Shown here: in pieces, positions 1 through 64,000 of the stretch
How positions within the stretch are numbered: the stretch's first letter is position 1
Layout of the letters: every line of letters begins with the position of its first letter
From: a virus
Taxonomy: Duplodnaviria > Caudoviricetes
Reading direction: 5' to 3' (one strand)
IMG/VR virus record: IMGVR_UViG_3300037421_000032
Coordinates: 451-64,450 of that record
Length of the DNA: 64,000 bases
Translations under genes and position numbers: made by a program
Notes under the pieces: model-generated
Databases searched by the model: none
What the model saw: the letters and a program-made list of their open reading frames with translations, nothing else
Told to the model about the DNA's origin: nothing

Positions 1-343
1 TCCAATGCAAGCGCGGCGACCATTGCTGGGCACCAGCGGCAGCGGCTGTGGGGTTTTGCAGTATAAGACCATCGGTAGAAACTGAACCGATGGGGCCGCC
101 ATTGATCGTGGCGATTGAGCTACCAACGTTGGAGCATTGTGAGAGACCCCCACCAAGTCCAACGGAGAAAGCACCGAGAGTTGTGCAATTTGAACCCCCG
201 CTCGCGGTAACGAACCGGGTATTGGCGCAGAAAAACGTACTATCGCCGGGCGGCCTATCCGGGCAGGTAACATTCTGTGGGCTCGCTGGCGAGGCAAACA
301 GCGAGAGGGCGAGCGCCGCGAGCGCAAGAATCCGCCGCATCAT
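1..343 (-). CDS. 5' part of a large signal-peptide-bearing tail fibre/adhesin-like protein; probably continues into 64000-62036
   Basis: Hand translation MMRRILALAALALSLFASPASPQNVTCPDRPPGDSTFFC...STDGLILQNPTAAAGAQQWSPRLHW. ATGA overlap with the stop of 340..1014; open at the window edge. Confidence 0.75.
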   Translation of the reverse strand, partial: MMRRILALAALALSLFASPASPQNVTCPDRPPGDSTFFCANTRFVTASGGSNCTTLGAFSVGLGGGLSQCSNVGSSIATINGGPIGSVSTDGLILQNPTAAAAGAQQWSPRLHW

Positions 344-1014
344 AGAAACTCCAAGACCGTCAGAGAATGGTTGGCGCCGCTTGCCGCGATGGCATTGAAC
401 GCGCAGTTGACGCGGACGCGGCCCTTCGCTGGAATGCGCAATTCCTGGCCCGGCAAAATGACGATGCTGCCAGCGCCGATGACGGCGGCGAGATTCGACG
501 GACTGACCGCGATAAGCACCGTATCGGGATTGTGCAAGAGAATGCCGCGACGGACGATGTTCTGCCCGATGATCTGCGCCGACGCGGTTCCGAGCGTCGA
601 GATTTGCGTACCAAGGGGCGACGTGATCTGCACATCGACATTCATGTCGGCGAGCGGCGCGGGCTTGGCTGAGCTTTGATCCGTGAAATTCCAGATGGTC
701 AGCGTCGCGTCGGCGTTGTTGTCCGTGACCGCGATCCATGCCGTGTTGACGTTGAAGCGTTCATCGTCGCCCTGGTCGAGCAGCATGAAGGTCGATTGCG
801 GCGCGATCTCGATGCCGCCGGAGCCGCCCGCGAGCGCCATGTTGGCCGGAGCAACGCGCTTGGCGACCGTCGCCGAGGGATTATGAAAGATCACACCATG
901 CCGCACGGCGTCGCTGGCGAGCACTTGCGATGAAACGGTCGTCAAGTTCGTGATGGCGATTGCCACCGGGCCGATGACCGGAACGTCGCCGGCAAGTCTT
1001 GCGAGCACGGTCAT
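340..1014 (-). CDS. putative virion/tail accessory protein with two tandem beta-rich repeats
   Basis: Internal duplication RHGVIFHNPS...VNTAWIA / RRGILLHNPD...VNCAFNA; directly follows the tail fibre stop. Confidence 0.6.
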   Translation of the reverse strand: MTVLARLAGDVPVIGPVAIAITNLTTVSSQVLASDAVRHGVIFHNPSATVAKRVAPANMALAGGSGGIEIAPQSTFMLLDQGDDERFNVNTAWIAVTDNNADATLTIWNFTDQSSAKPAPLADMNVDVQITSPLGTQISTLGTASAQIIGQNIVRRGILLHNPDTVLIAVSPSNLAAVIGAGSIVILPGQELRIPAKGRVRVNCAFNAIAASGANHSLTVLEFL

Positions 1015-2820
1015 CTAAAGATTGTCCTCCCAACCGAGCACGGAAGCATTTTCGACGTTGATCGTGGCCGCGCCGCTCCCGCCGACGTAGACATTCGTAC
1101 TTTCCAAAACCATGTCGCAACTCATGCTGACTGATTGAGTTACGGCGCTCGCCGACGCCGTGGCGAAGGCGTTGGAACACGGGGGGAACGGTGACGTTCC
1201 CGCGGCGGTGGCGTAAGTGTTCGATGGTGCTACCGCCGAGAACCGCGTGGTATTGCTCGCCGATGTAATAGAGACTTGCAGCACGACCTTGACCCTACCG
1301 GCGGTCGGCGGCACGAAAGAAGCAACCGCGACCGCTTGCCATGGCGCGCCAAACGAACTCGCCAAGCTCGGCAATGCTACCGCACTTGTCAGATATTGCG
1401 CGCTGCGCCCACGAATGCGAATGCGCCGCTGTGCGTTGTTGGCAGTCGCGTAGATCGCCCCGACCCGCTTCTTGAAACTGTAGCCTGACGGCATGGTTGG
1501 CGCCGTCGCCGAGAGCGAAGCCAGCCCAGCCGTGGTCGTCCCGTTCGAGATGACGAACAGGTTGTACCAGGCATTGCCCATGCTGCCCGTATCAAGGCCG
1601 TTGGCTCCATTAGAGAGCATGGCGATCGTGACGGCGACCGAGGTTGCGCGCACACCGCGGCCACTCGTATCGACCATGACGACTTCATCTGCTGAAATAT
1701 CCCAGGAGTTGTCAGGATTCCCGGCGTTGTTGTTGATAGCGAGATTGACGAAGCCTGAGAGCGCGAGCGGAACTGCGCCCGAGACGCCGCCGCCGATGTA
1801 CCAGCTACCTGAACTTGCGGCGTCCGTCGTGATCCAGGCCCAGGTACCGACCGGGATGGTCGCGTTAGTGCCGGAGGAATTTTGTTGCGCCTTGATCGTA
1901 TCAGCGGCATTTGGAATGATTGTGACCACGCCGCCGCCAACCACATGAACCCAAAAGCCAAAGCCGTTGAATAGCGTATTTGCCCGCGGCAGGCTGAAAT
2001 TGATCGGACCAGTAGCGATATAAGTGGCGTTGTGGTTTGCCCCGGAGATCGACTGATTGATAGAAACCGCAGTTGTTCCTCCGTTGACGCGGGCATTGCC
2101 GGCGCCGTCGTCCTGCAAACCGACGCCGAAGCCCTCGACCGCGAGCGCGCCGAGGCCGAAGGCGGTACGGCCGGCGGCAAGCGACGCGGCGCCGACCACG
2201 GGCGCCATGGCGGACGATATGGTTCCGGTTGCCGGCGTAACGCCCGCGATTACGTTCCCCGAGCCGTCGAATAGAAGGCCGGTATTTGCCCGCTGTGCGG
2301 CCGGCGGCAAGGTCAGGTTGACCGTGGACGGGTCGGATATGGGCGCCGAGATAACCCGGTTCTGCGCCTCGGCGACCTGCTGCAACTGCATCTCGATCGT
2401 GTCGAGTGCCTGTTCGGTTGCGTTCGGGAGATTCGCCCCTTGATTGGCGAAGACCGTCGTTTGCGTGAGCGGCAGGTTGCGATAGATCGTGAGCGTCGTT
2501 CCCGAGGCTATCGGCGTGCCCGAGGGGTTGTAGGTGACGGAGCCGCCGATGCCCCAGAGCTGGCCGGCGGGCGCGGCGTTCAAGGTCAATTGGTACTGAG
2601 TCACCCCAGGCCCGCGCACGAGCGTCGTCTGATTCCCCGAGGCGTCCGTGTAGAGGACGATGATATCGGCGGCGTTGACGCCGATGAATCCGAAGCCGAA
2701 GACGGTTTGGCTTCCGGTCCCGGCAACAATGACCTTGTTGGCCGATGAAGTAATGGTGGCGTTCGCGCAGGGCGCGAACGCGAAGGCAAAAGCGAGGAAG
2801 GCGAAGATCACCCGTCGCAT
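1015..2820 (-). CDS. tail fibre protein (T7 gp17-like N-terminal adaptor) with an N-terminal signal peptide
   Basis: TITSSANKVIVAGTGSQTVFGFGF...TLTIYRNLPLTQTT...EQALDTIEMQLQQ resembles podovirus fibre N-termini. C-terminal NGANGLDTG...WYNLFVI...PTMPSGY module. Preceded by MRRVIFAFLAFAFAFAPCANA. Confidence 0.85.
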   Translation of the reverse strand: MRRVIFAFLAFAFAFAPCANATITSSANKVIVAGTGSQTVFGFGFIGVNAADIIVLYTDASGNQTTLVRGPGVTQYQLTLNAAPAGQLWGIGGSVTYNPSGTPIASGTTLTIYRNLPLTQTTVFANQGANLPNATEQALDTIEMQLQQVAEAQNRVISAPISDPSTVNLTLPPAAQRANTGLLFDGSGNVIAGVTPATGTISSAMAPVVGAASLAAGRTAFGLGALAVEGFGVGLQDDGAGNARVNGGTTAVSINQSISGANHNATYIATGPINFSLPRANTLFNGFGFWVHVVGGGVVTIIPNAADTIKAQQNSSGTNATIPVGTWAWITTDAASSGSWYIGGGVSGAVPLALSGFVNLAINNNAGNPDNSWDISADEVVMVDTSGRGVRATSVAVTIAMLSNGANGLDTGSMGNAWYNLFVISNGTTTAGLASLSATAPTMPSGYSFKKRVGAIYATANNAQRRIRIRGRSAQYLTSAVALPSLASSFGAPWQAVAVASFVPPTAGRVKVVLQVSITSASNTTRFSAVAPSNTYATAAGTSPFPPCSNAFATASASAVTQSVSMSCDMVLESTNVYVGGSGAATINVENASVLGWEDNL

Positions 2821-2872
2821 GGTTTGCCCTTGTAGCAGATTCGGACGCTCACAACGCAACGGCTAACGGGCT

Positions 2873-3076
2873 TTATCCACCAGTCTTGAGCCCATGGCGG
2901 GCGATGTGCGGATGGTCGGCGCCGGGCCGATGCGGCGGTCCCGGCAGGAACGGCGCGCGAGCGGCGCGCTTGCCGCGGCCTTTCCGGCGCAGTTTTGCCG
3001 GCGCCGCCGTTTGCGGGCGCGTCGCATCGGCCGGACGGTTAGCATCGATAGGAGGGATCGGCGGTTCGTCGATCAT
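2873..3076 (-). CDS. small basic hypothetical protein
   Basis: ORF track; ATGA-coupled to the upstream ORF. Confidence 0.4.
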   Translation of the reverse strand: MIDEPPIPPIDANRPADATRPQTAAPAKLRRKGRGKRAARAPFLPGPPHRPGADHPHIARHGLKTGG

Positions 3077-3234
3077 TCCGTCTCCTTGCCGCGTGCAATT
3101 ACGCGAGTAACATCCGTGAGTGCGATCAGCAACGCCGTCTTTTCCTTGCTCTCAGGCAGGCGGCAGGCAGCGGCTACTGTTTCCAAGGCCGCCATGACGA
3201 GCGCGAATTGTCGTTTCTCGGCGGCCTCGTTCAT
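3073..3234 (-). CDS. small hypothetical protein
   Basis: ATGA overlap with the 3231 stop; GGGAG RBS. Confidence 0.5.
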   Translation of the reverse strand: MNEAAEKRQFALVMAALETVAAACRLPESKEKTALLIALTDVTRVIARGKETE

Positions 3235-5951
3235 CTCCCCTGCCCTAGTCCCCAAGGTGTCCAAGGCACACCCGCGCCCGGCTGATAGCCGGTCATCGTC
3301 CGTCCTTGTTCCTTCTCAAGCCTGCGATTCGTGCGCTGCCACCATCCGGGCGAAGCCGCCTCGAACAGATGATACCATAGCAGATAATCGAGCGCACCTT
3401 TCAGATAGACTAGATTCGCGAACGGGACATGGCGCACCCCGAAATGCGCAAGATCGGCCCATAGGTTCGAGAACCGCCCGCCCTTGGCGACGTGCTCCGT
3501 GTGCAGGTCTTCACGGAAGCGGTTGTAGATGCGAAACAGCGTGTCGATATCGCTGCCGAGCGGCCCGGCCGCCGCCGCCCAGAATCCGGTTCCCATGCGC
3601 GAGGTTTCGCCGAACAGGAAGTCGCCGAACAGGCCGAGGCCGCCGCCCTGGGCGAGCCCGGCGAGAAGCGTTTTCCAATCGCGCGGATCGCGCACCGGAT
3701 GGCCGGTCGCCAGATCGTTGATGACCATGCGGCTGTAGCCGGCGAGCGTCGACAAGCCGATCACAAGGCCCATGCCCTTCGCGAAGTCGGTCTTGCTCAG
3801 GCTCATGTAATACTCGCGGCCGAAGACTTGGTTGATTGCCGCAAGCGGCCAAATCTTGAATTGGAGCAAGAGGTGCTTCGCCTCGTAGTTCATTGAGCCG
3901 GGGCGGTCGCCGCCGTAGTACATCGCGCGCTCGCGCACGCCGGGGACGACGACGGAATGATCGCCGATGTCGTGGAAGTACATCAAGAGCTTGTCGGCGA
4001 CCCCTTGGCGGAAATTCCCCACGGCGCGGTCAAGTTCGGCCGTGCGGCCGGCGAGCCGCGCAGCCTCGGCGCCAGGCTCCAATAGCGACGGTTGTGCCGG
4101 GGCCAGCGTTTCGGGCGGCAATTGCTTGCGCGCCTGGAGCAGATCGAGAACCTGTTGCCGATCGAGATTGAGCGCGTCGGTCGGCGTGAAATACTTGCGC
4201 CCTTCCCATTCCTTCAACTCGCCCGCGCGGCCTTGCAGCAATTTCCATTCCTCCGGCCCGATCCCGTATTTCTGGAGCATCTGGTTAAGATGCGGTTCCA
4301 GTTGCTCGAAAGCCGTCGTGAGATTGCGCGCGAGGTTGTGCGACGCCATTTCCTTGACGGCCGCGCGCGTCACGTCGAAGATGTAATGAATGCCGGTCGC
4401 GCGCATGAAGATGTTTTGCAGCGCGGCGACGCGGCCGGGGATTGTCTCTCCGGGCGAGGTTATGATTGCCCAATTGCGCGCGAAGTTGAAGACCGACCCT
4501 CCCGCAAACGCGCCCATGTCCGAAAGGATTTCTTGCCGCTCGATCGCGCCCTTGCCCTTGAGCAACGCACCTACGATCTTGCCGATGCCCTCCAGCGGCG
4601 AGATTCCATGGTGCCGAAGCTCGGTCGGCGCCGTCGCCCATACCGAAGCAAAGTGAGTCACGCCGACGCCGCCGAGCGATGTCATGTTGTAGGCCGCGCG
4701 GATTTGCGAGCCGAGCGAATGCCACAATTCATTGACCGGGATGTTTGCCGAGCCGTCGAGCCGCGCCATTTCGTTCTTGATCGAATCGACGTTCGTGTTG
4801 AACTTGCGCACGGCGTCAGGATCATCGCGGAATTTCTCGCGCACGCGATCGATCATGGTGTTGAGCGCAAGGCCAGGGTTCGTCCCGAACCGTTCCATCA
4901 AGGCAATGTTCTTGGCGGACTGGTCGATCGAGCGCAGCATGCCGTCGTGCAGCGAGCGATAGCGCCCGTATTGCTGCATGTAGTCGAGCCAGTCGCCGCC
5001 CGACTTCCACAACAGAACCCGTGGCTGCGATAGCCGCTTGGCGAGGTTGCGCGTGCCCTCGAACGTCCCGGCGATGTTTCCGCTTTCGTCTCCCAGCAGA
5101 CCGAAAGCGCCGTCCGGCGTCATGTGAATGCCGGCAACGAGGGCGTCGAACACACTCTTGCCGAACCGCATGCGCGCCCCGGCAATGCTTTCGCCTTCCT
5201 TTTGCACGATGCCGTCGAACGTCCGTTCGGCCAATTTGGGTTCGACGACCTTCCACCACCCGAGAAATGCGTCTTGCGCCGAGCCGGGCGGTCCTCCGGC
5301 CGCGTTGCGTCCGCCCCGCCGGAGCCAATAAGGATCGTGCCAGGTGTGCAGCACGAAATCGAAGGCATTGCCGATGCGCGCGCCGGCCGCGTTCAACCGC
5401 GAATGCACCTCGGCGAGCAACGGCGCGTAGGCTTCGGAAATCTGCCGGGCCGGATCGGATTCGGCGCGCGCCGATTTGCGCCCCGCCGAGATCAGCCGCA
5501 TTTCGTCGGCGACTTCCGAATCAAGCCCGCCGCTGATTGCTGCCTGAAGCAGATTGGATTTCTTTAGCCTGACCTCCAAGGCCGAGAGCCATTGCGAGGC
5601 CATGCCGAGCCATTGCGATTGCGCATTCTCGCGCGAGCCGATGTTGGAGCCCCGTATCGCGTCGTGAAGAACCTGCGCCGCGTCGGCGGGACTGTCGATT
5701 TTCTCGAGAATCGCTTCGCGCTTGAGCGAGTTGCGCAAGGCATCGAGCTTGTCTTTCCGGGCGGTTTCCTTCAACCGCTCGGCCAATTGCTTTGCGGCCG
5801 TGACGAATGGATCAGGATCGCCCGTGCGGCGCATGCGCTCGGCCCGGTCGGCAACCTCGGCCAATAAAGCTTTTGCCGTCTCCGGTCCCATCGCGCCCTT
5901 CGTCGCGATGCGTTCGAGGCAGGCGCCGAATTTGTCGAATTTGATTCTCAT
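3231..5951 (-). CDS. internal virion (ejectosome) protein, T7 gp16-like position
   Basis: Helical, about 900 aa. LLQFK..P, GGGLGLFGDFLFG and PFANL.Y motifs are typical of BPP-1-like internal virion proteins; located just before the tail fibre. Confidence 0.8.
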   Translation of the reverse strand: MRIKFDKFGACLERIATKGAMGPETAKALLAEVADRAERMRRTGDPDPFVTAAKQLAERLKETARKDKLDALRNSLKREAILEKIDSPADAAQVLHDAIRGSNIGSRENAQSQWLGMASQWLSALEVRLKKSNLLQAAISGGLDSEVADEMRLISAGRKSARAESDPARQISEAYAPLLAEVHSRLNAAGARIGNAFDFVLHTWHDPYWLRRGGRNAAGGPPGSAQDAFLGWWKVVEPKLAERTFDGIVQKEGESIAGARMRFGKSVFDALVAGIHMTPDGAFGLLGDESGNIAGTFEGTRNLAKRLSQPRVLLWKSGGDWLDYMQQYGRYRSLHDGMLRSIDQSAKNIALMERFGTNPGLALNTMIDRVREKFRDDPDAVRKFNTNVDSIKNEMARLDGSANIPVNELWHSLGSQIRAAYNMTSLGGVGVTHFASVWATAPTELRHHGISPLEGIGKIVGALLKGKGAIERQEILSDMGAFAGGSVFNFARNWAIITSPGETIPGRVAALQNIFMRATGIHYIFDVTRAAVKEMASHNLARNLTTAFEQLEPHLNQMLQKYGIGPEEWKLLQGRAGELKEWEGRKYFTPTDALNLDRQQVLDLLQARKQLPPETLAPAQPSLLEPGAEAARLAGRTAELDRAVGNFRQGVADKLLMYFHDIGDHSVVVPGVRERAMYYGGDRPGSMNYEAKHLLLQFKIWPLAAINQVFGREYYMSLSKTDFAKGMGLVIGLSTLAGYSRMVINDLATGHPVRDPRDWKTLLAGLAQGGGLGLFGDFLFGETSRMGTGFWAAAAGPLGSDIDTLFRIYNRFREDLHTEHVAKGGRFSNLWADLAHFGVRHVPFANLVYLKGALDYLLWYHLFEAASPGWWQRTNRRLEKEQGRTMTGYQPGAGVPWTPWGLGQGR

Positions 5952-8900
5952 ACGCCCGCCTCGATCAGACATTCCGCCGCCTGGGCATAGGCTTGTTCGT
6001 GCGCCTCGGCAATCCGCATGGCCGCGTCGGCGTCCGCGAGCGCGGCCCGATCGTCAGGATGGATGACGCCGCCTTTCTCCGCAACCGCCCGCTCGGCTTC
6101 CACCAATTGCCGCTCGATCGGCGTCTGCGGACCTCTCGCGAACAGGTCCGGCAGTTCCGGCTCCGGCGGGGCGAACATGCCGCCCGCTTCCCGTTGCGCA
6201 ACCTCGGGGCGGATCATGCCGCGGCCTTGCGCCTCGCGCGCCGCGGCGAGCTGCACGGCTGACCGCTCGCCGCCGGGAAGGATGAGTTGCGGGCGGCCTT
6301 CGGCGCCCGGCTCGGCCTTCGTTTCCAGTCCCGCAAACAGCGGGGCCGCGCCGACTTCCGTAGAGATTGTCCAGTCTCCCCGCCGCCCTGCGGCGGCCAC
6401 CCTATGCACTTCCTCCGTTGCTTCCTGTTCTCCTACGGGGCTTCCGGCACGGTCGGTTGCTGGGGCTGACCGCTCGACTCGGCTTGCCGCGCCTTCATCG
6501 CCAGCATGCTCATCGCCTCGTTCGAGGCCATCTGCGAGCCGAGCGAGATTCCCGCCCTCAGCCTCGCGTCGGATGGCGGCGACGAACTCGCGGACGGCTC
6601 CGGCTGTGTTCCCATCGTCTCTTGCGCGCTTTGCTGCGGCGCCGAGCGCGTCGGAGATTGGCCCCTTGCGCGAGGCGAGGGTCTGGAGGACTTGGACGGC
6701 TTGCGCATCGGCGGTTGCCCTTTTCACGTTCATGTCGGCGGCAAGCACGTTGCCGACCGATTGGAGGATATCGGATTCCTTGACGATGGTGCTGAATATG
6801 GTGCGGTCGCGCTTCAATTGCCGCAACGCCCGATCGAGCACTTTCGCCCGGTCGAGGTAGAGATTCGTCGCCACGTCCTCGGCGCCGAACAGGCCGATTT
6901 GGGTTTCGACATGGGCGCCCGCCTCGATTCCCTGCCGCACGATCGCCTCGGCCTGCACGACGTTCGCCGGCTCGGTCTTGGCGAGCAATCCCAAAAGTGA
7001 TTCCTGCATCTTCGGATCGGACGAAAGCCGACCGACGATCGCCGCATAGTTCGCCGGCACCACGTCGTTGACCACCATGCGGAAGGCTTCATCGGACAGG
7101 TTCACGAGCCCGCGCGCCTGGCGCACCAGTTCCAACCGCGGCGGCAGTTCCTTAATCAGTTCCGGCTTGTCGCGCAGCACCTTGGCCGCATCGACCGCCG
7201 TGCCGGTTCCCTCGGCGATGTTTTTCGATGCCGCGATCGTGCGCGCCTCGATATCGGAAACGCCATCCGCCGCGCGCAATAGCCACCCGTTGAGCATCGG
7301 CCGCTGGTTCGGGTCCGCCTCGGCGATCCGCTTGGCGAGCCCCATGCGTTGATGCCCGTCGACCAAGAATCGTCTGCCGGTTTCGTCCTCCCAGGCGAGG
7401 ACCATCCCGGCCTTGATCGGATCCCAAGTCGTGACCCCTTTGAGCCGATCCGTCACGCCGGCCTCATCGCCGCCTTCCTTGAATTGGAACCGCTTGGCGT
7501 CGATTATCAGCTCGTCGGGACTGAATGAGTGAACCGTGTTCGGGACTTCGGACGGGATGGCCGCCGGGGCGACTGGTTCGGACGGGATGACCGGGGCGGG
7601 AGGGGCGAGCGGCCTTAGAATTTCCGGCGGCTTTTCCGTCGGCTCGCCGAATAGTATCTCGTTGAGCATGTCGCGATCGGCCGTGCTCATCCGCTTGGGA
7701 TTCACGCCGTCGAGCAATGTCGAAACGTAATCGTTGCCTTCGGCCTCTTTCTTCGCTTCGCTGAGCAGCCATTGATCCATTCGGCCGAGGCTGGCAGTCG
7801 CCTTGCGTTCGGTCGTCATATCAATTCTTGGAGCCGGCGCCGTCTCCCTACCGCTTTTCGTGCGGACTATGCCGCCCGTTTCGATCATGACGCCGGGAAC
7901 TCCACCCGCTTCCCTTCCTTCCGCCGGAACGGCGGGCGGCTGCGCTTCTGGAATTGCAAGCCGCCGCCCCCATGGGTCCAGTCCGACTGCGCGCAATTCC
8001 TCGGTCGTGATCCCTTCGCCGCTTTCAAGTCGGCGCAAGGCGGCCTCTTGCTCGGGCGTCCGTGGAGCTACGGCCGGCGTCTCAGCCGGCCTTGCAGGAG
8101 CCCCTCCGACTTCTTCCTCTGCCTCCGTAGGCCGTTCCCCATAAATCCTCTCTGTGACCTCCGCAAGCTCGGCCTGGGGTATTCCTTGGGCGAAGCCATC
8201 CCGGTAAAGATCGGATTCGGCCCGCGCGATTTCCGCAAGATTGACCGGCGCCTGGGTGGCTTCGGCGTGAATTCGCACGACCTCGCGGATGGCCGCTTCG
8301 GTCGCGTTGATGCCGGCGTCGTCGGGACTGGCGAAGCCCCGCATTCGCAGGCTCGCCCTTACCTCATCGAGCGGAATGCGGGCGATCAGCCGGGGCTCGT
8401 AGCCCTGGCCGTGGCTCGGGAAAGAGTAGGAAACGGCGCCCTCGCGAATGCGACGGCCGACGAAAACAGGCTCGGCTCCCTGAATTTCGATCCCTCCGAC
8501 CATCGGCGCATATTCGCCGAATCCTCGGCCTTGCTCGGCCCCATACTCGAACTTCACCCCATAAACCGAGATTGTGTCGCCAGTTCCGCCGCGCGGAACC
8601 GGACCTTCCTCGCCCGTGATCCGCACGAGATGATCCGCCACGGACCGGGCATTTCCCCCGTTGCGACCCGGCAGGCCGCCTTCGGCCGACCCCAGCCGCA
8701 GCACCATGATTTCCTCGCCGGGACCGATCGGCCCGCCGGTATCCTCTCTCGGCGGCCCTTCGGCAGCTTTGATAATGGGATCGACCTCGACGGGCTTCCC
8801 GTCGAGCACTTGCGAGACGGCCGTCTTTACGGCGTCGGCTTGGACGTGGGCTGGGGCTCCAAGGATGGTCTGGGCGACTCGCCACTGGTCGCCGAAGCGG

Positions 8901-10798
8901 GCTGTCGTCGTTCCGCCAATCGAGCTAGGCCCTTCTCCAAGGCCCGGTTCTCGACCCCCTCCCAGTCGTAGATCGCGGGCGAGGCTGGTATCGGCGCCTT
9001 CGTTGAAGGCGAGTTCGCCAGCGGGAACGTTCCCGTTGACATCGGCACTTTCACGGATTCCTCCTTCCGCCTTTAGAACATAGTAGTTTTTCGTCGGATT
9101 GCCATCGATCTTGTCGAAATAATCCGACCCGACGATGCGGCCGGTTTTCAGGAACCGCCGGACCATGCGCCGGTAGGCTTCGGCCGGGTCGACACTCATG
9201 TTCACGAGGTCGACCGTGTAGCCTTCCTTTTTGAGCCCTTCGATCAGGGCGCGCATCGTCTCGATGCTGCCGCCGACGCGCGGGATCACGAGATTGTCGC
9301 CGTTCGGGATGAGCTTGTCGAACAGCACCCGTTGCCATAATTCGGCGCTTTCTTCGTGAACGGCTTGCGTTCCCTGCCCGCCGTCGTATTCCGGCATGGT
9401 CAATTTGGCATCGTCAGGGTCAGGGATGGCCGCCCTGCGGGCGGCAGCAAGGGCTTCCGACAGCCGGGATTTGCCCGAGGCCGGCGGCCCGAGCACGAGG
9501 ATTGCCTGCCGTCCCTGTTCGACCGGCCCGGCGGTCGAATAGGACCGCGCCCTTTCGGCCAGCTTATCGACGGCGGCCGTGTAGCCCGTGACTTCCTGCC
9601 CGTCGACAACGAACCGGCGGTTCGCTTCGTATTCGGGCGTGCCGTAGCCGGAGGCATCCTTGGTCTGCGGGCGGCTTTCGTTCTCGCGCTGCACGCGCTC
9701 GATGAACGGGTGCTTGGCGATTTCCTCCGGCGATGCCTTGGCGTCGATCAGCCCTTGCACCTCGGCACGCTCGGCATCGGTCCCCAGCCGTCCCGCTGTT
9801 GCGGCAGGCTCGGCCGCGCGCACTTGTTCGGCTTCGATCTTGGACGGCTCGGCAATACGCGCTGCATAACCTAGCCGCTGCGCTTCTTCATCCGACATGC
9901 CCTCTGGGCGCCGGACATGCTCGCCGCGAACAATCTCCGGCCCCTCCGGTTCCGGCACGGGCGCCATTCCCGGCAGTTCCGTGCGGGCTTCCCGAATCAT
10001 CCGGTCGGGCTTGAGGATGCCTGCCTCGCGCAGACCGCCGAACACGCCGGCATGCAAGATCGCCCCGCCGGCCGCTCCGTAGAACAGATCGCGGAATGCA
10101 TCGCGCAGGCCGTAGTCGGAATCATCAAAATTGGCGATGCCCGCCCGGATCGCACTTAACGGCACTTGGCCTGCCGCGCCGGCACTTGCCCCGGCACCCA
10201 CCCTTGCGAGCGTCCGGCCTACGGCGCCCGCTCCCAAGCGCGCCATCAAGGCTTCCTCGCCCACGCCCGGAACGACTGACGCTGCCGCATTGAGCGGGTC
10301 CATCATGAAGGCGATCGTTCCGGTCGCGAATTTCGTCGGCCACGAGTATTGTTCTTCGTACCGCCGCAGCACGTCCTCGCGCTCGGACTGGACTTTATGC
10401 CGCTCGGCGATCATCGCCGCCACGGGCTCGGGAAAATCCTCGCGGCCTTTGAAGGCTTCGGCCGCTTCCGGGTATCGCTTGCGCGCTTCTTCCGCCGTGA
10501 TCTTCGGCGCTGGAATCGCGGCGAGCGAGCGATCAAGCCCGATGTCCTCCGGCGATATGCCCTGCGCTTCCGCGCCGGCCGCCGCAAGCGCGCGCCCGAA
10601 TAGACCGCCCGCGCCTTCCTCGTACTGCGCCTGTTCGATGAATCCGGTCAGCGATTGTTTCGAGGTCGGGTCGAGCGGCGCCGCTTCGTGAAACTGTGCC
10701 GTGAGCCCTTGCAATCGCGAAACCGGCATGTGGCCGTACCAGTCTCCCCACGCGCTTTGCGGGGTCTGATAGGGCGCGTCGGCGACGAAATCGGGCAT
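5948..10798 (-). CDS. large polyvalent internal virion protein with zeta-toxin-like P-loop kinase and ParB-like domains
   Basis: Ejectosome-like N-terminus (MDPLNAAASVVP). ILVLGPPASGKS...DPDDAK...VHEES matches the zeta-like family; FLVDGHQR matches ParB-like domains. Confidence 0.75.
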   Translation of the reverse strand: MPDFVADAPYQTPQSAWGDWYGHMPVSRLQGLTAQFHEAAPLDPTSKQSLTGFIEQAQYEEGAGGLFGRALAAAGAEAQGISPEDIGLDRSLAAIPAPKITAEEARKRYPEAAEAFKGREDFPEPVAAMIAERHKVQSEREDVLRRYEEQYSWPTKFATGTIAFMMDPLNAAASVVPGVGEEALMARLGAGAVGRTLARVGAGASAGAAGQVPLSAIRAGIANFDDSDYGLRDAFRDLFYGAAGGAILHAGVFGGLREAGILKPDRMIREARTELPGMAPVPEPEGPEIVRGEHVRRPEGMSDEEAQRLGYAARIAEPSKIEAEQVRAAEPAATAGRLGTDAERAEVQGLIDAKASPEEIAKHPFIERVQRENESRPQTKDASGYGTPEYEANRRFVVDGQEVTGYTAAVDKLAERARSYSTAGPVEQGRQAILVLGPPASGKSRLSEALAAARRAAIPDPDDAKLTMPEYDGGQGTQAVHEESAELWQRVLFDKLIPNGDNLVIPRVGGSIETMRALIEGLKKEGYTVDLVNMSVDPAEAYRRMVRRFLKTGRIVGSDYFDKIDGNPTKNYYVLKAEGGIRESADVNGNVPAGELAFNEGADTSLARDLRLGGGREPGLGEGPSSIGGTTTARFGDQWRVAQTILGAPAHVQADAVKTAVSQVLDGKPVEVDPIIKAAEGPPREDTGGPIGPGEEIMVLRLGSAEGGLPGRNGGNARSVADHLVRITGEEGPVPRGGTGDTISVYGVKFEYGAEQGRGFGEYAPMVGGIEIQGAEPVFVGRRIREGAVSYSFPSHGQGYEPRLIARIPLDEVRASLRMRGFASPDDAGINATEAAIREVVRIHAEATQAPVNLAEIARAESDLYRDGFAQGIPQAELAEVTERIYGERPTEAEEEVGGAPARPAETPAVAPRTPEQEAALRRLESGEGITTEELRAVGLDPWGRRLAIPEAQPPAVPAEGREAGGVPGVMIETGGIVRTKSGRETAPAPRIDMTTERKATASLGRMDQWLLSEAKKEAEGNDYVSTLLDGVNPKRMSTADRDMLNEILFGEPTEKPPEILRPLAPPAPVIPSEPVAPAAIPSEVPNTVHSFSPDELIIDAKRFQFKEGGDEAGVTDRLKGVTTWDPIKAGMVLAWEDETGRRFLVDGHQRMGLAKRIAEADPNQRPMLNGWLLRAADGVSDIEARTIAASKNIAEGTGTAVDAAKVLRDKPELIKELPPRLELVRQARGLVNLSDEAFRMVVNDVVPANYAAIVGRLSSDPKMQESLLGLLAKTEPANVVQAEAIVRQGIEAGAHVETQIGLFGAEDVATNLYLDRAKVLDRALRQLKRDRTIFSTIVKESDILQSVGNVLAADMNVKRATADAQAVQVLQTLASRKGPISDALGAAAKRARDDGNTAGAVREFVAAIRREAEGGNLARLADGLERGDEHAGDEGAASRVERSAPATDRAGSPVGEQEATEEVHRVAAAGRRGDWTISTEVGAAPLFAGLETKAEPGAEGRPQLILPGGERSAVQLAAAREAQGRGMIRPEVAQREAGGMFAPPEPELPDLFARGPQTPIERQLVEAERAVAEKGGVIHPDDRAALADADAAMRIAEAHEQAYAQAAECLIEAGV

Positions 10799-13765
10799 CT
10801 ACTCGATCCCCGGCGCGCTACCCATGGCCCCGCGCTCGCGCACACCCCATGGCTGCAATGGCTCGTTGAACTTCACTTCGATCGGATGCCCGGCGTCGTC
10901 ATGTACGAATCGGCCGCCGCCGTCCTTGAGCCATATCCCGTCGCCCCTCGGCGACGTGACCCACGTCGGTTTCGACTTGAGCAGGTCGAGCCATTCCTGC
11001 GCTCGCGCGCCGGTCGGCATCATGACGTTCTCGGCCGTGAGTCCTTCGATCCTACCCCGCGCGTTCGCCGCAACCGTGTCGTAAGCCGTAGCCGGCACGC
11101 GCGCGCCGCCGTCCGGCATGAACCGGAGCTTATCGGTAAACGCCTTCACGGCATCGATCGTCGCATTGTCGCTTTTGTTCTCGAACTTGTAGGCTTGCGC
11201 CAGGCCCTCGATGCCGTCGAGCACGCCGGCGATTTGCGTGGTCGAGAGCCCCGAATCGCGCAGCGAGCGCATGTAGGACTGGATATCCGCATTGCCACGG
11301 ATATCCTTGCGAATTGCGCCCGTGATGTCGGCGCCGAGAATATCGGTCGCGGTCTTCTCTTTCGTCGTTTCATTGATCCAGCGTGAGAGCGTGGCCGCGG
11401 CCTGCGGATTATTCAAGGTCGATTCATCGGCGAGCGCCGCGACTGCCTGATAGGTCGAGGGCATCTTGCCCAGGGTCACAAGATCGCGGAACACGGCGGG
11501 CCATGCCGCGCCGTAGCGTTGCTGCATCTGCCCGAACAATACGGCCGGATCGCCCTTGGCGACCGCTTGCGTCAGTCCCATCGCCTGCCCGCGCGTGAGA
11601 ACGTGGCGCATGTCTTCCGGCACGCCGAGCTGCCCTTGCACGGCGAGTTGCGCCGTGGCGTAGGCATTGAATTGTTCCGGGCTCTTGTCGGCGGTCGCCC
11701 GCGCCGTGAGAACGGCCGGATTCGTCTTGGCATATTCGGCCGGGTCGGCATGCTCGCCGATCAGGAGCGCGTCGCGCTGCGATAGCGCACGCTCCAATTG
11801 CCGCCCCGCGCCCGCGCGCAATCGAAAATACATCGCCTGCCCTTCGGTATCCGCTTCGGGCTCGGCAATGCCTGGCCCCGTCGTCGCGCGTTTCGCATGT
11901 GCGCGCAACCGTTCCGACAAGAGTCCCTGCCCGCTTTCGATGTCCTTTCTTGCCGATTCGACTTCCTGCGGGCTTGCCCATTGCATGCCGCGGATCGTCG
12001 TCCCGACGTTCTGGGCGATATTGAATTCCTCGATCATTCGCTGGGCGACGTTGGGCGGAAAGACCGCGCGGATTCGATCCTCGGGGATCGTGAGCCCTTC
12101 GACGCCGTTCTCGGCGGCGGCAATCCAGTTACCTACGTTGTGCTGGAGATCGTCGCGCTCCGTCCGATTCATCGAATCGTAGACGCCGAACTCGTGATTG
12201 ATGCCGGCGAAGACTTTATCCTGCACCCGCGGCGGCACGTTGAACCCGGTCATCATCCGCGCCGCGCGGCCGAACACTTCCGACTTGTCGGCCCGCTCCG
12301 GCGCGTAGCCTTCCGGCGGCGCAAAATCGGTAGGCAATGCGCTGCCAAATCGGCCAACTTTCGCCTGCCAGTAGTTCATGAATTGGCCGGAGGTCACGTT
12401 GTCGACCGAGCCGAACCGGCGCTTGTCGTCGTCGGCGATGTTTCCCCAGATCGCGGCCTTGGCCCAGCGTTCGCCCTTTTGCTGGCCTTCGGCCGTGGAA
12501 AGCATGTTGATCCAGGCCGGCGCATTGGGATTAGCCATGTGGGCGGTAAAACCGCCCCAGCCCTGTTGATGCACCAGATAGAGTTGCCACGGGTCGGGCT
12601 TTTGTCCGAAGACTTCCTCGAAATGGTCGGACTCGGCCTTGAGCTTGCGCGCGGCGGCCATCGCATTGTCGCCGGCACTGTAGATATTGCCGCCGCCGTA
12701 GCGCGTAAACTCATCGTTCGACAGTTGGAACAGCCCGCGATAGCTCCCCGTCGTTGCCGTCGCCCGGCCGCCGGATTCGATCCGCGCGATCGTGCGCAGC
12801 AATCCCGCATCGAGTCCCGTCGCCTTGGCGGCATTGTCGACGGCCGCGTTCGCATCCTGCGGCAACGATCGCAGCGGCACGCTCGGGATCGGCTGCATGC
12901 CGGACGGCGCCGAGCCGGGCGGCGCGACCTTGCCCATGAGCATGTCGACCATACCGCGGGCGCGCGCGTCCTCCAGTTTTCCCCGGAGGTTCGAGCCTAC
13001 GGCGAGAATATCCTGGGCCGTCATCTGGGCTTGATAGTGCTCCAGCATGGCGGCGGCGCGCTGCGGTTCGCCCAATTGTCCACCCGTGCCGACACCCACG
13101 GTTTCAATGATGGTTTTCAGCGCGCTTGAACGCGCCGTGGTCATTGCCCGATTGATGCTCGGCTCATCGAGCCCGCGCAATTCGCCCCAATCGCGCATTT
13201 TCTGATCGCCGGACCGAAGCAGCAATTCCATGTGGGCCGGATCGTCGCGCGCCAAGGCCGCTTGGTTATAGAACTCGGACGCCGCGTCCTTGCTTGAGGC
13301 GTCGACCCATTTCTTTTGCTGTCCGTCCGCGTAGCTTTGCCCCGAGCGCAAGTAGTAGTCCGCCATGCGCCGCATGGTGTTGGAAAGCAACTGCTTGGCC
13401 TGCAAATTCGGCGCGGCGTCGAGCGTATCGCGGTAGCTGTGTTCGATTTCCTCGTTGAACTGAGGCAGATGGTCGACCGCGCCCTTGCCTTCCAGCGTAT
13501 TAAGCTTGCTCCAAGAATCGGTAAACCGCTTCATGCCGGGCACGGCGGCGTCGTTCGCATAAAGCTCGTTGGCAATGTGGGCGCGCTGGATCGCTACGTC
13601 CATCCCGGCAACGCCGGCCGCCTCGATGCCTGTGCCTAGCTTTTCTTGCGCTTGCGCCGTAAGCCCCCCGAACATCTGCGGCGTGGATTTGATATCCAGA
13701 TAATCGCCGCCCGGCGCTCCGGTCGGCTTTTCCTCTGGCACATTGATATCGAGAATGTGCGCCAT
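10799..13765 (-). CDS. internal virion protein with lytic transglycosylase (SLT-like) domain
   Basis: LLRTIARIESGG...YRGLFQL...LYLVHQQG motif; position in the ejectosome cluster. Confidence 0.8.
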   Translation of the reverse strand: MAHILDINVPEEKPTGAPGGDYLDIKSTPQMFGGLTAQAQEKLGTGIEAAGVAGMDVAIQRAHIANELYANDAAVPGMKRFTDSWSKLNTLEGKGAVDHLPQFNEEIEHSYRDTLDAAPNLQAKQLLSNTMRRMADYYLRSGQSYADGQQKKWVDASSKDAASEFYNQAALARDDPAHMELLLRSGDQKMRDWGELRGLDEPSINRAMTTARSSALKTIIETVGVGTGGQLGEPQRAAAMLEHYQAQMTAQDILAVGSNLRGKLEDARARGMVDMLMGKVAPPGSAPSGMQPIPSVPLRSLPQDANAAVDNAAKATGLDAGLLRTIARIESGGRATATTGSYRGLFQLSNDEFTRYGGGNIYSAGDNAMAAARKLKAESDHFEEVFGQKPDPWQLYLVHQQGWGGFTAHMANPNAPAWINMLSTAEGQQKGERWAKAAIWGNIADDDKRRFGSVDNVTSGQFMNYWQAKVGRFGSALPTDFAPPEGYAPERADKSEVFGRAARMMTGFNVPPRVQDKVFAGINHEFGVYDSMNRTERDDLQHNVGNWIAAAENGVEGLTIPEDRIRAVFPPNVAQRMIEEFNIAQNVGTTIRGMQWASPQEVESARKDIESGQGLLSERLRAHAKRATTGPGIAEPEADTEGQAMYFRLRAGAGRQLERALSQRDALLIGEHADPAEYAKTNPAVLTARATADKSPEQFNAYATAQLAVQGQLGVPEDMRHVLTRGQAMGLTQAVAKGDPAVLFGQMQQRYGAAWPAVFRDLVTLGKMPSTYQAVAALADESTLNNPQAAATLSRWINETTKEKTATDILGADITGAIRKDIRGNADIQSYMRSLRDSGLSTTQIAGVLDGIEGLAQAYKFENKSDNATIDAVKAFTDKLRFMPDGGARVPATAYDTVAANARGRIEGLTAENVMMPTGARAQEWLDLLKSKPTWVTSPRGDGIWLKDGGGRFVHDDAGHPIEVKFNEPLQPWGVRERGAMGSAPGIE

Positions 13766-14319
13766 TAGGGCACCGAGGCGTCAACCGGCGCCTTGGTCTG
13801 GAATTGCGCGAACTTAGAACCGGCCGTCGAAATTCCTGAAAGCAGCGATCCGGTTGCCGCGAGCGGTCCAGCGGCGGCGGCCTGTTCCGATTCCGCAGTG
13901 AAAAGTCCGGCCTGGGCAATGTCGCTCGTGGCCGCCGTCGCGTAGCCGTAAGCCTTGCGTGCATAGTTCGAGCGGATCGTGAGCGCATCGAGCGCGCCGA
14001 CCTCGGTCGCCCCGGCGCGAACATCGACCGCCGAACCGCGGTTCACGTCGATCCCGGCACCCGCCTGGGCCGCCTTGATGTTTCCGACCGCAGCCCGCGT
14101 CTTCAAGGCGCCGATCGCCGCCGCCTGTTCGCCCGACTGGATCTCCAGCGTTTCGTTCATCGCCGCTATTTTCGCGTTATTCTGGGCGACCTGCGCCTGA
14201 TAGGCGGCGTTGGCCGACTGCGCTTGCATCGCGTTATACGATCCGGCCGCCGATACGCCCGCGCCCGCGACTCCGGCGACCGCCGAGCCGATCGCAATCA
14301 TGGAAATCGGATCGCCCAT
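13765..14319 (-). CDS. internal virion protein (T7 gp14-like)
   Basis: Ala/Gly-rich MGDPISM...AAQAGAGIDVNRGSAVDV; gene order. Confidence 0.8.
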   Translation of the reverse strand: MGDPISMIAIGSAVAGVAGAGVSAAGSYNAMQAQSANAAYQAQVAQNNAKIAAMNETLEIQSGEQAAAIGALKTRAAVGNIKAAQAGAGIDVNRGSAVDVRAGATEVGALDALTIRSNYARKAYGYATAATSDIAQAGLFTAESEQAAAAGPLAATGSLLSGISTAGSKFAQFQTKAPVDASVP

Positions 14320-14853
14320 TTATGCCGCTTCTTTCCAAAACCGCCGGAACGGACGGCCATCGATGCCGTTTGCATGCGGCTCATCGATGGTGAATCCGAG
14401 CACTTCAAGCAGCCGAATCGCTTGAGCGTAGTCCGCGGCGACGAAGTTTTCCAATCGCCGCTTGATCTTTAACATTCGCTCCACTTCTTTCTTTGCTTCG
14501 CGAATGAATGCGACCGGCATTTTCTCGATCTGCGGCGAGGTCAAGAGCCACGGAACGCCCAGGTCGGACAACAAGCTCACGCCGCCGCGCATGGAAATGG
14601 CGAGGCCCCACATGGCGGCAATCTCGCCCTCGATAAAGGCCGTCCGGCACATGACCGAATTGCGGTAGCCGCGCCACAGGCTTTTCTTCGGGCTGTGCCC
14701 GAGGCTCGTTAATTCCGCCGCATCCCGAATGCGCAGATTGTTTGCGAGCTGATAAACGTGCGTCGCTTCCGCTTCCATGATGACATAACCGTTGCCCCGG
14801 CGAAGAACGCCGGGGATCGCGGGACGGGCGTTGTTCACAACGAGGTCGAGCAT
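14320..14853 (-). CDS. T7 gp13-like / GNAT-fold virion assembly protein
   Basis: LR..D..E...PWLL...LENFVAADYAQAIRLLEVLGF motifs; follows tail tube B. Confidence 0.7.
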   Translation of the reverse strand: MLDLVVNNARPAIPGVLRRGNGYVIMEAEATHVYQLANNLRIRDAAELTSLGHSPKKSLWRGYRNSVMCRTAFIEGEIAAMWGLAISMRGGVSLLSDLGVPWLLTSPQIEKMPVAFIREAKKEVERMLKIKRRLENFVAADYAQAIRLLEVLGFTIDEPHANGIDGRPFRRFWKEAA

Positions 14854-15467
14854 TACGCCGCCCTCGGCAAGAGATCGCGCTCGCGCATGGCGCGAAGTAG
14901 TTTCAGGCAAGCCTTTGCGTCCGTGACGCAATTATGCGCGTCCGCCAGTTCTTCTTTCAAGATGATCTGGCATGCCTCGGTCAAGCGCGGAAACTTGTAC
15001 CGATCCGGTTTGCTCGGGTGAGGAAGTTTGCATTCGTTGACCAGCGACCGCATCGTGCAGATACCGCCGCGCACCGATCGCGCAGTTGCCCAGAAACCAA
15101 AATCTTCCACATGCGCCCCTATTGCTCGCCGCAATTCCCCACGCATGATCTTGGCGTCGAACTCGATATTGTGTGCCGCGAGGATTCGCCCTTGTTGGAC
15201 GGCCAGCGCCAAGAGCGAGAGAGGCCAGAGGATGCTATGGCCCTCGGCGTTCAATCGTTCCGTCGAGAGGCCGTTGATTCGCTGCGCCTGTTCCGGCATT
15301 TCCCACCCGTCCGGTTTCACCAGCGCGGAGAAAGTAAATTCCACATCGAGGTCGTCAGTACAGAAGATCATGCACCAGCTCGCAAGCCGCGGCTGGCCTT
15401 CGGCGTCCGCTGGCCGCTGCCAGTCGGGGAGTCCGGTCGTCTCAGTATCGAGCACCAAATAGGGCAT
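14853..15467 (-). CDS. DEDDh 3'-5' exonuclease (DnaQ-like)
   Basis: VLDTETTG (ExoI), AHNIEFD (ExoII), AHNCVTDA (ExoIII). Confidence 0.9.
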   Translation of the reverse strand: MPYLVLDTETTGLPDWQRPADAEGQPRLASWCMIFCTDDLDVEFTFSALVKPDGWEMPEQAQRINGLSTERLNAEGHSILWPLSLLALAVQQGRILAAHNIEFDAKIMRGELRRAIGAHVEDFGFWATARSVRGGICTMRSLVNECKLPHPSKPDRYKFPRLTEACQIILKEELADAHNCVTDAKACLKLLRAMRERDLLPRAA

Positions 15468-18433
15468 CAGTGGTCATCCGGCATGTCGCCAATATCTACA
15501 TCGGGCACGAGCGCGAGCAGTTCGAGCGGAAGGCAGTATGATTGCTGTACCGCGATCATTCCCGGCGAAGCCTGCTTGTCCGGCGTCTGGAAGTCCGATT
15601 CGATCACGTAGTACCGATCGCCGGTAAACAGCGGTTCGGCATTGCCCGCTGTTATCAGGTTCGACCTCTCGGCGATTTCTGTCAATCGCCCGTAGGGCGA
15701 TTGACCCCATGGAATTTCGCCCTGGTTCGGTTGCACGGCCGCGATCGGCTGATCCTGCCCGACCGCGACGCCGCGGCTATTGGCAAGCCTGACGGTCACG
15801 CCGGGAATCCGCTTGCGCTTGCCTTGGATCATGGCGCCAGGGATTTCCGCGTGCAGCGATTGCGCCTGGGCGATGAAGGGAAGGCCGATCGTGACCTGGC
15901 TTGCCGGCGCCGGCAACGCGATCGACCCATTGACCACGGTCGCGTTCGGGGCGACCGATCCGTCCGCCAATATCGAAATCTGCATTCCCTCAAGGTGATC
16001 GAGGCCAAACACGGTCGAGACCGGCGTCGTGATGCTCCAATTACCGGCCGTAGCCGGGACCGGCGTATTCGTCGGGTCGTCCTTGATGACGGTTGCGATC
16101 GGGACGCTCAGTTGCCCTTGGACCTGGGTCGGCGACACGAAGGCCGTGACCGCGGCGATGCCGCCGCCCATGCGCACGACCTGCCCGACGACGCCGGTAT
16201 TCACGCCATCGAACACGCCCGCCGAGGCCGTGAATGTGACCGGGTTGTCGAGATTGAGCGCAATCTGACCGCCCGCGCCGGTCGAGTCGGTAATCACGAG
16301 CTGCGGCGAGGTATAGCCCTTGCCTTCCGTGAGGATGGCCGGCGCCCCGGTAATCACGCCTCCAGCAACCGGGATAGGGCCGACCATGGCGCCCGAGCCC
16401 GTGCCGCCGAGGTCGATCACGGCGCCAGCCGGCGCTGTGTAGTTCGATCCCCCCTGGATCACGATCGGGTTTGTGATCCCGCCGAGCAGGGTTGCCGTCG
16501 AGGCGTTGAGCGTCGCATTCGGCGCCGGCTGCGGCAGGTTCAAGCCGCAATCGACGCACCAGCATTGCTCGACGTTCGCCCAGATGCGGTTGTCCATCCG
16601 CTCTACGTAATACATCCACTTGTTCGGCCCACGGATGAACCGCTGCACCACGACATAGATCGCATCGACCGGAGGCTCGGACGCGGTTGCGACCGAAACA
16701 AAAAGCCCATTCGTATCATGCCGCGTCCATCCGCTTAGCTCTTGCTCTTTCAGGAAGGTCAATGAAAGCATCTGCCCGTCGTCGCGCACCGCCCAAATGA
16801 CCTTGTTGGGCTCGCGCGCCCAGGCCCATTGCAGCAATGTCCGACCGGAAAACAGGTGCGACGAAAGAATCGTAACGTCGGTTCCCGCGTAGATGTTGTA
16901 GAACAGATTATATTGCAGGTCGCGCACGATCGAGCCGAGCGCCTGACCGTAGAGGATATCGTAATTGATCTTGATCGGCTGGAGGAACGGGCTTGAGCCA
17001 TTCGACTCTTGCTGGGCCGCGCTTTGCTGCGCGGGAGTTATCGGCGAGCCCGCGCCCGCCGTTCCTGACAATTGCCACGCATCCTCGCCCGTGAGCGCTA
17101 CTAAACCGCCCGGCATGGGCGTGAGCCACTGGATTCCGTTGACTTGCAGCGACCAGGGCGTCGTCGTGATGGCATCGGAATCGATCGGCGGGTCGGCCGA
17201 ATCGAAATTGGTGAACGATCCGGGCTGCGAAAGAAAGAGCGTATCGGGCTCGTTCAACGTGTCCGCATACGTCCGCCGTTGCTGGAAGTAGGAAACCACC
17301 CCTGGATAATTCCCGGTTCCAGGGAACGGATTATTATGCAGCGGCGGCGTGACCGCAAAATCAGGGATTATGTTTGTGTCCTGCCAGACCGTCGCGTTGC
17401 CGAGCGTCGTTCCGACGAAGCCGAATAATTGTCCGGTCTGGGCGCCATTCGTGAATGATGGTGTCGCCTTATAGATATTGAACTGCCCGATCGTCTGCCC
17501 CGGATTGAGCGCGGGCGGCGTCCAATTGACCGTGATCGTTCCGAACGTGATCGAGATATCGACGGAATTGATGCCCGTGCCGATGTTCGAGGCGATGCTT
17601 TCATCGCCGGTCGCGTCGTCGATCGCCGTCACCACGTAGGAATAGGCGCACGGATTCGTCCCCGTCGTGACCGATGGAGTTGCCGTGACGCCGGTCGGCG
17701 CCCCGATCGATGACGCAAACGTCGTCGGCGTGAGCGTCCAATGGTTCGCGGTTAGCCTAGTCAAATCCTGCGGCGGATAGTCGACGTGCGTTTGCTGATT
17801 GACGCAGCAAAGCGACATGACATCGGCGGACTGAGTGAATTTTAGATAGGGAAGATCGACCGCCGCATAGGGCGTCGCGAGCGTATAGACGCGCCCCGCC
17901 GTCCCGCCCGAGGTGTAAGCCCCATAGCCGAGCGAATTGATTGGGTTGCCGAAGACATCGTTGAGCGTGAACGTGTTTCCCGCGACACTCGACACGATGA
18001 AGGTGCGGCCGTTGAGCTGCACCATGCCGCCGATGGCGGCCAGAAAGACGTAATCGCCCACAACGAAGTTGTGGCCGACTGCCGTCAGAACAGCCGGATT
18101 TGCTTGCGTCGCCGCCGAGATCGCAAACGGCACCTCCAGCACGTAGCCGCCAGTGGCGATGAATCGAACATATTTTTCCCCGAACTCAAGAATGTACGAC
18201 TGGAAAATATTGAACTTGAACCTGATGAGCCGCGGCGGCGCCGCGCTCCCCGGCTGCTTCGATGCCCCGACGAAGGCCGTTCCGCCGCGCGAGGCAAGGC
18301 CGCCTTTGTAGGAGACGTAGCAATTTCTGGCTGTGCTAGCCCCGGAGTGCCACTTAGACAGGTCGAACCGTCCGTATAAAGACGGCGAAATTTCTCCCGA
18401 TGAGAATGAGGATTTGGCAAAGGGGACGGTCAT
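15467..18433 (-). CDS. tail tubular protein B / nozzle
   Basis: SFSSGEISPSLYGRFDL N-terminus, QSADVM, FQQRR, W.REPNKVIWAVRDDG, GWTRHDTNG. Confidence 0.9.
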   Translation of the reverse strand: MTVPFAKSSFSSGEISPSLYGRFDLSKWHSGASTARNCYVSYKGGLASRGGTAFVGASKQPGSAAPPRLIRFKFNIFQSYILEFGEKYVRFIATGGYVLEVPFAISAATQANPAVLTAVGHNFVVGDYVFLAAIGGMVQLNGRTFIVSSVAGNTFTLNDVFGNPINSLGYGAYTSGGTAGRVYTLATPYAAVDLPYLKFTQSADVMSLCCVNQQTHVDYPPQDLTRLTANHWTLTPTTFASSIGAPTGVTATPSVTTGTNPCAYSYVVTAIDDATGDESIASNIGTGINSVDISITFGTITVNWTPPALNPGQTIGQFNIYKATPSFTNGAQTGQLFGFVGTTLGNATVWQDTNIIPDFAVTPPLHNNPFPGTGNYPGVVSYFQQRRTYADTLNEPDTLFLSQPGSFTNFDSADPPIDSDAITTTPWSLQVNGIQWLTPMPGGLVALTGEDAWQLSGTAGAGSPITPAQQSAAQQESNGSSPFLQPIKINYDILYGQALGSIVRDLQYNLFYNIYAGTDVTILSSHLFSGRTLLQWAWAREPNKVIWAVRDDGQMLSLTFLKEQELSGWTRHDTNGLFVSVATASEPPVDAIYVVVQRFIRGPNKWMYYVERMDNRIWANVEQCWCVDCGLNLPQPAPNATLNASTATLLGGITNPIVIQGGSNYTAPAGAVIDLGGTGSGAMVGPIPVAGGVITGAPAILTEGKGYTSPQLVITDSTGAGGQIALNLDNPVTFTASAGVFDGVNTGVVGQVVRMGGGIAAVTAFVSPTQVQGQLSVPIATVIKDDPTNTPVPATAGNWSITTPVSTVFGLDHLEGMQISILADGSVAPNATVVNGSIALPAPASQVTIGLPFIAQAQSLHAEIPGAMIQGKRKRIPGVTVRLANSRGVAVGQDQPIAAVQPNQGEIPWGQSPYGRLTEIAERSNLITAGNAEPLFTGDRYYVIESDFQTPDKQASPGMIAVQQSYCLPLELLALVPDVDIGDMPDDH

Positions 18434-18445
18434 GCGATGACCGTC

Positions 18446-19240
18446 TTAAATGAATCCGCCGCCCGGAAGTCCCAATGGATCCCAGGAATACCACGCCTGC
18501 GGCTCTAGGATTCTTCCCCATCCGGTATCGCCGCGCACGCGCATCCAGTCGGGAAGATGATCTATATCGGTTACGCCTTCGTTGCCGTCCGATATGCGCG
18601 CCTGCGTGACGATCGAGGACGCGACTTGGATTTGCTGATTCAAGAGCGCCTTGTCGGCCTTGATCGGATTGGCGAGCCATGCTCCGAGCGTGGCGGCGGC
18701 GGCCAGCAGGAAATGTGGGTCCCACAAGTCGGGATTATCGATCCGGGCCGTGTAGACCAACTGCGCAAATTCCATATTGGTTACGAGCACCTTGATCGGG
18801 TTTCCGTTCTGGTCGTTGTCGACCATGACGACAAATTTCTCGCCCGTGGCCGGCAACCATGGCGGCGTGAAGCCGAAGCCGCCGGCAAGCACCGGAAACC
18901 CCGCGCCAGCGGCCATCGGCGGATTTGGAAGAATGAACCGTGCTTTCAAACAATCCGGCGGCAATTGATATTCGTACTGCCAGTAGACCGGCGGAATCGG
19001 CAAGGTCGTCCCATTCGGATTCTCCGGCGTTCCCTGCGCGGCCTTGAGCACGGTCAAACCGACTTGCCGGCGCGCACAGTTCCAATGCGCGGCCCGGAAC
19101 AGCGCGTCCATTTTCGGTTGATAGTGCCGGGCGCAGAGGTCGGCGTTCGGCGGCGGCAGCGGCGGGCTAAGCGAGGTGATCGAGAACCGCGCCGAAATGT
19201 TGTCGAGCGCCATGTTGCAAACGTCGACGGGCGAGGTCAT
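18446..19240 (-). CDS. tail tubular protein A / adaptor
   Basis: VDVCNMAL...HWNCARR...WQYEYQLPPDCLK...WDPHF motifs. Confidence 0.88.
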   Translation of the reverse strand: MTSPVDVCNMALDNISARFSITSLSPPLPPPNADLCARHYQPKMDALFRAAHWNCARRQVGLTVLKAAQGTPENPNGTTLPIPPVYWQYEYQLPPDCLKARFILPNPPMAAGAGFPVLAGGFGFTPPWLPATGEKFVVMVDNDQNGNPIKVLVTNMEFAQLVYTARIDNPDLWDPHFLLAAAATLGAWLANPIKADKALLNQQIQVASSIVTQARISDGNEGVTDIDHLPDWMRVRGDTGWGRILEPQAWYSWDPLGLPGGGFI

Positions 19241-19259
19241 TGGAAATCCTAGAGGGAAG

Positions 19260-19415
19260 TCAGGAAGTCGGCGATTCCTGATTCGTTTCTGATTCGGCCG
19301 ATTTCTGTTCGGCCGGCTTCGGCGGATGAATGACGACGTGCGTCTGCCGGTCGGTTGCGTCCTCGCCCTTGCGTTCGACGATCGTCTTGTCCGCGAGCGT
19401 TGGGTAGATCGTCAT
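19260..19415 (-). CDS. small hypothetical protein (51 aa)
   Basis: Hand translation MTIYPTLADKTIVERKGED...; ATGA-coupled; AGGAG RBS. Confidence 0.55.
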   Translation of the reverse strand: MTIYPTLADKTIVERKGEDATDRQTHVVIHPPKPAEQKSAESETNQESPTS

Positions 19416-19672
19416 GCGGGTTTCTCCTGCTCTGCGGCGGCGGCTTTAAGCGGCTTGCCTTCGTCGTCGACGGCCTCGGCGAGCGGAACGTCCTCGAACT
19501 CGCCGACCGTGTGATTGGCGTCTATCGGCGGGTCCGTGCTGTAGTCGATGCGGTCGTGCGATTTCCGTTGGGCACGAAGCGGAATCTTCCAATCGTCCGG
19601 CACCTCGATTATCTCACCGCGCTCGTGAACGCGGCCTTGATAATGGATTGCCTCGTGCAGCCGGACCTTCAT
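19412..19672 (-). CDS. small head-associated hypothetical protein
   Basis: MKVRLHEAIHYQGRVHERGEIIEVPDD; N-terminus paralogous to 20920..21441. Confidence 0.65.
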   Translation of the reverse strand: MKVRLHEAIHYQGRVHERGEIIEVPDDWKIPLRAQRKSHDRIDYSTDPPIDANHTVGEFEDVPLAEAVDDEGKPLKAAAAEQEKPA

Positions 19673-19676
19673 GGTC

Positions 19677-20069
19677 CTACTCCGCGGCTTCTTTGTAGAA
19701 CCGCCCGCGCCGGGCTTCCGCGGCTTCCTCGGCCTCTTCCGCCGGGTCTTGGGTTGCCGGCGACATGCGGCAGATTTGCAGCTCGACCCGCGTGCAAACC
19801 TCCTTGGTGCCGTCCGCCTGCACTTCCTCGCGCTGCGAGGTGCAGGTCACGCGCGCCTCGCAACAGAAATGGATTTCATCGCCCGCCGAGGGAAGATCGC
19901 CGTCGAGCCCGAGCTTTTCGAGCGTGTCATCGTCGAGCGAAATGCACAGCCCGTAGGGATAGACCGGCGTCTTGATTTCAGCGGCCGGCATTGAGGTCGG
20001 CGCCGGCATGTCTTCTTTGATTTCCTCGGGGGTCTTCGCCAAATCCACCATACGGCCGAAGTGTAGCAT
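19677..20069 (-). CDS. capsid staple-like protein (Ralstonia phage GP4 gp10-like)
   Basis: YPYGLCISLDDDTLEKLGL...VELQI motif; GGAGG RBS. Confidence 0.7.
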   Translation of the reverse strand: MLHFGRMVDLAKTPEEIKEDMPAPTSMPAAEIKTPVYPYGLCISLDDDTLEKLGLDGDLPSAGDEIHFCCEARVTCTSQREEVQADGTKEVCTRVELQICRMSPATQDPAEEAEEAAEARRGRFYKEAAE

Positions 20070-20080
20070 TTGATCCTCCC

Positions 20081-20392
20081 CTAAGCCGCCGCCTGGGCCG
20101 GGATTGCGGGCGCCGCCGGCCCAGCGGGCGCGGCTCCAGCGGCGGGCGGTGCCGGGGCCACAGCTCCCGCGGGCGCGCCCGCGGCCATCTCATCTTCGTG
20201 GCGAGCGGCCATATCGGCGAAGTCTTTCTCATGCCGCTTGTGCATGTCGGTCCGCTCGGAGGCGTGCCTTTCGTGGGCTTCCCCGCGCTCGCGCGCATGG
20301 CGCCCGTGGACGGTTTCGGGACCGCCCGTCTTGGCATCGCCGGCCTTCGGCTTGGGGCCGTAGTGATCGCGCAACATTTTTATAAACTCCAT
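20081..20392 (-). CDS. His/charge-repeat hypothetical protein with Ala/Pro tail
   Basis: RHxxE repeats about every 11 aa. Confidence 0.6.
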   Translation of the reverse strand: MEFIKMLRDHYGPKPKAGDAKTGGPETVHGRHARERGEAHERHASERTDMHKRHEKDFADMAARHEDEMAAGAPAGAVAPAPPAAGAAPAGPAAPAIPAQAAA

Positions 20393-20522
20393 GTTCTAGA
20401 GAAGGAGACCGTGTTCACGCGCCCAATCCAGAGGATGTTTAGCGTTCTTCGAGAGATTGCAGGATGGGCACAAAAGCTGGAGATTCGCCACCACATTCCG
20501 GCCACCCAGCGCGATAGGAAGG

Positions 20523-20822
20523 ATGTGGTCGATCCGCAATGCCGGCGTCGGCGGATGGGATCACATACGAGAACACACGAAACGCGAGCGCGGCTTTAGG
20601 TGTGAGGATTGTGGATACAAGCGAATCCCAAAGCTTCTTGTTGTGCATCATCTTGATGGTGTTCATGGCAGGAACAATGCGCCCGACAATCTGCGCGTAC
20701 TTTGTCCAACTTGCCATGCTGAACATCATTTTCGTCTCGGTTCGCGGCGACTTGGGCCTACTTGGCGAGGGGGTGGCTTCCGTACCACCTCTCCGAGCGA
20801 GGACGAATCGGTCGTGGTTTGA
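20523..20822 (+). CDS. HNH endonuclease, antisense to the late operon
   Basis: CEDC...VHHLDG..RNNAPDNLRVLCPTCHAEHH; AGGAAGG upstream of the ATG. Confidence 0.8.
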   Translation: MWSIRNAGVGGWDHIREHTKRERGFRCEDCGYKRIPKLLVVHHLDGVHGRNNAPDNLRVLCPTCHAEHHFRLGSRRLGPTWRGGGFRTTSPSEDESVVV

Positions 20823-20913
20823 CCATTCTCGATTTCCACTTCTTCGCCACTTTCTTCTCCCCATCGCCCGGCATGGTTCGCCGGGCGATATCGGCAAGTG
20901 TGAGCGAGGCCAT
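20758..20913 (-). CDS. 51-aa basic peptide whose N-terminus copies the major capsid N-terminus
   Basis: Hand translation MASLTLADIARRTMPGDGEKKVAKKWKSRMVKPRPIRPRSERWYGSHPLAK. Confidence 0.65.
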   Translation of the reverse strand: MASLTLADIARRTMPGDGEKKVAKKWKSRMVKPRPIRPRSERWYGSHPLAK

Positions 20914-20919
20914 GCCGGG

Positions 20920-21441
20920 CTAGGCGACTTTCTTCTCGGCCACCTTGGCGTCCGCGCGTTCCTTCTCGGCCGCGGCGAGCGCGTCCTTTTCGGCCTTGTG
21001 TTTGGCCGCAAGGGCTTCGGCTTCGGCCTTGTGCCGCTGCTCCAACTCAGCCGCGGTTGCCTCACGCGGCTCGGGAACGGTAGGCTTGCGGTCTTTGAGC
21101 AACTTCGCTTCCGCTTCCTGCTTGGCCTTGAGGATTTCGCCTTCGCGCTTGTGGCGGGCTTCGACTTCCTTCGCGGCGTGTTTGCGAGCGAGTTCCGCCG
21201 ATTCCTCGGAATGTTTCGCGGCTAGTTCCGCATGCGCGTCCGACGCCTTGGCATCGGCCATCTCCTGGCGATGGCGGGCGGTCAATTCCTGCCGCTCCTT
21301 CCACGCTTCTTCATCGACCACATCGAACATCGGCACGCCGTTGCTGTACGGGCCGTCGACGCCGGGCGGCAGGTCGACGATATCGCCCGAGGCGTAGACA
21401 TGGCCGTGGAGTTGCATCGGGGTTTTGAGGGAGATTTTCAT
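20920..21441 (-). CDS. hypothetical head-region protein with RH/KHxxE helical repeats
   Basis: ORF track; AGGAG RBS. Confidence 0.65.
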   Translation of the reverse strand: MKISLKTPMQLHGHVYASGDIVDLPPGVDGPYSNGVPMFDVVDEEAWKERQELTARHRQEMADAKASDAHAELAAKHSEESAELARKHAAKEVEARHKREGEILKAKQEAEAKLLKDRKPTVPEPREATAAELEQRHKAEAEALAAKHKAEKDALAAAEKERADAKVAEKKVA

Positions 21442-21459
21442 CTAGGTTGCTCCTGTTTT

Positions 21460-21639
21460 TTAGTCCTTGGGTGCGTACCATTTCTCGCCGCGCGAGACTC
21501 GCTCGGGAAGCTTGCCGCCTTTGTCCGCTTGCGTGAACTCCTTGGCGACGGACGGCTTGATTCCGCGTTTGGCCGCGGCCTTCGGATTGGCCTTGGCCCA
21601 GAACATGAGCCGCCGCTGGGCTTGCGAGATGGCGGGCAT
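21460..21639 (-). CDS. small basic phage protein (59 aa)
   Basis: Hand translation MPAISQAQRRLMFWAKANPKAAAKRGIKPSVAKEFTQADKGGKLPERVSRGEKWYAPKD; GGAGG RBS. Confidence 0.7.
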   Translation of the reverse strand: MPAISQAQRRLMFWAKANPKAAAKRGIKPSVAKEFTQADKGGKLPERVSRGEKWYAPKD

Positions 21640-21651
21640 CGCGCCCTCCGT

Positions 21652-22956
21652 TTAGAGTTCCGCGCTGGCCTGAATCTTTCCGGTTCCGTTGTTCGAGTAG
21701 AGGAAGGATGCAACGCCGGCCGCCGGCACTGTGCCGGCGGTACAGTTCACAAGCGCGGTCCCTGTGCTCGCAACCGTGCTGGTGACGGTCGTCGCTGCCG
21801 CGAGCGTGGTGCAGTTGCCAAGCGTCGCTTGCGTGGTCGAGGTCGGCGTTGCAAAGCCGTTGGCAAAGGAAAGCGTCGGCGCGGCCCGCATGGTGACGGG
21901 GAATTGAACGAGGCAGTTCGTGTGTGTCGTATCGACTGCCGCGCACGGAGCTACCGGGGCGATCGCCGCGCTTTCGGTAAGCTGGTAGTAATAGCGTTGC
22001 TGCCGCGAGGTTTCATCCTCGATGCCACGCCGGGCAAAAGCCTTGGCGCGGGCGTCATTGGCGGGCAAGACCACTCCGGCGCTTCCGGCCACCGTGGTCA
22101 GGGTACTATTGCGGGTAAGCTGGATGCCCGATAACGCGATGTAATCATTGGTGCCGGCAGTTCCGACCGGCGTGAAACACAACGCCACGGCGATTTCGGC
22201 CGTGCCGGCTGGTATCGGCGCCGCCGCCGTATAGTGCGTGTTGGTCGCGGAGATCGTGACGTTGAGGGTGACGTTTGCCTGCGTCGTCCAACCCGAGCCG
22301 CCGCCGCCGCCGCCATTGAGTCCGAACGCAGCCTTCGCCGCGCCCTCATCCACGACGCTCCCGGTAATGAAATTCACCGTCATCACGGAATTGGCGGCCG
22401 AGAAATTTGCGCCCGCCGTGGCGTGGAAATCGACTTCGGCGGTCAGGCCGGAATAGGCGAAGGATTCCGTCCCCTCGACCACCTGAATCATGCAGACCGG
22501 GAGGACGCCGGTCTGCCCGGAGGTCCGGGCCATCTTGAAAGCGGCCTGGAACGTCTTGGAGGGAGGCAGATCCGCCGCGGTCGTGTCCCGGCTGACCGTC
22601 ATCGCCGTTGCGGTTCCCGACCAATAGGCCCAGCGGTCGGGGCCGCCGTAGGTCAGGGTCGTGGTGACGGATGAGCCGGTCGTCGCCCGCTGGAACAGGT
22701 TTGTGGTGGCATCCCCGCCGATCAGGCTGTTGTCGTAGTTTCCCCCAGGGAGCGATTGGGTATAGCCGGAAAGCGTTGAGCTGGTCGCGTAACAGGAAAC
22801 CGTGCAGGGGAAGTTGAGCGGGATCTGTTCGGTCCCCGCGAGGTTCGTGATCTGTTGCATTCCCTGGCCGATGGCCCGCTGCGCGGGGCCGAAGGCAAAA
22901 ACTGCGGCGATAGCCGCCCCCAGAAGCGCCAATCCGATGCGGAAGGTGGACTTCAT
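21652..22956 (-). CDS. signal-peptide-bearing tail-fibre-like (carbohydrate-binding) protein
   Basis: MKSTFRIGLALLGAAIAAVFAFG leader. NSLIGGD..NLFQR...PDRW and E...QRYY...FPVTMRAAPT are fibre motifs. Confidence 0.75.
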   Translation of the reverse strand: MKSTFRIGLALLGAAIAAVFAFGPAQRAIGQGMQQITNLAGTEQIPLNFPCTVSCYATSSTLSGYTQSLPGGNYDNSLIGGDATTNLFQRATTGSSVTTTLTYGGPDRWAYWSGTATAMTVSRDTTAADLPPSKTFQAAFKMARTSGQTGVLPVCMIQVVEGTESFAYSGLTAEVDFHATAGANFSAANSVMTVNFITGSVVDEGAAKAAFGLNGGGGGGSGWTTQANVTLNVTISATNTHYTAAAPIPAGTAEIAVALCFTPVGTAGTNDYIALSGIQLTRNSTLTTVAGSAGVVLPANDARAKAFARRGIEDETSRQQRYYYQLTESAAIAPVAPCAAVDTTHTNCLVQFPVTMRAAPTLSFANGFATPTSTTQATLGNCTTLAAATTVTSTVASTGTALVNCTAGTVPAAGVASFLYSNNGTGKIQASAEL

Positions 22957-23173
22957 CGTCTGATCCGCCGCCTTGCGGCGCCTCCGGTTCGAGGTTAATT
23001 CCAAGTCACTAGACCTTCGCCTGATTCCCGTCAACGGACGGGTTGAGGTTTCCCCTTGTTTTCGGCGCATCCTACGGAATGCGCCGCAACGCAACGCCAT
23101 CCTCGGCAAGCTGGGCTACGACCTCCCGCAGCTTGGCGTTCTCGGCTTCGAGTTCGGCGGGCGTCATGTGGCC

Positions 23174-23863
23174 TCAGAAAGTGAATATGGTGATGGCATT
23201 ATTGGTCCATGCCGTGCTGCCAGCAATCCCCACCGCAAGCCAGTATTGCGTGTTAGGCGTTCCGGTAAAGGTTCCCGCGATCGAGGTCAAAGTGAAACCA
23301 GTGCCGCAAGCCGTTGCGTGCATGACGGGGGTGAGTATCGTCGCGCCTCCGGGAATCGGATTGAGGGAAAACATTGGCTCGCTGCCAATGGTGCCCGGAG
23401 AGCCGTTGACACTGTACGTTCCCGCCAATCCTGGGGAACCCGTCAACTGCCCAGTGATCGTCACGGGAGCAAACCCCGCGCCGTTCAAAATTTGCCCTGT
23501 TGCAATCGACCAGGGTGGCGCTGGCGGCACGAAACTTCCTGCGGTCAGGACGTTGCTGGCAATTGACCCCATAAAATTCGCACCAGTAATAGAGGAAGCC
23601 CCAGCGCCGATATAAAGCTGCGCCGACATCTGGGTTGTGGGGCTGCTGCCACAAAGAACCTGCCCGGTTGCAAGGGCGTAAACCACTCCATAGGGGCCGG
23701 TCGTGAAAGTGCAAGACAGCAGCACGCCGAGAATTGTGCCGGGCGTGCCGTTCACCGTGGTATCGAAACCATCGCAGGTTATTGCCTGCGGATTGCCGGC
23801 GCGCGCCGCTGTCGGGCATAAAACGGCGATGGCGACAGAGAGTGCAAGAAGCAGTCGCCTCAT
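23174..23863 (-). CDS. secreted beta-rich protein with 4 Cys in the mature part; paralog of 23860..24639
   Basis: MRRLLLALSVAIAVLCPTAARA|GNP leader. Confidence 0.7.
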   Translation of the reverse strand: MRRLLLALSVAIAVLCPTAARAGNPQAITCDGFDTTVNGTPGTILGVLLSCTFTTGPYGVVYALATGQVLCGSSPTTQMSAQLYIGAGASSITGANFMGSIASNVLTAGSFVPPAPPWSIATGQILNGAGFAPVTITGQLTGSPGLAGTYSVNGSPGTIGSEPMFSLNPIPGGATILTPVMHATACGTGFTLTSIAGTFTGTPNTQYWLAVGIAGSTAWTNNAITIFTF

Positions 23864-24639
23864 TGCACGATCCCGTATGATGGGGGAAGTTTTGGCGGGG
23901 CGACTATAGAGATTTGCCCGTTGCTCCAACTAGCCAGTTGGGGATCCCCGGTCACTCGTTCTGCCGTAAGCGTGAGGCCGACCCATATAATCTCGTTCGG
24001 AGGCTGCGATGCTATTGGCATGATCCCAGCAATCGTTACCGTTTCCGTTGATCCGTTTTGACACTTCAAATCCTGTAGTATGCGTGCGGATATAGGGCCG
24101 CCACCTGGGAAAGCCCCCTGGTAGGGCACCTCAGTAAGCGCCCACATCACTTCGCTCCCAACCGAAACCGTATTATCGGACACCGTGTAATGGCCGGTCC
24201 CGCCAGTAGGACCGTCCGTTTGCCCTGTGACCGACAGCGTGGAGCCGTTGAACCCGGTCGGGATGCCCGCTCCTGATTGGGCATCGTAAAGTATCTGCCC
24301 TGTCCCGATCTTGAATGCCGGTGGTGTTATCATGCTTGGCACGGTCAGGACGCCGCCGGAAATCGAGCCGTTGAACTGAGCCCCGAGGGCAGCAGGCGGC
24401 CCATTGGCGCTGGCAATCAAAATCAACGAGGCTGTGTTGGTGGCGGCACAACTGACCGTTCCGGTCGCTGACACGTAAATGGTGCCGTAGAATCCGTTGT
24501 TTAGCGTACAATTGGAAAGCACCACGTTGCCGCTGAATGAAAATGAGGTCGTGTCGTAGGTCGGGCAGGTTACGGCGGACTGCGCCCAGGCGGGTGCACA
24601 CCAGAGCAGCAACGCGAGTGCGACCAGCCAGCGGCGCAT
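23860..24639 (-). CDS. secreted beta-rich protein with 4 Cys in the mature part
   Basis: MRRWLVALALLLWCAPAWA|QS leader. Confidence 0.75.
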   Translation of the reverse strand: MRRWLVALALLLWCAPAWAQSAVTCPTYDTTSFSFSGNVVLSNCTLNNGFYGTIYVSATGTVSCAATNTASLILIASANGPPAALGAQFNGSISGGVLTVPSMITPPAFKIGTGQILYDAQSGAGIPTGFNGSTLSVTGQTDGPTGGTGHYTVSDNTVSVGSEVMWALTEVPYQGAFPGGGPISARILQDLKCQNGSTETVTIAGIMPIASQPPNEIIWVGLTLTAERVTGDPQLASWSNGQISIVAPPKLPPSYGIVQ

Positions 24640-24641
24640 TC

Positions 24642-26537
24642 TCAGTCCCCGATTATGGAGCTGTCGAGCAAGATCATCCCCGGAGAAATCAAAGACACAT
24701 ACCCAACTTGCCCGGCGGTCATTCCAGAACTGGTGGCGGCAATTTGAATGCTGTTAAGCCCGTACTTGTTGACGCTAAGTGCTGTAGCTGCAAACGTAGC
24801 CGCAGCGGTCGTGAACGTATAATCCGCGACGTTTTCAAAATAGACATTGGGCGGCGGACAAAGCGGCGCAGTTTTTGCAGCGGTATCCCACACATTGCAG
24901 CGCAAGGTTACAGGCAGCGGCCACGTCGACAGAAAGTCAGTCGTGGTGTCGGAAAAACCCATCGTGGTTTCGATTGCGCCGTTGTTGCCGGGGTTGATGG
25001 CGGTTTCCAATCCCGTTCCGATCAATTGAGCAAACCGCGCATTGCGCAGCATGTCGGACACGGCGTCCGGGATTTCCAGCGGCCCTGGGTACAGTTGAAT
25101 GCACGGAGGCGCAGCACCGGCGCAGGTCGCTCCCGGCGTCTGCTTCAATTCAAATCCGTCGATGGTGAAATATTGACCGTTCGTCATGGCTCCGGTGTGA
25201 AACTCGACTTCCATGTCACCATGAATGCCGGTCGGAACCCACGTATAGGCATAGTTGCATTGGCTCGGCGACGCGACGTTCGTGCAGGCAGTCAGGGTGA
25301 CCGGCGCTATATCCGTTGTCGCGTTCGTCCAGGCGTTAAGGCAAACTCCGACCGTCAAGGGACAGGCATTTTTGCTGCTAAAGCTCGGTGCCGAAGTAAA
25401 ATTAGTTGAGAAATTTATATTCATTTGAAACGTAATGGCCTGGATCAGCATGTTAGACGAGACGCAAACTGAGGTCGAACCCGCATAGAGCGCACAGTTG
25501 ATCCGTGAGGCATCAACATAGTCTATCGGGAAGCGAATAATCAAATCGGTCAGAGTGCCGCCGGCCGTACATTGAATTGCCAGCGGGGCAAAGTTGCCCC
25601 CTGGGCCGTTAGTTCCGACCCCGGTACAACTGACGCTGCTAGTGCCTGCGGTCCCAACCGGAATGGCGTAGATGCCCTCTGCCGACCAGCCGCCCGCCGA
25701 TCGCATCGTCTCGCTGGCAACCAATTGCGAAGTATCGACTTGATAAGTACCGGCGCCTCCGGCCGAGCCGGTAAGTTGCCGGACGATCTTAGTCCCTCGT
25801 GCGACGGTGCTGAATACGATGACATCACCGCTTCCCACGCCCGGCCCGACAAGCGTGCATTGACTGGCGTTGGTGTTAAACCCCACACCGCCGTTCAGGG
25901 ATGGGCACGCGCTAGTATTGCCGGTCAGCGTGACCGTGTTGCTCGTAGTAGACGCTACGGTGTAATTTCCGGCGATGGCGCGAGGGTTGGTCAGGTCCGT
26001 AGCATACATCCCGGCTGCGATGCCTGTTGTGGACGCGAAATGAAGCACATTGTTGCCAACAGCGGTCGTTCCATTGGTCACGCAGTTAGTTTGAGACGGA
26101 CAATTAACGGTGTCCGTCACCCGCTGGTCTTGTTGGATCGTCCCCGTCACGCTGCTCGCAGTCAGCGTTGTGCCGGCCGATCCGCTACCGTTGTCAATCG
26201 TTGCGGTGAAGCTCGCGATGCCGTTGACATAAGGGTTGGAGTTAGGCACGTCTTTCGTGAGCCATTTGTAATGTGCCCAACTCGTCATTGAACCGTTGCG
26301 CAGCGCGTTCGTCGTGCCGGTCGTTTGCAACAGGACGTTCTGGTTGACGTATGCGCCCTGGTCGGGATTGAAAAATGGAATGTTGACTGAAAGACCGCTG
26401 CCGAGCGTGAAGTTGCCCGCGAAGCCGTTTATAAAGTTGACGGCGGCCTGCGCCAGTTGCGGCGACCAGCCTGCGGCCATGACTTGCCCGACCAAGGCGC
26501 CAAGAAACAGAATGCCGAGTAGTCGAAGTTTTGTCAT
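24642..26537 (-). CDS. large secreted Cys-rich fibre/adhesin-like protein
   Basis: MTKLRLLGILFLGALVGQVMA leader; NALRNGSMTSW fibre-type domain start; many Cys. Confidence 0.7.
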   Translation of the reverse strand: MTKLRLLGILFLGALVGQVMAAGWSPQLAQAAVNFINGFAGNFTLGSGLSVNIPFFNPDQGAYVNQNVLLQTTGTTNALRNGSMTSWAHYKWLTKDVPNSNPYVNGIASFTATIDNGSGSAGTTLTASSVTGTIQQDQRVTDTVNCPSQTNCVTNGTTAVGNNVLHFASTTGIAAGMYATDLTNPRAIAGNYTVASTTSNTVTLTGNTSACPSLNGGVGFNTNASQCTLVGPGVGSGDVIVFSTVARGTKIVRQLTGSAGGAGTYQVDTSQLVASETMRSAGGWSAEGIYAIPVGTAGTSSVSCTGVGTNGPGGNFAPLAIQCTAGGTLTDLIIRFPIDYVDASRINCALYAGSTSVCVSSNMLIQAITFQMNINFSTNFTSAPSFSSKNACPLTVGVCLNAWTNATTDIAPVTLTACTNVASPSQCNYAYTWVPTGIHGDMEVEFHTGAMTNGQYFTIDGFELKQTPGATCAGAAPPCIQLYPGPLEIPDAVSDMLRNARFAQLIGTGLETAINPGNNGAIETTMGFSDTTTDFLSTWPLPVTLRCNVWDTAAKTAPLCPPPNVYFENVADYTFTTAAATFAATALSVNKYGLNSIQIAATSSGMTAGQVGYVSLISPGMILLDSSIIGD

Positions 26538-26541
26538 CTAA

Positions 26542-27621
26542 CTATCCAGTGGGTGTGACGACGATTATGCCATTTGCTCCTGACCCGCCCGCATTGGTAG
26601 CCCCGGTGAACCCACCGCCACCGCCGCCTGCTCCATAGTTGCCGCCGTTCCCACCTGGGGCGTCAGTGACAGAGGTCGGACCGGCGCCGCCGCCACCGCC
26701 ACCGCCGGAACCGTGGGAGGCATCAAAATCAACCCCGGCACCACCAGCGCACGCTGGCCCCATATTGCTGACACCAGAGTTAGCAGCACCACCGCCGCCC
26801 GATCCATGTGATCCAGCAGTGCAAACTGAAACGTTTGACACACCACCCAACCCGCCTGCCGTACTATCTTGAGCCGTGCCGCCGTTACCGCCACCATTCG
26901 CAACAGAATCCGCTCCGTTACCACCGCCGCCATTGCCCCCACCGCCGCCGCCGCCGTTTTGAACACCCGCACCGGAAGCCCCGCCATGCCCGCCAGCTCC
27001 GTTCGGACCGGCCGCACCGCCGCCGCCGCCCGCTCCATTTGCTACTTGCGTCTGCGCGCCGCCGGCACCACCAGCATTCTTGGTAGAGCCAACCGCGCCC
27101 GTGGTAGACCCGCCCGCCGCCGTCGATGTTGATCCCACGCCCCCAGCGCCGCCGTTCGATCCGACGACAACTGCCGTGCCTCCGATTGTCGCGCAGTTGG
27201 TTGTGGCGTTGCACAGCCAAGTATTGCCGCCCGCAACACCGGGGCTCCCGTTCGCGCCGCCGGTTCCGATGTTGATCCCGATAGTGCCGGACAAAGAAAG
27301 TCCGGTGGCTTTGGAATATCCGCCCCCGCCGCCTCCAGCACCGATTACGGTTCCGGTCGCATTCGCGCCGCCACCACCCCCGGCGATGGTTTCGGCAGTA
27401 AAGACCGAGCAGTTTGGAAAATCGACCGTGAGGTTGATCGTAGTCGTGGCAGTGTTAGTGTAAAATGCTGCTGTGCCCGCGGAAGCACAACTGCCCCCAC
27501 CACTCGGCGCCGTGATGCTGCAAAACCCCGCCGCGCAGCCGTTGAACTGCGCCCATGAGGCGAGCGGCAGGCCAACGCAAATGCCGGCAAGCGCCGCGAG
27601 AACAACAACCCACCGTTTCAT
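26542..27621 (-). CDS. secreted glycine-rich tail-fibre-like protein
   Basis: MKRWVVVLAALAGICVGLPLASWA|QF leader; GGGGGG...GANGIIVV glycine-rich domain. Confidence 0.75.
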   Translation of the reverse strand: MKRWVVVLAALAGICVGLPLASWAQFNGCAAGFCSITAPSGGGSCASAGTAAFYTNTATTTINLTVDFPNCSVFTAETIAGGGGGANATGTVIGAGGGGGGYSKATGLSLSGTIGINIGTGGANGSPGVAGGNTWLCNATTNCATIGGTAVVVGSNGGAGGVGSTSTAAGGSTTGAVGSTKNAGGAGGAQTQVANGAGGGGGAAGPNGAGGHGGASGAGVQNGGGGGGGNGGGGNGADSVANGGGNGGTAQDSTAGGLGGVSNVSVCTAGSHGSGGGGAANSGVSNMGPACAGGAGVDFDASHGSGGGGGGGAGPTSVTDAPGGNGGNYGAGGGGGGFTGATNAGGSGANGIIVVTPTG

Positions 27622-28091
27622 GTGAGGTCATTCCCGATCAGATAGAGATCACACGTCGCGGCCGTGCCCTGCCCGGTCGTCAGCGAGAGATACACCGTGT
27701 TGACCGTATAGCGTGTAGTTGCGATGTTCGCCGCCAAGGTCAGCCCGAGCACGATCGTCGCCCCGGTCAGCGCGGTATAAATCTGCGCCGCTGCAACGAG
27801 TGCCGTGCCGCCCTTGCTGACCGCCGGATAGACACCGCCCGCTGCGAGCGTCAGCGAAGCCGAGCAATTGGTGACGATGATCGAAGTCGGCACCCATGCG
27901 GTCACACCGGCCGGAATGGTGCAGGCTTGATCCGTGGTGACATTAAAGTTGGCGGCGCGGATCGAGCATAGGACGCGCGTGGCGCCTGCCGCCGTGTTAT
28001 TGATCGTGACAGCGCCGCCGCTGCCAAACCCGGCTATAGCCTGCGAACATGCCAGCCAAGCCGCACAAAAGAATGCAAGAACTCGGCGCAT
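27618..28091 (-). CDS. secreted decoration-like protein
   Basis: MRRVLAFFCAAWLACSQAIA|GF leader; 4 Cys in the mature part. Confidence 0.7.
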   Translation of the reverse strand: MRRVLAFFCAAWLACSQAIAGFGSGGAVTINNTAAGATRVLCSIRAANFNVTTDQACTIPAGVTAWVPTSIIVTNCSASLTLAAGGVYPAVSKGGTALVAAAQIYTALTGATIVLGLTLAANIATTRYTVNTVYLSLTTGQGTAATCDLYLIGNDLT

Positions 28092-28095
28092 GGCA

Positions 28096-28953
28096 TCACC
28101 AATATGTGCAGGAGAACTTGTGCCCGGTCGTCGCGGCAATGACCGACAGGGCCGTATTCATGCCGAAGCCGAGGGGCGTCGTGAAACTCGATAGGCCGGC
28201 AAATGTCGTCGCTGTCGGAGCGGCCAGAGGGTAGGACGCGGCGGTTGAAGCAGCGGCCGTGGTGGTGAAAGAAATCCATAACGGCTCACCGGAGCCCGCC
28301 GACGTGTCAATGTTGGCGATGGTGAATCCATGGATCGTCGCCGTTGCCGCGATGGCATTCTGCGCCGTGCCGCCTGATGTGATCGTACTGGAACAATTGG
28401 TCGGGGTGACATTGACATTGCCGGTGACGGTTCCGATCGCGGCAGTGCCGGCCGCTAGACCGACCGTTCCCCCGCTTGAGCCCATAGCACCCGTTGGCAG
28501 CGGCAACGATGCCGCGCTTATCGGAATCACCGTTCCAGAGGCAATACCTTGGACCGTTACCACCTCGGCCGATGCCGTTCCGGCCGTGCCCACACCCGCG
28601 CCAGCAACGGTCGAACCCGTGCCCGAGTTTTTCGAGACGGCGACGGGCGCCGCAGATGCGGCGACGGCCTGCCCGTTGGGATTAAGCGTTCCCGATGCAA
28701 GGTTGACTGTTTGGTGTCCGCTACTATCCACCGCCGCGCATTGCGACGGCATCGTCGGATCGCATAGAAGTAGTTGCATGTAATGCACGGAGGCGACGAC
28801 GATAGACCCGAACGTCGTTCCGCTTCCTTGGGTCAACGTATAGTTGGCAAACGCCCATATTCCGCCGACCATCACGACAAGCAGAGTGCCGCGGAATATC
28901 GTTCCGAAACACCATAGCAGGGTGCGCAGCAGGAACATCGCCGTGCGTTTCAT
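28096..28953 (-). CDS. membrane-leader-bearing decoration-like protein
   Basis: Hydrophobic N-terminus ending AFA|NY; Thr/Ala/Gly-rich body; paired Cys. Confidence 0.7.
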   Translation of the reverse strand: MKRTAMFLLRTLLWCFGTIFRGTLLVVMVGGIWAFANYTLTQGSGTTFGSIVVASVHYMQLLLCDPTMPSQCAAVDSSGHQTVNLASGTLNPNGQAVAASAAPVAVSKNSGTGSTVAGAGVGTAGTASAEVVTVQGIASGTVIPISAASLPLPTGAMGSSGGTVGLAAGTAAIGTVTGNVNVTPTNCSSTITSGGTAQNAIAATATIHGFTIANIDTSAGSGEPLWISFTTTAAASTAASYPLAAPTATTFAGLSSFTTPLGFGMNTALSVIAATTGHKFSCTYW

Positions 28954-29123
28954 TGTCCTAATCCTGTGACGCAGCCGAGGGAGAGATCGAGAACACCGTT
29001 ACAGGTCGAAGGTGTGGATACCCCATGTCCCGATTGATTAGCCGGCGACATGATCCACACTTGCGCGTCCGCTCCCGCTGCCAGGGCGAGGGCCAAGAGC
29101 AGGATGAAGACGGTCACGCGCAT
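28950..29123 (-). CDS. small secreted peptide (57 aa, 2 Cys)
   Basis: Hand translation MRVTVFILLLALALAAGADA|QVWIMSPANQSGHGVSTPSTCNGVLDLSLGCVTGLGQ; stop overlaps the next ATG. Confidence 0.7.
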   Translation of the reverse strand: MRVTVFILLLALALAAGADAQVWIMSPANQSGHGVSTPSTCNGVLDLSLGCVTGLGQ

Positions 29124-29126
29124 GGG

Positions 29127-29591
29127 CTAGAATTGCGTGTAGTAGACGATCGCCTGGACGGCAACGCCGGCATTCGTCAGGATGCACAGGTCATTCGAGA
29201 CTGGAACCGGGGGAATCCCGGTATAGACCGGGAGATGGTCGACCTCGGCGATCTGCGCCGTGAGTGCAAAGGGCGGCGTGACCGCCGCCTGTCCCGTCCC
29301 GCAAGTTCCGCCCGTGCCGTAGACGAAACTGACACTGACCGTCCCGCCGGGCATGATGTTCCAGCCGCAGACGTAGATCTGCTTGGTCGCCGTGCCGGTT
29401 ACGAGCTTCGTCGCGCCGTTGGTCGAGGCATTGTACTGCGCCGACTGATTGCAGCCGAACATCTGGTTTGGCGACACGCCCTGGGCGTGAGCAGGAAACA
29501 GCCCTACCCACCACAAGAACCAAACGACGATGACAGCCGTTATCCAGTCGCCAGCATTGGGCTTGTAAGTCAGCCAAATCGGGCGCCGCAT
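29127..29591 (-). CDS. secreted Cys-rich decoration-like protein
   Basis: MRRPIW...VIVVWFLWWVGLFPAHA|QG leader; 4 Cys. Confidence 0.7.
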   Translation of the reverse strand: MRRPIWLTYKPNAGDWITAVIVVWFLWWVGLFPAHAQGVSPNQMFGCNQSAQYNASTNGATKLVTGTATKQIYVCGWNIMPGGTVSVSFVYGTGGTCGTGQAAVTPPFALTAQIAEVDHLPVYTGIPPVPVSNDLCILTNAGVAVQAIVYYTQF

Positions 29592-29596
29592 CGTCG

Positions 29597-30220
29597 TCAC
29601 CCCGCCTGCGGCCCTTGGGCCGGATTCGTGCCCGGCATGGGCGGGCGCACGGCTTGGCGCCGCTGGCGCTCGGCCTGCGCCCGTTGCGACGGGATATGAT
29701 CGGCGACGCCCTGCGGCGGTGGACGTGACGGATCGGGCGGCAACGCCATGCCGCTGACCGCGGCGTTCGGCATGATCGGCAGCGACGACGGCGCCGGACG
29801 ATAGCCGACCGCGGGGCCGACCGGGCGCGCTCCCGCGCGCTTTTCCTTGATGGCGACGGCATACTTCATGACGGCGCCCCACCACTGATCGTGCGGGATT
29901 TCCGGTTCGCCCTCGCGCGGACGCATGGCAAAGGCGGCTTCCGAGATTTCTTCCTGGCTCAAGCCCTTCCCAACCACGGGAAGCGAATTGATCCACATCT
30001 CGAACCGTTCGCCGGCCGCCTTGTTCAACGGCTGCATCTGGTGGTTCGGCGTCATCTCCGTGGTGATGACCTGGCCTTCCTCGACCAAGGTCGGCCCGGT
30101 CAAGCCGGTTTCCGCCGAGCGCATGACCATGTGACAATCGGCGAGCAAGAGATAGGTCGGGCCATGGACGTGCTGGCCGTCCTCGGTCACGTAGGATTCG
30201 GGAAGCTGATGGTTATTCAT
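29597..30220 (-). CDS. hypothetical head-region protein
   Basis: ORF track; GAGG RBS; PNHQMQPLN motif. Confidence 0.7.
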   Translation of the reverse strand: MNNHQLPESYVTEDGQHVHGPTYLLLADCHMVMRSAETGLTGPTLVEEGQVITTEMTPNHQMQPLNKAAGERFEMWINSLPVVGKGLSQEEISEAAFAMRPREGEPEIPHDQWWGAVMKYAVAIKEKRAGARPVGPAVGYRPAPSSLPIMPNAAVSGMALPPDPSRPPPQGVADHIPSQRAQAERQRRQAVRPPMPGTNPAQGPQAG

Positions 30221-30248
30221 TGGGATACCTCAAAAGGATCAAAGAGGG

Positions 30249-30292
30249 CTGTGGGCGGCCTCACGAGGTCGCGGCGCAACAGGCCGCCCACA
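30249..30292 (-). terminator. stem-loop downstream of the capsid/cement genes
   Basis: CTGTGGGCGGCCT...AGGCCGCCCACAG 13-bp inverted repeat; weak U-tract. Confidence 0.5.
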
Positions 30293-30325
30293 GGATCATG
30301 CCGGGGATTCGCGTACCCGGCAGAG

Positions 30326-30886
30326 TTACGACGCAACCTTGTAGTTCGAGCCGTACTGGTTGAGCGTCGATTGGGCGTCTTCGTCTCCCAGAGTAACGTC
30401 GGCAGTAAGCGTGCCGGCGGTCGCGCTCGACCCGGTGATGGCGTAGTGCAGGTCGATGAACCGCGGCAAGCCCGCCCCGGTCTTTCGCATCGGCCAGTCG
30501 AATGAGGCGATGCGCGTGTTCGCGGTCAGAAGCGCGAGCGCGATCGTGTCGGTCTGCATGTAGATGACGAAGGCCAGATCCGAACGATTGCCCGAGGCGT
30601 GCGCGGTCGCGTTTTCCGGCGCGCCGCGGAACTGCACTTGGATCGTGGTCACGGTCAGGAACGCCGTGCCCGTATTGACCTGCACGCGCGGCGTGCCCGG
30701 ACCCTTGCCGATGCCAAGGTCTTCCCCGAAGAACGTCTGGTTCACGGAGAAGATATTGCTGGGCGACGGCGTGAAGGTCGTCGTGCCCATCGAACCGTTG
30801 AGCTGGTCGTAGAAGTTCGTCGAGTCCGCCGCGGCGGTCAAAGCCTGGGCGTTCGAGAACTGGAGGTTTGCATCAAGCATACCCAT
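30326..30886 (-). CDS. capsid cement protein (Bbp16-like)
   Basis: MLDANLQFSNAQALTA...DLGIG...RFIDLHY; directly follows the capsid gene. Confidence 0.8.
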   Translation of the reverse strand: MGMLDANLQFSNAQALTAAADSTNFYDQLNGSMGTTTFTPSPSNIFSVNQTFFGEDLGIGKGPGTPRVQVNTGTAFLTVTTIQVQFRGAPENATAHASGNRSDLAFVIYMQTDTIALALLTANTRIASFDWPMRKTGAGLPRFIDLHYAITGSSATAGTLTADVTLGDEDAQSTLNQYGSNYKVAS

Positions 30887-30928
30887 TGGGGTGCTCCTGT
30901 TTCAAGGTTGACCTAAGCTATTGATAGC

Positions 30929-31960
30929 TCAGGTAATTCGACTCTCAGTGTCCAGAATTTGGTCTGTGACCCCGATGGGTATGTTGCGGAAGTTCACGAT
31001 CGGGCGCCCGGCGTAGTCCTCCGGCCGGAGCAGCACGTTCTTGTCGCGGATGGCCTGAATGTCGAGGTATTCGCGCCAGGTACGGTCGCCGTACCAGTTG
31101 AGCCGCACCGGAGGCGCGACGCGATCGGGAGCGTCGGTCTTGGTGATGCCCGATACCATGCGGCCGGCGGTCGGCAGGCGAACGACGGCCTTCGACATGA
31201 TCGCGAACAGGTCGGGCGGCGTTGCACCCGCGAGGCCCGCCGTGGTCGTGTCGATGTTGCACATGCGAACGACATAGCGCCAGTCCTCGATGCACAACCC
31301 GGCGTTCCACGAGAAATACGACGTGTATGCCTCATAGCGCCGGCTGGAGCTATCGTAGGCCGGAACCGTGTCGCCCTTGTTCTCGAACGTCAGGCCGGCT
31401 TTCGTTCCCTTGGGGAAGATGCCGTAGGCGGTCTGATCGCCCCAGCCGATGAGCCAAGCGGAAGTGTTCGACGATCCGGTGCCGCCGCAGTCGAAGACGT
31501 TGACGCCGTTCTGCGCCGCCGCGATGGCCGCGAAATAGGTGGCAAAGCCCGACATCTGTTCCGGCGTCGTCCACGAGTTGCCGTAGATGTAGAAGCCGGA
31601 CATCTGTTGCGACATGCCCTCCATGTGGGCAACGTCTTCCTTTTCCCGATTTGCGGCGGTGTTACCGCCCAAATCGGCCAGCTTCTTGTCGATCTGCGAA
31701 TAGGCGTCGAGCATCATCATGCCGAACGTGAGCTGCGCCGCAGACGACTTGGTGTAGGCAACGCCCTGGTTGAACCGGCGGGCGGTGCCCTTCGGCAAGG
31801 CGGTGCGCAAAGTAACCACATGCCCCGTCGTCAGGTTGCCCTCGACCCACGGGATATGATCGATGATTTCGTTGCACTGGGAGAGCAATTCCGCCATGTC
31901 GGCGATCTTGCCCGAAGGATCCATGCGCCGACCGATATCGGCGAGGGTCAAGGAAGCCAT
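30929..31960 (-). CDS. major capsid protein (BPP-1 Bbp17-like)
   Basis: LTLAD...ELLSQCNEII..IPW.EGN..TGH...RT.LP, DWRYVVR.CNID, F..IPI...DQILDTE. Confidence 0.92.
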   Translation of the reverse strand: MASLTLADIGRRMDPSGKIADMAELLSQCNEIIDHIPWVEGNLTTGHVVTLRTALPKGTARRFNQGVAYTKSSAAQLTFGMMMLDAYSQIDKKLADLGGNTAANREKEDVAHMEGMSQQMSGFYIYGNSWTTPEQMSGFATYFAAIAAAQNGVNVFDCGGTGSSNTSAWLIGWGDQTAYGIFPKGTKAGLTFENKGDTVPAYDSSSRRYEAYTSYFSWNAGLCIEDWRYVVRMCNIDTTTAGLAGATPPDLFAIMSKAVVRLPTAGRMVSGITKTDAPDRVAPPVRLNWYGDRTWREYLDIQAIRDKNVLLRPEDYAGRPIVNFRNIPIGVTDQILDTESRIT

Positions 31961-31984
31961 AGGTTTAAGCCCCTGGGTGCGAGG

Positions 31985-33031
31985 TTAAGCTGCGCGCCCG
32001 GACTCTCCGTCAACCTTGTCGTACCAGCCGCGTTGCCCGCGCTCGCGCGAGGCATCCGGCCTAAAGGGTGCTGGATTGGCCGAGGCGATTTCCGGCTCGC
32101 GAAAACGCTCGTAGATGTTGTTGAGCAATCGGATGAAGCCTACGAAATTGGAAACCCCGCCCGCATCGGCCACGCGCAGAATCTCTTGCGCGGCTGACAA
32201 TCGGGAAGGATCGCCGGGCGGCTTCGTCAGATCGCCCGCGAACGCCTCGATGACGTATTTCGCGTTGCCCAGCGTGGTATCCTGCCTGTTGCCGCCAAGC
32301 TGCGGATCGGCCTTGAACTCGTTGATCCGTTGCTCGTTGAGGCGGTTCCAGACATCGATCTGGTGCTGGGCGACGTGCTCGCCGATGCGCTGCACCTCGG
32401 AGGTGTAGAAGTCCACGAGCTTTTGCCCGAACGCCTGGGTCTGTACGTGATCGGCTTTGGCGCCGACCTCGAACTCGCCGAGCATTGAGGAAAACTCGCC
32501 GACTTTCTTGTCATCCAAGGCAAAGCCGTCTGGGGCTTTGAACGCATCGTACACGGGAGCCGGTGGCTTTTCGGCCGGGGCTTCAACGACCGGGGCGGTC
32601 CCGTCTGCTTTCGGCTCGGCTGGCTTGTCGCCAGGGGGAGCCTCAGCCTTGACGGCCGGTTCCGGCTTATCCGCAGCTTTCGCGGGAGCGGGCGCCGGTT
32701 CGGGCGCCCCCTCTCGCTTGGCCGCATCCGCCCCTGCGAGCAGCGAGGGCGTGGATTCCTTGGGAGCCGCGGCCGGTTCTGGCGCTTTGGCGCCATCGGC
32801 TTTCGCAGGCTCGGGTGAAGAAGGAGCGGCAGCAGCCGCCGGGGCGGCAGTTTGGGAGGCGGCGTCAGGAGTCGGAGATGGCGCCGGGTTCGTCGATCCC
32901 GCCTCGGCTGGAGCCGGGATGGCCGTGGCCGCTGCCGCGGAGTCAGGTGCCGCGCTCGAACCCGTACCGGCCTCGGCCGCATAAAGAATCTGCGGCAACC
33001 AAGAGGCTGATCCAAGGAGCGCGTTGCGCAT
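31985..33031 (-). CDS. capsid scaffolding protein
   Basis: Pro/Ala-rich N-terminus, YDAFKAPDG, KADPQLGG; directly precedes the capsid gene. Confidence 0.8.
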   Translation of the reverse strand: MRNALLGSASWLPQILYAAEAGTGSSAAPDSAAAATAIPAPAEAGSTNPAPSPTPDAASQTAAPAAAAAPSSPEPAKADGAKAPEPAAAPKESTPSLLAGADAAKREGAPEPAPAPAKAADKPEPAVKAEAPPGDKPAEPKADGTAPVVEAPAEKPPAPVYDAFKAPDGFALDDKKVGEFSSMLGEFEVGAKADHVQTQAFGQKLVDFYTSEVQRIGEHVAQHQIDVWNRLNEQRINEFKADPQLGGNRQDTTLGNAKYVIEAFAGDLTKPPGDPSRLSAAQEILRVADAGGVSNFVGFIRLLNNIYERFREPEIASANPAPFRPDASRERGQRGWYDKVDGESGRAA

Positions 33032-33032
33032 G

Positions 33033-33410
33033 CTAGACGCCTAGTGTTCCCTGTTCGTCCGCTTCCTTGGCTCTTTTCTCAGCCTTGGCGCGGCGGTTTT
33101 CCTGCCGAAGATTTTCTTCGGCCATCATCTTTGCGTACAGTTCGGGCACGAATCGGATCAAGTCAAGCATCAACTGCTTGCCAATGTGTTCTTCCCCCAA
33201 CTTATAGGCGGTGGTGTCGGGCTCGCCCGCGGTGAACGAGCCCTGGTAAATGTGGCACTTGTCGAGGAAGCGGAGCATGTAATAGCGGCCTTCTTGGCCG
33301 CCCATCCATTCTTCGAGCACACGCCGATCGGCCGCCTCGATCCGGCCGGCTTCGCGGCGGCGTTCTTCTTCGTCGCGCTCGGAACCGGCGTCGTAGGCGT
33401 AGTCGGTCAT
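33033..33410 (-). CDS. Bbp19-like protein
   Basis: WMGGQEGRYYMLRFLDKCHIYQGSF...AYKLGE..IG. Confidence 0.75.
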   Translation of the reverse strand: MTDYAYDAGSERDEEERRREAGRIEAADRRVLEEWMGGQEGRYYMLRFLDKCHIYQGSFTAGEPDTTAYKLGEEHIGKQLMLDLIRFVPELYAKMMAEENLRQENRRAKAEKRAKEADEQGTLGV

Positions 33411-33685
33411 TCGGCAAGTGCCTCGCGCGCCACGCGAACCGAACCGGATTCATCAAAGGCACCATAGCTGCCGTGAGCTTCCAGATGATTCGATGCCAGT
33501 GGGTCATCAAATGCGGCAATGCGCGTCAGAGCCGCTTGCAAGCGATCTATCTTCGCCTGCTGGCTTTCGATCAAATCCGCGATGATTGCGCAATCGCAAC
33601 CGCTTGCGGCATTTCTTATACGACAACGGTCATTCTCGACGCACAGGCCATCACGTAATTGGTCAATCAGTGCGACGATGTTCAC
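33407..33685 (-). CDS. hypothetical protein
   Basis: GTGA-coupled; ends AREALAE. Confidence 0.5.
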   Translation of the reverse strand: MNIVALIDQLRDGLCVENDRCRIRNAASGCDCAIIADLIESQQAKIDRLQAALTRIAAFDDPLASNHLEAHGSYGAFDESGSVRVAREALAE

Positions 33686-34086
33686 GTCTGCCTCTCCCGT
33701 GCCCAATCCACGAACACCTTGACCATGGCGATATCGTTGCCAAACCCCGTGACCTCGAACCATCGCTTGATGCCGGGGATCATTTTCTCCAGCCATTCGA
33801 CTAGCGGGACGGTCACGAGCAAGGTTTCGTGAAGCCGGTCGCCGTAGTGCTGTTGCGCTTCCTTGGCGCCGCCCTTTGACGGACCGCGCTGGAGGATCAC
33901 GCGGATATCGTGCGCGATCGAGGGGGATTCCAGTTCCGCCAGTTCCACAAGCTGCCGGCGCATGGCGCGGTCAACGTCGGCGCGCACGGCCACGATCTTG
34001 TTGTCGGCGACGAACTCAGGGATAGGCTGAGCGCGATGCGACGAGAACGCCGTCGAGCTGAGAAGTTTGCCGGCACGCGGGAACAT
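33682..34086 (-). CDS. hypothetical protein with a scaffold-like C-terminal motif
   Basis: WFEVTGFGNDIAMVKVF. Confidence 0.55.
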   Translation of the reverse strand: MFPRAGKLLSSTAFSSHRAQPIPEFVADNKIVAVRADVDRAMRRQLVELAELESPSIAHDIRVILQRGPSKGGAKEAQQHYGDRLHETLLVTVPLVEWLEKMIPGIKRWFEVTGFGNDIAMVKVFVDWARERQT

Positions 34087-34087
34087 G

Positions 34088-34609
34088 CTACTGCCGCCAC
34101 TCCGGCAGGATCAGCGATGCCGTCTTCTTCTTCGCCGCGGCGGTCATCTTCGCCTGCATGCTTTCGAGCATCTTTGCCATTTTCGACCATGCAAAATCGT
34201 TGCGGAAGCAGATTGCGAGTTGCCGCATTCCTCCCGCCGCTTGGCGGCATCCTTCCCGGAATCGATCACGCGCCGGACGCCATGGCATCGAGGACGATCC
34301 GCGCGGTTCTTCCGTCTGCCGTTCCTTGATGGTCAGGCCGAGGCCGGCGATTTGAACGGAAATGCGCCGGCATTGGTCGAGGTTTGAGGCGAGCCTGCGC
34401 CAGATCCCATGGTTCTCCGGCTCGTTGCGGGCCAAGTGCTCTGCGGCGTCCGCCGCCATCTTCAAGCCTTCGATGACGCGCTCGTAGCTCTCGCGCTCGG
34501 TCATTGCGACCATGCGCGGATCGCGCACTGGATCACCGTCGCTGCCGCGGACGATGAGATCGTTAGCCTCGGGCGTGCCGGGGATTGGCGGGACAGATTC
34601 GTCGGTCAT
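34088..34609 (-). CDS. hypothetical helical protein with an internal duplication
   Basis: YERVIEGLKMAADAAEHLA / RDRFREGCRQAAGGMRQLA. Confidence 0.6.
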   Translation of the reverse strand: MTDESVPPIPGTPEANDLIVRGSDGDPVRDPRMVAMTERESYERVIEGLKMAADAAEHLARNEPENHGIWRRLASNLDQCRRISVQIAGLGLTIKERQTEEPRGSSSMPWRPARDRFREGCRQAAGGMRQLAICFRNDFAWSKMAKMLESMQAKMTAAAKKKTASLILPEWRQ

Positions 34610-34794
34610 GCGAGCTTGCCTAGCAATTCGTCGTAGGTCGCGCATTCGTGCGACAAACGAAAGAGCGCCCCACTCGCCATCATATCGAGCGCGTCGTCGG
34701 ACCATTCGATTCCGCGCTCGCGGCCCGCGGCGAGTTTCGATTCCATGACGATCCTGCGCGCGTGCGCGTATTGAGACAGTGTGAGAAGAATCAT
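34606..34794 (-). CDS. hypothetical protein
   Basis: ATGA-coupled on both sides. Confidence 0.5.
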   Translation of the reverse strand: MILLTLSQYAHARRIVMESKLAAGRERGIEWSDDALDMMASGALFRLSHECATYDELLGKLA

Positions 34795-35030
34795 AGCGGC
34801 TTCACCACCTCGACGGTCTGGATTTGCTGCCGGCCGAAGCCGTCAGGGCCGATATTAAACCCGACCTTGAGGCCGTTGCTCTGCGCTTCTTGAATGATCG
34901 CGAGGACGGGCACGAGCGCCGCGCGCAAACGGTCGCGATAGTCCTGCGCGCGTTCCGCATCGGTCGAGCCCGGCACGATATGAACCGGCCCGTCGCTTTT
35001 GCTCAGGTTCATCCTGTCTCCCGCCGTCAT
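34791..35030 (-). CDS. hypothetical protein
   Basis: ATGA overlap with the portal stop. Confidence 0.55.
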   Translation of the reverse strand: MTAGDRMNLSKSDGPVHIVPGSTDAERAQDYRDRLRAALVPVLAIIQEAQSNGLKVGFNIGPDGFGRQQIQTVEVVKPL

Positions 35031-36883
35031 CCTGGCCCTCCCGCTCCTGGCGCACCAGCCCCGCCGCCTTGGAGCATCAATTGCAGCGCGTTCAATCCGC
35101 CGCCCGTATCGGTCTGCGAAAGCGTCTGCGCCGCGGTTGCCATATCCGCAGCAGGTTTTGCCGCTTCGGTCAAGTGCTGCGCCTGGGCGGCTTGCTGTTG
35201 TGCCTTCGCTCTTGCCTGGCGCATCTGGTCGCGGATTTCGGGCGTGCGCCAGTCCTTCGACGGATAGGCGAGCTTTTCGCCGTAGTCGCGGATATAGGCG
35301 TCGGGATCGATATTGTCGATGGTGCCGGGCCATACCCCTTCCATCTTGCCGGCCATGGCGACGGTGCGTTCCATGCCGGCGGTCGCGGCGGCGGCCTGAG
35401 TGAGCGCGAGGATCGAGACATAGCGGATTTCGATCGGGACGTTGCGCAGCGCCGCCGGTTTCGGCGGCAGCAGGCCACGCCTCGCCATGATCGAGGCAAT
35501 GCGATTGATCGCGGGCGTCATCGCTTCGTTGAGATTCTTTTCGATGACCGGGCCGAGTTGCAATAGTTTCTCGCCGCGGCGTTCGGTCAGCTCAAGCTCG
35601 TTTCGCGGCTGCACACCTTCCATCTGCGAGATCATCAGGAACACGTCGTTGTAGAACCATTTTTCGACGCGCTGCTCGATGACCTCGATCACCTTCGCCA
35701 TTTCGGCGACCTGGGGATTGACCGTGTAGGCCGGCCGCATGCCGGTCTGCGGGCCGAGATTGGCGACGTAGGTCACGCGGCCGGGCAGGATCGACGATGG
35801 CTCGTTCTTCATGCTCACGTCGGCGAGCATGGGCGGGCGGACCATCTTGTCGATTGCCTCGCCGAAACGGCGCGTCATCTGGTGAAGCTGCCGCACGTCG
35901 GGCAGCGCGTTCATGCCGGGCGAGCGGCCGTAGGGATCGTTCGACCGCTGCGTCCAACGCGGCGCGATGAAGGGCTTTTCGTTGAAGCCCCGGATGGATA
36001 GCGGCTGCGGCGTGGCGATGCCGCGCAGCCAATAGACCTCGCGATAGGCAAAGCCGCCGGGGACGACGCCGAGCTTGGGATTCTGTCCTTCCTGCCCGGC
36101 CGGGAAATTCGGCTCGATCAGGTGCCCGACGATGAATTCCGTATCGAGATTGGCGCCCTTGGTGTTCCACAGCGTTCCGACGTTAGTTCCGGCAACGGCC
36201 CTCGATCCGAACATATTGACGATCTGGAGCACGGTTTGCACGTACTCGCGCACGATGCCGCAGACGCGGTTGGCTGCGTCCGACATCAGGTAGTATTCGC
36301 CCGCGCATGGGTTGTAGCAGCGAATGATATCCTCGCGGTCCTCGTAGATTATCATCGGGCCGGTGCCGAAGACCGCCTCGTCCTCGTACATCTGGAAAAG
36401 GGCGTCGTACCAGTTCGAGCCGGCGAGCACGGCATAGATTCGCGCCTCGACTTCCTCGAACCAAGCGGAGGATTGCGCGTCCATCTTGAAGCCGCGGTCG
36501 ATCCACCATTTCGGCGGCCCGAGCTTGAACCATGGCCGCGACGGCGAGGTCAGCCCATTGAGCATGCCGGCGGCGCAGACGTTGATCGCCTGGGTCGGCG
36601 TTGAATCGACGACCTCTTGATTGATCGGCGACCCACGCGTCATCTGGTTTGGTGTAATGAGCCAGTGATAGCGCCGCGGCAGCATGTTGGTGGCGATTTC
36701 CGCCCAATGCACCCACCATGATGTTCGCCAGTTGCGAAGCCCGAGCAACCGTTGCTCGCAGTAAAGCCGCATGTCCTCCCAATCTTGGTCGGACCGCCAT
36801 TCCTTCCAGGGGATGATTGCCGGCGCCCGCGAGAGCAGCGAGGCGTTCATCATCTCGTAATTGACGATGACGGGGGCGTTCAC
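35027..36883 (-). CDS. portal (head-to-tail connector)
   Basis: AAGMLNGLTSPSRPWF, YGRSPGMNALPDVRQL, E..ERRGEKLLQLGPV, EIRYVS.L. Confidence 0.95.
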   Translation of the reverse strand: MNAPVIVNYEMMNASLLSRAPAIIPWKEWRSDQDWEDMRLYCEQRLLGLRNWRTSWWVHWAEIATNMLPRRYHWLITPNQMTRGSPINQEVVDSTPTQAINVCAAGMLNGLTSPSRPWFKLGPPKWWIDRGFKMDAQSSAWFEEVEARIYAVLAGSNWYDALFQMYEDEAVFGTGPMIIYEDREDIIRCYNPCAGEYYLMSDAANRVCGIVREYVQTVLQIVNMFGSRAVAGTNVGTLWNTKGANLDTEFIVGHLIEPNFPAGQEGQNPKLGVVPGGFAYREVYWLRGIATPQPLSIRGFNEKPFIAPRWTQRSNDPYGRSPGMNALPDVRQLHQMTRRFGEAIDKMVRPPMLADVSMKNEPSSILPGRVTYVANLGPQTGMRPAYTVNPQVAEMAKVIEVIEQRVEKWFYNDVFLMISQMEGVQPRNELELTERRGEKLLQLGPVIEKNLNEAMTPAINRIASIMARRGLLPPKPAALRNVPIEIRYVSILALTQAAAATAGMERTVAMAGKMEGVWPGTIDNIDPDAYIRDYGEKLAYPSKDWRTPEIRDQMRQARAKAQQQAAQAQHLTEAAKPAADMATAAQTLSQTDTGGGLNALQLMLQGGGAGAPGAGGPG

Positions 36884-37047
36884 GGGTAATCCCGCATGCG
36901 TGCGGCCAGCTTCTTGAATTGCTGGGCGGCCTGGTCAGCGAGTTGGGCGGCTCGTTTTGATCGCTTCTGGCCCCACTCGAATTGCGCCGTCATGGCCTTG
37001 GCGATGGCCGCGTCGAAGCGAAGTGCGATTTCGTCGGGCTTGCTCAT
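36880..37047 (-). CDS. small hypothetical protein (paralog of 37044..37223)
   Basis: MSKPDEIALRFDAAIAKAMTAQFEWGQKRSKRAA. Confidence 0.55.
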   Translation of the reverse strand: MSKPDEIALRFDAAIAKAMTAQFEWGQKRSKRAAQLADQAAQQFKKLAARMRDYP

Positions 37048-37223
37048 TCGGCGGCAATCTTCGTCGAGCCCATGTGGATTCGCGCGTGGATCAGGCAGAG
37101 CGACGCGGCCTTGATGAATCTCTCGGCCTGTTCCGAACTTCCCTGCGACCACTCGAATTGAGCGGCCGTGATCTTGTTGGCCGCGTCCGAGAGCAGGCTT
37201 TCGACCGCGGCGAGGTGATTCAT
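37044..37223 (-). CDS. small hypothetical protein
   Basis: Hand translation MNHLAAVESLLSDAANKITAAQFEWSQGSSEQAERF...; ATGA-coupled on both sides. Confidence 0.55.
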   Translation of the reverse strand: MNHLAAVESLLSDAANKITAAQFEWSQGSSEQAERFIKAASLCLIHARIHMGSTKIAAE

Positions 37224-37468
37224 GACGACGACGTTTGCCCGAGCAACGATGCCTTGCCGGTGAAGGGCGCGGAATCGCCGCCGCTGCTTTCCAGTGTTCC
37301 GCCATAGCCTCCCTTGCCGCTGGCCTGTGCGGCACGGCCGCGTTGTTGGGCTCCGGCAAGGGCTACGGCGGTTTCCGCCATGGTCGGGGGGATCGCTGCG
37401 GGCGGCAATGGCGGCGGGGCTGGAGGTGGCGGCGGCGACGCGCCGCCGGGAGAGAAGATCGCGCCCAT
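37220..37468 (-). CDS. small Pro-rich pre-portal virion protein
   Basis: MG..FS.G...PPPPP...SLLGQ pattern, typical of the T7 gp7.3-like gene before the portal. Confidence 0.7.
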   Translation of the reverse strand: MGAIFSPGGASPPPPPAPPPLPPAAIPPTMAETAVALAGAQQRGRAAQASGKGGYGGTLESSGGDSAPFTGKASLLGQTSSS

Positions 37469-37483
37469 GGTGAATGTCTCCGG

Positions 37484-37798
37484 TTAGAACAGAAGCGCAA
37501 GGCCGGCGGCAATGCCGATGACGAATGACGCGCCGGTCACGAATAGCACCGCGCGCATGGGCACCGGCTCAATCAGTTGCACGACGTAGCTGCAATAGCT
37601 CAAGCCCATGCTGGCGAGTGCCAAGCGCCAAGCGACGCCGTTATGCAGAACCATGCCGGCCATGAAACAGCCGACAAGGTAAATCGCGGAGTTGACCAAG
37701 ACGCCGCCCAGAATGGCGCTTCGGTGAACGCGCTTCATGGCGTCGGCCGGCGTATCGGTTCCGGGTCCGCCCAATGCTCTAGGCCATTCCGCGCCCAT
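37484..37798 (-). CDS. small multi-TM membrane protein
   Basis: Three hydrophobic segments. Confidence 0.6.
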   Translation of the reverse strand: MGAEWPRALGGPGTDTPADAMKRVHRSAILGGVLVNSAIYLVGCFMAGMVLHNGVAWRLALASMGLSYCSYVVQLIEPVPMRAVLFVTGASFVIGIAAGLALLF

Positions 37799-37801
37799 GG
37801 C

Positions 37802-38035
37802 TTACCTCGCAAACGGATCGTAATCGGCGGTGAAGTCGTTGCCGCGCGGAGAGCCCATGCGCAGTTCGAGGATGACCAGATCCGCAGCGGTCATCGATGC
37901 AAGCTCGCGCTCGGCGCGGACAAGGCATTGCTGGGCGTCGGCGATGCCCGCCGGATTGAAAGCCGCCCGCGCGATGAAGGCAATCATGGCCTTGCGCTGA
38001 TCGGGAGGAAGCTGGGCGGCGGGGGAATTAAGCAC
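37802..38035 (-). CDS. small protein ending in the TerL-like tail DYDPFAR
   Basis: C-terminus of ORF 37802..38221; start uncertain (GTG 38035 or ATG 37987). Confidence 0.5.
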   Translation of the reverse strand: MLNSPAAQLPPDQRKAMIAFIARAAFNPAGIADAQQCLVRAERELASMTAADLVILELRMGSPRGNDFTADYDPFAR

Positions 38036-38162
38036 GGGCGGGCATCCTTGAACGCGAGAAATGCCATGGAGAACGACCGGAGCGCAGGATGCCTTTCTGA
38101 AAGCCGAGCCCCGTGCTGCCCGACCAAGGAGTCCCGATCGTTCTAGCCGAAGACATTGGGAA

Positions 38163-38462
38163 TCAGAGGCCGCGATCGATGCGAGCCGATACGACGCTAA
38201 GCTGCGAGAGCAGATTGTCAAAGCGCGCCGCGTTTTCCGACATGCGATGGATCAGTGGGGCGGGATTCTGAGCACTCCCAGGCTTGCCGGTCGGGACGGC
38301 GTGCGGCTCTCCTCCGTGCAGACGGTCGGCGTGACCTCGCAGCCCACCGATTTCCTTTTCTAGCCGGTCGAGCAGGTTGTCGTATTCGGCCAGCGTCGAA
38401 TTGATCGATGGCGACGGCGGAGCGTCTGACGGGGCGGTCTGGGCACTCTTCCATGGTTCCAT
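38163..38462 (-). CDS. small coiled-coil hypothetical protein
   Basis: AGGAGG RBS. Confidence 0.65.
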   Translation of the reverse strand: MEPWKSAQTAPSDAPPSPSINSTLAEYDNLLDRLEKEIGGLRGHADRLHGGEPHAVPTGKPGSAQNPAPLIHRMSENAARFDNLLSQLSVVSARIDRGL

Positions 38463-38482
38463 GTGGTCCTCCTATCGCCGGA

Positions 38483-40024
38483 CTATCGCGCCGGCCTCGC
38501 GAACGGATCATATTCCACTTCCATTTGCGGGCGCTTCTCGAACGCGGCCGAGTGATCGGACTGGCCGAGCGCGTAGGCGAAGGTTAATGCTAAGCTGTCA
38601 CCGTCGTCTGGACTCGCTAGGCCGCGCTTTTTCATGTGTTCCTTCTTTTCGAGCAGAATCGCCTCGCGGCCCTGCTTCATCGTGTAGCCGTATTCTACGG
38701 CGGTCAAGTCGGCGATCAGCTCGGGATCGTTGTCGATCATGCCGCCTTTGAGCCATTCGCGCGTCGCACCCCACATTTCGGCGCGTTTATTGGCAAACCA
38801 TTCGCCAGCGGCATGTCCGTGCGGGTCGCGATCGGGCTCGGACCCGAAGTTGACCTCTCGGAAGGGGATACGCAAAAGGCGCAGGTTGTCCACAACAGAA
38901 GCGCCGGGACCGCCGCCATCCACAAAAATCGCGTCAGGCTGGTATTTCCGCCATAGCTCGGCGACGCGGGCGGCGACCTGCATGCCGTCCATGTTGCGCA
39001 GCTTGAGCGGCGGGATGGTGCGGGCGTCGCGGCCTCGGCGAAGGCGGATCACGGTCTTGTCGTCGCCGAAGCGGGCCACGTCGACGCCCATCACCAGCGG
39101 ATCGTAGAGACTGACCGGCATGTCGCGGGCAGGATCGGCCGCGGCATTGACCACCTCGCCCGAGATGAACTGCATCGAGTCGACGCGCGGGAACTCGCCT
39201 TTCACGCGCACGCGCACGAAGTCGGAGTCTTCGCCGTAGTCGGTGATCCAGCCGGCGATTTCCTCCTTGTTGGTGATCGGCACGTCGCGACTGTCGATTT
39301 GCGCCGTGTCCCAGCGATGCGAGAACTTGCCGCCCGCGAATAGCTCACGGAACCGGCCGGTATTCCGGGTCGGGTTGCCGAAAGCACACCAGATGATTTC
39401 GGTCCCGGTATCGGTTAGCGCCCCGGTCGACACGTCCCAGATCACGTCGGGAATGCCGGATGCTTCGTCGAACAGCAGGACGATGCGCTTGCCCTGGTTA
39501 TGCAGGCCGGCGAAGGCTTCCGTCCGCGTCTCATTCCAAGTGATCGCATCGATGCGCCAGGTCGCCGCGTGCGCCGGATCGACCGAATAGATCGACTTTG
39601 CCGTGAGCGCAAACCAATGGCCGCAGATGCACAGCCGTTTCCAGCGCGCAAGGCTGGCCCAGGTCTTGAGCCGGAGCTGATCGGCGGTGTTCGCCGTGAC
39701 CACGCCGAGCGTGTCGACGCGGGTCGAGATCGCCCAGAGGATGATGATGGCGATAAGGGTCGACTTGCCGATGCCGTGGCCGGATGCCCGCGCAATGCGG
39801 ATGGCTTCGCCTACCGTGACGAGCCCGTCGCGGATATCGGCGAGAATCTTGCGCTGCCAGGCTTGCAGCTCTTGCTTGGCGAGTTCGCCCTCGCCCCAGG
39901 GAAATGCGAAGTCCGCGAAGCCGAGCGGGTCGTGCGCGTAGGCTTCGATCTCATCGATCAGTTGGATTTCAGGATCGACGGCGGCCGGCGAAGACGGGCG
40001 GGATTCGTCGGCTTGCAGGGACAT
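38483..40024 (-). CDS. terL: terminase large subunit
   Basis: ASGHGIGKS Walker A, LLFDEASG Walker B, GNPTRNTGRF, nuclease GVDVARFGDD, SPDDGDSLALTF. Confidence 0.95.
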   Translation of the reverse strand: MSLQADESRPSSPAAVDPEIQLIDEIEAYAHDPLGFADFAFPWGEGELAKQELQAWQRKILADIRDGLVTVGEAIRIARASGHGIGKSTLIAIIILWAISTRVDTLGVVTANTADQLRLKTWASLARWKRLCICGHWFALTAKSIYSVDPAHAATWRIDAITWNETRTEAFAGLHNQGKRIVLLFDEASGIPDVIWDVSTGALTDTGTEIIWCAFGNPTRNTGRFRELFAGGKFSHRWDTAQIDSRDVPITNKEEIAGWITDYGEDSDFVRVRVKGEFPRVDSMQFISGEVVNAAADPARDMPVSLYDPLVMGVDVARFGDDKTVIRLRRGRDARTIPPLKLRNMDGMQVAARVAELWRKYQPDAIFVDGGGPGASVVDNLRLLRIPFREVNFGSEPDRDPHGHAAGEWFANKRAEMWGATREWLKGGMIDNDPELIADLTAVEYGYTMKQGREAILLEKKEHMKKRGLASPDDGDSLALTFAYALGQSDHSAAFEKRPQMEVEYDPFARPAR

Positions 40025-40028
40025 GGAA

Positions 40029-40166
40029 TCAACTGGCAAACATTCCGACCGCAAAGGCGTAAAGGACGATGCCGCAAAGCGCAGCGATCGAGCCGAGCAG
40101 GATCGCCATCACGATCCGATGCGCGCGGGGTTCGTCGAAGTCGTCCCATATGTCAGGCTGGCGCAT
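40029..40166 (-). CDS. small single-TM protein
   Basis: Hand translation MRQPDIWDDFDEPRAHRIVMAILLGSIAALCGIVLYAFAVGMFAS; GGAGG RBS. Confidence 0.55.
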   Translation of the reverse strand: MRQPDIWDDFDEPRAHRIVMAILLGSIAALCGIVLYAFAVGMFAS

Positions 40167-40250
40167 TAGTCCTCCAGTCGCCAGAAGGGCTCAGGAAGTG
40201 GGTAACGCCATCCCATTCGCCGGCAAAATTCCGGCAACGTCAATGGCGGC

Positions 40251-40868
40251 TCACGCCGCGGAGGCGTTCGGCTGATGCTCGATGACGCGGGTCGGCTCGC
40301 TGCCGATTTGGCGTTGGGCGCGGCGGGCTCGGGCGGCATTGAGACGTTCCCCCAATCCTTCGATGATTTCGACCGATCCGGCCGGGCTGTCGATTCTCGT
40401 AACGCGGGCGGCCTGCGGCTTCTCAGGCTTGAGGTAGTCGAGCAGTGCCTTGTTGGCAACCGTCTTGTCGTGGAATTTGAGCTTCGGGCGGCCGTCGCTG
40501 TCAAAGCCGACCTCGGCGATGGCATAGGCTTGCTCGGGCGTGAGTTTGGATAGATCCACGCGGAAGCTGCCGTCTGTCGGATCGATCTTGATAACGTCGA
40601 TCACGTTCGCCTCGGCGATCTTCTTGAGGTTGGCGAGTGTCCAGGCGAGATGCACGCCGGCCATTTCGTCGGCCCGCTTGACGGCGGCGCGGAGCATCTT
40701 TTGCGCCCGCGGATCGTTGAGGATTTTCCGGCCGTTACCGGCGTTCTGAGTGTAGGGAGGTGAGGCGCGGCTTTGCGCCAGCTTGATGTCGCAGCACACC
40801 GCGAATTCGCGAATGAATGACTTGGCGCGCTCGCTCAGTTCCTCGGGTCTATGCTGCTTACGGCTCAT
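40251..40868 (-). CDS. terS: terminase small subunit
   Basis: LSERAKSFIREF N-terminal HTH-like segment, KLKFHDKTVA..AL; upstream of TerL. Confidence 0.8.
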   Translation of the reverse strand: MSRKQHRPEELSERAKSFIREFAVCCDIKLAQSRASPPYTQNAGNGRKILNDPRAQKMLRAAVKRADEMAGVHLAWTLANLKKIAEANVIDVIKIDPTDGSFRVDLSKLTPEQAYAIAEVGFDSDGRPKLKFHDKTVANKALLDYLKPEKPQAARVTRIDSPAGSVEIIEGLGERLNAARARRAQRQIGSEPTRVIEHQPNASAA

Positions 40869-41143
40869 GACAGAGATTCGCTTGAGTCATTCCCGCCACA
40901 ATTTCGCCCAGGTTGCCCCCTGCATCGATTCAGGATTTAGCAAAGATGGATTAAGGCGGCCCGAGAGTCAAGACTCAGCCGGTTCCCCGGCCTTGCGGGC
41001 TTGGAAGGCGCGTTCTTCCGCGCTCGGCTCGCCGCGGTCGTAAAAGCACTCTCGAATGCCAAGGTGGGCGAGCGCACGCGCTCGCTTGGCAGAAAGCTGC
41101 CGACGGATGCCGCAGGGTTCAGCGGGCTCGATTGCGAGCCCAC

Positions 41144-41887
41144 TTACCGGGCGGCGCGTGCCTTTCGTGGCCGAGCCGCCTCGCCGTAGTAGCAGAACCA
41201 TTTGCCACGCTTTCCTTCACGCACCTCGGGACATATACGCGTTCCCGTGACGTTTTGGAAGTCATCGGCGAAGATCGCCCATTGAGGATCGTCGCAATTG
41301 ATCCACACGAACTGCCCGTCCTCGCTTCGCGCGCCTTGCCGCGGCCTCGACAGCTTGCTGATCCTGAATGCCTCTTTCTTATCCTTTGATTCTGTGGTTA
41401 TGCTGCTTTCGGCCGTGTTTTCCCGCATGATTCCAGGCAGTTGCGGGGCGTCTTGTACGAAAGCGCGCACCGAAGATCGCGCGGAGCCGCCCGCCGCGCC
41501 GCGTAGCTGGCCCTGGAAATCATTGTAGTTGCAGATCGTTATGCGCGTCGCATTACGCGACACTTGCGTATGAATCTGCGTATGAATCTCCGTACGAATA
41601 GCTTCGGACAAAATTTTTTCGTGCCGTCTCAGGAGCGAAAGGAAGTATTGGACGGTACTCGGCGGCCATTCCCACGCCTCAGCGAGCCCGCGGACGGTCG
41701 TGGCAAGCTGGCCGCGCTGCACCTCGACCACGGCGAGGCCGACGCGCTGGCCGCCAGGCTTCCATGCCGCCTTGGCTACCAGCCATTGGAAAGCGTAGAG
41801 CCGCTGCGGGCGGCCGAGGAATAGCGGATCATCGAGGATTCGCCGATCAATGGCGATGTAGCCTATCGACTGGCGCTCGCGGCTCAT
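41144..41887 (-). CDS. phage replication initiator (replisome organizer, winged helix)
   Basis: IAIDRRI...VQRGQLATTVRGLAEAWEW..STV..FL...TRITICNYNDFQ. Confidence 0.8.
   Translation of the reverse strand: MSRERQSIGYIAIDRRILDDPLFLGRPQRLYAFQWLVAKAAWKPGGQRVGLAVVEVQRGQLATTVRGLAEAWEWPPSTVQYFLSLLRRHEKILSEAIRTEIHTQIHTQVSRNATRITICNYNDFQGQLRGAAGGSARSSVRAFVQDAPQLPGIMRENTAESSITTESKDKKEAFRISKLSRPRQGARSEDGQFVWINCDDPQWAIFADDFQNVTGTRICPEVREGKRGKWFCYYGEAARPRKARAAR
41566..41600. repeat. 12-bp tandem repeats inside the initiator gene (possible iterons)
   Basis: TGCGTATGAATC TGCGTATGAATC TCCGTACGAAT, next to an A/T run at about 41610-41620. Confidence 0.55.
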
Positions 41888-42093
41888 TTTGGCCGCTGGT
41901 TATCATTGCGGGCCTTTTTGGGCCGCTCCCACGGCAACATGCACCCGATCATCGTATATGCCGGCTCGCGGTCGCCCTTGGGGTATGGATCGTATTTCAT
42001 GATTGGCCCGTGCCACCAATTTTGGAGAACCGAAGCCTTTTCCACAAAGACGATAAAGCTGTAATCTCGTACCATTACCCCCTCCCGCTCCAC
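41884..42093 (-). CDS. hypothetical protein
   Basis: ORF track; coupled to the initiator. Confidence 0.45.
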   Translation of the reverse strand: MEREGVMVRDYSFIVFVEKASVLQNWWHGPIMKYDPYPKGDREPAYTMIGCMLPWERPKKARNDNQRPK

Positions 42094-42617
42094 CTTCGCC
42101 CGCGCTCATACGGACCTTCTTTGAACGGCGCCGTGAGCGGGATTGCGGCGCCGGGCGGCGCCGGGGTGCCGAGATTCTGGCCCATGGGAGCCATGGGCGG
42201 CGCGCCTTTTGCGATTAGCTCGGCTAGGCGGCGATCGCGCATGGCTTCGGATTCACGCTCCGCGGGGCTTATTTCGGGAGGATATTCAACTTCCGCGTGG
42301 GGGCCCAATGGTTCGGCAACCGTAGGAGAGGGAGGAAAGTCGGCCGCCTGCGGCGGGGGAGCGGCCTGCTCGGCTGCGGAACCTCGATAGGGATCAGCGG
42401 GTTGCGGCGCGGATGGCTCGGCCGTACCATAAACGGGCATCAATGGCGGTAGCTCGGCTGGGTTCCCCGGCGCGAAAGCGCCGGCCAGCCTTCCCTTTCT
42501 AATCATCATCCGCACGAGCGTTGCTTTATCGCAGCCGATTCGTTCGGATTCTGAGGAAAGCCATGCGTCATCGTCATTGGAAATGCGCACGACGATTCGA
42601 TAGTCGGAATTGGACAT
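42075..42617 (-). CDS. ribbon-helix-helix DNA-binding protein with Pro-rich tail
   Basis: IVVRISNDDDAWLSSESERIGCDKATLVRMMI. Confidence 0.65.
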   Translation of the reverse strand: MSNSDYRIVVRISNDDDAWLSSESERIGCDKATLVRMMIRKGRLAGAFAPGNPAELPPLMPVYGTAEPSAPQPADPYRGSAAEQAAPPPQAADFPPSPTVAEPLGPHAEVEYPPEISPAERESEAMRDRRLAELIAKGAPPMAPMGQNLGTPAPPGAAIPLTAPFKEGPYERGRRWSGRG

Positions 42618-42830
42618 TCAGTTCGGCCGCAGATCGCAGGGATGGCCGCCTTTGGCGGAAGAAAGTTCCGCCTCGGCCACGAGGTCGAGGATATCATTCG
42701 CCAGAGCTTCGGCGACATCAAGGGCAAGCACCGCCTCGCAAACGGCTTTACCCTCGGGATTTAGTACTCGCACCGTGACCGTTTTGTCAGGCGAGAGGGC
42801 GAGGTCGATGGAGCCGGCGCGGTTTTCCAT
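42618..42830 (-). CDS. hypothetical protein
   Basis: MENRAGSIDLALSPDK; stop adjacent to the next ATG. Confidence 0.5.
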   Translation of the reverse strand: MENRAGSIDLALSPDKTVTVRVLNPEGKAVCEAVLALDVAEALANDILDLVAEAELSSAKGGHPCDLRPN

Positions 42831-42909
42831 GGAGCGGGAAGGTGCGCCGGGATTCGCCGGGGCTTTGATCACAACTTCGTGATCGGACGATATTGCATGT
42901 GCAAGCCTG

Positions 42910-42938
42910 TTGACAAGCCGGAAATCGTTTCCTATTGT
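42910..42938 (+). promoter_or_regulatory. sigma70-type early promoter
   Basis: TTGACA-17 nt-TATTGT upstream of the first rightward gene, with palindrome TTGCATGTGCAA at 42893-42904. Confidence 0.7.
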
Positions 42939-42966
42939 CATTGCGTAGGCAAGGAAAGGAGAACAG

Positions 42967-43140
42967 ATGACCGAACGCCCGACCGACATCACGCTGCCCG
43001 CCGGCTGGACCTGGGAGCACGTCGAGGCTTCCCGCGCGAAGTGGGACATCGCGGCAAACATGGTGCCGATCGCCGTCGCCCCTGGTGTTGTTGCCTGGGG
43101 CACAATCAATAGCGTCCGACAAGAGAGGGGGACACGATGA
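42967..43140 (+). CDS. small early protein
   Basis: AAGGAG RBS; ATGA-coupled to the next gene. Confidence 0.55.
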   Translation: MTERPTDITLPAGWTWEHVEASRAKWDIAANMVPIAVAPGVVAWGTINSVRQERGTR

Positions 43141-43703
43141 AGCACACATTCCCGCGCGATTTCTACCTGCCAAAGAGCGAGACGCTGACGCCGTTCGATT
43201 GTGCCGGCACCGATGCTGCGATCTGGACCTACGAGCACGGAACGCAGCCCTACGCGATCGGATTCCACGGCAAGGCGGCAAAGCCGGACTTTCATCTGTC
43301 GTTCCGCACGGTCGAGCGCCGCGCGGGATACATCGCCGGTTATCTCGACGGGCGCAAGCGGCGCGCCGTCATGATGGCAGAGCGCAGGACGACGCGCTCG
43401 GCGCCGCACACGCTCAAGGTCGGCGATATCCTGGTGTCCTCGTGGGGCTACGATCAGACAAACATCGACTACTACCAAGTGACCCGCGTTCCCGGTCCCT
43501 CGACGGTCGAGATTCGCAAGATCGCCGCCAACTCGGGACCGGAGGAAGGATTCATGACGGCTTCCTGCACGGCCGCGCGCGACAAGTTCATCGGCGAGCC
43601 GATGATAAAGCGGGCGAGCGCCGGCAACTGTGTGCGGATCGCAAGCTACGCTTCCGCCTCACCATGGGACGGAAAGCCGGATCGTTATTCTTGGTACGCT
43701 TAG
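43137..43703 (+). CDS. conserved early phage/plasmid protein
   Basis: LKVGDILVSSWGYDQTNIDYYQV motif. Confidence 0.75.
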   Translation: MKHTFPRDFYLPKSETLTPFDCAGTDAAIWTYEHGTQPYAIGFHGKAAKPDFHLSFRTVERRAGYIAGYLDGRKRRAVMMAERRTTRSAPHTLKVGDILVSSWGYDQTNIDYYQVTRVPGPSTVEIRKIAANSGPEEGFMTASCTAARDKFIGEPMIKRASAGNCVRIASYASASPWDGKPDRYSWYA

Positions 43704-43740
43704 ACGGCCGCCGCTGCGCGGCGGAAGGAAAGGAAGGCAG

Positions 43741-44031
43741 ATGACAAAGAGCTTTCGCTTCTACTACGATCCGGGCCACGGCTGGCTCGAAGTGAGCCTC
43801 GCCGATATGGCTGAGGTTGGTTTGCCGCTCTCGGCAATCAGCCGCTACAGCTACCGCAAGGGTGATGTGCTCTATTTGGAGGAAGACTGCGACTGCGGCA
43901 AGTTCGTCGACGCCTTTCAGGCGAAGTTTGATTGCTCGCCGCACATATGGGAGTGCGACGGCGGCGAGTTCATTCGCGGCCTAAAGCGCGTCAATGAGTG
44001 GTTTAATTTCCCGGCGACGGAGGATGCATGA
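43741..44031 (+). CDS. conserved early phage protein
   Basis: DPGHGWLEV...SY...YLEEDCD motif. Confidence 0.75.
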   Translation: MTKSFRFYYDPGHGWLEVSLADMAEVGLPLSAISRYSYRKGDVLYLEEDCDCGKFVDAFQAKFDCSPHIWECDGGEFIRGLKRVNEWFNFPATEDA

Positions 44032-44210
44032 GTGCATGCCCGTGGTGCGGAAGCGACAAGGCTCCGCTTCCCACTATCGATCACTTGGACGAAGCCGAGT
44101 TCGTCTATGTCAAGCCGTCCAAGTGTGCGGCTCAACGTAACCCCTGCATGTGCCCGGATTGTCACGGAGTCGGCGGGCGCGAGGATTTCATGGGATGGGT
44201 GTCCGAATGA
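44028..44210 (+). CDS. small Cys-rich (zinc-binding) protein
   Basis: CPWC...CPDC. Confidence 0.5.
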   Translation: MSACPWCGSDKAPLPTIDHLDEAEFVYVKPSKCAAQRNPCMCPDCHGVGGREDFMGWVSE

Positions 44211-44437
44211 AACTTTCTCCGCAAATGTCATCCGCTCTCGCTGCGATAAGCGAGAGCGGCGGATTAGCGATTCCGTTTGGCGGGGGATTCTGGATCGGCA
44301 AAGGCGGGGAAACTTTCGACTTCGCCAATGCGACTCAGACGATCTACGCGCTGGAACGGAGAGGACTCTTGAAGCGGCTCATGAAGCGCAAGGAATCATG
44401 GGCGGATACTTACGAGATCGTGCAGGGGGGATTCTGA
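44207..44437 (+). CDS. hypothetical protein
   Basis: Coupled on both sides; TIYALERRGLL. Confidence 0.5.
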   Translation: MKLSPQMSSALAAISESGGLAIPFGGGFWIGKGGETFDFANATQTIYALERRGLLKRLMKRKESWADTYEIVQGGF

Positions 44438-45231
44438 TGAACTGGTACGAGGAAAAGCAGGAACGGCGCCGCGAGCGGCTGGAAGCGAAAGCCGGCCGCC
44501 TTCGGCGGGAAGGCGAAGCGAAGTGGAAGCAAGGGGAACTGATGTTCTCCGCGATTCCCTTCGGGCAACCGATCCTTGTCGGACACCACAGCGAGGGCCG
44601 TGATCGGCGCTACCGCGAGCGGGCGCGCAACAATCTGCGCAAGGGCGCCGAATTGACGAAGGAAGCCCAAGAGGCCGAGCGGCGCGCGGAGTCGGTCGGC
44701 AGCGGCGGGATTTCCTCGGATGATCCTGCGGCCGTGGTCAAGCTGCGCGAGCAGCTTGTCAAGCTGGAGGAACGGCAAGCCAAGATGGCGGCAGCGAACA
44801 AGCTTGTTCGCAAGTACAAAGCAACGCCGGAGGAATCACTCACGGCTTTCGCCCAACTTGGCTTCCCCGAGGGGATCGCCCGCAAGCTGTTCGAGCCGGA
44901 CTTTTGCGGGCGCATCGGATTCCCGGCGTATGAGTTGACCAACAACGGCGCCAACATTCGCCGGATCAAGGCGCGCATTCAAGCCCTCGGCCGCAAGCCG
45001 ACCGAGACGAAAGAGACGGAGATCGGCAACGTCCGCCTGGTCGAGAACGCCGAGATAAACCGCGTTCAACTGTTCTTCCCGGCGAAGCCGGCCTCTGAAA
45101 TTCGCCAAATGCTCAAGACCGCCGGATTCAAATGGGCGCCCACAGAGGGCGCTTGGCAGCGGCAGTTGAGCGCCTGGGCCGTTCATGCGGCGCAGAGTCT
45201 AATCGAGAAGATCGGAAAGGGGGAATCATGA
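44437..45231 (+). CDS. DUF3560-family protein
   Basis: IPFGQPILVGHHSEGRDRR; C-terminal GFKWAP..GAWQR. Confidence 0.85.
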   Translation: MNWYEEKQERRRERLEAKAGRLRREGEAKWKQGELMFSAIPFGQPILVGHHSEGRDRRYRERARNNLRKGAELTKEAQEAERRAESVGSGGISSDDPAAVVKLREQLVKLEERQAKMAAANKLVRKYKATPEESLTAFAQLGFPEGIARKLFEPDFCGRIGFPAYELTNNGANIRRIKARIQALGRKPTETKETEIGNVRLVENAEINRVQLFFPAKPASEIRQMLKTAGFKWAPTEGAWQRQLSAWAVHAAQSLIEKIGKGES

Positions 45232-45578
45232 AGGAAACAGCACAACAGAGTGTCGAGTTGAAATACCGTTTCAAGCGGCATTTCCTAGTGTGCGGCTACT
45301 ACATTCCATTGCCACTCGACTTGGCGCGCGAACGCGACGAATATCCTCTTGAGTGGGCGGAAGCCTGCCAAGAGTGGGAACAGTACGGCACACTCGAATG
45401 ACTCTCGCTCAAACTCTCTCCGGCGAGCGCCAAGTCGAGCGCGAGCTAAACGCTCTCGGCTGGTATCGCGTGCGAGGATTCGCAACTTCAATATGGGAGC
45501 ATGAGCCGCGCTTGCATTTCTATCTGACAGGAAGCGCGGTTATTGCTCTGCATCAACTCAAACAGAAGGAGTCTGAAA

Positions 45579-46394
45579 GTGCCACGTCCGAAAACAGGAT
45601 ATAGGCTGGCCGATGGAACGGAAGTTCCCGGCGTTACCACGATCGCCGGCCGCTTCAAAAATTCCGGCGCAATAGTCCAATGGGCTTTCAGGCAAGGGCG
45701 CCTCGGCTTGCCGAGCCTTTACGCCAAGCTCGATCAAGAAGCCGACATCGGAACGTGCGTTCACGATATGGTCGGCCTCGCATTCCGGGGAAAGGGTGAT
45801 GAGGAAATCCAGTTCTTCGCCCAGCAGGCTTTGCCTGATCCGGTCGACTTCGGCCGAGCCATGGCGGGCTTCCGCGCCTATCGCGCATGGGAGCAGAGCT
45901 TCAAGGTGCGCGTCGTCGATAGCGAATTGTCGCTTGTGTCCGAAAAGCACAAGTACGGCGGCACGCTCGACTTTACCGCCGTCGTCGGCAACGAGCTGGC
46001 GTTGCTGGAGATCAAGACGGCCTCCGGCATTTATGCCGACCATTTGATTCAAGGGAGCGCGTACAAGCCGCTCTATGAAGAACGCTTCCCCGAGCGGGCG
46101 TTGACCGGCGGTTATCACGTCATCCGTCTGCCGAAGGACGGTTCATCGTTCGCCCATCATCACTACCCTTGGAAGCAATTGCGCCCGTGCTGGCGGTTGT
46201 TTAAGCTTTACCGTCAGGCGTTCGATCTTGCGAAACAAGTTGAGGATCGCAAGTTCCTCGCAGGAGCGAGGATTACCGCTGAGCCAAGGGCGAAGCGGCA
46301 ATCTTCTAAGAAATCGTATCCCGCGATGATTCTTCCAAATTACGATGTGAAGGTGGCCGTCGCCTTCGGCAACGGGAAGGAAGGTAGCACATGA
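45579..46394 (+). CDS. PD-(D/E)XK exonuclease-like protein
   Basis: PGVTTI...IGT.VH...E..L..YGGTLD...EIKT...Q..AY. Confidence 0.8.
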   Translation: MPRPKTGYRLADGTEVPGVTTIAGRFKNSGAIVQWAFRQGRLGLPSLYAKLDQEADIGTCVHDMVGLAFRGKGDEEIQFFAQQALPDPVDFGRAMAGFRAYRAWEQSFKVRVVDSELSLVSEKHKYGGTLDFTAVVGNELALLEIKTASGIYADHLIQGSAYKPLYEERFPERALTGGYHVIRLPKDGSSFAHHHYPWKQLRPCWRLFKLYRQAFDLAKQVEDRKFLAGARITAEPRAKRQSSKKSYPAMILPNYDVKVAVAFGNGKEGST

Positions 46395-46588
46395 CCCCAC
46401 ACTGGTCCGCTTACTGGAATCTCATCAAGGCCGCGCCCGAATTGTTGGCCGCGCTGAAAGACCTCGCGGACGACTGCGACGAATACGTCCGCATCAACAA
46501 TCTGCACAACAAAGACGGCGGCCCGGCCACTAACCACGCCATGCGGCGCGCTCGCGCCGCCATTGCCAAGGCTGAGGGCCGAACATGA
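46391..46588 (+). CDS. small phage protein
   Basis: LIKAAPELLAALK...ARAAIAKAEG. Confidence 0.65.
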   Translation: MTPHWSAYWNLIKAAPELLAALKDLADDCDEYVRINNLHNKDGGPATNHAMRRARAAIAKAEGRT

Positions 46589-46763
46589 CCCGGATCAAAG
46601 TCTATTTGGACGGCCGCCTTCGCATCGACGAATCGGCAACTAATGCCGATCTTGAACGCTTGGACGAAGCAGTCGAGCAGATGGAAACCGATTGCCTCGC
46701 CTATAATCATCGTTTGTTGATCGTTGCTCAAGAGGGCAACGTGCATGCGATCTTGGTTCGGAT

Positions 46764-47057
46764 ATGAGGCTCCTTTTCAATCCGGCAAAACTCCCGCGCA
46801 CGATGACGCGGAAGGAATGGAAAGAGATCGATCGCTGGCGGCGCGTGGTCACGCGCAAGCTGCGCGAATCGCTGGAACAGCGACTTAGCGAGGTCTTCAT
46901 TCGCGGCGGCGAAAAATTCCTCATCGACGTGCTCGACGAAGCCGTCAATCCGCCGCTGCTGCTAGGGCCGTATCAGGAGAGCACAATCGACTGCACCGAT
47001 ATTGTCCCTGGAAAGATCGCCAGTACGGACCCTCGCATCCGGCGTCGTTTGCCATGA
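46764..47057 (+). CDS. hypothetical protein
   Basis: Coupled ORF. Confidence 0.5.
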   Translation: MRLLFNPAKLPRTMTRKEWKEIDRWRRVVTRKLRESLEQRLSEVFIRGGEKFLIDVLDEAVNPPLLLGPYQESTIDCTDIVPGKIASTDPRIRRRLP

Positions 47058-47305
47058 CCGGCGCCGAGTTCCGCGACCAGCTCAAACGCTACAGCCTTTC
47101 GCAGACGGCGGCGGCGGCGTTCTTCGGCGTGACCGATCGCACCGTGCGCAATTGGGTAACGGAAGGCCGCCCGCCCGTGGCGGTCATTGTCTGTCTGGAT
47201 CTGCTTGCGGAGTTCGATTCAGTGACGGCGCGGGAATTGATCTTCAAGATCATGGAAGAAGAAAAACAGCGGCTCGCCAGAGTGACGAAGGAGATTATCG
47301 CGTGA
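47054..47305 (+). CDS. HTH transcriptional regulator
   Basis: LSQTAAAAFFGVTDRTVRNW. Confidence 0.8.
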   Translation: MTGAEFRDQLKRYSLSQTAAAAFFGVTDRTVRNWVTEGRPPVAVIVCLDLLAEFDSVTARELIFKIMEEEKQRLARVTKEIIA

Positions 47306-47746
47306 GCATCGTAAGAACCACTCAAATGACTTTCCGCGACATCGCCAGATTGTTCGACCGGCCGACCGCGCTCCAAGCCCTGACGATCGCCTGGGGCGGC
47401 TGGTGCCAGGATGAAAAGTGCCCCGATTATCCGCATGGTCCGCGGCCGAGCTTCAATGAATATTACTTCGCAACCGCCCAAAAAGCACAAGGCCGTCAGC
47501 CTTAGCTGACAGCCCTGCGATTCCTGGTTAATCGCTTCTCGTGTTGCAGCCCATCAATGGGTTGATCCCGCCTGCCTCCATGGTTCGATGCGATCCCGCA
47601 GAATAACACGCCGGCCGCAGGAGGGCAATCCTTACGGCCGGCGTGTCATTTCGCGTCGCGCTCCCTCGGGACAGGGGGCTGGCCGTACAGAAGCGCATAC
47701 GCTGGAGAACCGCCCCTACGGCAACCAGTTCGGAGCGTGGGTAAAT

Positions 47747-48793
47747 CTATGCGGCGGGCAGGGCAGATTCGTCAACGAAAGACGGCGCGTTGTCCACCGT
47801 TTCGTTCCCCCAGGCGGCCCATCCTGGCCGCGGCGCGCCGCGCCGGTTAAGCTCGATCTTCGGCAGGTTTGGGAAATAGTGCTCGATGATCTCGTGAAAC
47901 GCCTCGGGCTTTGCCGAGTGATCCGTGGCCGCGATCGACAGCAATCCCTCGGCCTGGTCGCCCATGGCCGGGGCCACGATGGCGCCTTTGGTGCCCACCA
48001 AGAGCAGTTCAAGGCGGTTGCGGAACCAATAGCCGGTTCCGATCTTCACCTTGTCCCACCCGATCAGGCTTTTGTAGACGAATCCCCACCTTTCCATGAC
48101 CACGAGAGCAGCCGGCAGCATCGGAACGGTCGCCCACAGGAACAGCGCACAGTCATCGGCCGCGATCGATGGCACGTCGAGCGCCGCAATGGCGTCGACC
48201 GTTTGCGTCGGGTAGTGGTTATCGGCCGCCCGGTCCATGCCCGTGAGTCTTGAGTAGGGCGAGAATGACCAAGCTGGGTCCGCGAGAATAACGCCGTACT
48301 TGGCTGCTGGGAGTGCCTTTTGTCGCTTGGCAAGCTCAGCCTCGCGCTCCGCGCGCCGCTGGCGCTTTTCCTCCGTGGTCACGGGATTGATGATCGTGGC
48401 GCCTTTGGCGCCTATCGCGGCCAAGCGTTGCTCGATCATGAGCGCATACGCTCGCTCCGAGATCGAAGCGGCCTTTTGGCATCGCGACGACAGGTTCCGG
48501 CTGACGCCTATTTCTTCAAGGCTGACCTTGCCATTAGTACCATCGCCGGTACTTTTCTTTCGCCGCCCTGGTGTCAGATGCCCGGCGGCCTTCTCGGCGA
48601 TCAGCATTTCTCCAAGGCGCCGTTCGGCCCGCATCTGTAGCCCGGCAACACTCTTTGCCATTTCGGTATCTTGCGCCTGCTGGGCGTACAGCCGCAGCCG
48701 TTGGGCCATATCGCGGACGCCGAGCACTTCGTCAATGTTTGCGGCCTCGGCCAGCATTCTTTTGGCTTGGTCGTAAAGGGCCAGAGCGGTCAT
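47747..48793 (-). CDS. MT-A70 family DNA adenine methyltransferase with N-terminal HTH-like extension
   Basis: ILADPAW, HYPT, LFLWAT, WGF.YK, GYWFR...ELLLVG, HSAKP, ELN.R...GW..WGNE. Confidence 0.9.
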   Translation of the reverse strand: MTALALYDQAKRMLAEAANIDEVLGVRDMAQRLRLYAQQAQDTEMAKSVAGLQMRAERRLGEMLIAEKAAGHLTPGRRKKSTGDGTNGKVSLEEIGVSRNLSSRCQKAASISERAYALMIEQRLAAIGAKGATIINPVTTEEKRQRRAEREAELAKRQKALPAAKYGVILADPAWSFSPYSRLTGMDRAADNHYPTQTVDAIAALDVPSIAADDCALFLWATVPMLPAALVVMERWGFVYKSLIGWDKVKIGTGYWFRNRLELLLVGTKGAIVAPAMGDQAEGLLSIAATDHSAKPEAFHEIIEHYFPNLPKIELNRRGAPRPGWAAWGNETVDNAPSFVDESALPAA

Positions 48794-49335
48794 TTGCGGC
48801 CCACAACTTCGACCGATTCGACTTCAAATCCCTCGCCGCCAATCTCCCAATCTATTTCCGCTTCGGAAAGTTCATCCGCCGCTTTGTCGGCCTCATCTTG
48901 CGACGACGCGAGCACGATTGCACGCCCGGTCATTACCGCGGTACAGCGAACTTCCCACTCGAATTTCTCGCCATCCCGGCGTCCCCATTGGGGATCATAC
49001 TTTTGGATTTCCTTGGCGGCGTGCCCGTGCGGAGCTTCCACCAGTTCCCTTAGCCGCTCCCGCGGCAGCGGGCCGCTTACGGCATCTTTAGCAGCCATCC
49101 ACCCGCGTTGCTTAGCAACCCATTCCGGCATGGCGTAGAGTCCGTTGCCGTAATCCTCCACCAGCGATCTTGGAATCCACTTTGCCCGATTTTTGTCCGT
49201 ATCGCTCAAAAACAGCGCCTTGTCGGTCGCGGCGAAGACGTTGAGCGCGATGTCGACCAGATCGGACCGCTGGGCCTGATCTTCATCCCGGCTGCGGCCG
49301 GGACCGGAGCGCATCAGGTCGACGAGATCCTTCAT
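48790..49335 (-). CDS. hypothetical protein
   Basis: TDKA......WIPRSLV...MPEWVA motif. Confidence 0.6.
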   Translation of the reverse strand: MKDLVDLMRSGPGRSRDEDQAQRSDLVDIALNVFAATDKALFLSDTDKNRAKWIPRSLVEDYGNGLYAMPEWVAKQRGWMAAKDAVSGPLPRERLRELVEAPHGHAAKEIQKYDPQWGRRDGEKFEWEVRCTAVMTGRAIVLASSQDEADKAADELSEAEIDWEIGGEGFEVESVEVVGRK

Positions 49336-49598
49336 GCACTGCCCTCGATCGCAGCTCGGGCGTTCATCCATGCCCGGCAGAGCCGCCAGCGACATTCCGG
49401 CAACACCCGATAGACGTTCCCGTGGCGGTCGGCTGCGGCCCCGTCAGGGTCGCGCACAGCTACGCTCTCGTGGCAGTAGAACGGTTCGCCGCTCTCGATG
49501 CAGCCTGCGAGGTCCGCCATCGTCTCGGCGCAGGCGTTCGCCTCCGTGCCCTTGCGGCCGGCGCACGATCCGCACATTTCGCCGCGCCGCCAGCTCAC
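49332..49598 (-). CDS. Cys-rich hypothetical protein
   Basis: CGSCA...PFYCH...LC motifs. Confidence 0.6.
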   Translation of the reverse strand: MSWRRGEMCGSCAGRKGTEANACAETMADLAGCIESGEPFYCHESVAVRDPDGAAADRHGNVYRVLPECRWRLCRAWMNARAAIEGSA

Positions 49599-49969
49599 GC
49601 CGCATCCCCTTGGACAACCTGCAAAAGCTCGCCGTTGCAGATGACGATCGGCCGGCCTTGCCGCTTGGCTATTGCCTCGATCCAGTCGGAAAGGGCGTGC
49701 AGCGCCTGCCTAATGATGTAGGCTTCCGTAAAATCGCCCGCGAGTTCAGCCCCATGGAACCGCCCGGCGGCGATCAGGAGCGTCCGCAGGGGATCGTAGA
49801 GGCTATCCATGGCGGCGTTCGTTCGGCGCCAGTCGACCGATTCTAGCTGTTGCCGATGCAGAAAAGCCATTTCCGCCATCTCGCGCGAGCTGATTCGGCA
49901 AGTCAGAAAGCAATAGACGTTCAAGACAGCGTTGGCCGCAAGATGCGGTAAGGGAGAATGGGCGGTCAT
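49595..49969 (-). CDS. hypothetical protein
   Basis: Coupled ORF. Confidence 0.5.
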   Translation of the reverse strand: MTAHSPLPHLAANAVLNVYCFLTCRISSREMAEMAFLHRQQLESVDWRRTNAAMDSLYDPLRTLLIAAGRFHGAELAGDFTEAYIIRQALHALSDWIEAIAKRQGRPIVICNGELLQVVQGDAA

Positions 49970-50081
49970 TTTTGCGTGCCCCAGGCGCGCTCGTAAAGCC
50001 GCCCGCGCCACCAGCCTACCCAAAACATGACCTGGCAGGCCGCGAAAAAGAGCATCCAATGGTCCCATGTTTTCAGCACGT

Positions 50082-50498
50082 TCAGGCTCTCCCGGCCGGG
50101 CCGGGCCAGTGATCGGCGGCCAAGTCCTTCAAGGCTTCGTCGAGGGTGCGGCCGTCGCGGGTTGGGGCGAGATAATGGCCTATGTCGGTGCCGGTATATT
50201 CCCGGCATTGAAAATCGGCGGCCAGGGGTTCCGTTGCGCTCCTTATCGGCCGGCGGCCAAATTGAGTAGGCTCCGGTCGACAGAGCGCGTTTTCCAATTC
50301 GCCGGCCTGCGGCCAAGCAACCGGATAGGCCCGGCCGCATATGACCTCCCAGGCCGACCGGAGCCGCGCCAGCCATCCGTCGTAGAACGGCTCGGGGACC
50401 GCTCGGACATACCGGCCGTCCGGCAAACCAGCGCAGCACGAAGGCGAGCCCACCATATCGCGAAGCTCGAAGATCACCGCTATGCCGGCTCGTTTCAT
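50082..50498 (-). CDS. hypothetical protein
   Basis: Coupled ORF; YVRAVPEPF...RLRSAWEVICGRA. Confidence 0.55.
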   Translation of the reverse strand: MKRAGIAVIFELRDMVGSPSCCAGLPDGRYVRAVPEPFYDGWLARLRSAWEVICGRAYPVAWPQAGELENALCRPEPTQFGRRPIRSATEPLAADFQCREYTGTDIGHYLAPTRDGRTLDEALKDLAADHWPGPAGRA

Positions 50499-50692
50499 TG
50501 TCTTTCCTCGAATCTCTTGAGAGATGCGTCAAGACGCCGCAGGGTGATGTCCTTGGTATTCGCCCCGCCGAGCATTCGCCAGTAGGTCGCGGGGTCGACG
50601 AGCGCATCCGCGCAAAGCGCGGCCGTCTTTAGCCCGAGCCGCATTCTCCGCTGTTCGATCAGCGAAGGCGTCATTTGGCTTTGTGCGTCCAT
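50495..50692 (-). CDS. Cro/XRE-like HTH repressor
   Basis: IEQRRMRLGLKTAALCADALVDPATYWR; first gene of a divergent unit. Confidence 0.7.
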   Translation of the reverse strand: MDAQSQMTPSLIEQRRMRLGLKTAALCADALVDPATYWRMLGGANTKDITLRRLDASLKRFEERQ

Positions 50693-50713
50693 GGACGGAA
50701 ATGTAATCGATTG

Positions 50714-50765
50714 CCCTTGCATATGCAATAGCGGCTTGCTATCTTCCTTATGCGAGTACGTCAAT
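50714..50765. promoter_or_regulatory. divergent promoter with palindromic operator TTGCATATGCAA (50717-50728)
   Basis: Perfect 12-bp palindrome; minus-strand TTGACG-17 nt-TAGCAA. Confidence 0.55.
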
Positions 50766-50786
50766 CTTATCCACAGGGGGATTCAC

Positions 50787-51053
50787 ATGATCGAGCCGGG
50801 TAAATCCGGCGATGGCGGCGCCGGGGCGAAAGCTCCGGCAACCGCTGCCGTCCAGCGCATCTTCGATGAATTGCCGGATGAAGCCTCCGGGGAAGTACCG
50901 ACCATGCGCGAAGCTGCGATCGAAGTAGTAGCATCGGCACACAAGCTGCAAGACGGTCGCCACGATACGCCGAAAGGATTGGTTTTGGTGAATGAATCGG
51001 CACTCCTTGCCCTTGGTGCGGCTATCTCCAAGCGAGGCGAAAATGCGCCGTGA
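50787..51053 (+). CDS. hypothetical protein
   Basis: AGGGGGA RBS. Confidence 0.5.
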   Translation: MIEPGKSGDGGAGAKAPATAAVQRIFDELPDEASGEVPTMREAAIEVVASAHKLQDGRHDTPKGLVLVNESALLALGAAISKRGENAP

Positions 51054-51483
51054 CCGCGCCAAGTACCGCGAGGCTCTTTATGAGCGGTGCCGCGGCAACC
51101 TTCCATTTCCCATCTGCAATCTGTGCAATCTGGAAATCGCGACGGGGCAGGACTGGGAGGAATCCCACCAGCCGGTTCCCCGCGCCCTCGGCGGCAAGAA
51201 GACCGGCATCGCGCATGTCCGCTGCAACCGCGACCATGGTGCCAAGGTCGTCACGCCCGCCGTTGCCAAGGGCAAGCGCGTCCGTCGCCGGCATTTGGGA
51301 ATAGTCCGCGAGGGCCTGGGCCGCTCGCGCATGCCCGGCGGCCGGCATTCCAAGGTGAAAATAACGATGGACCGCCGAATCGTTCCGCGGCTCTCGCTGC
51401 GCGACAAGCTGATCCTCGCGGGCATCATCATGCTTGAGGATTGTACCGAGGAAGAAGTCGAAGCGCATTTCGGGAATCTGTGA
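51043..51483 (+). CDS. HNH-like endonuclease
   Basis: CNLC...WEESH..P.ALGG.....AH..CN..H. Confidence 0.75.
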   Translation: MRRDRAKYREALYERCRGNLPFPICNLCNLEIATGQDWEESHQPVPRALGGKKTGIAHVRCNRDHGAKVVTPAVAKGKRVRRRHLGIVREGLGRSRMPGGRHSKVKITMDRRIVPRLSLRDKLILAGIIMLEDCTEEEVEAHFGNL

Positions 51484-51848
51484 TGCGCGATCACACGTCA
51501 CCCGACCGCTTCGCCTTTTCCTCAGATCCATGGGAGCTTGGGCTATCCGGCTCGATGCAGCGGGCGTTCATGGCGATCGCCGAGATTGGGCGGCTATTCC
51601 GGCTAGGGCCGGTCTACGGTATGCCGCCGGATGACCGGCGGTTTCCCGCTCGCTCGATCCAGGCCCTTTGTGACCGCAGTCTCGTTGCGATACGCTGTGA
51701 TCGATACCGGCATGACTATGCGGTCCTGACCGGCCTCGGCCGGCTGTTGCTCAAGGCAGGCGATCAGAGCTTCGCCCGCGAGATTTCCGAAATGAACGGC
51801 CAGCGTGCCGCAATTCTCAGGAGAAACCATGTCCAAGACGAACGGTAA
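51483..51848 (+). CDS. hypothetical protein
   Basis: TGATG-coupled. Confidence 0.5.
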   Translation: MRDHTSPDRFAFSSDPWELGLSGSMQRAFMAIAEIGRLFRLGPVYGMPPDDRRFPARSIQALCDRSLVAIRCDRYRHDYAVLTGLGRLLLKAGDQSFAREISEMNGQRAAILRRNHVQDER

Positions 51849-52224
51849 CGGCGAAGTCGAACAGAGCCTAGCGGAACTTGCCCGCAAGCACTCGCCGACG
51901 ATCGACGCGATCAAACGCGCGATGGTTTCAGGGCACTTCAAGATCAATGACGAACTGGCGCAGGCCGCCCAGGAGGCGGTAGACTTCGCCAGCTCCGTCC
52001 GTTCCGAGGTCGACGAGTTCAATAAGATCGTCGAGGAACACGGCGGCAAGGTCATCGAACATCTGGAAGCGAGCATCGCCAAGACGGCAAGCGTTCTTGC
52101 CATGATGCAAGCGGCGAAGCAGGGATTTGGCGGTGCGCTGAGCGCGCCGAAGCCAGAAGCGCGTGAGCCCGGAGAGGTTGCCCAGGGTGCCACGACGGCG
52201 GTCGCGGAAGCCCTGGGACAATAG
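51829..52224 (+). CDS. helical hypothetical protein
   Basis: AGGAG RBS. Confidence 0.6.
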   Translation: MSKTNGNGEVEQSLAELARKHSPTIDAIKRAMVSGHFKINDELAQAAQEAVDFASSVRSEVDEFNKIVEEHGGKVIEHLEASIAKTASVLAMMQAAKQGFGGALSAPKPEAREPGEVAQGATTAVAEALGQ

Positions 52225-52257
52225 GGCACTCGGTGAGATACAGCTTTTGGGGACCAA

Positions 52258-52497
52258 ATGACGACTTGGGACGATCTTGAAGAAATGCGGCGGCTGCGGG
52301 CCGAACTCGCCACCCTCCGCGCCAACCACGAAGACCTGCGGCATAACTGTAGCCGGCTGAACGAGGCGAATGAGCGGTTGCGGGCGGCACTAATCCAAGT
52401 TCGCGAGGTCTGCCGCGACAATGCCGCCGCATCATGCAATCAGGCAATGGCACTGAAATTCGTGGATAGTGTCGCGCGGGAGGCGCTTGGAAAATGA
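52258..52497 (+). CDS. coiled-coil hypothetical protein
   Basis: ORF track. Confidence 0.55.
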   Translation: MTTWDDLEEMRRLRAELATLRANHEDLRHNCSRLNEANERLRAALIQVREVCRDNAAASCNQAMALKFVDSVAREALGK

Positions 52498-52662
52498 CGG
52501 TCCCGCAGTTCTATGGCCCTCACACTCTCTGCGATGATGGCCGCATTTGCACCCTTCCTCAATGCGCCGTTCATGGCTGTATGATGGGCGCAGTCTGTGA
52601 GAAGTGCGGCGAACTCATTGATCTAATCGACGGTTGCCGTTGTGCATGGGAGACTGACGAGC

Positions 52663-53190
52663 ATGACTAAGTTCTACCGCTCAAGCGAATCCGGCACGGA
52701 GGAATTGGTGCTGACGCCACGAGCTACGGACGAGCAGATTGAGGCGGCGGCGAAAGCCATTCAACAAGTCATATGCCCTGACGATCCGTTTGATACACTT
52801 AGTAACGCAGGGCAAGAAGAACATCGCGAAACCGCCCGCGCCGCGCTCGCCGCAGCGCAGGTCGCGCAGATTTGGAAGTGTGATCGCTGCGGGTGGACGG
52901 GTAATCAACCCGACTTTGCCTCGATCCAACACCCTGCGGGCTATGGTTATCAGGCTCCGCATTGCCCAAACTGCGGCCGATATTTCGGCGAAATGCCGCT
53001 CGCCGCAGCGCAGGCCACAGCCCCCGCACCCTGGCCCACGGAGGAACAGATCGCACAGGAGATTTTATCTTGCGTCGAACAGCGATCTGTTAGCTACATT
53101 GCCAATGCGATCCGTCCGATTTCATTGGACATTGCTCGCGACGTCGGTGCCCTCTACCGCAACGCCTTGCGCTCCAAGGTGAAGACATGA
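52663..53190 (+). CDS. mosaic protein with a zinc ribbon
   Basis: CDRC...CPNC; GGAGA RBS. Confidence 0.6.
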   Translation: MTKFYRSSESGTEELVLTPRATDEQIEAAAKAIQQVICPDDPFDTLSNAGQEEHRETARAALAAAQVAQIWKCDRCGWTGNQPDFASIQHPAGYGYQAPHCPNCGRYFGEMPLAAAQATAPAPWPTEEQIAQEILSCVEQRSVSYIANAIRPISLDIARDVGALYRNALRSKVKT

Positions 53191-53960
53191 CCCAAGGCGC
53201 AGCATGGAAAGAGGGACATGACCAAGGCTTCGCGGCAGGAGTCAAGGCGGCGGCCGAGATAGCCGTTCACATTCTTCGTGAGTGGGGAAAGTATGGCACT
53301 ATATATCGCATCGACGATCGCGCATTGAAAGACTTGGAAATGGACGTGCAGCGACGCACCCCACGGCCTCCCACAGTGCAGGCCGTGGTGCCTAACGACT
53401 CATTTGTGGCGGGGCTAAAGGCAGCGGCTAAGGCCGCGCAGACGGCTTATGCCGAGGCTCGTGACAGCGAATGGGATGACGGATTCAACGATGCGAGGAC
53501 AATCATTGCGAATGCGATCCGCGCCTTGCGGCCTCCCGCAGCGCCGGCAAATCCAACCGGCATAACCGGCGACTATGCCGGCGATCTGACTGAGCAGCCC
53601 CTGTCAGCTTCCGAGCCCGCAGGGGCGAAACAGCCGCAGTATGATTGCTGGGATGAGGGCTTTCCACGAAGCGCCGAGCCGGCAGGGGCGCCAATTCACA
53701 GCGCGGCAGTCGAGGCCGCAGCCGAGCAGTTGTGGGAAGCCATGCTGCCGCGCCGCACTATGCAGTGGTGCATATCAACTGCCAAGACAATGCTTACCAC
53801 CGCTCAACGCAATGAGCCGGCAGGGGCGCCAAGCGAGGAAGATGTGGCGCGGGCTTTGGAAGATGCGGACCGACGAGCAAGTCAGCGCATTTTTTCAAGG
53901 GATTATTGGAACTACCTCGCTCGAGCGGTGCTGGCCCTTTTACGCCAATCCACGAAATGA
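53187..53960 (+). CDS. mosaic hypothetical protein with EPAGA repeats
   Basis: Coupled on both sides. Confidence 0.6.
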   Translation: MTQGAAWKEGHDQGFAAGVKAAAEIAVHILREWGKYGTIYRIDDRALKDLEMDVQRRTPRPPTVQAVVPNDSFVAGLKAAAKAAQTAYAEARDSEWDDGFNDARTIIANAIRALRPPAAPANPTGITGDYAGDLTEQPLSASEPAGAKQPQYDCWDEGFPRSAEPAGAPIHSAAVEAAAEQLWEAMLPRRTMQWCISTAKTMLTTAQRNEPAGAPSEEDVARALEDADRRASQRIFSRDYWNYLARAVLALLRQSTK

Positions 53961-54727
53961 ATGCGTACTACAACGAGATCGACCCCTATGCCGCCCAATG
54001 GCTCCGCAACCTCATCGCCGCCGGCCACATCGCACCAGGCGACGTTGACGAGCGAAGCATCGTTGACGTGCAGCCCGACGACCTCGCCGGATACGGACAA
54101 TGCCATTTCTTCGCCGGCATCGGCGGGTGGTCGGTTGCCCTCAGACTTGCCGGATGGCCCGACGACCGACCTGTTTGGACAGGCTCTTGCCCGTGCCAAC
54201 CTTTCAGCCCGGCAGGCACAAAGGGCGGATTTGCTGACGAGCGGCATGTATGGCCATCCTGGCACCATCTTATTCGAGAGCGTGAGCCTTCAATTATTTT
54301 TGGCGAACAGGTTGCGTCGCGCGCTGGGCTTGAATGGTTCGATCTTGTGGCGCTTGATTTGGAAGGTGAGGGCTACGCCGTTGGAGCGGCCGATCTATGC
54401 GCTGCGGGCATCGGCGCTCCGCACATCAGGCAACGGCTATGGTTCGTGGCCCACGCCAAACCACAACTCGACTGGCTCAGGGACACAAGGCCGACAGGGC
54501 GGATTGAACCTGCAAACGGCGGTTCAGACCGTGCGGTACAGAATGGCGCATGGATCGATTGCGATTTTCTATCCTGTGAGGATGGGCGAATACGGTTCAC
54601 TCGATCCGGCCTTTTCCCAATGGCTCATGGGATACCCGCCCGAGTGGCTAAGCTGCGCGCCTACGGCAATGCCATCGTCCCGCAAGTCGCGGTCGAGTTC
54701 ATCAAAGCGGCGGGCGATTGGCGTTAA
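53957..54727 (+). CDS. DNA cytosine-5 methyltransferase, main (alpha) chain
   Basis: FFAGIGG (I), GSCPCQPFS (IV), EQV (VI), HIRQRLW (VIII), YGNAIVP (X). Confidence 0.92.
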   Translation: MNAYYNEIDPYAAQWLRNLIAAGHIAPGDVDERSIVDVQPDDLAGYGQCHFFAGIGGWSVALRLAGWPDDRPVWTGSCPCQPFSPAGTKGGFADERHVWPSWHHLIREREPSIIFGEQVASRAGLEWFDLVALDLEGEGYAVGAADLCAAGIGAPHIRQRLWFVAHAKPQLDWLRDTRPTGRIEPANGGSDRAVQNGAWIDCDFLSCEDGRIRFTRSGLFPMAHGIPARVAKLRAYGNAIVPQVAVEFIKAAGDWR

Positions 54728-54758
54728 CGACAGCTTAGCCACGGAGGGGAAGAAGTGA
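53988..54758 (+). CDS. overlapping +1-frame ORF, putative MTase beta chain carrying motif IX
   Basis: WPTP...LNLQTAV...SLDPAFSQWLMGYPPEW. Its stop overlaps the GTG of the next gene; start uncertain. Confidence 0.7.
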   Translation: MPPNGSATSSPPATSHQATLTSEASLTCSPTTSPDTDNAISSPASAGGRLPSDLPDGPTTDLFGQALARANLSARQAQRADLLTSGMYGHPGTILFESVSLQLFLANRLRRALGLNGSILWRLIWKVRATPLERPIYALRASALRTSGNGYGSWPTPNHNSTGSGTQGRQGGLNLQTAVQTVRYRMAHGSIAIFYPVRMGEYGSLDPAFSQWLMGYPPEWLSCAPTAMPSSRKSRSSSSKRRAIGVNDSLATEGKK

Positions 54759-55078
54759 AACACGAATCAGCCGCCAAAAGATTTGTCCTCAGAGCAATTC
54801 AGGACTGGGGACAGAGCGATGCCGATAGAATAGGGGCAGTGCAAGCCGTTCTGGATGCCGCCGGCATCAGAGCTACGGCGACTTGTGGTCCCGTCTTTGG
54901 CGGCATCTGGCCAAAGTCGTGCAATGGGCCGGAAGCCCAGCGCGCAACGGCTTGGCTCAAGTCACTCACCGAAAGTATGAAGCGAGGCGAATTTAACCGC
55001 GAGGCCCAGCACGTGGACGACATGATTGAGGCCGCGCGGGTTGGTAATGACAACAGTACGAATTTGGGGACCAAATGA
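54755..55078 (+). CDS. hypothetical protein
   Basis: GGAGG RBS; GTGA coupling. Confidence 0.55.
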   Translation: MKHESAAKRFVLRAIQDWGQSDADRIGAVQAVLDAAGIRATATCGPVFGGIWPKSCNGPEAQRATAWLKSLTESMKRGEFNREAQHVDDMIEAARVGNDNSTNLGTK

Positions 55079-55223
55079 CACCCGATGAAGCTGACGCCGT
55101 TCTGCATCGACTGGCCTATTGGGGGTCTATAGCAGTAGGAACGACAGTAGGAACGATCTTCGGTAATGTTCTCGGCACCTATATCTTTTGGTAAACTGAA
55201 AACAGTACAGGATTGGGGACCAA

Positions 55224-55460
55224 ATGAACCGGCAATTCTATCTTGTGACTGATGCGACCGCCGAAGAAGTGGAGCGCCGCACCGGCCTGCAAGGACACAA
55301 TACGCATTTGGGCGCGCTCGTGGAGACGCCGACGCCATTCGATCTCGGCGAAGCCATGGCGCGGCTTGACAGGCTGCTACACCCAAACCGCTGCACTTGC
55401 GGCGCCTACGCCGTCTTTCATAGGCCAGGATGCCCAGCGGCCTATTGGGGGACAATATAG
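55224..55460 (+). CDS. hypothetical protein
   Basis: CTCG....H.PGC motif. Confidence 0.5.
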   Translation: MNRQFYLVTDATAEEVERRTGLQGHNTHLGALVETPTPFDLGEAMARLDRLLHPNRCTCGAYAVFHRPGCPAAYWGTI

Positions 55461-55816
55461 TCACGGCATCCAAGGAGTAATCCATGTTTGAGCGCGATGA
55501 GTATGGAAATACGTTTTGGGATCGGTATAGCGACATAATCAACATATGCGTATTTGTTCTATCACCATTCAGTCTCGGAGTGCTTGTGGGAATACTGATC
55601 TGCGCCATACATGGTAAATGAGCAGTTTACCCCATGGCTGAAATTGAACGGATGATAGCCGAGGTTCACGAGTGGCGAGTGTTCCACCGCGAGCAATATC
55701 GGCGCGGCGTTAATGGCGCGCAGATTGACGCTGCGGCGTGTGCCATTCGAGAGATCGCTTTGAAGGACGCAAGAGCCGCAATCCTGCGGGAACGTGGCAA
55801 GTAAGCGATTTACACC

Positions 55817-56116
55817 ATGGGCCAAGACGTTCTCAACGAGATTGCATGGCGGGACTTTGTGACCTTTGCGTGGTCACGGCCAGATGCACATGCCGCCTTT
55901 CGTGGCGCGACGGGTCGTCCGCAGCGACGAGAAACAGGTTTCTTTCTTGATGCCGCAATCGACAGAGCTTGTGGCGTAGACATAGACAGCGAAGCCTACA
56001 TGCGCGAGTTTGTCGATTGGGTTACAAAAAACCATTGGGGCGAAAACTACGCGCCGGAGAAATGGAAGAAGCTGCGGGGCGTAAATGGGCAAATAACGAC
56101 GGAGGACAAGCGGTGA
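55817..56116 (+). CDS. hypothetical protein
   Basis: ORF track. Confidence 0.5.
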   Translation: MGQDVLNEIAWRDFVTFAWSRPDAHAAFRGATGRPQRRETGFFLDAAIDRACGVDIDSEAYMREFVDWVTKNHWGENYAPEKWKKLRGVNGQITTEDKR

Positions 56117-56292
56117 AGCTGCTGGAGACGAAACGCAATGTCACCTGCTACTGCGACTTCTGTGGCGCCTCTGATCGCGAGAGGTCCCTAATTGACGGCA
56201 AGCACGCCTTCATCTGTGAGGGATGTGTCCGTGAAGCAATCGCACTATTCGCACGCCGCGGCCTGCGCGTGGTGCCAATGAGTCGTACTTAG
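56113..56292 (+). CDS. ClpX C4-type zinc-finger-like small protein
   Basis: YCDFCG......LIDG..AFICEGCV; GGAGG RBS. Confidence 0.75.
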   Translation: MKLLETKRNVTCYCDFCGASDRERSLIDGKHAFICEGCVREAIALFARRGLRVVPMSRT

Positions 56293-56490
56293 ATGATTTA
56301 CTTTCGACGATACGGCTTTAAGATTGGCCGTCTACATGTGACATGGATTGATCTTTGGACGCGCGAACTTGGCTTGTGGGTTGAATGGGACCACAGCCCA
56401 TCGCAGGCTACTATAGATCGGTGGGAGGCTGAGGCAAAACGATTGTGGGATACATGGCGTGGGCGTAGCTAACAAGAGAACTAGTCGATC

Positions 56491-57174
56491 TCATGGAACG
56501 TGTTTTGTCAGTAACGCAATTAATGCGACGACCCCAACGACCATGCCTACAGCGCCAAAAATCCAACCTGTAAAGTCAGACACGCCCTTTCCGTGGCCCT
56601 CGCCACGATCCAATCGACCTTTGAGATCATCGATCTTGTCATTGGTCGCCTTGCTGTCGGAAATGAACAGCGTTTGAAGCTGCCGCAGGCTTTCCGCAGT
56701 CGCCTGCTCGCTTTTATTGATCGCCAGAGAGTTGGACTTGTTCTGCTCGCTCACAGCCTCCTTTTGCGCTGCAAACGCGGCGGTCACGGCAGTTTGCGCC
56801 GCGACGGTAAGCTGGTCGGTACGCTTATCCCGCTCGATGAACTGATTCGAGACGCCGGAAAACTTCTCATCCGTCACGATGGCGAGCTTATTGATCTCGC
56901 TTTTTAGCAATTCGCGCAGGGCTAGTGCGGATGCATCGATTTCCTCTTTCCGGTTATTTAGGGTCTCCTTCAATGTCATAGCATTAGACTCGACCCCATC
57001 AATTCGTATCATCACGACTTCGCGCAGGGCACTAATCTCTCGACGAAGCTGGTCGGTCGTCAGGGCGGTTGGGTCGGGGACTGGAACTAGCCGGCCGCCC
57101 GAACGGTAGCCACGGCGGCCATTATTATCGGCATCTTCTTCATCGAGCTGGGTGATTTGCCGTCGCGTCGCCAT
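56491..57174 (-). CDS. coiled-coil protein with a C-terminal TM anchor
   Basis: Heptad-rich; ends WIFGAVGMVVGVVALIALL; AGGAG RBS. Confidence 0.7.
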   Translation of the reverse strand: MATRRQITQLDEEDADNNGRRGYRSGGRLVPVPDPTALTTDQLRREISALREVVMIRIDGVESNAMTLKETLNNRKEEIDASALALRELLKSEINKLAIVTDEKFSGVSNQFIERDKRTDQLTVAAQTAVTAAFAAQKEAVSEQNKSNSLAINKSEQATAESLRQLQTLFISDSKATNDKIDDLKGRLDRGEGHGKGVSDFTGWIFGAVGMVVGVVALIALLTKHVP

Positions 57175-57335
57175 CTTGGATTTCTCCTATCCCGGCCACA
57201 GCATCATCGAGACTTTCGTCAGCAAAAGAGCGATGACAATGGCGCCCATAACCTCGACGAATATCTGCTCAAATGGCGAGAGTTTGCGCCACCAGTCGCG
57301 CCACCAAGCGAAGGCGCTAAGGGTTTGACGGCGGG

Positions 57336-57920
57336 TCATTTGGTAGGTTCCCCCTCCGCATCGTCCGCCTTGCCGTGGCCGATGCGTTCCTGCGCGCGCT
57401 TGCGGCCCGTGGGGTTCTGTGCGGCGCCGATCGCAGCGTCGAGGTCAGCGACCTGCTTCACAAACCCGGCGACTTCATCGTCGATCTGCGCCTCACGCCG
57501 CTTCATAATGTCGAGCGCGGTGCGGTCCTTGATCGTCTGCAAGGTCTGATCAACACCCGCCCGCTCAGCCTTGGCGCGATCTAATGAGTTCTGAATGACG
57601 ACCCGCTGCGTCTGCAATGACGTAACCTTGAGTTGGTCGCTATTGTCGTCGAGTTGGCCGGAAACTTTGTTGACGTTGCGCGAGACTTGGTTAACGAGTC
57701 GTAAGACCTCGGTCTTCGCCTTGACGATCTGGCCGTCCGTGTATTCGCGGGTTGCGAGCACCGGCCAGTCGAGCTTGACCCAAAGAAAAATGGCGCCCCC
57801 GATCGTCATGAAAATGCCGACGCCCGCGCTGATCCCCTTGCCGATCTGCCACAGCGTAAGCGGACGGCGCAGCGGATCGGCTTGCCGTTGTCCTCGCTTG
57901 CGTGCCGCTTTCTTCGCCAT
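57336..57920 (-). CDS. N-terminal TM plus coiled-coil protein (possible spanin-like)
   Basis: ISAGVGIFMTIGGAIFLW followed by a long helix. Confidence 0.6.
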   Translation of the reverse strand: MAKKAARKRGQRQADPLRRPLTLWQIGKGISAGVGIFMTIGGAIFLWVKLDWPVLATREYTDGQIVKAKTEVLRLVNQVSRNVNKVSGQLDDNSDQLKVTSLQTQRVVIQNSLDRAKAERAGVDQTLQTIKDRTALDIMKRREAQIDDEVAGFVKQVADLDAAIGAAQNPTGRKRAQERIGHGKADDAEGEPTK

Positions 57921-57987
57921 GGCGATTCGCCCTCACAATGCCATTATTGGAGCCTGATCGCCATGCCTCTGTAGGTCGCAATTCACA

Positions 57988-58026
57988 CAAAAAAATCGGC
58001 CACCGGAGGGGGCTCCGATGGCCGAC
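57988..58026 (-). terminator. rho-independent terminator after the OMP gene
   Basis: TCGGCCATCGGAG-CCCC-CTCCGGTGGCCGA followed by TTTTTTT on the minus strand; preceded by a second hairpin. Confidence 0.8.
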
Positions 58027-58064
58027 TGTCGCTGCTGGGGGAAAGGCAGCGACGGGGATCGGTT

Positions 58065-58916
58065 TTACTTCGATGCGAGTGTGATCCCGCCCGGCGAGAA
58101 CATATACCGCAACTCGACGGCATAGAGGTTCCCCATGGTGGTCGTCCCGGTGAACTTCGCGCCGGCCGCCGGGTCGAACACGTTGGAGAATTCCAGGCCG
58201 TTCTTGGCTAATACGATCTTGCCGCTCACGTCGAACACGCCGCCGGTCGGAGTGCCGGCCGAGTTGAGCTGTTGCCACAGGGCGCCGATTCGCACGCGCG
58301 GTGCCCATACGACATCGGCACCACCGACCCCGCCGAAGTTGCCGCTCACTCCAAACGCCTCGAAACCTGCGCCAATGTAGGTTCGCGGAGCTGCCGCGAC
58401 GTGCGCGCCGGGTGGCGGGACCGGATTGAACGTCGGGAAGCTGATACTCCCGAGGCCGATGTTGCCGGCCGCGTTGGCAAGCAGGGTCATCGGATCGACC
58501 GACCCGCCTACCCTTGCTTCGCAACCGGCGGACCAGCGGCTTGCCACGCTCGCAACCCCGATCGTGCTGCCGCCCGGCATGACCGCCGTCACGTCGCCGC
58601 TGGAGATGTTGCGGTAGCTCGCGTCGCACTCGCCCGCGTACCAGTGTGCGGCCGAACCCTTCATGTAGCCGACGACACCGCCGATGTAGCCGCCGTCAGA
58701 CTTGACGTTGCCGGACACAAGGCTGTTGAGCCCGAGCGCGCTGGTCGAGGTATTGGCGACCGCGGCCCCGGATTCCAGGCCCACGTAGAGGCCGCCAGTG
58801 TCCCAGAGAGTGGCCGGCGTGATCGGGGCCTTGGTGATGAGCGCCGGCAGATCCGCAGCCCCAGCGGCGCCCGCAGCCAGCGCAAGCAGTATTCCAGTGA
58901 TGATAGTCCGTTTCAT
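58065..58916 (-). CDS. outer-membrane beta-barrel protein (Omp25/31-like)
   Basis: Signal peptide then ADLPALITKAP...GLYVG...GGYIGG.VGY; near-terminal LRYMF strand. Confidence 0.75.
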   Translation of the reverse strand: MKRTIITGILLALAAGAAGAADLPALITKAPITPATLWDTGGLYVGLESGAAVANTSTSALGLNSLVSGNVKSDGGYIGGVVGYMKGSAAHWYAGECDASYRNISSGDVTAVMPGGSTIGVASVASRWSAGCEARVGGSVDPMTLLANAAGNIGLGSISFPTFNPVPPPGAHVAAAPRTYIGAGFEAFGVSGNFGGVGGADVVWAPRVRIGALWQQLNSAGTPTGGVFDVSGKIVLAKNGLEFSNVFDPAAGAKFTGTTTMGNLYAVELRYMFSPGGITLASK

Positions 58917-59037
58917 CGTTCGTCCCTCCTGTTCCGCCCCCTTGGCGGTAGGGACATTGGGCGCGCTTGCGCGCGCAAAGGCAAGGTAGCGACGACAATG
59001 GAATTGCAATGTTTTTACAGTGTGGCTTTTGGGCAAC

Positions 59038-59062
59038 AGAAAACCTCAGCCGAAGCTGGGGG
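59038..59062 (-). terminator. rho-independent terminator ending the lysis/membrane operon
   Basis: CCCCAGC-TTCG-GCTGAGG-TTTTCT on the minus strand. Confidence 0.65.
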
Positions 59063-59197
59063 TCAGATATTCACCCACCAAAGCATTAGCGGTCGCTCGA
59101 TTGCCCTGTAGACTATGATCGTGGTCGCCATCAGCGACATGGCGAGAACGAGAACGATCACCACCTTGACGGCCTGGATGGCGGCGTCAGGAATCAT
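59063..59197 (-). CDS. small TM protein (44 aa)
   Basis: Hand translation MIPDAAIQAVKVVIVLVLAMSLMATTIIVYRAIERPLMLWWVNI. Confidence 0.5.
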   Translation of the reverse strand: MIPDAAIQAVKVVIVLVLAMSLMATTIIVYRAIERPLMLWWVNI

Positions 59198-59410
59198 CAG
59201 CAACCGTCCCCTTTGCAGATTCCAATCGCACGGTCTATGCGGTCCTGCTCGCGCCAGAACTCGCGTTCGCGTTCCGCGCGAGCGGGGTCGTCTTGCGACG
59301 TTTTTGGCCTATTCAAGTACTGATCGCGCCGATACTCGCGCTCGCTATTGGCGCGATCGGTCTTCTGTTGAATCGTCTCGTATGACGGGGCGCCCGCCCC
59401 CGTCTGCGCG

Positions 59411-59587
59411 TCACTGAATGGGGCTTCCGAACAAGCGCCAGCCGAGCAGGCCCACGAGGATGAACAGCACACCCCAAGAGCCAAAGGCACCCATGCGGCC
59501 GCGATCGGCGCCCCAAGGGCCAAGGCCCCATATACCGAACACACCCACTAAAACGTATATGAGCCAGAACCATATATTCGCGCCCAT
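59411..59587 (-). CDS. small 2-TM membrane protein
   Basis: MGANIWFWLIYVLVGVFGIWG...LFILVGLLGWRLFG; GGAG RBS. Confidence 0.7.
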   Translation of the reverse strand: MGANIWFWLIYVLVGVFGIWGLGPWGADRGRMGAFGSWGVLFILVGLLGWRLFGSPIQ

Positions 59588-59681
59588 GTGAGTCTCCGTT
59601 GTTCGAGTTAGCGAGGAACCGCCAGTAGCAACAACGTCGCCACGACCAGCGGCAACATCAGTTGTTCGAACTGCCAAGGCA

Positions 59682-59831
59682 TTACAGCCTTCCCGTCAAG
59701 AGCAAAACCACGAGCACGATAAGTAAGATGCCAACGATCCCGATTCCCCCGCCGCCGATGTGGCCGCCATAGTAGCCGGCGCCACCACCGAATAGAAGGA
59801 TCAGGATAATAATGAGTACAACCAGGTTCAT
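59682..59831 (-). CDS. DUF3309-like small membrane protein (49 aa)
   Basis: Hand translation MNLVVLIIILILLFGGGAGYYGGHIGGGGIGIVGILLIVLVVLLLTGRL; GAGG RBS. Confidence 0.75.
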   Translation of the reverse strand: MNLVVLIIILILLFGGGAGYYGGHIGGGGIGIVGILLIVLVVLLLTGRL

Positions 59832-59881
59832 GCGGTCCTCTCGGTCCTATGGTAACGCGCTGCTACCTCGATTGGTTCCGC

Positions 59882-60229
59882 TCAGCCGCCCGCGCTCGCG
59901 CGGTCCATCCAAGCCTTTTCGTCCGCTGAGAGTGTGCCAGGCGCGACAAGCGCCTTGGCGACGATGTGCTTGCCTACGACCCGCGGCGGATCGACGTTCT
60001 CTCCCTCCGCGACGGGAGGCGACGCGCCGGCCGCCTTTACCAAGTCCGCCGTCACGGCCTCAAGATGCGGAATGATAGTCGGATCGGTCTTTTCGATTGC
60101 CTCGACTGCCTTGCCGCTGGTGGCGGCAAGGTCGGCAACCTTGTCACCGTGCGCGAGCAGGAACTTTGCGATCGGCACGTACTTGGCCGCGCCTGGAATA
60201 AGCCCGATCAGGTTGATGAGGGGGATCAT
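59882..60229 (-). CDS. lysis-module hypothetical protein
   Basis: ATGA-coupled to the holin-like gene. Confidence 0.6.
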   Translation of the reverse strand: MIPLINLIGLIPGAAKYVPIAKFLLAHGDKVADLAATSGKAVEAIEKTDPTIIPHLEAVTADLVKAAGASPPVAEGENVDPPRVVGKHIVAKALVAPGTLSADEKAWMDRASAGG

Positions 60230-60552
60230 GCGGCCGGTCTCGTGGCTTGAACGACCGGCGCGGGCGCGACCATCTGCACGGCGGGCACGGTCGGATCGGC
60301 CGCCACCGCCTTGACCGCGGGCGAGGCGGTCGCGTCGATCTTGACCGTTGCACCCTGGACCGCCGCCGCGGCGATGACCGCGCTGGAGTCCGTGTGAACC
60401 TTGGCGGACCAGGCCGCGACGCCTGCCGTCGCGAGCGAAGCGAGAATGATGTTCCAAGTGTCCGTGTCGAAGAACGCTCCCTTGGCCGCGAGATAGGCGG
60501 CAAGCGCCGGGATAACGGCGCGCAGGATGCCGGCGAGCTGACTTGAGTTCAT
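60226..60552 (-). CDS. putative holin
   Basis: QLAGILRAVIPALAAYLAAKG...IILASLATAGVAAWS; 2 TM segments; downstream of the endolysin. Confidence 0.65.
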   Translation of the reverse strand: MNSSQLAGILRAVIPALAAYLAAKGAFFDTDTWNIILASLATAGVAAWSAKVHTDSSAVIAAAAVQGATVKIDATASPAVKAVAADPTVPAVQMVAPAPVVQATRPAA

Positions 60553-61241
60553 GTGCTTTTCCTTTCGAGGACAGCATAAGCGGCGGCGATGTCGGCGTGA
60601 TCGGCGCCGAGCGAATGGCCCGTGAAGATGACCTCATCGACGTCCGCGATCAAGGGTTTGATCGCCGCCCAGGCGGCGTCCATCCCGATCACGAAGCCTT
60701 CCCACATGCGCCCGAGCCGGTCGTGCATGATGAGGCGCGTGAGCAAAGCCGGAACGTCGAAGCCGGTCAGATCGCGCAGCCAATCGAATAGGTCGTCGGA
60801 TCCACGGAAGACGACGAAGGAGCGCCGGCCCTGGCGGCGGATAGCCCACACAACGCCGACCGTCGAACTGCTCGCATCCCACGCTTCGGGAGGCGTGCCC
60901 GGCTTGGCGTAGATCGCGTTGCAGAGTCGCGCGGCCTCGACATGCGCGGGATCGATTCCGGCCGCCTGCGTGCCGGCAACGTAAAGAGGGGCATGATGCC
61001 AGCGGAAGATTCCGAGCCCGTCGTTATCCGGCGGATCCGCGCGGACGAACGCAAGCGGCGTCGGATGCACGAAGTCAAGCCCGAGCGCCGGGACCGCGAG
61101 TGGAAAGTCCGTCACCCGATCGTGCCCGAGCGGACCTGACCGATTACAGTAGGCGACGCTCTCATCAAGCCCTTTGAGGATATCGGCAAATTGCTGCATT
61201 CCTGGCAGGGCTTCCCCGAAGACGATGCGACGCAGGATCAT
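60549..61241 (-). CDS. class-3 lipase-like alpha/beta hydrolase, circularly permuted
   Basis: VVFRGS..DW..D and FTGHSLG lie near the C-terminus; FG..PG..FA, DRVTDFP, FVHP and WHH..Y lie near the N-terminus. Confidence 0.8.
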   Translation of the reverse strand: MILRRIVFGEALPGMQQFADILKGLDESVAYCNRSGPLGHDRVTDFPLAVPALGLDFVHPTPLAFVRADPPDNDGLGIFRWHHAPLYVAGTQAAGIDPAHVEAARLCNAIYAKPGTPPEAWDASSSTVGVVWAIRRQGRRSFVVFRGSDDLFDWLRDLTGFDVPALLTRLIMHDRLGRMWEGFVIGMDAAWAAIKPLIADVDEVIFTGHSLGADHADIAAAYAVLERKST

Positions 61242-61789
61242 GCGGTCGGCACCATCTTGAGCGCCGCGGCCTCGATTTCTTCCGAGCGGCGAATCCAATC
61301 TTTGCCGAAGCGGCCGAATGTGGAGATCATCCGATAGACCGCCTCGCGTCGGGCTGTAAACGCCTTGATTTCGTCGGCGTCGACAATTTTCGCCGCCGCC
61401 GCTTCGGTCAGCGGCCCCCATTGCCCATCGGCTGGAATGCCGAGCGTATACTGCATGATCTTGATCGCCTCGAATGACCCCTGGTTGACGGCGTCGTCGA
61501 AGAACACAAGGTCGAAGCCCGGCGGGAGCTTAGGACAATGAGGCTCCCAATAGCTCGTGCGATAGATCGTGAAGCCTTCATCCTGCGTCATCTGACGCAC
61601 ATCACGCACAGGCAGTCCCTGTGCTTTACGCCAATGGTCATATTCTCTCTGAATGATGCCGTTGAAGGTCTTACCCCCTGGGTCGCCGGGATCGTTGCTG
61701 AAATTTCTCGGGTTGCTCCAGTCTTGCGGAACGGGAGCTTCTTGTCGAAGCGTGAAGGGAAGGCAGATTAGGAAGCGGTCCTCGGCCAT
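61238..61789 (-). CDS. endolysin, glycosyl hydrolase family 108
   Basis: E...FSNDPGDPGGKTFNGI...IYRTSYW...FDDAVNQG...DG.WGP.T...FGKDW.RR. Confidence 0.9.
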   Translation of the reverse strand: MAEDRFLICLPFTLRQEAPVPQDWSNPRNFSNDPGDPGGKTFNGIIQREYDHWRKAQGLPVRDVRQMTQDEGFTIYRTSYWEPHCPKLPPGFDLVFFDDAVNQGSFEAIKIMQYTLGIPADGQWGPLTEAAAAKIVDADEIKAFTARREAVYRMISTFGRFGKDWIRRSEEIEAAALKMVPTA

Positions 61790-61799
61790 GCGCTACTCC

Positions 61800-62036
61800 C
61801 TATTTCTCGATCTTCGGCAGTTGCGAGGGCTGTACGTTGGACTCAAGTTCCTTGATCCGAGCCTGTAACTGCTCAATCTGCTTGTTCGCCCCGATCAATT
61901 GCTGTGTGCACTGTAACCCGGCGTTTATTTCCTGCATGAGTTTGGAGCCCAGCGCCTGCTCGGCAGGGGACTGCTGTGGTTGCTGCGCCAAGGCAGGGGT
62001 GATCGATAATAGAAATACCAATGGTGAGTATTTCAT
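61800..62036 (-). CDS. small secreted coiled-coil protein (possible fibre chaperone or spanin part)
   Basis: MKYSPLVFLLSITPALA|QQ; IEQLQARIKELES; TGATG-coupled to the fibre gene. Confidence 0.65.
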   Translation of the reverse strand: MKYSPLVFLLSITPALAQQPQQSPAEQALGSKLMQEINAGLQCTQQLIGANKQIEQLQARIKELESNVQPSQLPKIEK

Positions 62037-64000
62037 CAGCAAGTTCCTCCTGTCTTGATCCCGCCTGTAAATATCAATGTGCAGTCTGCCGCCCCGCCTG
62101 CTGCCCGAACGGTCGTTGTCACAGTCTGCCCGTTGTTGCCCGCCGCAACAAATTTAACGTTCGCACTGATACTTCCGATGCCGGGATCGGTCAGCGTGCC
62201 GACGCCGACGCCACCGCTTGGGAAGAAGCGTGTCGAGATGTTAATGCCGAGAGTCGTAAGTGGCGTCGTATAGACATCCAAGGCAGCGCCGCCGGCTGTC
62301 GATGACCATGTTTCTTGAGCGGTTGAGACAATACCGGACCCATTATAGTAGACGGTTCCGAAGCCGTACCAGAAGTTCGATCCAAGAATATCCCCACTCT
62401 GCGTCGCGGTCGGACTGGCAATTGTTCCCCGAGACGCGAAATAGTTTACGGAGTTTGATGCGCCTGTTCCAGCGGCGAACATCGCGATTCTCGTTGGAGC
62501 ACCGTCCACATTGGCTATCGCGGCAACAATGTTGGAGCCTAAGCCAGCCGGGTTGCTTGGTAGGGTGCCGGAGTTAGCACTCGCACTGATGAAATAGACC
62601 GGCGCCGTCGATCCAAACATGACGCCGCTGTTATTGATAGTCGCAACAGTCGTAGCGCCGTTATTGCCGCGCTTGAACACGAACGCATCGGTTGTGCCGT
62701 TGCCGGTCGTGGTCTGGAAGGTCAGTTGTGTCCCGGTCGTTCCGCTGCCGCCAATAAGCAGCGGCGACGTGACAGAGACTGGACCGGACAGCGCCCCCGC
62801 CTGGGTGAGTACAAGCCGCGCGACATTGCCGTTCGCGTCGCTATTCAGAATTTGATAAGTGTCCGTGGCCCCGGCGTTCTGCGCGTACCAGACATTATTT
62901 CCTCCGTCTTGGTAAGCCATATTAGCGTTCTTGCCGGAAGGAGCGTTCAAATTCAGGCTCGAATTATTCGCGACGGCGCCGGAAAGGTGGAACGAGACGA
63001 CGGGGACATAGCCGCCAGCGTTGAGCTGCGCTGAAAATACGAGGACATTATCAAGCGACGTTGAGGTTCCCTGTCTCGGCTGCAACTCTGCAATCCAATC
63101 CAACGCCTGCGACGCGGCGGCGGTCGTATTCCAGACCTGGCCGATCCAATGTGCGCGGGGGGACCATTGCTGTGCATTATTCGCAGCAGCAGTCAGGTTC
63201 TCCAAGACGAGGCGATCCGTCGAGACTGCGCCAATGTTGGCACCCAAACTCGTGATGAGTCCCGAGGGGGCGATGGAGACATTCGGCGCGTTGATGATAT
63301 TACCACTGATCGTGAAGTTCGTCAGGTCGAGGATATGGTTGATCGGAGTTGCCGCCGTGTCGGCGGACAGGAATGTCGATGTGCTTGCGGTCGGGAACTG
63401 ACCGTATAGCTTCGACAGAGAGATAATATTTTTCCATTCACCTCCAGCGGTATTGCTAGCAGCGAGAATGGCCGCGTCCAAAGTGGCGGCAACCCCGTTT
63501 TTTGTGTTGGTGATTGACACGCCGATGCGCCGGGTCGGGTTAACCCCCGAGGTTGTTCCTACGTCCAACTCGATGCCATACGCACCTGTCCCCGAATAGC
63601 CGGTGTCAATGAGCGCGAATCCCACGAGGCCGAACATCGCCCCGCTAGTCTGTGTCAAATTTCCATAGACGGACCCAACGGCGCCGGTCATGTCGCCGGT
63701 CTGCCCGGATGCCTGCTGGCGCAGGGCAAACAATCCGGCCTCCTGTCCCTGCCCATTCGCGCCGCTCACGGCGTAATTGACCCGCAATGCAGCAGCGTTC
63801 GAGTTCAACAGGCCGAAGCTGTCGCTCCCCCCCGAGCCCGACGTGTTGCCGCCGTAGGACGTGATGTTGACGAGGTTAAAGGAAAATGGGCCGCTGAGAC
63901 TACCGCTTGCTGGCCCGCTTTGTGTGACATTGAGCGCCCGAGTTGGGCTAAGCGCACCTGGCGACAGAGATAAAGTGCCAGCCTGCGTCATCGAGAGCAG
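62036..64000 (-). CDS. 3' part of a large tail fibre/adhesin-like protein (open at the window edge)
   Basis: Gly/Thr/Ser/Asn-rich beta repeats, SRGT.ASPTATQSGD.LG, C-terminal CTLIFTGGIKTGGTC. Shares a repeat with 1..343. Confidence 0.75.
   Translation of the reverse strand: MLSMTQAGTLSLSPGALSPTRALNVTQSGPASGSLSGPFSFNLVNITSYGGNTSGSGGSDSFGLLNSNAAALRVNYAVSGANGQGQEAGLFALRQQASGQTGDMTGAVGSVYGNLTQTSGAMFGLVGFALIDTGYSGTGAYGIELDVGTTSGVNPTRRIGVSITNTKNGVAATLDAAILAASNTAGGEWKNIISLSKLYGQFPTASTSTFLSADTAATPINHILDLTNFTISGNIINAPNVSIAPSGLITSLGANIGAVSTDRLVLENLTAAANNAQQWSPRAHWIGQVWNTTAAASQALDWIAELQPRQGTSTSLDNVLVFSAQLNAGGYVPVVSFHLSGAVANNSSLNLNAPSGKNANMAYQDGGNNVWYAQNAGATDTYQILNSDANGNVARLVLTQAGALSGPVSVTSPLLIGGSGTTGTQLTFQTTTGNGTTDAFVFKRGNNGATTVATINNSGVMFGSTAPVYFISASANSGTLPSNPAGLGSNIVAAIANVDGAPTRIAMFAAGTGASNSVNYFASRGTIASPTATQSGDILGSNFWYGFGTVYYNGSGIVSTAQETWSSTAGGAALDVYTTPLTTLGINISTRFFPSGGVGVGTLTDPGIGSISANVKFVAAGNNGQTVTTTVRAAGGAADCTLIFTGGIKTGGTC

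What the first reader, a model, noticed from the sequence alone, without database searches (positions are those of the whole stretch)
1015..2820. Podovirus tail fibre with a cleavable Sec signal peptide in front of its virion-attachment domain
Seen: the protein starts MRRVIFAFLAFAFAFAPCANA (basic n-region, hydrophobic h-region, A-N-A cleavage site). Cleavage would expose TITSSANKVIVAGTGSQTVF. Known: T7-gp17-type adaptor domains in related phages usually begin at the equivalent position (MTV/IS...), and tailed-phage fibres normally fold and attach in the cytoplasm. No in-frame Met lies at that position. Inference: the fibre is exported, processed and added to virions only after the inner membrane is breached, an assembly route I do not know to be described for tailed phages.
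Basis: partly seen in the sequence, partly recalled or inferred. Interest (0 to 1): 0.9.

Follow-up and report, generated by a model that had tools for sequence, protein, structure and literature searches.

The report
Phage tail fibre with export signal
A complete soil-phage genome encodes its only tail fibre behind a classical secretion signal, which suggests the fibre matures outside the cytoplasm where tailed-phage particles are thought to be built.

Summary
Window 1015-2820 (- strand) encodes a 601-aa podovirus tail fibre. Its anchor domain (residues 22-~150) matches virion-bound fibres and tailspikes. A 21-residue leader with textbook signal-peptide anatomy (RR / 13 hydrophobic residues / A-N-A) precedes it.

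- The junction falls exactly where leaderless homologues have Met1.
- 70 of 120 homologues carry such leaders. The leaders are only 26% identical to each other, yet -1 is Ala in 69 of 70.
- Leaders were gained or lost repeatedly.
- Leader presence goes with strictly co-occurring cysteine column pairs (candidate disulfides). None of the three main pairs occurs in the 50 leaderless proteins. The association holds in phylogenetically independent pairs (9 pairs, none opposite, median p 0.03).
- The window is a complete 64.3-kb phage genome. The leader-bearing gene is its only anchor-domain gene, as in 10 of 10 related viral records.
- At least nine more leader-bearing proteins sit in the same late region; eight of them are visibly Cys-rich.

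Export and cleavage are very likely. Attachment of the fibre to particles after export is the most coherent inference but is untested. I found no printed precedent for a tailed-phage fibre; the nearest are the cellular proteins WceF and the Bdellovibrio MAT fibres.

The parts
1015..2820 (-). Tail-fibre gene, 601 aa including the leader; stop codon at 1015-1017
   Evidence: ORF list and sequence; PHROG tail fibre/tailspike families on residues 22-160 and phrog_17105 on 440-601; 405 homologues at E<=0.001
2827..2831 (-). AAGGG Shine-Dalgarno-like motif, 6 nt upstream of the ATG
   Evidence: Read directly from the sequence
2758..2820 (-). Leader, residues 1-21: n-region M-R-R, h-region V4-A16 (13 uncharged hydrophobic residues), c-region P-C-A-N-A, with small residues at -3 and -1
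   Evidence: Sequence; modelled as helix 2-14 followed by a low-confidence linker 15-24; equivalent leaders in 70 of 120 homologues
2311..2757 (-). Virion-anchor domain plus start of the helical neck, residues 22-170 (beta-sandwich 22-117, helix 131-154)
   Evidence: PDB profile hit to Dpo31 domain D1; Foldseek best hit 8ck1_B, Carin-1 tail with fibres; model; single copy in this genome
1018..1755 (-). C-terminal beta-rich distal domain, residues 356-601, with the only two mature cysteines (C548, C568)
   Evidence: High-pLDDT block; weak fold matches to the Bd2133 fibre tip and to BC2L-C/C1q-type trimeric lectin domains; the two Cys columns co-occur in 6 of 7 alignment rows that have either
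340..1014 (-). 224-aa protein of unknown function with two repeated ~110-aa halves and no leader; its ATG directly follows the fibre's stop codon
   Evidence: homologues directly downstream of the fibre in L003, L007, L008, L011, L016, L024 and L027, whether or not the fibre has a leader; viral clusters only in the protein atlas
1..343 (-). Start of a second leader-bearing, fibre-like protein (876 aa: MMRRILALAALALSLFASPA...). Its ATG overlaps the p224 stop (ATGA). It runs off the window start and through the terminal repeat
62036..64000 (-). C-terminal 654 aa of the same 876-aa protein
   Evidence: Circularised reading; nearest atlas clusters are viral, with weak tail-fibre leads; relatives of its repeat region include Peptidase_S74-bearing fibre-like proteins, many with leaders
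21652..29600 (-). Run of eight tightly packed ORFs between capsid and tail genes, all with leader-like N-termini and 4-16 cysteines (157, 285, 157, 359, 631, 259, 229 and 434 aa)
   Evidence: Translations; no Pfam, PHROG or NCBIfam hit; 13 of 13 full-length homologues of the 631-aa protein also have leaders and 12-18 Cys
15467..19240 (-). Tail tubular A (adaptor-type, 18446-19240) and tail tubular B (nozzle-type, 15467-18433): the expected docking site of the fibre
   Evidence: phrog_394 E 8e-33; phrog_376 E 3e-152
60226..60552 (-). Candidate holin (108 aa)
   Evidence: Pfam Phage_holin_10, E 9.8e-6, 26 bits against a cutoff of 27; weak

Best explanation
The gene encodes this podophage's only tail fibre as a precursor with a genuine Sec-type signal peptide that signal peptidase I cleaves.

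Proposed route:
1. After late expression the unfolded chain is exported across the inner membrane.
2. The leader is cut after A-N-A. The new N-terminus (Thr22) matches the one leaderless relatives would have after the usual removal of Met1 before Thr (recalled rule, no call).
3. The fibre folds and trimerises in the oxidising periplasm. In most relatives disulfides stabilise it; here there is one candidate pair, C548-C568.
4. DNA-filled, fibreless particles are built in the cytoplasm.
5. The two meet only when holin lesions and lysis merge the compartments. The conserved anchor domain then docks onto the adaptor/nozzle junction of the tail.

Shown by computation: the leader's anatomy, its register, its family-wide conservation, its covariation with cysteine pairs, the single-copy status of the gene, an anchor domain as conserved as in leaderless fibres, and a complete phage genome. 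Inferred: export, cleavage, periplasmic folding, and the timing and place of attachment.
For: Leader anatomy and register. 70 of 120 homologues have leaders that are only 26% identical pairwise, against 63% for the adjacent mature domain, yet they keep Ala at -1 in 69 of 70 and a small residue at -3 in 70 of 70.

Among the 150 best representatives at 50% clustering, 42 have extensions of 15 aa or more, and 39 of these look like signal peptides.

In the 39 IMG/VR loci, 10 fibres have leaders. The leaderless ones have no hydrophobic stretch upstream before the in-frame stop, so leaderless status is not an annotation artefact.

Leader state changes 13 times on a tree of 120 proteins, at least 4 forced by well-supported branches, and 17 times on a tree of 219.

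Cysteines in the shared first 330 mature residues:
- columns 174/186: 27 and 27 proteins, both in 27;
- columns 228/277: 15 and 16, both in 15;
- columns 232/274: 21 and 22, both in 21.
All of these are leader-bearing proteins; none of the 50 leaderless proteins has them.

Two-by-two table on 219 proteins: leader with >=2 Cys 75, leader with <2 Cys 15, leaderless with >=2 Cys 18, leaderless with <2 Cys 111. Of 9 independent pairs, Cys goes the same way in 6.2 on average and the opposite way in 0, median sign-test p 0.031.

The anchor domain is as conserved with a leader as without: 0.63 against 0.59 identity, per-column entropy Spearman 0.84, and 44 columns at least 80% conserved with the same residue in both groups.

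The genome has only one anchor-domain gene. The same holds in 10 of 10 related records with leader-bearing fibres, 4 of them at least 99% complete.

The genome is complete, with 127-bp terminal repeats, and carries a podovirus structural module.

The same late region holds at least 9 further leader-bearing proteins, eight of them visibly Cys-rich. Relatives have leader-bearing RBP-like proteins next to the fibre.
Against: - No experimental or dedicated-predictor evidence of export or cleavage.
- The query itself has no Cys in the shared 330-aa region and only one candidate pair. One leaderless relative (P0008) has that same pair.
- 18 of 129 leaderless proteins have >=2 Cys and 15 of 90 leader-bearing ones have <2.
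- The neighbouring p224, conserved beside the fibre, has no leader. If it is a fibre chaperone it would be in the wrong compartment.
- Mixing at lysis dilutes components, so post-lysis attachment could be inefficient.
- No cultured phage in the INPHARED collection has a close homologue, so no virion proteome can be consulted.
- The holin call is weak and no endolysin was identified.
Confidence: 0.5

Rival explanations
1. The fibre is exported and cleaved, but the exported pool is not what arms the virion. It acts in the envelope, for example by binding or masking nascent surface glycans or receptors. That could exclude superinfection, keep progeny from sticking to debris, or serve as a surface or secreted adhesin, as cellular tailspike- and fibre-like proteins do.
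For: Printed precedents exist for exported, phage-like trimeric spikes and fibres that work outside virions. WceF has a Tat signal followed by a domain like the head-binding domain of the P22 tailspike, and sits in an exopolysaccharide operon (passages of PMC7949094). [quoted passage not shown] The distal domain gives weak fold matches to lectin-like trimers and to a MAT fibre tip. Many other exported proteins lie in the same operon.
Against: The gene sits in the canonical fibre slot of a complete phage genome. It is the only anchor-domain gene there and in 10 of 10 related records. The anchor domain is under the same constraint as in leaderless fibres. Full-length leaderless homologues with the same distal domain exist, for example P0003 at 48% identity over 97% of the length.
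Confidence: 0.2
2. Dual localisation. Export is incomplete; a cytoplasmic fraction, with the leader retained or trimmed by other means, is built into virions in the usual way, and the exported fraction has a second job.
For: This would reconcile the leader with canonical cytoplasmic assembly. The frequent switching between leader and no leader suggests that both forms can serve the same tail.
Against: A hydrophobic 21-aa leader on the anchor domain is likely to aggregate or to hinder docking. There is no alternative start to make a leaderless form. The disulfide-type Cys pairs in relatives argue that the functional fold forms in an oxidising compartment.
Confidence: 0.13
3. The route is the same but goes through the twin-arginine (Tat) pathway: the fibre folds, perhaps trimerises, in the cytoplasm and is exported folded.
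For: The query has R2-R3 followed by V-I-F. 31 of 70 leaders contain RR, 28 in an RR-x-hydrophobic-hydrophobic context. 31 of 70 have a basic residue in the last six leader positions. WceF is annotated with a Tat signal.
Against: 39 of 70 leaders lack RR. The leaders are short (median 26 aa; 21 here) and very hydrophobic (best 9-residue Kyte-Doolittle mean 2.9 here). The Cys-pair enrichment fits oxidative folding after unfolded export. NCBIfam gave no hit at E<=0.1; that this library holds a Tat-signal model is my recollection.
Confidence: 0.08
4. The leader is not an export signal. Either the start is mis-assigned, or the leader is an uncleaved hydrophobic tag with some other role.
For: No dedicated predictor or experiment was available. 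A rare ATT codon lies at residue 23.
Against: No canonical start lies between codons 5 and 67, and no purine-rich motif precedes codon 23. Seventy diverged leaders keep the n/h/c pattern and Ala at -1. The 13-residue h-region is shorter than a typical membrane-spanning helix (general knowledge, no call). The cysteine covariation would be unexplained.
Confidence: 0.06

Closest known systems
Podovirus tail fibres and tailspikes with the N-terminal anchor domain (Carin-1 Dpo31 domain D1; PHROG tail families 1640, 13893, 1171, 5662)
   Same: Homologous N-terminal beta-sandwich followed by a helical neck. [quoted passage not shown] The gene sits in a tail module with adaptor- and nozzle-type proteins.
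   Different: Those proteins start at Met1 directly with the domain. This one has a 21-aa signal-peptide-like leader in front. None of the 33 matching cultured-phage records aligns before query residue 20.
WceF of Pantoea stewartii (exported tailspike-like glycanase)
   Same: A signal peptide directly followed by a domain like a phage tailspike's particle-binding domain, in a trimeric protein (PMC7949094, passages).
   Different: WceF is chromosomal, in an exopolysaccharide operon, not in a phage. Its signal is described as Tat and its body is a beta-helix enzyme. There is no virion to attach to.
Bdellovibrio bacteriovorus MAT fibres (for example Bd2133)
   Same: [quoted passage not shown] Weak fold match of the distal part to 8ond_B.
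   Different: These are cellular predator proteins displayed on a bacterium, not encoded in a phage structural operon. Homology of the N-terminal domains was not tested.
Phage proteins with cleavable signal peptides (signal-peptide endolysins, T4 antiholin RI) and the coat proteins of filamentous phages
   Same: They show that phages use host export and signal peptidase (endolysin passages; the RI paper seen only as a reference-list title; the filamentous-phage point from the abstract listed, plus general knowledge).
   Different: Endolysins and RI are not virion parts of tailed phages. Filamentous phages assemble at the membrane and have no tail fibres.

Membership tests
Podovirus tail-fibre/tailspike N-terminal anchor domain (Dpo31 D1 type) | Sequence or profile similarity of the first ~130 mature residues to the anchor domain of a fibre seen bound to a tail | tested here: met
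   PDB profile search: Dpo31/8ck1, E 5.3e-24, profile positions 21-161 to chain residues 1-130. PHROG tail families, E 4.5e-14 to 6.8e-6. Foldseek best hit 8ck1_B, TM by target 0.58, 34% identity.
Podovirus tail-fibre/tailspike N-terminal anchor domain (Dpo31 D1 type) | Encoded in a tail module with adaptor (tubular A), nozzle (tubular B) and internal virion proteins | tested here: met
   phrog_394, phrog_376, phrog_308, phrog_418 and phrog_684 on the neighbouring genes.
Podovirus tail-fibre/tailspike N-terminal anchor domain (Dpo31 D1 type) | Beta-sandwich followed by a helical (coiled-coil) neck | tested here: met
   Model: strands 22-117, helix 131-154. This part has low to moderate pLDDT.
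Podovirus tail-fibre/tailspike N-terminal anchor domain (Dpo31 D1 type) | The domain begins at the initiator Met | tested here: not met
   A 21-aa leader precedes it. This is the variant feature.
Podovirus tail-fibre/tailspike N-terminal anchor domain (Dpo31 D1 type) | Physically part of the virion | not testable with these tools
   No cultured relative is available.
Sec-type signal peptide cleaved by signal peptidase I | Positively charged n-region | tested here: met
   R2 and R3. All 70 leaders have 1-4 Lys/Arg in their first 10 residues.
Sec-type signal peptide cleaved by signal peptidase I | Uncharged hydrophobic h-region of about 7-15 residues | tested here: met
   V4-A16; best 9-residue Kyte-Doolittle mean 2.92.
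Sec-type signal peptide cleaved by signal peptidase I | Small neutral residues at -3 and -1, and no Pro at +1 | tested here: met
   A19 and A21, with T22 at +1. In the family, -1 is Ala in 69 of 70 and -3 is A/S/V/T/G in 70 of 70.
Sec-type signal peptide cleaved by signal peptidase I | Positive call by a trained predictor, or demonstrated export and cleavage | not testable with these tools
   SignalP was not on hand and there are no experiments.
Tat signal peptide | Twin-arginine motif (S/T-R-R-x-F-L-K type) | tested here: inconclusive
   The query has RRVIF. RR occurs in 31 of 70 leaders and is absent from 39.
Tat signal peptide | A longer leader with a weakly hydrophobic h-region | tested here: not met
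   21 aa here, median 26 in the family, strongly hydrophobic. The typical Tat values are recalled, not from a call.
Lipoprotein signal peptide (signal peptidase II) | Lipobox with Cys at +1 | tested here: not met
   Cys18 is at -4, preceded by F-A-P; +1 is Thr. +1 is Thr or Val in all 70.
Exported cellular fibre/tailspike-like proteins (WceF, MAT fibres) | Signal peptide followed by a conserved N-terminal beta-rich domain and a trimeric fibre or spike | tested here: met
   the comparison rests on paper passages.
Exported cellular fibre/tailspike-like proteins (WceF, MAT fibres) | Encoded in a cellular operon, with no virion to join | tested here: not met
   Encoded in a complete phage genome with terminal repeats, in the fibre slot of the tail module.

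The most novel reading that the evidence does not exclude
A lineage of ~62-67-kb podophages of Hyphomicrobiales-type soil bacteria builds its whole host-recognition apparatus in the periplasm. That apparatus comprises the tail fibre plus a set of Cys-rich accessory proteins that resemble receptor-binding proteins. They would be exported by Sec and folded oxidatively. Cytoplasmic, fibreless particles would be armed only during holin-triggered collapse of the envelope. This would be a two-compartment assembly line not described for tailed phages.
Probability: 0.4. Interest if true: 0.9.

Novelty: new variant of a known kind. Interest (0 to 1): 0.8.

Why it matters
Tailed-phage morphogenesis is taught as a purely cytoplasmic process. 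A secretion signal on the sole tail fibre of a complete phage genome does not fit that picture. The signal has been gained or lost many times and goes together with disulfide-type cysteine pairs.

If the fibre really matures in the periplasm, three things follow:
- Receptor-binding proteins can use oxidative folding.
- Lysis timing and particle arming become coupled.
- Annotation pipelines should stop treating signal peptides on fibres as errors.

It would also give engineers a route to disulfide-stabilised fibres. The idea is directly testable in a harmless soil host.

Tried and rejected
- **Downstream start codon:** rejected. No ATG/GTG/TTG lies between codons 5 and 67, and only a rare ATT at codon 23 without a ribosome-binding motif.
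- **Lipoprotein signal:** rejected, no lipobox.
- **Second, leaderless anchor-domain gene in the same genome:** none found by tblastn, and none in 10 related records.
- **Pfam and NCBIfam on the fibre and the leader-bearing neighbours:** no Pfam hit; in NCBIfam only one far-sub-threshold chance hit on the fibre (E 0.046, 13 bits against a cutoff of 155).
- **My first crude signal-peptide script:** it missed most of the leader-bearing block that direct reading showed. My GC3-based gene picker also dropped several of those genes. I therefore give no genome-wide count of signal peptides.
- **The 631-aa leader protein searched in five related records:** no match.
- **The scan of representative bacterial genomes:** only 2 loci. 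One is a leaderless fibre in a Rhodomicrobium MAG; the other is a weak partial match.
- **IQ-TREE quick search:** it did not finish, so all trees are FastTree and branch support should be read with care.
- **Literature:** searches found no paper that describes a signal peptide on a tailed-phage fibre. The passages read concern lysis proteins only. The Bradyrhizobium phage paper PMC11599138 has no mention of signal peptides or tail fibres in its main text. PMC12656738 I saw only in a listing. Supplements were closed, so any virion proteomics tables were not seen.
- **Not used:** Complex prediction, read laying, the look-up of sequencing runs, and the second structure job.
Full report
**What is there.** The window is bases 451-64450 of a 64,450-base IMG/VR virus record. 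The record has 127-base direct terminal repeats and a CheckV completeness of 100. It is therefore a complete phage genome of about 64.3 kb with about 62% G+C.

On the - strand it carries a podovirus-type late module:
- small and large terminase, portal, protease/scaffold and major head protein;
- tail tubular A (18446-19240) and tail tubular B (15467-18433);
- internal virion proteins, a 988-aa transglycosylase-bearing protein, a 1616-aa protein and a 913-aa virion protein;
- then the gene in question (2820->1015), a 224-aa protein and an 876-aa protein.

**The observation.** The gene starts at ATG 2820, with AAGGG 6 nt upstream. It encodes 601 aa beginning MRRVIFAFLAFAFAFAPCANA|TITSSANK. After ATG1 and GTG4 the next canonical in-frame start is codon 68, inside the anchor domain. 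Codon 21 is Ala.

The leader has two arginines, then 13 uncharged hydrophobic residues, then P-C-A-N-A with small residues at -3 and -1 and Thr at +1. It has no lipobox.

**The fibre.** PHROG tail-fibre and tailspike profiles align their positions 2-14 to residues 22-34. A profile of the family finds the solved Carin-1 tailspike Dpo31 at E 5.3e-24, with chain residue 1 (Met) on the -1 position of the proposed cleavage site.

An AlphaFold2 model (mean pLDDT 75) shows:
- the leader as a helix (residues 2-14);
- a low-confidence linker (15-24);
- a beta-sandwich (22-117);
- a long helix (131-154);
- a confident beta-rich distal domain (356-600).

Its best structural match is chain B of 8ck1, the Carin-1 tail with its fibres.

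**The leader is a family trait.** Of the 120 best homologues (405 at E<=0.001), 70 carry a leader of 20-58 aa. Position -1 is Ala in 69 of 70, -3 is A/S/V/T/G in 70 of 70, and +1 is Thr in 67 of 70. Forty-six of the other 50 begin M-T at exactly that column.

The leaders are only 26% identical to one another, against 63% for the adjacent domain. That pattern is what selection for physical properties rather than sequence would give.

Among the 150 best cluster representatives of a search of 1.84 billion proteins, 42 have extensions of 15 aa or more. By eye 39 of these look like signal peptides and 3 do not.

In 39 IMG/VR loci, 10 fibres have leaders. The leaderless ones show no hydrophobic stretch between the start and the upstream in-frame stop.

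Named sources are Bradyrhizobium, Pseudolabrys and a Xanthobacteraceae MAG. Some related records are classed as proviruses.

**Independent evidence for an oxidising compartment.** In the shared first 330 mature residues, cysteines occur in strictly co-occurring column pairs: 27/27, 15/16 and 21/22. All are in leader-bearing proteins and none in the 50 leaderless ones.

On 219 proteins the table is:

| | >=2 Cys | <2 Cys |
|---|---|---|
| Leader | 75 | 15 |
| No leader | 18 | 111 |

The leader state changes 17 times on the FastTree tree. In 9 phylogenetically independent pairs the cysteine state follows the leader in 6.2 on average and never opposes it (median p 0.031). The smaller set of 120 gave 4 pairs and could not reach significance.

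The query itself is a weak case. Apart from Cys18 in the leader it has only C548 and C568, in the distal domain. That pair co-occurs in 6 of 7 rows, but one of those rows is leaderless.

**Is it still the virion's fibre?** Several results say yes.
- The anchor domain is as conserved with a leader (0.63 mean identity) as without (0.59). The two groups have highly correlated per-column conservation (Spearman 0.84), and 44 columns are at least 80% conserved with the same residue in both.
- This genome has no second anchor-domain gene. Neither do any of the 10 related records with leader-bearing fibres, four of which are at least 99% complete.
- All 10 leader-bearing loci show internal-virion or tail genes upstream of the fibre. 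For L007, which starts near a contig end, this shows only on the whole circular record.
- At least 12 leaderless relatives place the fibre between the capsid gene and tail tubular A instead.

**Context I did not expect.** Between the capsid gene and tail tubular A lie eight tightly packed ORFs (21652-29600). All have leader-like N-termini and 4-16 cysteines, and none has a family hit. Thirteen of 13 full-length homologues of the 631-aa member also have leaders and 12-18 cysteines.

The 876-aa protein that starts at 343 and wraps through the terminal repeat also has a leader, followed by a Cys-rich N-terminus. Its relatives and atlas neighbours are viral and fibre-like; these are leads only.

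Related genomes have a large leader-bearing protein downstream of the fibre whose mature N-terminus is conserved (QGCGPxNPNC...). One of these genomes, L010, has a leaderless fibre. Export of proteins that resemble receptor-binding proteins therefore looks like a habit of this phage lineage.

**Mechanism.** The most coherent reading has five steps:
1. Sec export of the fibre.
2. Cleavage after A-N-A. The mature N-terminus (Thr) is the same as in leaderless relatives after Met removal; that methionine aminopeptidase removes Met before Thr is recalled knowledge.
3. Periplasmic folding.
4. Docking onto fibreless particles when holin lesions or lysis join the compartments.
5. A particle armed only at that moment.

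That fibres and tailspikes can be added to finished particles in vitro (T4, P22) is also recalled knowledge, not a call. A weak holin candidate lies at 60226-60552.

I put 0.5 on this whole chain. Within it I put about 0.85 on a real, cleaved signal peptide, and about 0.8 on the protein being the virion fibre.

Rivals:
- an envelope or secreted role without virion incorporation, 0.2 (WceF and MAT fibres are precedents);
- dual localisation, 0.13;
- Tat instead of Sec, 0.08 (RR is present in only 31 of 70 leaders);
- not an export signal at all, 0.06.

**Novelty.** Five full-text searches found no description of a signal peptide on a tailed-phage fibre. None of the 33 cultured-phage records that match the protein aligns before residue 20, and none is closer than 60% identity. 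A signal peptide fused to a tailspike-like particle-binding domain is in print only for cellular proteins. I therefore class this as a new variant of a known kind. The assembly route it implies would be categorically new if shown.

**Limits.**
- No signal-peptide predictor was available and there is no experiment.
- The trees are FastTree only.
- The cysteine argument is strongest for relatives, not for this protein.
- Paper supplements were closed, so virion proteomics tables could not be checked.

Noticed in passing
window 21652-29600 (- strand): Eight consecutive, tightly packed ORFs between the major capsid gene and tail tubular A. All have signal-peptide-like N-termini and 4-16 cysteines. 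One (26542-27621) is very glycine-rich. None has a Pfam, PHROG or NCBIfam match. Homologues of the 631-aa member all carry leaders too.
   Followed up: partly
window 1-343 and 62036-64000 (- strand), joined through the 127-bp terminal repeat: An 876-aa leader-bearing, fibre-like protein with a Cys-rich mature N-terminus (QNVTCP...GDS...C) and an internal duplication. Contig 63595-63686 resembles window 1-92 at 68% identity. The region has a lower G+C (about 58%) than the rest of the genome.
   Followed up: partly
L004, L006, L008, L010 (downstream of the fibre); L003: Related phages carry a large leader-bearing protein after the fibre. Its mature N-terminus is conserved: QGCGPxNPNC(I/L/V)VPTAP, or QNYTCP in L003. 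L010 has this protein although its fibre is leaderless.
   Followed up: partly
window 340-1014 (- strand): A 224-aa protein made of two similar ~110-aa halves, placed directly after the fibre's stop codon. Relatives have either this double form or a single-domain form of about 113-122 aa in the same place. Function unknown; viral clusters only.
   Followed up: partly
window 58065-58916 (- strand): A 283-aa protein with a classical leader (MKRTIITGILLALAAGAAGAA|DLPALITKAP). From memory it resembles outer-membrane proteins of Rhizobiales. It has no family hit and may be a moron gene.
   Followed up: no
window 60226-61421 (- strand): A class-3 lipase domain protein (Pfam Lipase_3, E 2.8e-6, above the cutoff) lies directly upstream of a weak holin-like ORF. 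No endolysin was recognised anywhere in the genome.
   Followed up: no
L012, L015, L017-L022, L025-L030, L034 compared with the window: Two gene orders exist among relatives: capsid -> fibre -> tubular A -> tubular B, or tubular B -> internal proteins -> fibre. All 10 leader-bearing fibres found in IMG/VR are of the second order.
   Followed up: partly
window 15467-18433 (- strand): Tail tubular B (988 aa) is longer than its PHROG profile (712 positions). It has a sub-threshold match to the ubiquitin-E1 FCCH domain at residues 118-180, which is probably an inserted small beta domain.
   Followed up: no
window 5948-10798 (- strand): A 1616-aa internal-virion-type protein. Residues 1075-1436 match PHROG families labelled portal or unknown function (phrog_21, phrog_10691). 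This is unusually large for a genome of this size.
   Followed up: no

What the first reader, a model, noticed from the sequence alone, without database searches (positions are those of the whole stretch)
21652..29591. Block of nine exported, Cys-paired fibre/decoration-like genes inside the structural operon
Seen: between the capsid/cement genes and the tail tubes lie nine mostly translationally coupled genes: 21652-22956, 23174-23863, 23860-24639, 24642-26537, 26542-27621, 27618-28091, 28096-28953, 28950-29123 and 29127-29591. Each starts with an MR/MK/MTK hydrophobic leader, mostly ending in AxA. The mature parts are beta-rich and often carry 2 or 4 Cys. Several have phage fibre motifs (N.LI.GD..FQR..DRW / QRYY..FPVTMRAAPT; glycine-rich domain). 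The flanking core proteins (capsid, cement, tubes, portal) have no leader. With 1-343, 1015-2820 and 61800-62036 this makes about 12 exported late proteins. Inference: a periplasmic, Dsb-dependent virion maturation system in which disulfide-stabilised head/tail appendages are stockpiled in the periplasm and loaded at lysis. Alternatively, they form a phage-built cell-surface structure.
Basis: partly seen in the sequence, partly recalled or inferred. Interest (0 to 1): 0.88.

Follow-up and report, generated by a model that had tools for sequence, protein, structure and literature searches.

The report
Phage fibre genes carrying export signals
An uncultured short-tailed soil phage puts ordinary bacterial secretion signals and paired cysteines on nine neighbouring fibre-like late proteins and on its tailspike, so its host-recognition parts probably mature in the periplasm, away from where the particle is built.

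Summary
The window is nearly all of a circular 64.3-kb epsilon15/BPP-1-like podophage genome. Between the cement gene and the staple and tail-tube genes lie nine tightly packed minus-strand genes (21652-29591). All nine start with a Sec-type leader. Their mature parts have few charged residues and an even number of cysteines (4, 2, 4, 4, 8, 16, 4, 4, 8).

- The 434-aa protein B9 is a core protein of a large uncultured phage clade. Its model has the two-domain fold of phage tail-fibre tips.
- The other eight genes are a variable cassette.
- The phage's only epsilon15-type tailspike (1015-2820) and an 876-aa fibre that spans the contig junction also carry leaders.
- Among 120 tailspike-anchor homologues, 64 start directly at the anchor. 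Another 53 put a hydrophobic leader, nearly always ending in AxA, exactly in front of the same first residues.
- Leader-bearing proteins are enriched for even cysteine counts and co-varying cysteine pairs.

Export and disulfide bonding are well supported by sequence statistics. No trained signal-peptide predictor was available and there is no experiment. Whether the exported proteins then join the particle is inference.

The scan has noted the same phenomenon in other phage genomes. My paper searches found no description of it in print.

The parts
29127..29591 (-). B1, 154 aa. Its leader has a long n-region. The mature part has 4 Cys.
   Evidence: Homologues in L005, L019 and L032. The L005 homologue has a canonical leader.
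28950..29123 (-). B2, 57 aa. It has a canonical leader. The mature peptide is 37 aa with 2 Cys.
   Evidence: No homologue in the 46 loci.
28096..28953 (-). B3, 285 aa. Its leader has two hydrophobic stretches. The mature part has 4 Cys and is rich in G/S/T/A.
   Evidence: It is 71-72% identical over part of its length to ORFs in L007, L012 and L013. The L007 ORF has a canonical leader.
27618..28091 (-). B4, 157 aa. It has a leader, and the mature part has 4 Cys.
   Evidence: Homologues in L009, L012, L013 and L015.
26542..27621 (-). B5, 359 aa. It has a leader. The body is glycine-rich (119 Gly), and the mature part has 8 Cys.
   Evidence: No Pfam, PHROG or NCBIfam hit.
24642..26537 (-). B6, 631 aa. 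It has a leader. The mature part has 16 Cys and a fibre-tip-like jelly-roll.
   Evidence: 18 homologues. 11 invariant Cys columns in 14 sequences. Leader in 13 of 13 long members. AF2 model pLDDT 64.6. BFVD hits are the same fibre proteins as for B9, but with TM about 0.2.
23860..24639 (-). B7, 259 aa. It has a leader and 4 mature Cys. It is a paralogue of B8.
   Evidence: BLASTP against B8: 33% identity, E 1e-22. 35 representative relatives. 4 invariant Cys columns.
23174..23863 (-). B8, 229 aa. It has a leader and 4 mature Cys. It is a paralogue of B7.
21652..22956 (-). B9, 434 aa. It has a leader and 8 mature Cys. It is a core protein of the clade with a tail-fibre-tip fold: a CenC-like carbohydrate-binding jelly-roll plus a beta-sandwich.
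   Evidence: 525 homologues. AF2 model pLDDT 89.4. PDB hits are carbohydrate-binding modules and the CBA120 TSP4 tailspike. BFVD tail fibres at E 3.1e-28, TM 0.71. Cys pairs co-vary.
1015..2820 (-). Tailspike orthologue, 601 aa. A 21-aa leader is followed at once by the epsilon15 gp20-type tail-anchor domain. The mature part has 2 Cys.
   Evidence: PHROG tail families align from residue 22. 57 phage records match, and in the 40 listed the match starts at residue 20-34. It is the only copy in the genome. Homologue survey.
1..343 (-). 5' part of an 876-aa leader-bearing fibre gene that runs across the circular junction. Contig bases 128-450 of the gene lie outside the window.
62036..63873 (-). 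3' part of the same 876-aa gene. The mature protein has 6 Cys and internal repeats.
30326..30886 (-). Context: Bbp16-like cement protein, no leader.
   Evidence: Pfam PF21190, E 3.4e-5, just under the curated cut-off.
19677..20069 (-). Context: epsilon15 gp10-like staple protein, no leader.
   Evidence: Pfam PF21628, E 1.8e-11.
61238..61789 (-). Context: GH108 endolysin without a leader, so lysis needs a holin.
   Evidence: Pfam PF05838, E 4.9e-18. Holin family hit at 60226-60552, E 9.8e-6, just under the curated cut-off.

Best explanation
The nine genes encode late proteins that the host Sec system exports, signal peptidase I trims, and disulfide bonds stabilise in the periplasm. They are fibre-like or lectin-like host-recognition proteins. 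B9 is a conserved core member with the fold of a phage tail-fibre tip. B1 to B8 are an exchangeable cassette.

The leader-bearing tailspike and the 876-aa fibre belong to the same set, and together they form the phage's appendage set. The head, the tail tubes and the internal proteins are made without leaders in the cytoplasm.

The appendages would therefore meet the particle only after the holin opens the inner membrane. The leaderless GH108 endolysin needs the same event.

- Shown by sequence: the leaders, their conservation, the cysteine pattern, the folds, and the anchor domain.
- Inferred: actual export, cleavage, oxidation, and above all attachment to the particle.

My odds are about 0.8 for export with disulfides and about 0.35-0.4 for the whole chain including attachment. 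The confidence given here is for the whole chain.
For: **Leaders in the block**
- 9 of 9 block proteins have a Sec-type leader. Capsid, cement, portal, scaffold, tubes and three internal proteins do not.
- Leaders are kept in relatives while their sequence drifts: B9 family 118 of 120 (the other two are start miscalls), B6 family 13 of 13, B7/B8 family 28 of 29.

**Cysteines**
- Mature counts are even in 9 of 9 block proteins, and also in the tailspike (2) and the 876-aa fibre (6).
- In 85 B9 homologues, 83 have an even count. Pairs 51/55 and 338/348 are always both present or both absent (13/72 and 82/3).
- 11 Cys columns are invariant in the B6 family and 4 in the B7/B8 family.
- Across the related loci, de-duplicated and without B9 (two of the four MAG loci may still hold a B9 homologue counted as non-B9), leader-bearing ORFs split 66 even, 17 odd, 5 none. 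Leaderless ORFs split 149, 174, 117. Fisher p = 3e-8.

**Folds**
- The B9 model (pLDDT 89.4) matches phage tail-fibre proteins over about 400 columns and carbohydrate-binding modules in the PDB.

**The tailspike**
- PHROG tail families and 57 phage tailspike or fibre records align only from about residue 20-34.
- Of the 120 best anchor homologues, 64 begin M-T-[VI]-x at the anchor. Another 53 have a hydrophobic leader, nearly always ending A-x-A, directly before the same residues.
- Even to odd Cys counts are 43:13 with an extension and 28:29 without.
- The anchor is as conserved in both groups (about 55-68% identity), and the genome holds only this one copy.

**Lysis**
- The endolysin has no leader, and a holin-family gene is present.
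Against: - No trained predictor (SignalP) was available and there is no experiment. The leader calls rest on my own heuristic and on reading by eye.
- The leaders of B1 and B3 are atypical, and the c-region of B9 holds an Arg.
- None of B1-B9 has a recognisable virion-anchor domain.
- Eleven different appendage proteins is a lot for a 64-kb podophage.
- B2-B8 have lower GC3. B2, B5, B6, B7 and B8 have no homologue in the 46 related loci, as morons would.
- No tailed phage is known to add parts from the periplasm, and I found none in print.
- Released particles and periplasmic proteins would dilute quickly at lysis.
- Later checks of similar findings in this scan put the attachment claim near 10 in 100.
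- Disulfide geometry could not be checked, because the tools give no model coordinates.
Confidence: 0.4

Rival explanations
1. The block proteins are exported but are not virion parts. They would be secreted or envelope-bound lectins made late. Possible roles are to mask or bind surface polysaccharide receptors (so that progeny are not lost on debris, or rival phages are shut out), to modify the envelope, or to build a structure on the infected cell.
For: - B1-B9 have no virion-anchor domain.
- B2-B8 have lower GC3 and vary between close relatives, like morons.
- B9 has a carbohydrate-binding fold.
- Cells are known to export fibre-like proteins: the 21 Bdellovibrio MAT proteins each carry a signal peptide (passages read).
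- Matrishin et al. 2023 proposed outer-membrane modification for signal-bearing Porphyromonas phage genes (passages read).
Against: - The genes sit inside the structural operon, tightly packed, with no promoter signal above chance (5 sites found against 3.2 expected).
- B9 is about as conserved as the capsid protein across the clade.
- The tailspike orthologue keeps its tail-anchor domain under the same conservation as leaderless orthologues, and no leaderless copy exists. At least that exported protein should therefore bind the tail.
Confidence: 0.3
2. The leaders do not lead to export of the functional pool. Fibres would fold and attach in the cytoplasm as in other tailed phages. The hydrophobic N-terminus would then serve something else, such as a membrane tether, an assembly aid or a pro-peptide. 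Alternatively only a side fraction is exported.
For: - Cytoplasmic assembly is the rule for all tailed phages studied (established knowledge).
- No experiment or trained predictor supports export here.
- The leaders of B1 and B3 are atypical.
- 13 of 56 extended tailspike homologues (three of them without a hydrophobic leader) have odd Cys counts.
Against: - The n/h/c architecture with small -3/-1 residues is kept in three families while the sequence drifts.
- The predicted cut restores exactly the N-terminus of the leaderless orthologues.
- Even, co-varying and invariant cysteines mark the leader-bearing proteins only. This fits an oxidising compartment.
Confidence: 0.2
3. The leaders are gene-calling artefacts, and the true starts lie downstream.
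For: None found. The 434-aa ORF can be extended upstream to 23109, which shows that the start choice is not unique.
Against: - The starts sit at 4-base overlaps or 2-5-base gaps behind the previous stop.
- The hydrophobic N-termini are kept in hundreds of homologues.
- In the tailspike there is no Met between the leader and the anchor.
Confidence: 0.02

Closest known systems
Tailspikes and tail fibres of epsilon15/phiV10-type (Uetakevirus-like) and BPP-1-type (Rauchvirus) podophages, e.g. Caulobacter phage RapA gp038
   Same: The capsid is about 40% identical, with Bbp16-like cement and a gp10-like staple. Residues 22-160 of the tailspike at 1015-2820 align with their N-terminal tail-anchor domains.
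   Different: Their anchor starts at residue 1-2 with no leader. RapA has no gene block between the cement and tail-tube genes.
Distal modules of phage tail fibres with a CenC-like carbohydrate-binding jelly-roll plus beta-sandwich (BFVD models of BcepNazgul, Xanthomonas FoX4, Ralstonia phiAp1 and cyanophage fibres)
   Same: The B9 model matches them at E 3e-28 to 1e-13, TM 0.5-0.71, over about 400 columns. B6 hits the same set weakly.
   Different: Many of them are the ends of longer fibres. B9 is a stand-alone 434-aa protein with a leader and only about 40 residues before the module. I could not inspect the N-termini of those BFVD proteins.
Bdellovibrio bacteriovorus MAT (mosaic adhesive trimer) fibre proteins (PMC10769870, passages read)
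   Same: They are a family of many phage-fibre-like proteins. Each has a signal peptide directly followed by a conserved domain, and they are used for recognising cell surfaces.
   Different: They are encoded by a cell and displayed on it, not by a phage. I found no sequence relation. Cysteine content was not compared.
Exported proteins encoded among phage late or tail genes: lambda Lom and Bor, T5 Llp, Cor (recalled from memory, not from a call), and the signal-bearing genes of unknown function in Porphyromonas phages (PMC10367356)
   Same: They are phage genes with Sec or lipoprotein signals lying in or beside structural modules.
   Different: Those are single small outer-membrane proteins or lipoproteins, not virion-type folds. 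Here there are nine in a row, plus the tailspike itself.
Filamentous phage coat proteins g3p and g8p (PMC8310372, only the abstract start seen)
   Same: They are virion proteins made with signal sequences and assembled outside the cytoplasm.
   Different: Inoviruses assemble by extrusion through the envelope. This phage has a portal, terminase, capsid and lysis cassette like any tailed phage.

Membership tests
Sec / signal peptidase I signal peptide | Positively charged n-region | tested here: met
   9 of 9 proteins start with M plus K/R within the first 5 residues.
Sec / signal peptidase I signal peptide | Uncharged hydrophobic h-region of about 7-15 residues, shorter than a membrane helix | tested here: met
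   9 of 9 have a best 12-residue hydropathy of 2.4-3.1. B1 (about 17 residues) and B3 (two stretches) are atypical.
Sec / signal peptidase I signal peptide | Small residues at -3 and -1 (AxA-type cut site) | tested here: met
   Sites read by eye and by my own scoring. In the tailspike family the boundary is A-x-A in nearly all of the 53 leaders. No trained predictor was run.
Sec / signal peptidase I signal peptide | Actual translocation and cleavage | not testable with these tools
   Needs reporter fusions or N-terminal proteomics.
Periplasmic disulfide-bonded proteins (DsbA substrates) | Cysteines present in pairs and conserved as pairs | tested here: met
   Even counts in 9 of 9 block proteins and in 83 of 85 B9 homologues, with pairs that co-vary perfectly. 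Clade-wide 66 even to 17 odd, against 149 to 174 in leaderless ORFs.
Periplasmic disulfide-bonded proteins (DsbA substrates) | Paired cysteines adjacent in the structure, and oxidation dependent on Dsb | not testable with these tools
   The tools return no model coordinates, and there is no experiment.
Phage tail fibre / receptor-binding protein | Fold of a known fibre or spike module | tested here: met
   B9. B6: weak. Not tested for B1-B5, B7 and B8. The Atlas model of B7 is poor.
Phage tail fibre / receptor-binding protein | N-terminal domain that anchors the protein to the tail or to another fibre | tested here: not met
   For B1-B9 there is no similarity to the tailspike anchor or to each other, except B7 with B8, and no family hits. 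The feature is met for the tailspike at 1015-2820.
Phage tail fibre / receptor-binding protein | Presence in the virion; trimer formation | not testable with these tools
   No cultured relative with a proteome is at hand. The one complex job gave no verdict (see Tried and rejected).
Epsilon15/BPP-1-like podophage (context) | Related capsid, cement, staple and tail tube proteins | tested here: met
   Capsid about 40% identical to phiV10 and RapA types. Bbp16-like and gp10-like proteins. Tail protein phrog_394 and internal virion protein phrog_418.
Chaperone-usher or other pilus system | Periplasmic chaperone and outer-membrane usher next to the subunits | tested here: not met
   No Pfam or NCBIfam hit in any block protein.

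The most novel reading that the evidence does not exclude
A tailed phage that assembles in two compartments. Head, tail tubes and ejection proteins are built in the cytoplasm. Every host-recognition appendage (the tailspike, an 876-aa fibre, the conserved B9 protein and a cassette of eight more) is exported by Sec, trimmed and disulfide-bonded in the periplasm. The appendages dock on the particle only in the interval between holin triggering and rupture of the outer membrane. Classical in-vitro addition of P22 tailspikes to spikeless heads (recalled from memory) shows that such late docking is chemically feasible.
Probability: 0.33. Interest if true: 0.9.

Novelty: new variant of a known kind. 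Interest (0 to 1): 0.7.

Why it matters
All studied tailed phages are thought to finish their particles in the cytoplasm. If a widespread soil phage clade exports its receptor-binding parts, several things would follow:
- Tail-fibre folding could use periplasmic disulfide chemistry.
- Lysis timing and particle maturation would be coupled.
- Host Sec, LepB and Dsb would become phage dependency factors.
- Expressing such fibres for host-range engineering would require periplasmic production.

The natural series of leader-bearing and leaderless tailspike anchors (53 against 64 among the 120 best homologues) gives a clean comparative handle. The prophage-borne homologue in a cultured Pseudolabrys genome points to a possible test system.

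Even the modest reading matters for phage-host surface biology. In that reading the proteins are secreted phage lectins made late in large amounts.

Tried and rejected
**Family and sequence searches**
- Pfam, PHROGs and NCBIfam on the nine proteins gave nothing usable. The only hits were two weak sub-threshold ones: SPW at E 0.023 and phrog_24531 at E 0.094.
- tblastn of B9 and B6 against 50,697 phage records found no match.
- ESM Atlas for B7 gave no feature hit. The Atlas's own model is poor (pTM 0.34) and all structure rows have TM under 0.5.

**Structure**
- The B6 model is only moderate (pLDDT 64.6). Its fold matches have low TM, so I use them only as a hint.
- Complex prediction on three copies of mature B7 with my alignment A4 returned 'no answer' (score 0.00). 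This is no evidence either way.

**Host and lysogeny**
- B9-like matches were found in 5 of 401 genomes sampled from the order of one MAG that holds a relative. Only that MAG's own match is close. These phages were therefore not found as common prophages in those genomes.
- Four MAG contigs of 5-68 kb labelled Hyphomicrobiales, Bradyrhizobium (two) and Salinisphaerales hold B9 homologues. The host assignment rests on binning only.

**Readings considered and dropped**
- Tat signals. Five of ten leaders start MRR, but the leaders are short and strongly hydrophobic, and the B9 family mostly has MK.
- Lipoprotein signals. I read the leaders by eye and saw no lipobox in front of a Cys.
- A pilus system. 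There is no chaperone or usher.

**Promoter and terminator scan**
- The counts were at chance level.

**Literature**
- Searches found no paper describing Sec signals on tail fibres or tailspikes of tailed phages.
- Search 47 and the passages read (Bradyrhizobium phages) did not bear on the question.
- One search did not retrieve the Cellulophaga virion-proteome paper named in earlier notes of this scan. I could not check the claim that leader-bearing proteins were detected in those particles.
Virion proteome tables in such supplements could bear on the attachment claim.

**Recalled, not from any call**
- P22 in-vitro tailspike addition.
- Micron-scale holin lesions.
- The examples Lom, Bor, Llp and Cor.
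- The resemblance of the 283-aa protein to Omp25/31.

Full report
**What the window is**

The window is bases 451-64450 of a single 64,450-base contig. The first 127 bases of the contig repeat at its end, so the genome is a circular assembly of about 64.3 kb.
- The capsid protein (30929-31960, minus strand) is about 40% identical to those of phiV10/epsilon15-type coliphages and of Caulobacter Rauchvirus phages. tblastn found 103 records, all under 60% identity.
- A Bbp16-like cement protein, an epsilon15 gp10-like staple, a tail protein (phrog_394) and an internal virion protein (phrog_418) complete the picture of an epsilon15/BPP-1-like podophage.
- The late genes all run on the minus strand in this order: portal, scaffold, capsid, cement, a 207-aa protein, the nine-gene block, small head-region genes with the staple, two tail tube proteins, an exonuclease, four internal proteins, the tailspike, a 224-aa protein, an 876-aa fibre, and the lysis genes.

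**The observation**

All nine ORFs are present as described.
- Seven of the eight junctions within the block are 4-base overlaps or gaps of 2-4 bases. The exception is a 217-base gap before the last gene. A 5-base gap separates the block from the 207-aa gene upstream.
- Each protein starts with M plus K/R and an uncharged hydrophobic stretch. The same measure is far lower in capsid, cement, portal, scaffold, tubes and internal proteins. The leaderless 224-aa protein at 340-1014 comes closest, at 2.1.
- With the cut sites I read from the sequences, the mature parts hold 4, 2, 4, 4, 8, 16, 4, 4 and 8 cysteines.
- The mature parts hold only 1.5-9.3% charged residues. Fifteen leaderless proteins of the same phage have 11.5-38% charged residues and 0-8 cysteines of either parity.
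- A crude leader test over 95 crude ORF calls of the window flags 16. Some are block genes, the tailspike, a 283-aa protein and a 78-aa protein by the endolysin. The rest are lysis-region membrane proteins and some doubtful or spurious ORFs.
- Nine leader-bearing genes in a row is therefore not chance.
- One correction matters.

**What the proteins are**

None of the nine has a usable Pfam, PHROG or NCBIfam match.

B9 (21652-22956):
- It belongs to a large family. 525 proteins reached E <= 0.001 among 8,000 scored candidates, and the 120 listed are 50-77% identical. Many lie on contigs of 58-68 kb.
- In 46 related viral contigs it lies between the capsid/cement genes and the tail tubes. It is about as conserved as the capsid protein.
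- An AlphaFold model from 85 sequences is confident (pLDDT 89.4, pTM 0.84). It shows a detached N-terminal helix, a jelly-roll and a second beta-sandwich.
- In the PDB it matches carbohydrate-binding modules and the CBA120 TSP4 tailspike. 27 matches have E <= 0.001.
- In BFVD it matches predicted phage tail-fibre proteins over about 400 columns. 228 matches have E <= 0.001, and the best has E 3.1e-28 and TM 0.71. They include named tail fibres of Burkholderia, Xanthomonas, Ralstonia, Agrobacterium and cyanobacterial phages.

B6:
- It has 18 relatives and a moderate model. The model hits the same fibre set at E down to 1.7e-13, but with TM about 0.2.

B7 and B8:
- They are paralogues (33% identity). 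Their small family has 35 representative clusters.

The rest of the block:
- B1, B3 and B4 have homologues in 3, 3 and 4 of the 46 loci, in another order relative to B9.
- B2, B5, B6, B7 and B8 have none there.
- Genes 2-8 have lower GC3 than the core genes.
- So B9 is core, and the other eight are an exchangeable cassette.

**Are the leaders real signals?**

The leaders are conserved as a feature while their sequence drifts. This is how signal peptides evolve.
- My heuristic finds them in 118 of 120 B9 relatives. The other two are a start called too far upstream and a truncated start.
- It finds them in 13 of 13 long B6 relatives and in 28 of 29 B7/B8 relatives. The remaining one lacks only the charge (alignments).
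- In the alignments, conserved mature sequence begins right behind a small-x-small site, often with Gln at +1.

**Do the cysteines look like disulfides?**
- In 85 B9 relatives, 83 have an even count. Columns 155 and 260 are invariant.
- Columns 51/55 are both present in 13 and both absent in 72. Columns 338/348 are both present in 82 and both absent in 3.
- The B6 family has 11 invariant cysteine columns, several spaced 7-13 residues apart. The B7/B8 family has four.
- I also surveyed the related loci with crude plus-strand ORF calls of at least 100 aa. These were de-duplicated and B9 homologues were set aside, although up to two from the later MAG loci may remain.
  - 88 leader-bearing ORFs split 66 even, 17 odd, 5 none.
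  - 440 leaderless ORFs split 149 even, 174 odd, 117 none.
  - Fisher p = 3e-8 (first pass).
- This is the signature of proteins that fold in an oxidising compartment.

**The tailspike is the key witness**

The 601-aa protein at 1015-2820 has a 21-residue leader.
- PHROG tail-protein and tailspike families align with it from residue 22, 27, 28 or 34 to their own positions 2-14.
- 57 phage records match its first 160 residues, among them epsilon15-type tailspikes, the BcepC6B fibre and Pelagibacter fibres. In the 40 listed, every match starts at residue 20-34.
- The Rauchvirus phage RapA has the same domain at the very start of its tail protein, without a leader.
- The genome has no second copy of this anchor.

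I then surveyed the 120 best database homologues of the anchor.
- 64 start M-T-[VI]-x directly at the anchor and 56 are extended.
- 53 of the 56 have a strongly hydrophobic leader whose end is nearly always A-x-A, directly before the same T-[VI]-x residues.
- So the predicted cut would recreate the N-terminus that the leaderless orthologues have.
- Anchor identity to the query is similar in both groups (about 55-68%).
- The extended ones have more cysteines (mean 5.7 against 3.1), mostly in even numbers (43 even, 13 odd, 0 none). The leaderless ones have 28 even, 29 odd, 7 none.
- A protein that keeps a tail anchor and yet acquires an export signal and paired cysteines is hard to explain unless it is exported and still binds the tail.

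**How it most likely works**

Export, trimming and oxidation of the nine proteins, the tailspike and the 876-aa fibre are inferred from the sequence evidence above. I give them about 0.8.
- The head and tail core have no leaders.
- The endolysin is a leaderless GH108 enzyme, and a holin-family gene lies nearby. Lysis therefore starts with holin lesions in the inner membrane.
- The simplest chain is that exported appendages and cytoplasmic particles meet after that event and before the outer membrane gives way.
- P22 tailspikes bind spikeless heads in vitro (recalled from memory), so late docking is feasible in principle.
- This last step is pure inference. I give the whole chain about 0.35-0.4.
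- For the eight cassette proteins, which lack any recognisable anchor, a role as secreted lectins or envelope factors is a serious rival (0.3).
- A cytoplasmic fate with a non-export role for the leader stays possible (0.2).

**Comparison with what is known**
- The phage core is an ordinary member of the epsilon15/BPP-1 kind.
- The B9 fold is an ordinary tail-fibre tip.
- What differs from every described tailed phage I could find is the leader in front of fibre and tailspike proteins.
- The nearest cellular analogue is the Bdellovibrio MAT family: fibre-like proteins, each with a signal peptide.
- The nearest phage report is Matrishin et al. 2023. They noted signal peptides on Porphyromonas phage genes of unknown function and proposed effects on the host outer membrane.
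- Three full-text searches found nothing on Sec signals on tail fibres or tailspikes.

**Earlier notes of this scan**
- The scan has met the same pattern before on other DNA. 307 notes hold the search words, including two relatives of this clade.
- One note on this same genome concerns the tailspike.
- Later checks of two such findings left the observation standing but priced the attachment claim near 10 in 100. I weigh that as a caution.
- My somewhat higher figure rests on the leader/no-leader series of the tailspike anchor and the cysteine statistics measured here.
- A lead from those notes could not be checked. It says that leader-bearing proteins were detected by mass spectrometry in particles of cultured Cellulophaga phages. 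My search did not retrieve the paper.

**Verdict**
- I class this as a new variant of a known kind: phage receptor-binding proteins with export signals.
- Interest is 0.7.

Noticed in passing
window 1-343 and 62036-64000: The contig's first 127 bases repeat at its end, so the genome is circular. Two ORFs that look separate are in fact one 876-aa leader-bearing fibre gene with internal repeats.
   Followed up: yes
window 58065-58916 (-): A 283-aa protein with a canonical signal peptide and no Pfam, PHROG or NCBIfam hit. From memory its start resembles Omp25/31-type outer-membrane proteins of Hyphomicrobiales. If so, it would be a host-like envelope gene carried by the phage.
   Followed up: partly
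window 60226-62036 (-): The lysis region holds four genes: a 78-aa leader-bearing coiled-coil protein, a leaderless GH108 endolysin (61238-61789), a class-3 lipase-like protein (60549-61241) and a Pam3 gp28-family holin (60226-60552). A lipase between endolysin and holin is unusual.
   Followed up: partly
loci L003, L004, L006, L022, L029, L031, L033, L034 and others: Many relatives encode a 440-1120-aa leader-bearing protein behind the staple gene. Its predicted mature end begins with a conserved Q-[ST]-x-[LI]-LQGG motif right after the cut site. It may be a docking peptide. There is no such gene in the window.
   Followed up: no
window block proteins B1, B2, B5, B7, B9 and 61800-62036: The predicted mature N-terminus is Gln in five of the nine block proteins and in the 78-aa protein. 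The same holds in many relatives. It could become pyroglutamate.
   Followed up: no
window 14853-15467 (-): An RNase T/DnaQ-type exonuclease gene sits between the tail tube B gene and the internal virion protein genes.
   Followed up: no
window 22957-23173: A 217-base gap is the only untight junction of the block. In the closest relatives B9 follows the 207-aa gene directly, so this gap may mark the seam where the eight-gene cassette was inserted.
   Followed up: no

Follow-up and report, generated by a model that had tools for sequence, protein, structure and literature searches.

Natural circular permutation of the α/β-hydrolase fold has been reported for the polyhydroxybutyrate (PHB) depolymerase of Penicillium funiculosum (PMC3531081, PMC13552848). 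According to the accessible sections of these papers, β1-β4 of this enzyme are moved to the C-terminus, the chain is cut ahead of the nucleophile strand, and the linear order Ser-Asp-His is kept. This was the sole natural permutation of the fold turned up in the literature searched, in which a cut after helix αC with the order Asp-His-Ser was not found. Lipolytic enzymes have also been described among phage lysis genes. In the available text, mycobacteriophage LysB (Ms6, D29) is a lipolytic serine hydrolase of the lysis cassette that is needed for efficient lysis (PMC5707550), and the lysis cassette of a Pseudomonas syringae phage encodes a GDSL-like lipase (PMC12173070).

Here we describe a class-3 lipase gene, P0001, in the window, that is, the whole 64,000-nucleotide stretch of viral DNA that was analysed; its host record is a complete virus genome of 64,450 bases with terminal repeats. 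The features of the locus are as follows.

61238..61789, minus strand: GH108 endolysin, P0002, 183 aa, upstream of the lipase (Pfam Glyco_hydro_108, E 4.9e-18; PHROG phrog_315 endolysin, E 8e-30)
60549..61241, minus strand, stop codon included: class-3 lipase gene, almost certainly circularly permuted, P0001, 230 aa (open frame and translation)
60951..61241, minus strand: P0001 residues 1-97, corresponding to the C-terminal half of ordinary-order relatives (BLASTP, split profile, model)
61119..61121, minus strand: codon of Asp41, predicted catalytic acid (conservation; profile column aligned to Asp199 of 5ch8_A/1tia_A)
60996..60998, minus strand: codon of His82, predicted catalytic base (conservation; just before model helix 84-94)
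60993-60995, minus strand: codon of His83, directly after His82
60552..60950, minus strand: P0001 residues 98-230, corresponding to the N-terminal half of ordinary-order relatives (BLASTP, VIA-align)
60612..60614, minus strand: codon of Ser210, predicted nucleophile in GHSLG (conservation; between model strand 203-209 and helix 211-229)
60226..60552, minus strand: putative holin, P0003, 108 aa, downstream of the lipase (Pfam Phage_holin_10, Pam3 gp28 family, E 9.8e-6)
59882..60229, minus strand: further coupled frame, the fourth, of 115 aa and hydrophobic at its N-terminus (sequence read)

Translation confirmed the 230-residue open frame and the motif positions given by an earlier sequence-only reading of this DNA. 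The GHSLG motif occupies residues 208-212, which places the nucleophile Ser210 only 20 residues from the C-terminus, and the other motifs precede it: IVFGEALPGMQQFA at residues 6-19, DRVTDFP at 41-47, FVHP at 57-60 and WHHAPLY at 81-87. Strands and helices were named after the standard α/β-hydrolase scheme and were assigned to P0001 by us. In an ordinary chain of this family, the N-terminal helix is followed by β1-β4 with the FRGS oxyanion motif and the Trp-bearing lid helix, β5, GHSLG, αC, β6, β7, the catalytic Asp, β8, the catalytic His and the last helix. The P0001 chain instead starts at β6: residues 1-97 run through β6, a helix, β7, Asp41, β8, His82 and helix αF, and the former C-terminal end leads straight into the former N-terminal end. 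Residues 98-230 then comprise the N-terminal helix, β1-β4 with FRGS (residues 145-148), the DWLRD lid helix, β5, GHSLG with Ser210 and αC, after which the chain ends. The linear order is thus Asp41, His82, Ser210, in contrast to the collinear family model, in which Ser is followed by Asp and then by His.

The genes around P0001 are closely coupled. The sequence-only reading had tied the lipase by ATGA overlaps to the GH108 endolysin and the putative holin, and both overlaps were read in the sequence: the endolysin stop overlaps the lipase start (tcat on the plus strand at 61238-61241), and the lipase stop overlaps the start of the putative holin (plus-strand tcat at 60549-60552). Additionally, a third ATGA at 60226-60229 joins the stop of the putative holin to the start of the 115-residue frame, for which no family match was found in Pfam or PHROG. 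The holin call itself is sub-threshold, with a Phage_holin_10 score of 26 bits, just below the Pfam cut-off of 27; the same family scored 33.2 bits in the frame directly downstream of an ordinary-order lipase in a related locus, L009. The promoter scan returned none for the cassette, and the terminator scan revealed one strong terminator-like hairpin downstream of it, at 58027-57994.

The Pfam Lipase_3 profile (PF01764; gathering cut-off 22 bits) matched P0001 over residues 142-226 only, corresponding to profile positions 1-87 of 140 (28.3 bits, E 1.8e-6), which indicates that the C-terminal part of P0001 is the first part of the lipase domain. The profile covers positions 1-137 of 140 in the ordinary-order relative P0066. 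Lipase_3 was the single Pfam match of P0001 at E ≤ 10, and phrog_21992 ('esterase/lipase') was the single PHROG match. Half a lipase domain in Pfam, together with the lack of a Foldseek match at E ≤ 0.001, is what would be expected if P0001 were a truncated lipase carrying an unrelated N-terminal domain, or an artefact of assembly or gene calling. However, permuted lipases look like fragments because collinear models see half of the domain, and pairwise comparison accounted for the other half. BLASTP aligned P0001 residues 102-224 with residues 6-124 of P0066 (38% identity, E 4e-21) and residues 5-92 with residues 133-219 (47% identity, E 1e-19), so that both proteins are covered by a pair of significant local alignments whose order is swapped. 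Such a match is well outside chance, and the N-terminal stretch of about 90 residues is therefore a homologue of an ordinary lipase's C-terminal half, as the sequence-only reading had anticipated.

Sixty-two full-length homologues, 48-88% identical to P0001, have this architecture too; they share common starts and ends and come from many separate contigs. This recurrence indicates that the architecture of P0001 is not a misassembly, and the genome is complete. A profile built from the 62 homologues found 2507 proteins at E ≤ 1e-3, and two swapped stretches were present in most of the best 150 of these. When split profiles were applied to 148 more distant cluster representatives, 141 had the ordinary order and seven were permuted, and all 62 close homologues were permuted. 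The 'N part' split profile matched the C-terminal half of the 141 ordinary-order representatives with E-values from 1e-12 to 1e-22. The best 150 representatives comprised 141 ordinary and nine permuted proteins, the latter being the seven new ones plus P0058 and P0060, which had already been counted among the 62 close homologues. Counted by locus, permuted forms made up 6 of 106 in one set and 6 of 80 in another. The split-profile and swapped BLASTP matches refute the fragment or artefact reading, to which, given also a single-domain model with a pTM of 0.88, we assign a negligible probability. The claim of a natural circular permutation with the triad order Asp-His-Ser is borne out by pairwise BLASTP, profiles, conservation after rotation and structure predictions, and we regard the permutation as real with near certainty.

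Two path lengths were compared between the chain orders by regular-expression landmarks, which were found in 55 of the 141 ordinary proteins and in 63 of the 67 permuted ones; since the ranges contain mis-hits, the medians alone were used. The median path from Ser to FGE was 28 residues in permuted and 26 in ordinary proteins, and that from HHxxLY to FRGS was 57 and 60 residues, respectively, which speaks against the loss or gain of a segment. Against solved structures, the profile of the permuted clade gave one significant stretch per chain. A second HMMER stretch on 6unv_A (profile 9-32 on chain 202-225) was placed as a permutation predicts; with a non-significant score of -3.4 it carries no weight alone.

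The sequence-only reading had assigned the triad to Asp41, His82 or His83, and Ser210, and conservation both upheld and refined this assignment. After rotation of the family sequences, Ser210 and Asp41 were kept in all 210, and His82 was kept in 209 (with one gap), compared with 188 for His83, which makes His82 the better candidate for the catalytic histidine. Gly147 was present in 208 sequences and Trp154 in 194, and position 148 was occupied by Ser in 190 sequences and by Thr in 19. In the ordinary-order profile, the family Asp and Ser columns aligned with Asp199 and Ser145 of the solved lipases 5ch8_A and 1tia_A (E 1.4e-17), and we take Asp199 to be the catalytic acid of both. The histidine was assigned from its conservation and its place between a strand and the following helix, and not from a solved-chain alignment.

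The AlphaFold2 model of P0001 showed a single domain with a pLDDT of 86.1 and the above pTM. In particular, residues 1-97 contained strands at 2-8, 27-33 and 63-66 and helices at 16-22 and 84-94; Ser210 was located between the strand at 203-209 and the helix at 211-229, and Asp41 and His82 each followed a strand. The list of elements is a rotation of that in the model of an ordinary-order relative. Upon superposition with VIA-align, residues 92-230 of the P0001 model aligned with residues 9-165 of Rhizomucor miehei lipase 4tgl (Z-score 8.5, rmsd 3.3, 131 aligned residues), whereas the ordinary-order model aligned with fungal lipases over its whole length (Z-scores 20-21.1, approximately 200 aligned residues); the restriction to residues 92-230 is a consequence of the permutation. 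Foldseek gave no match for the P0001 model at E ≤ 0.001, with a best value of 4.6e-3 to 4tgl. Such a null result is expected for a permutant and is no evidence of a new fold. Judged by sequence, profile and predicted structure, the same fold and active site is built from a rotated chain with the order Asp-His-Ser.

Model confidence was low in the lid blocks at residues 151-170 (mean pLDDT 54 and 50) and at residues 41-60 (59 and 72). These values would be in keeping with a pseudo-enzyme or binding module that has kept the fold and lost hydrolysis; however, the Ser, Asp, His and oxyanion Gly residues are each present in 208-210 of 210 sequences. Their retention in both chain orders, at overall identities of 30-60%, argues for selection on catalysis, and we consider a pseudo-enzyme improbable. 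P0001 is likely to be an active enzyme.

We explain P0001 as a naturally permuted member of a family of small class-3 lipases, about 220 residues long, carried by phages and prophages. Most likely, the gene was first duplicated in tandem, with the copies fused in frame, and its outer pieces were then lost; no segment would have been gained or lost. A tandem-duplicated intermediate was found neither in 186 loci (106 + 80) nor among the best 150 representatives, all of which had at most two stretches, nor among proteins of 449-2000 residues, where the search is weak evidence. A second breakpoint type, with the cut before the nucleophile strand β5, was found in P0154 and P0199, which belong to two other lineages. 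For the P0001-type cut, the FastTree phylogeny of 168 rows, built without 42 of the 62 close homologues, needed four changes, and its starred branches forced at least two. An IQ-TREE phylogeny restricted to 55 rows, with nine rows of long branch or odd composition excluded by name, again needed four changes, and its starred branches forced only one. An AU test did not reject a single clade for the P0001-type cut (p 0.292).

With regard to function, 13 of 27 related loci had a peptidoglycan hydrolase or holin gene close to the family member, and three proteins of 526-534 residues contained a PG_binding_1 domain followed by an ordinary-order lipase. These lysis-type neighbours and peptidoglycan-binding fusions suggest an esterase of envelope lipids that acts at lysis. 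P0001 itself has no signal peptide or membrane segment. In the proposed mechanism, the endolysin, the lipase, the holin and a fourth, unknown gene would be translated as one coupled block; the lipase would accumulate in the cytoplasm and would gain access to the envelope only once the holin opens the inner membrane. It would then hydrolyse the acyl ester bonds of an envelope lipid, which could be a phospholipid of the outer membrane, a lipoprotein or lipid A, and thereby help to break the outer membrane. On the basis of the gene neighbourhood, we lean slightly towards a role at the envelope in lysis.

Alternatively, the permutation may be real and the enzyme active, with a substrate other than the outer membrane: the lipase would be released with the progeny and would de-esterify extracellular or surface polymers, or degrade storage lipids. 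The polymer targets could be exopolysaccharide, O-antigen acetyl groups or debris-bound receptors, and their removal would aid the spread of progeny or prevent their trapping. This alternative would account for the 14 of 27 related loci in which no lysis neighbour was recognisable, and for upstream genes such as a polysaccharide lyase in L050 and a terminase in L018. It also weighs against the lysis role that, among the nine distinct permuted loci, an endolysin is directly adjacent in the window locus alone. The Pseudomonas syringae phage paper, in its accessible portion, discusses surface or exopolysaccharide substrates for the lipases of lysis cassettes and describes an enzyme of a Bacillus phage that is released at lysis and degrades extracellular polymer (PMC12173070). 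On the other hand, the window gene is translationally coupled between an endolysin and a holin, and the PG_binding_1 fusions put relatives at the cell wall. The family also conserves the Trp-bearing lid helix and the FRGS motif, which are features of interfacial lipases. We regard action on such other substrates as possible and distinctly less probable than action on the envelope. The explanation as a whole, namely a permuted class-3 lipase that is likely active and cleaves envelope lipid after holin opening, appears reasonably probable to us.

We also compared the locus with spanins, since the sequence-only reading suggested that the lipase may act in their place or alongside them. P0001 has neither an inner-membrane anchor nor an outer-membrane lipoprotein signal, and its N-terminus is predicted to be a buried strand (block pLDDT 96). 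A lipobox scan of all window frames returned three frames, all of them away from the lysis block, one being nested in a large gene of the opposite strand; this simple pattern cannot prove absence. The frame at 57336-57920, which has a membrane anchor and then a coiled coil, could be an inner-membrane spanin; contrary to a reading in which the phage lacks spanins, they may be present. No relatives, permuted (as P0001) or ordinary (as P0066), were found in 50,697 deposited phage genomes.

It is rare for both chain orders of a naturally permuted enzyme to persist within a single family of evident homology. With two cut sites and invariant catalytic residues, this family offers a natural system for studying the tolerance of termini, folding order and the origin of rearrangements. 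Its location beside endolysins and holins, and the peptidoglycan-binding fusions in some relatives, point to enzymatic breakage of envelope lipids in phages that infect little-studied soil bacteria; such a route, if it is confirmed, would be an addition to spanins and disruptin as means of outer-membrane disruption. More speculatively, and we would doubt that it holds in full, the family may be a natural permutation hotspot with at least two breakpoint types, up to six events as suggested by the best trees and all forms similar in sequence to their ordinary relatives, and the lipase may serve as a third, outer-membrane-breaking lysis component in phages of soil Alphaproteobacteria and Acidobacteriota in place of the spanin complex.

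The closest known proteins are the ordinary small class-3 lipases of phages and prophages (P0066, and L009, L010 and L080 from Bradyrhizobium sp. prophage regions), which belong to the same family as P0001, are of the same size and have the same kind of neighbours. They have the Ser, Asp, His, FRGS motif and lid Trp in common with P0001, and in L009 the gene order is endolysin, lipase and a holin_10-like frame. The difference is that the P0001 chain is cut in the αC-β6 loop, its old termini are joined and the chain is rotated. The fungal class-3 lipases (Rhizomucor miehei 3tgl/4tgl, Thermomyces lanuginosus 1tib, Penicillium 1tia/5ch8 and Aspergillus oryzae 5xk2) have the same fold and catalytic machinery and are matched by the family profile at E 1e-17; compared with them, the proteins from phages are shorter by about 50 residues, lack a signal peptide and show approximately 20% identity.

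LysB is cutinase-like. Similar to LysB, P0001 is encoded in a lysis cassette, between a GH108 endolysin and a holin-like gene; its Pfam and PHROG matches, Lipase_3 and phrog_21992 alone, place it outside the LysB family. LysB and the GDSL-like lipase belong to other families and act on other host envelopes, and the available text on them reports no permutation for either. Candida antarctica lipase B, which belongs to this superfamily and tolerates new termini, was reportedly engineered into circular permutants by Qian and Lutz; those permutants are laboratory constructs from a different lipase family, whereas P0001 is natural. The type of cut seen in the PHB depolymerase is shown by P0154 and P0199 and not by P0001, which ends after the helix following Ser210. 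In contrast to the PHB depolymerase, the P0001 family contains both chain orders within one sequence family, with significant similarity between them.

The sequence-only reading had described P0001, the 230-residue putative lipase, as a permuted class-3 lipase with the chain order Asp-His-Ser. This observation was confirmed, and the permutation interpretation is supported by BLASTP, profiles, residue conservation and predicted structures. P0001 is homologous to class-3 lipases with the catalytic residues kept, and its collinearity with the family is broken. Translation revealed all of the quoted P0001 motifs at the positions claimed for them, with the nucleophile Ser210 (GHSLG) lying 20 residues before the C-terminus. 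Pfam Lipase_3 matched residues 142-226 with profile positions 1-87 of 140, and the PHROG 'esterase/lipase' family matched residues 137-222; residues 1-97 had no match in the Pfam or PHROG scans. A search of a 5.8-billion-cluster protein collection identified 63 proteins at E<=1e-3. After the 140-residue fragment P0065 was set aside, 62 full-length proteins (219-256 residues, query included) remained, whose starts and ends coincided. The other 61 were 48-88% identical to P0001, and Asp41, His82, His83 and GHSLGA were invariant in all 62, together with further columns.

Distant relatives were taken from viral, genome and metagenome contigs, and once translated they contained the two blocks of P0001 in the opposite order. 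The ordinary chain read LCxxIY ... VVFRGS ... DWxRD ... GHSLGAARA ... DGxxP - RVVFGEPKPG ... SYRNG ... HDLVTDVP ... YVHPTP ... HHxxLY. Comparison of P0001 with P0066, an ordinary-order relative of 225 residues, gave two significant BLASTP alignments in swapped order: residues 102-224 aligned with P0066 6-124 (38% identity, E 4e-21), and the N-terminal part, which had been proposed to correspond to the lipase C-terminal half, aligned over residues 5-92 with P0066 133-219 (47% identity, E 1e-19). Searching 1.84 billion representatives with a profile built on the 62 homologues returned 2507 proteins at E<=1e-3, of which 504 reached E<=1e-10 and 86 reached E<=1e-30. Among the 150 best matches, most aligned in two stretches, with profile positions 102-223 on approximately residues 5-126 and positions 4-94 on approximately residues 129-217. 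Split profiles made from residues 1-97 (second half of the ordinary chain) and 98-230 (first half) classified all 62 close homologues as permuted, and divided 148 new representatives into 141 ordinary and 7 permuted proteins. The same profiles sorted 106 loci into 6 permuted, 28 ordinary, one broken over three frames and 71 with the first-half profile only, which were more distant lipases; frames in 80 metagenome loci were permuted (6), ordinary (44), first-half only (29) or second-half only (2). Two ordinary-order copies were decayed, one split over three frames (L086:2977-3579) and one reduced to the last portion of the first half plus a piece of the second (L087:2764-3243, Bradyrhizobium erythrophlei); both are probably remnants in degraded prophages.

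The profile of 50 ordinary-order relatives matched the solved class-3 lipases 5ch8_A and 1tia_A (E 1.4e-17, profile positions 19-194). In these alignments, the GHSLG serine corresponded to Ser145 and the HDxVTDVP aspartate to Asp199, which we take to be catalytic residues of the solved enzymes, and RVVFGEPKPG was aligned with the YAYASPRVGN strand. Conservation was counted, in query numbering, after the permuted proteins were rotated and 210 family members were aligned to the ordinary-order profile. Ser210, His209 and Asp41 were present in 210/210 sequences, Tyr87 in 209/210, Gly147 in 208/210 and Trp154 in 194/210, and position 148 was Ser in 190/210 and Thr in 19/210. The sequence-only reading had named His82/83 as catalytic. 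Since His82 was kept in 209/210 sequences (one gap) and His83 in 188/210, the catalytic histidine is most likely His82. We take FRGS (145-148) to be the oxyanion motif and the DWLRD helix to be the Trp-bearing lid of fungal lipases.

The AlphaFold2 model of P0001, built from a 62-sequence alignment, revealed a single domain (mean pLDDT 86.1, pTM 0.88) with low confidence at residues 41-60 and 151-170. Its first part consisted of strand 2-8, helix 16-22, strand 27-33, Asp41, strand 63-66, His82 and helix 84-94; the middle contained helix 98-109, strands 123-127, 130-137 and 140-145, helix 151-158 and further short elements; and the last part contained helix 187-198, strand 203-209, Ser210 and helix 211-229. 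The P0066 model (pLDDT 92.7, pTM 0.91) showed these elements in rotated order, starting with the counterpart of helix 98-109 and ending with that of helix 84-94. P0066 matched fungal lipases over its full length (Foldseek E 2.5e-8, TM 0.65, 220 columns), and VIA-align superposed residues 3-217 on 5xk2_A 17-274 with a Z-score of 21.1 and an rmsd of 3.0 for 200 aligned residues (Z 20.0 with 3tgl). The best Foldseek match of P0001 covered about 120 columns (E 4.6e-3), and residues 92-230 superposed on 4tgl 9-165 (VIA-align Z 8.5, rmsd 3.3, 131 aligned). This match stopped at the helix after the nucleophile, with nothing beyond it aligned, which is what a permutation dictates because the aligner is collinear.

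New termini in the query clade fall within the predicted loop that separates helix aC from strand b6, and the old termini are joined without an extra linker. By regex landmarks, found in 63/67 permuted and 55/141 ordinary proteins, the median Ser-to-FGE path was 28 residues in permuted chains (through the termini) versus 26 in ordinary ones, and the HHxxLY-to-FRGS path was 57 versus 60 (the latter through the termini). The same cut was present in five further representatives (P0072, P0088, P0093, P0120 and P0164). A second type, P0154 and P0199, begins with xxGHSLG, ends before the nucleophile strand and carries strands b1-b4 at its C-terminal end; in BLASTP, P0154 4-112 aligned with P0066 104-214 (E 5e-22) and 124-215 with 7-99 (E 9e-15). 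P0199 has a second cluster member, P0214, on another contig, and P0154 is from one contig only. Because two cut sites exist, there are at least two different permutation outcomes. The query clade formed one group in both trees (20/20 rows, support 100; 6/6 rows, support 99), and the remaining permuted proteins were scattered among ordinary ones. The best trees, whose deep branches were weak, required four changes for the first type and two for the second, and the AU test did not reject a tree that unites all first-type proteins in one clade (lnL difference 19.0, p 0.292). No tandem-duplicated intermediate was found among the best 150 representatives, the 106 and 80 loci, or longer proteins.

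The virus record is complete (64,450 bases, direct terminal repeats) and is nearly all covered by the window. The reading of P0001 as an artefact was rejected, given this complete record and the 62 full-length homologues with common ends. In family scans, the large genes matched podophage-type structural proteins, namely internal virion proteins, tail proteins, a head-tail adaptor, a major head protein and terminase. In the internal-virion-protein region, a 988-residue protein (10799-13765, minus strand) weakly matched endolysin families within its first 300 residues (E about 1e-8); this protein is probably carried in the virion and degrades the wall during entry. The lysis genes were as follows:

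61238-61789, minus strand: upstream gene, GH108 endolysin (Pfam E 4.9e-18; PHROG endolysin E 8e-30)
60549-61241, minus strand: lipase P0001, open frame of 230 residues
60226-60552, minus strand: downstream holin-like gene, Pam3 gp28 holin family just below threshold (26 bits, cut-off 27), two hydrophobic stretches by eye

Both ATGA overlaps claimed for the lipase gene were present. The sequence 'tcat' occurs on the plus strand at 61238-61241, 60549-60552 and 60226-60229, and because it is found at all three junctions, four consecutive genes are joined in this way: endolysin, lipase, holin-like gene and a 115-residue frame with no family match. Just downstream, two short and strongly hydrophobic frames (49 and about 58-88 residues; 59411-59831, minus strand) may encode further membrane proteins of the cassette. 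A 283-residue Gly/Ala-rich protein (58065-58916, minus strand) with a signal-peptide-like N-terminus (MKRTIITGILLALAAGAAGA...) had no family match and looks like an outer-membrane protein; its gene is followed by the region's strongest terminator-like hairpin (58027-57994, minus strand; 15 pairs and a T run).

Among 27 related loci with a full-length lipase gene, we found a peptidoglycan hydrolase, peptidoglycan-binding endolysin or holin-like gene near the lipase in 13, and 14 had no recognisable lysis neighbour on the same strand within 1.3 kb. An additional sub-threshold holin_10 match lay near the lipase in L108, and the upstream gene was a terminase in L018 and a polysaccharide lyase in L050.

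Lysis-type neighbours of the lipase gene in related loci (same strand, within 1.3 kb)
GH19: L074, L077
GH25: L014, L085
phrog_181 endolysin: L006, L009, L010
PG_binding_1 endolysin: L002, L012, L080
Peptidase_M15_4: L005, L009
SLT: L015
Phage_holin_10: L001, L009

Three relatives of 526-534 residues (P0070, P0129 and P0143) contained PG_binding_1 followed by an ordinary-order lipase, a domain content that places relatives at the cell wall. In these three proteins, P0190 and L031:2311-3651, an N-terminal domain of approximately 200 residues without a Pfam match precedes the ordinary-order lipase (in three via PG_binding_1), and all five look like endolysin-lipase fusions. P0187 (403 residues) carries an HNH endonuclease domain (PHROG phrog_99, E 1.7e-50) in one frame with an ordinary-order lipase and may represent a homing endonuclease inserted beside the lipase gene and read through. 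P0001 itself lacks both a signal peptide and a membrane segment, and in the model its chain opens with a buried strand. Drawing on the lysis neighbours, the wall-binding fusions and this absence of export or membrane signals, we infer that the predicted lipase would most likely build up in the cytoplasm, reach the envelope through the holin lesion with the endolysin, and there hydrolyse ester-linked acyl chains. A lipobox scan revealed no candidate for an outer-membrane spanin in the vicinity of the cassette. At 56491-57920 (minus strand), three frames in a row had no family match: a 194-residue frame (57336-57920), read as an N-terminal membrane anchor with a coiled-coil-like remainder, which resembles an inner-membrane spanin in layout; a 50-residue frame with a C-terminal hydrophobic stretch, overlapping the first as ATGA; and a 227-residue coiled-coil-like protein with a C-terminal anchor.

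Among 50,697 deposited phage genomes, none contained the permuted or the ordinary form of the family; the hosts named for prophage copies were Bradyrhizobium, Methylovirgula, other Alphaproteobacteria, Acidobacteriota (Terracidiphilus, Bryobacterales) and Candidatus Cybelea. Precedents for lysis lipases are LysB of mycobacteriophages (PMC5707550) and a GDSL lipase that a Pseudomonas syringae phage encodes in its lysis cassette (PMC12173070). According to another report, about 15% of phages lack spanins, and phage phiKT has a cationic peptide in their place (10.1101/515445). Neither a permuted class-3 lipase nor the Asp-His-Ser chain order was described in the full-text literature searched; such a case could be present in subscription journals or in supplements to the 2026 CIRPIN paper. 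The permuted lipase holds real interest for the study of protein evolution and may also interest those who study phage lysis. A recent survey mentions permutations of peripheral strands (PMC11878206). The Penicillium funiculosum PHB depolymerase is described, in passages of two papers, as a natural circular permutation of the alpha/beta-hydrolase fold with strands b1-b4 at the C-terminus, a topology that the second type, P0154 and P0199, shares (PMC3531081; PMC13552848).
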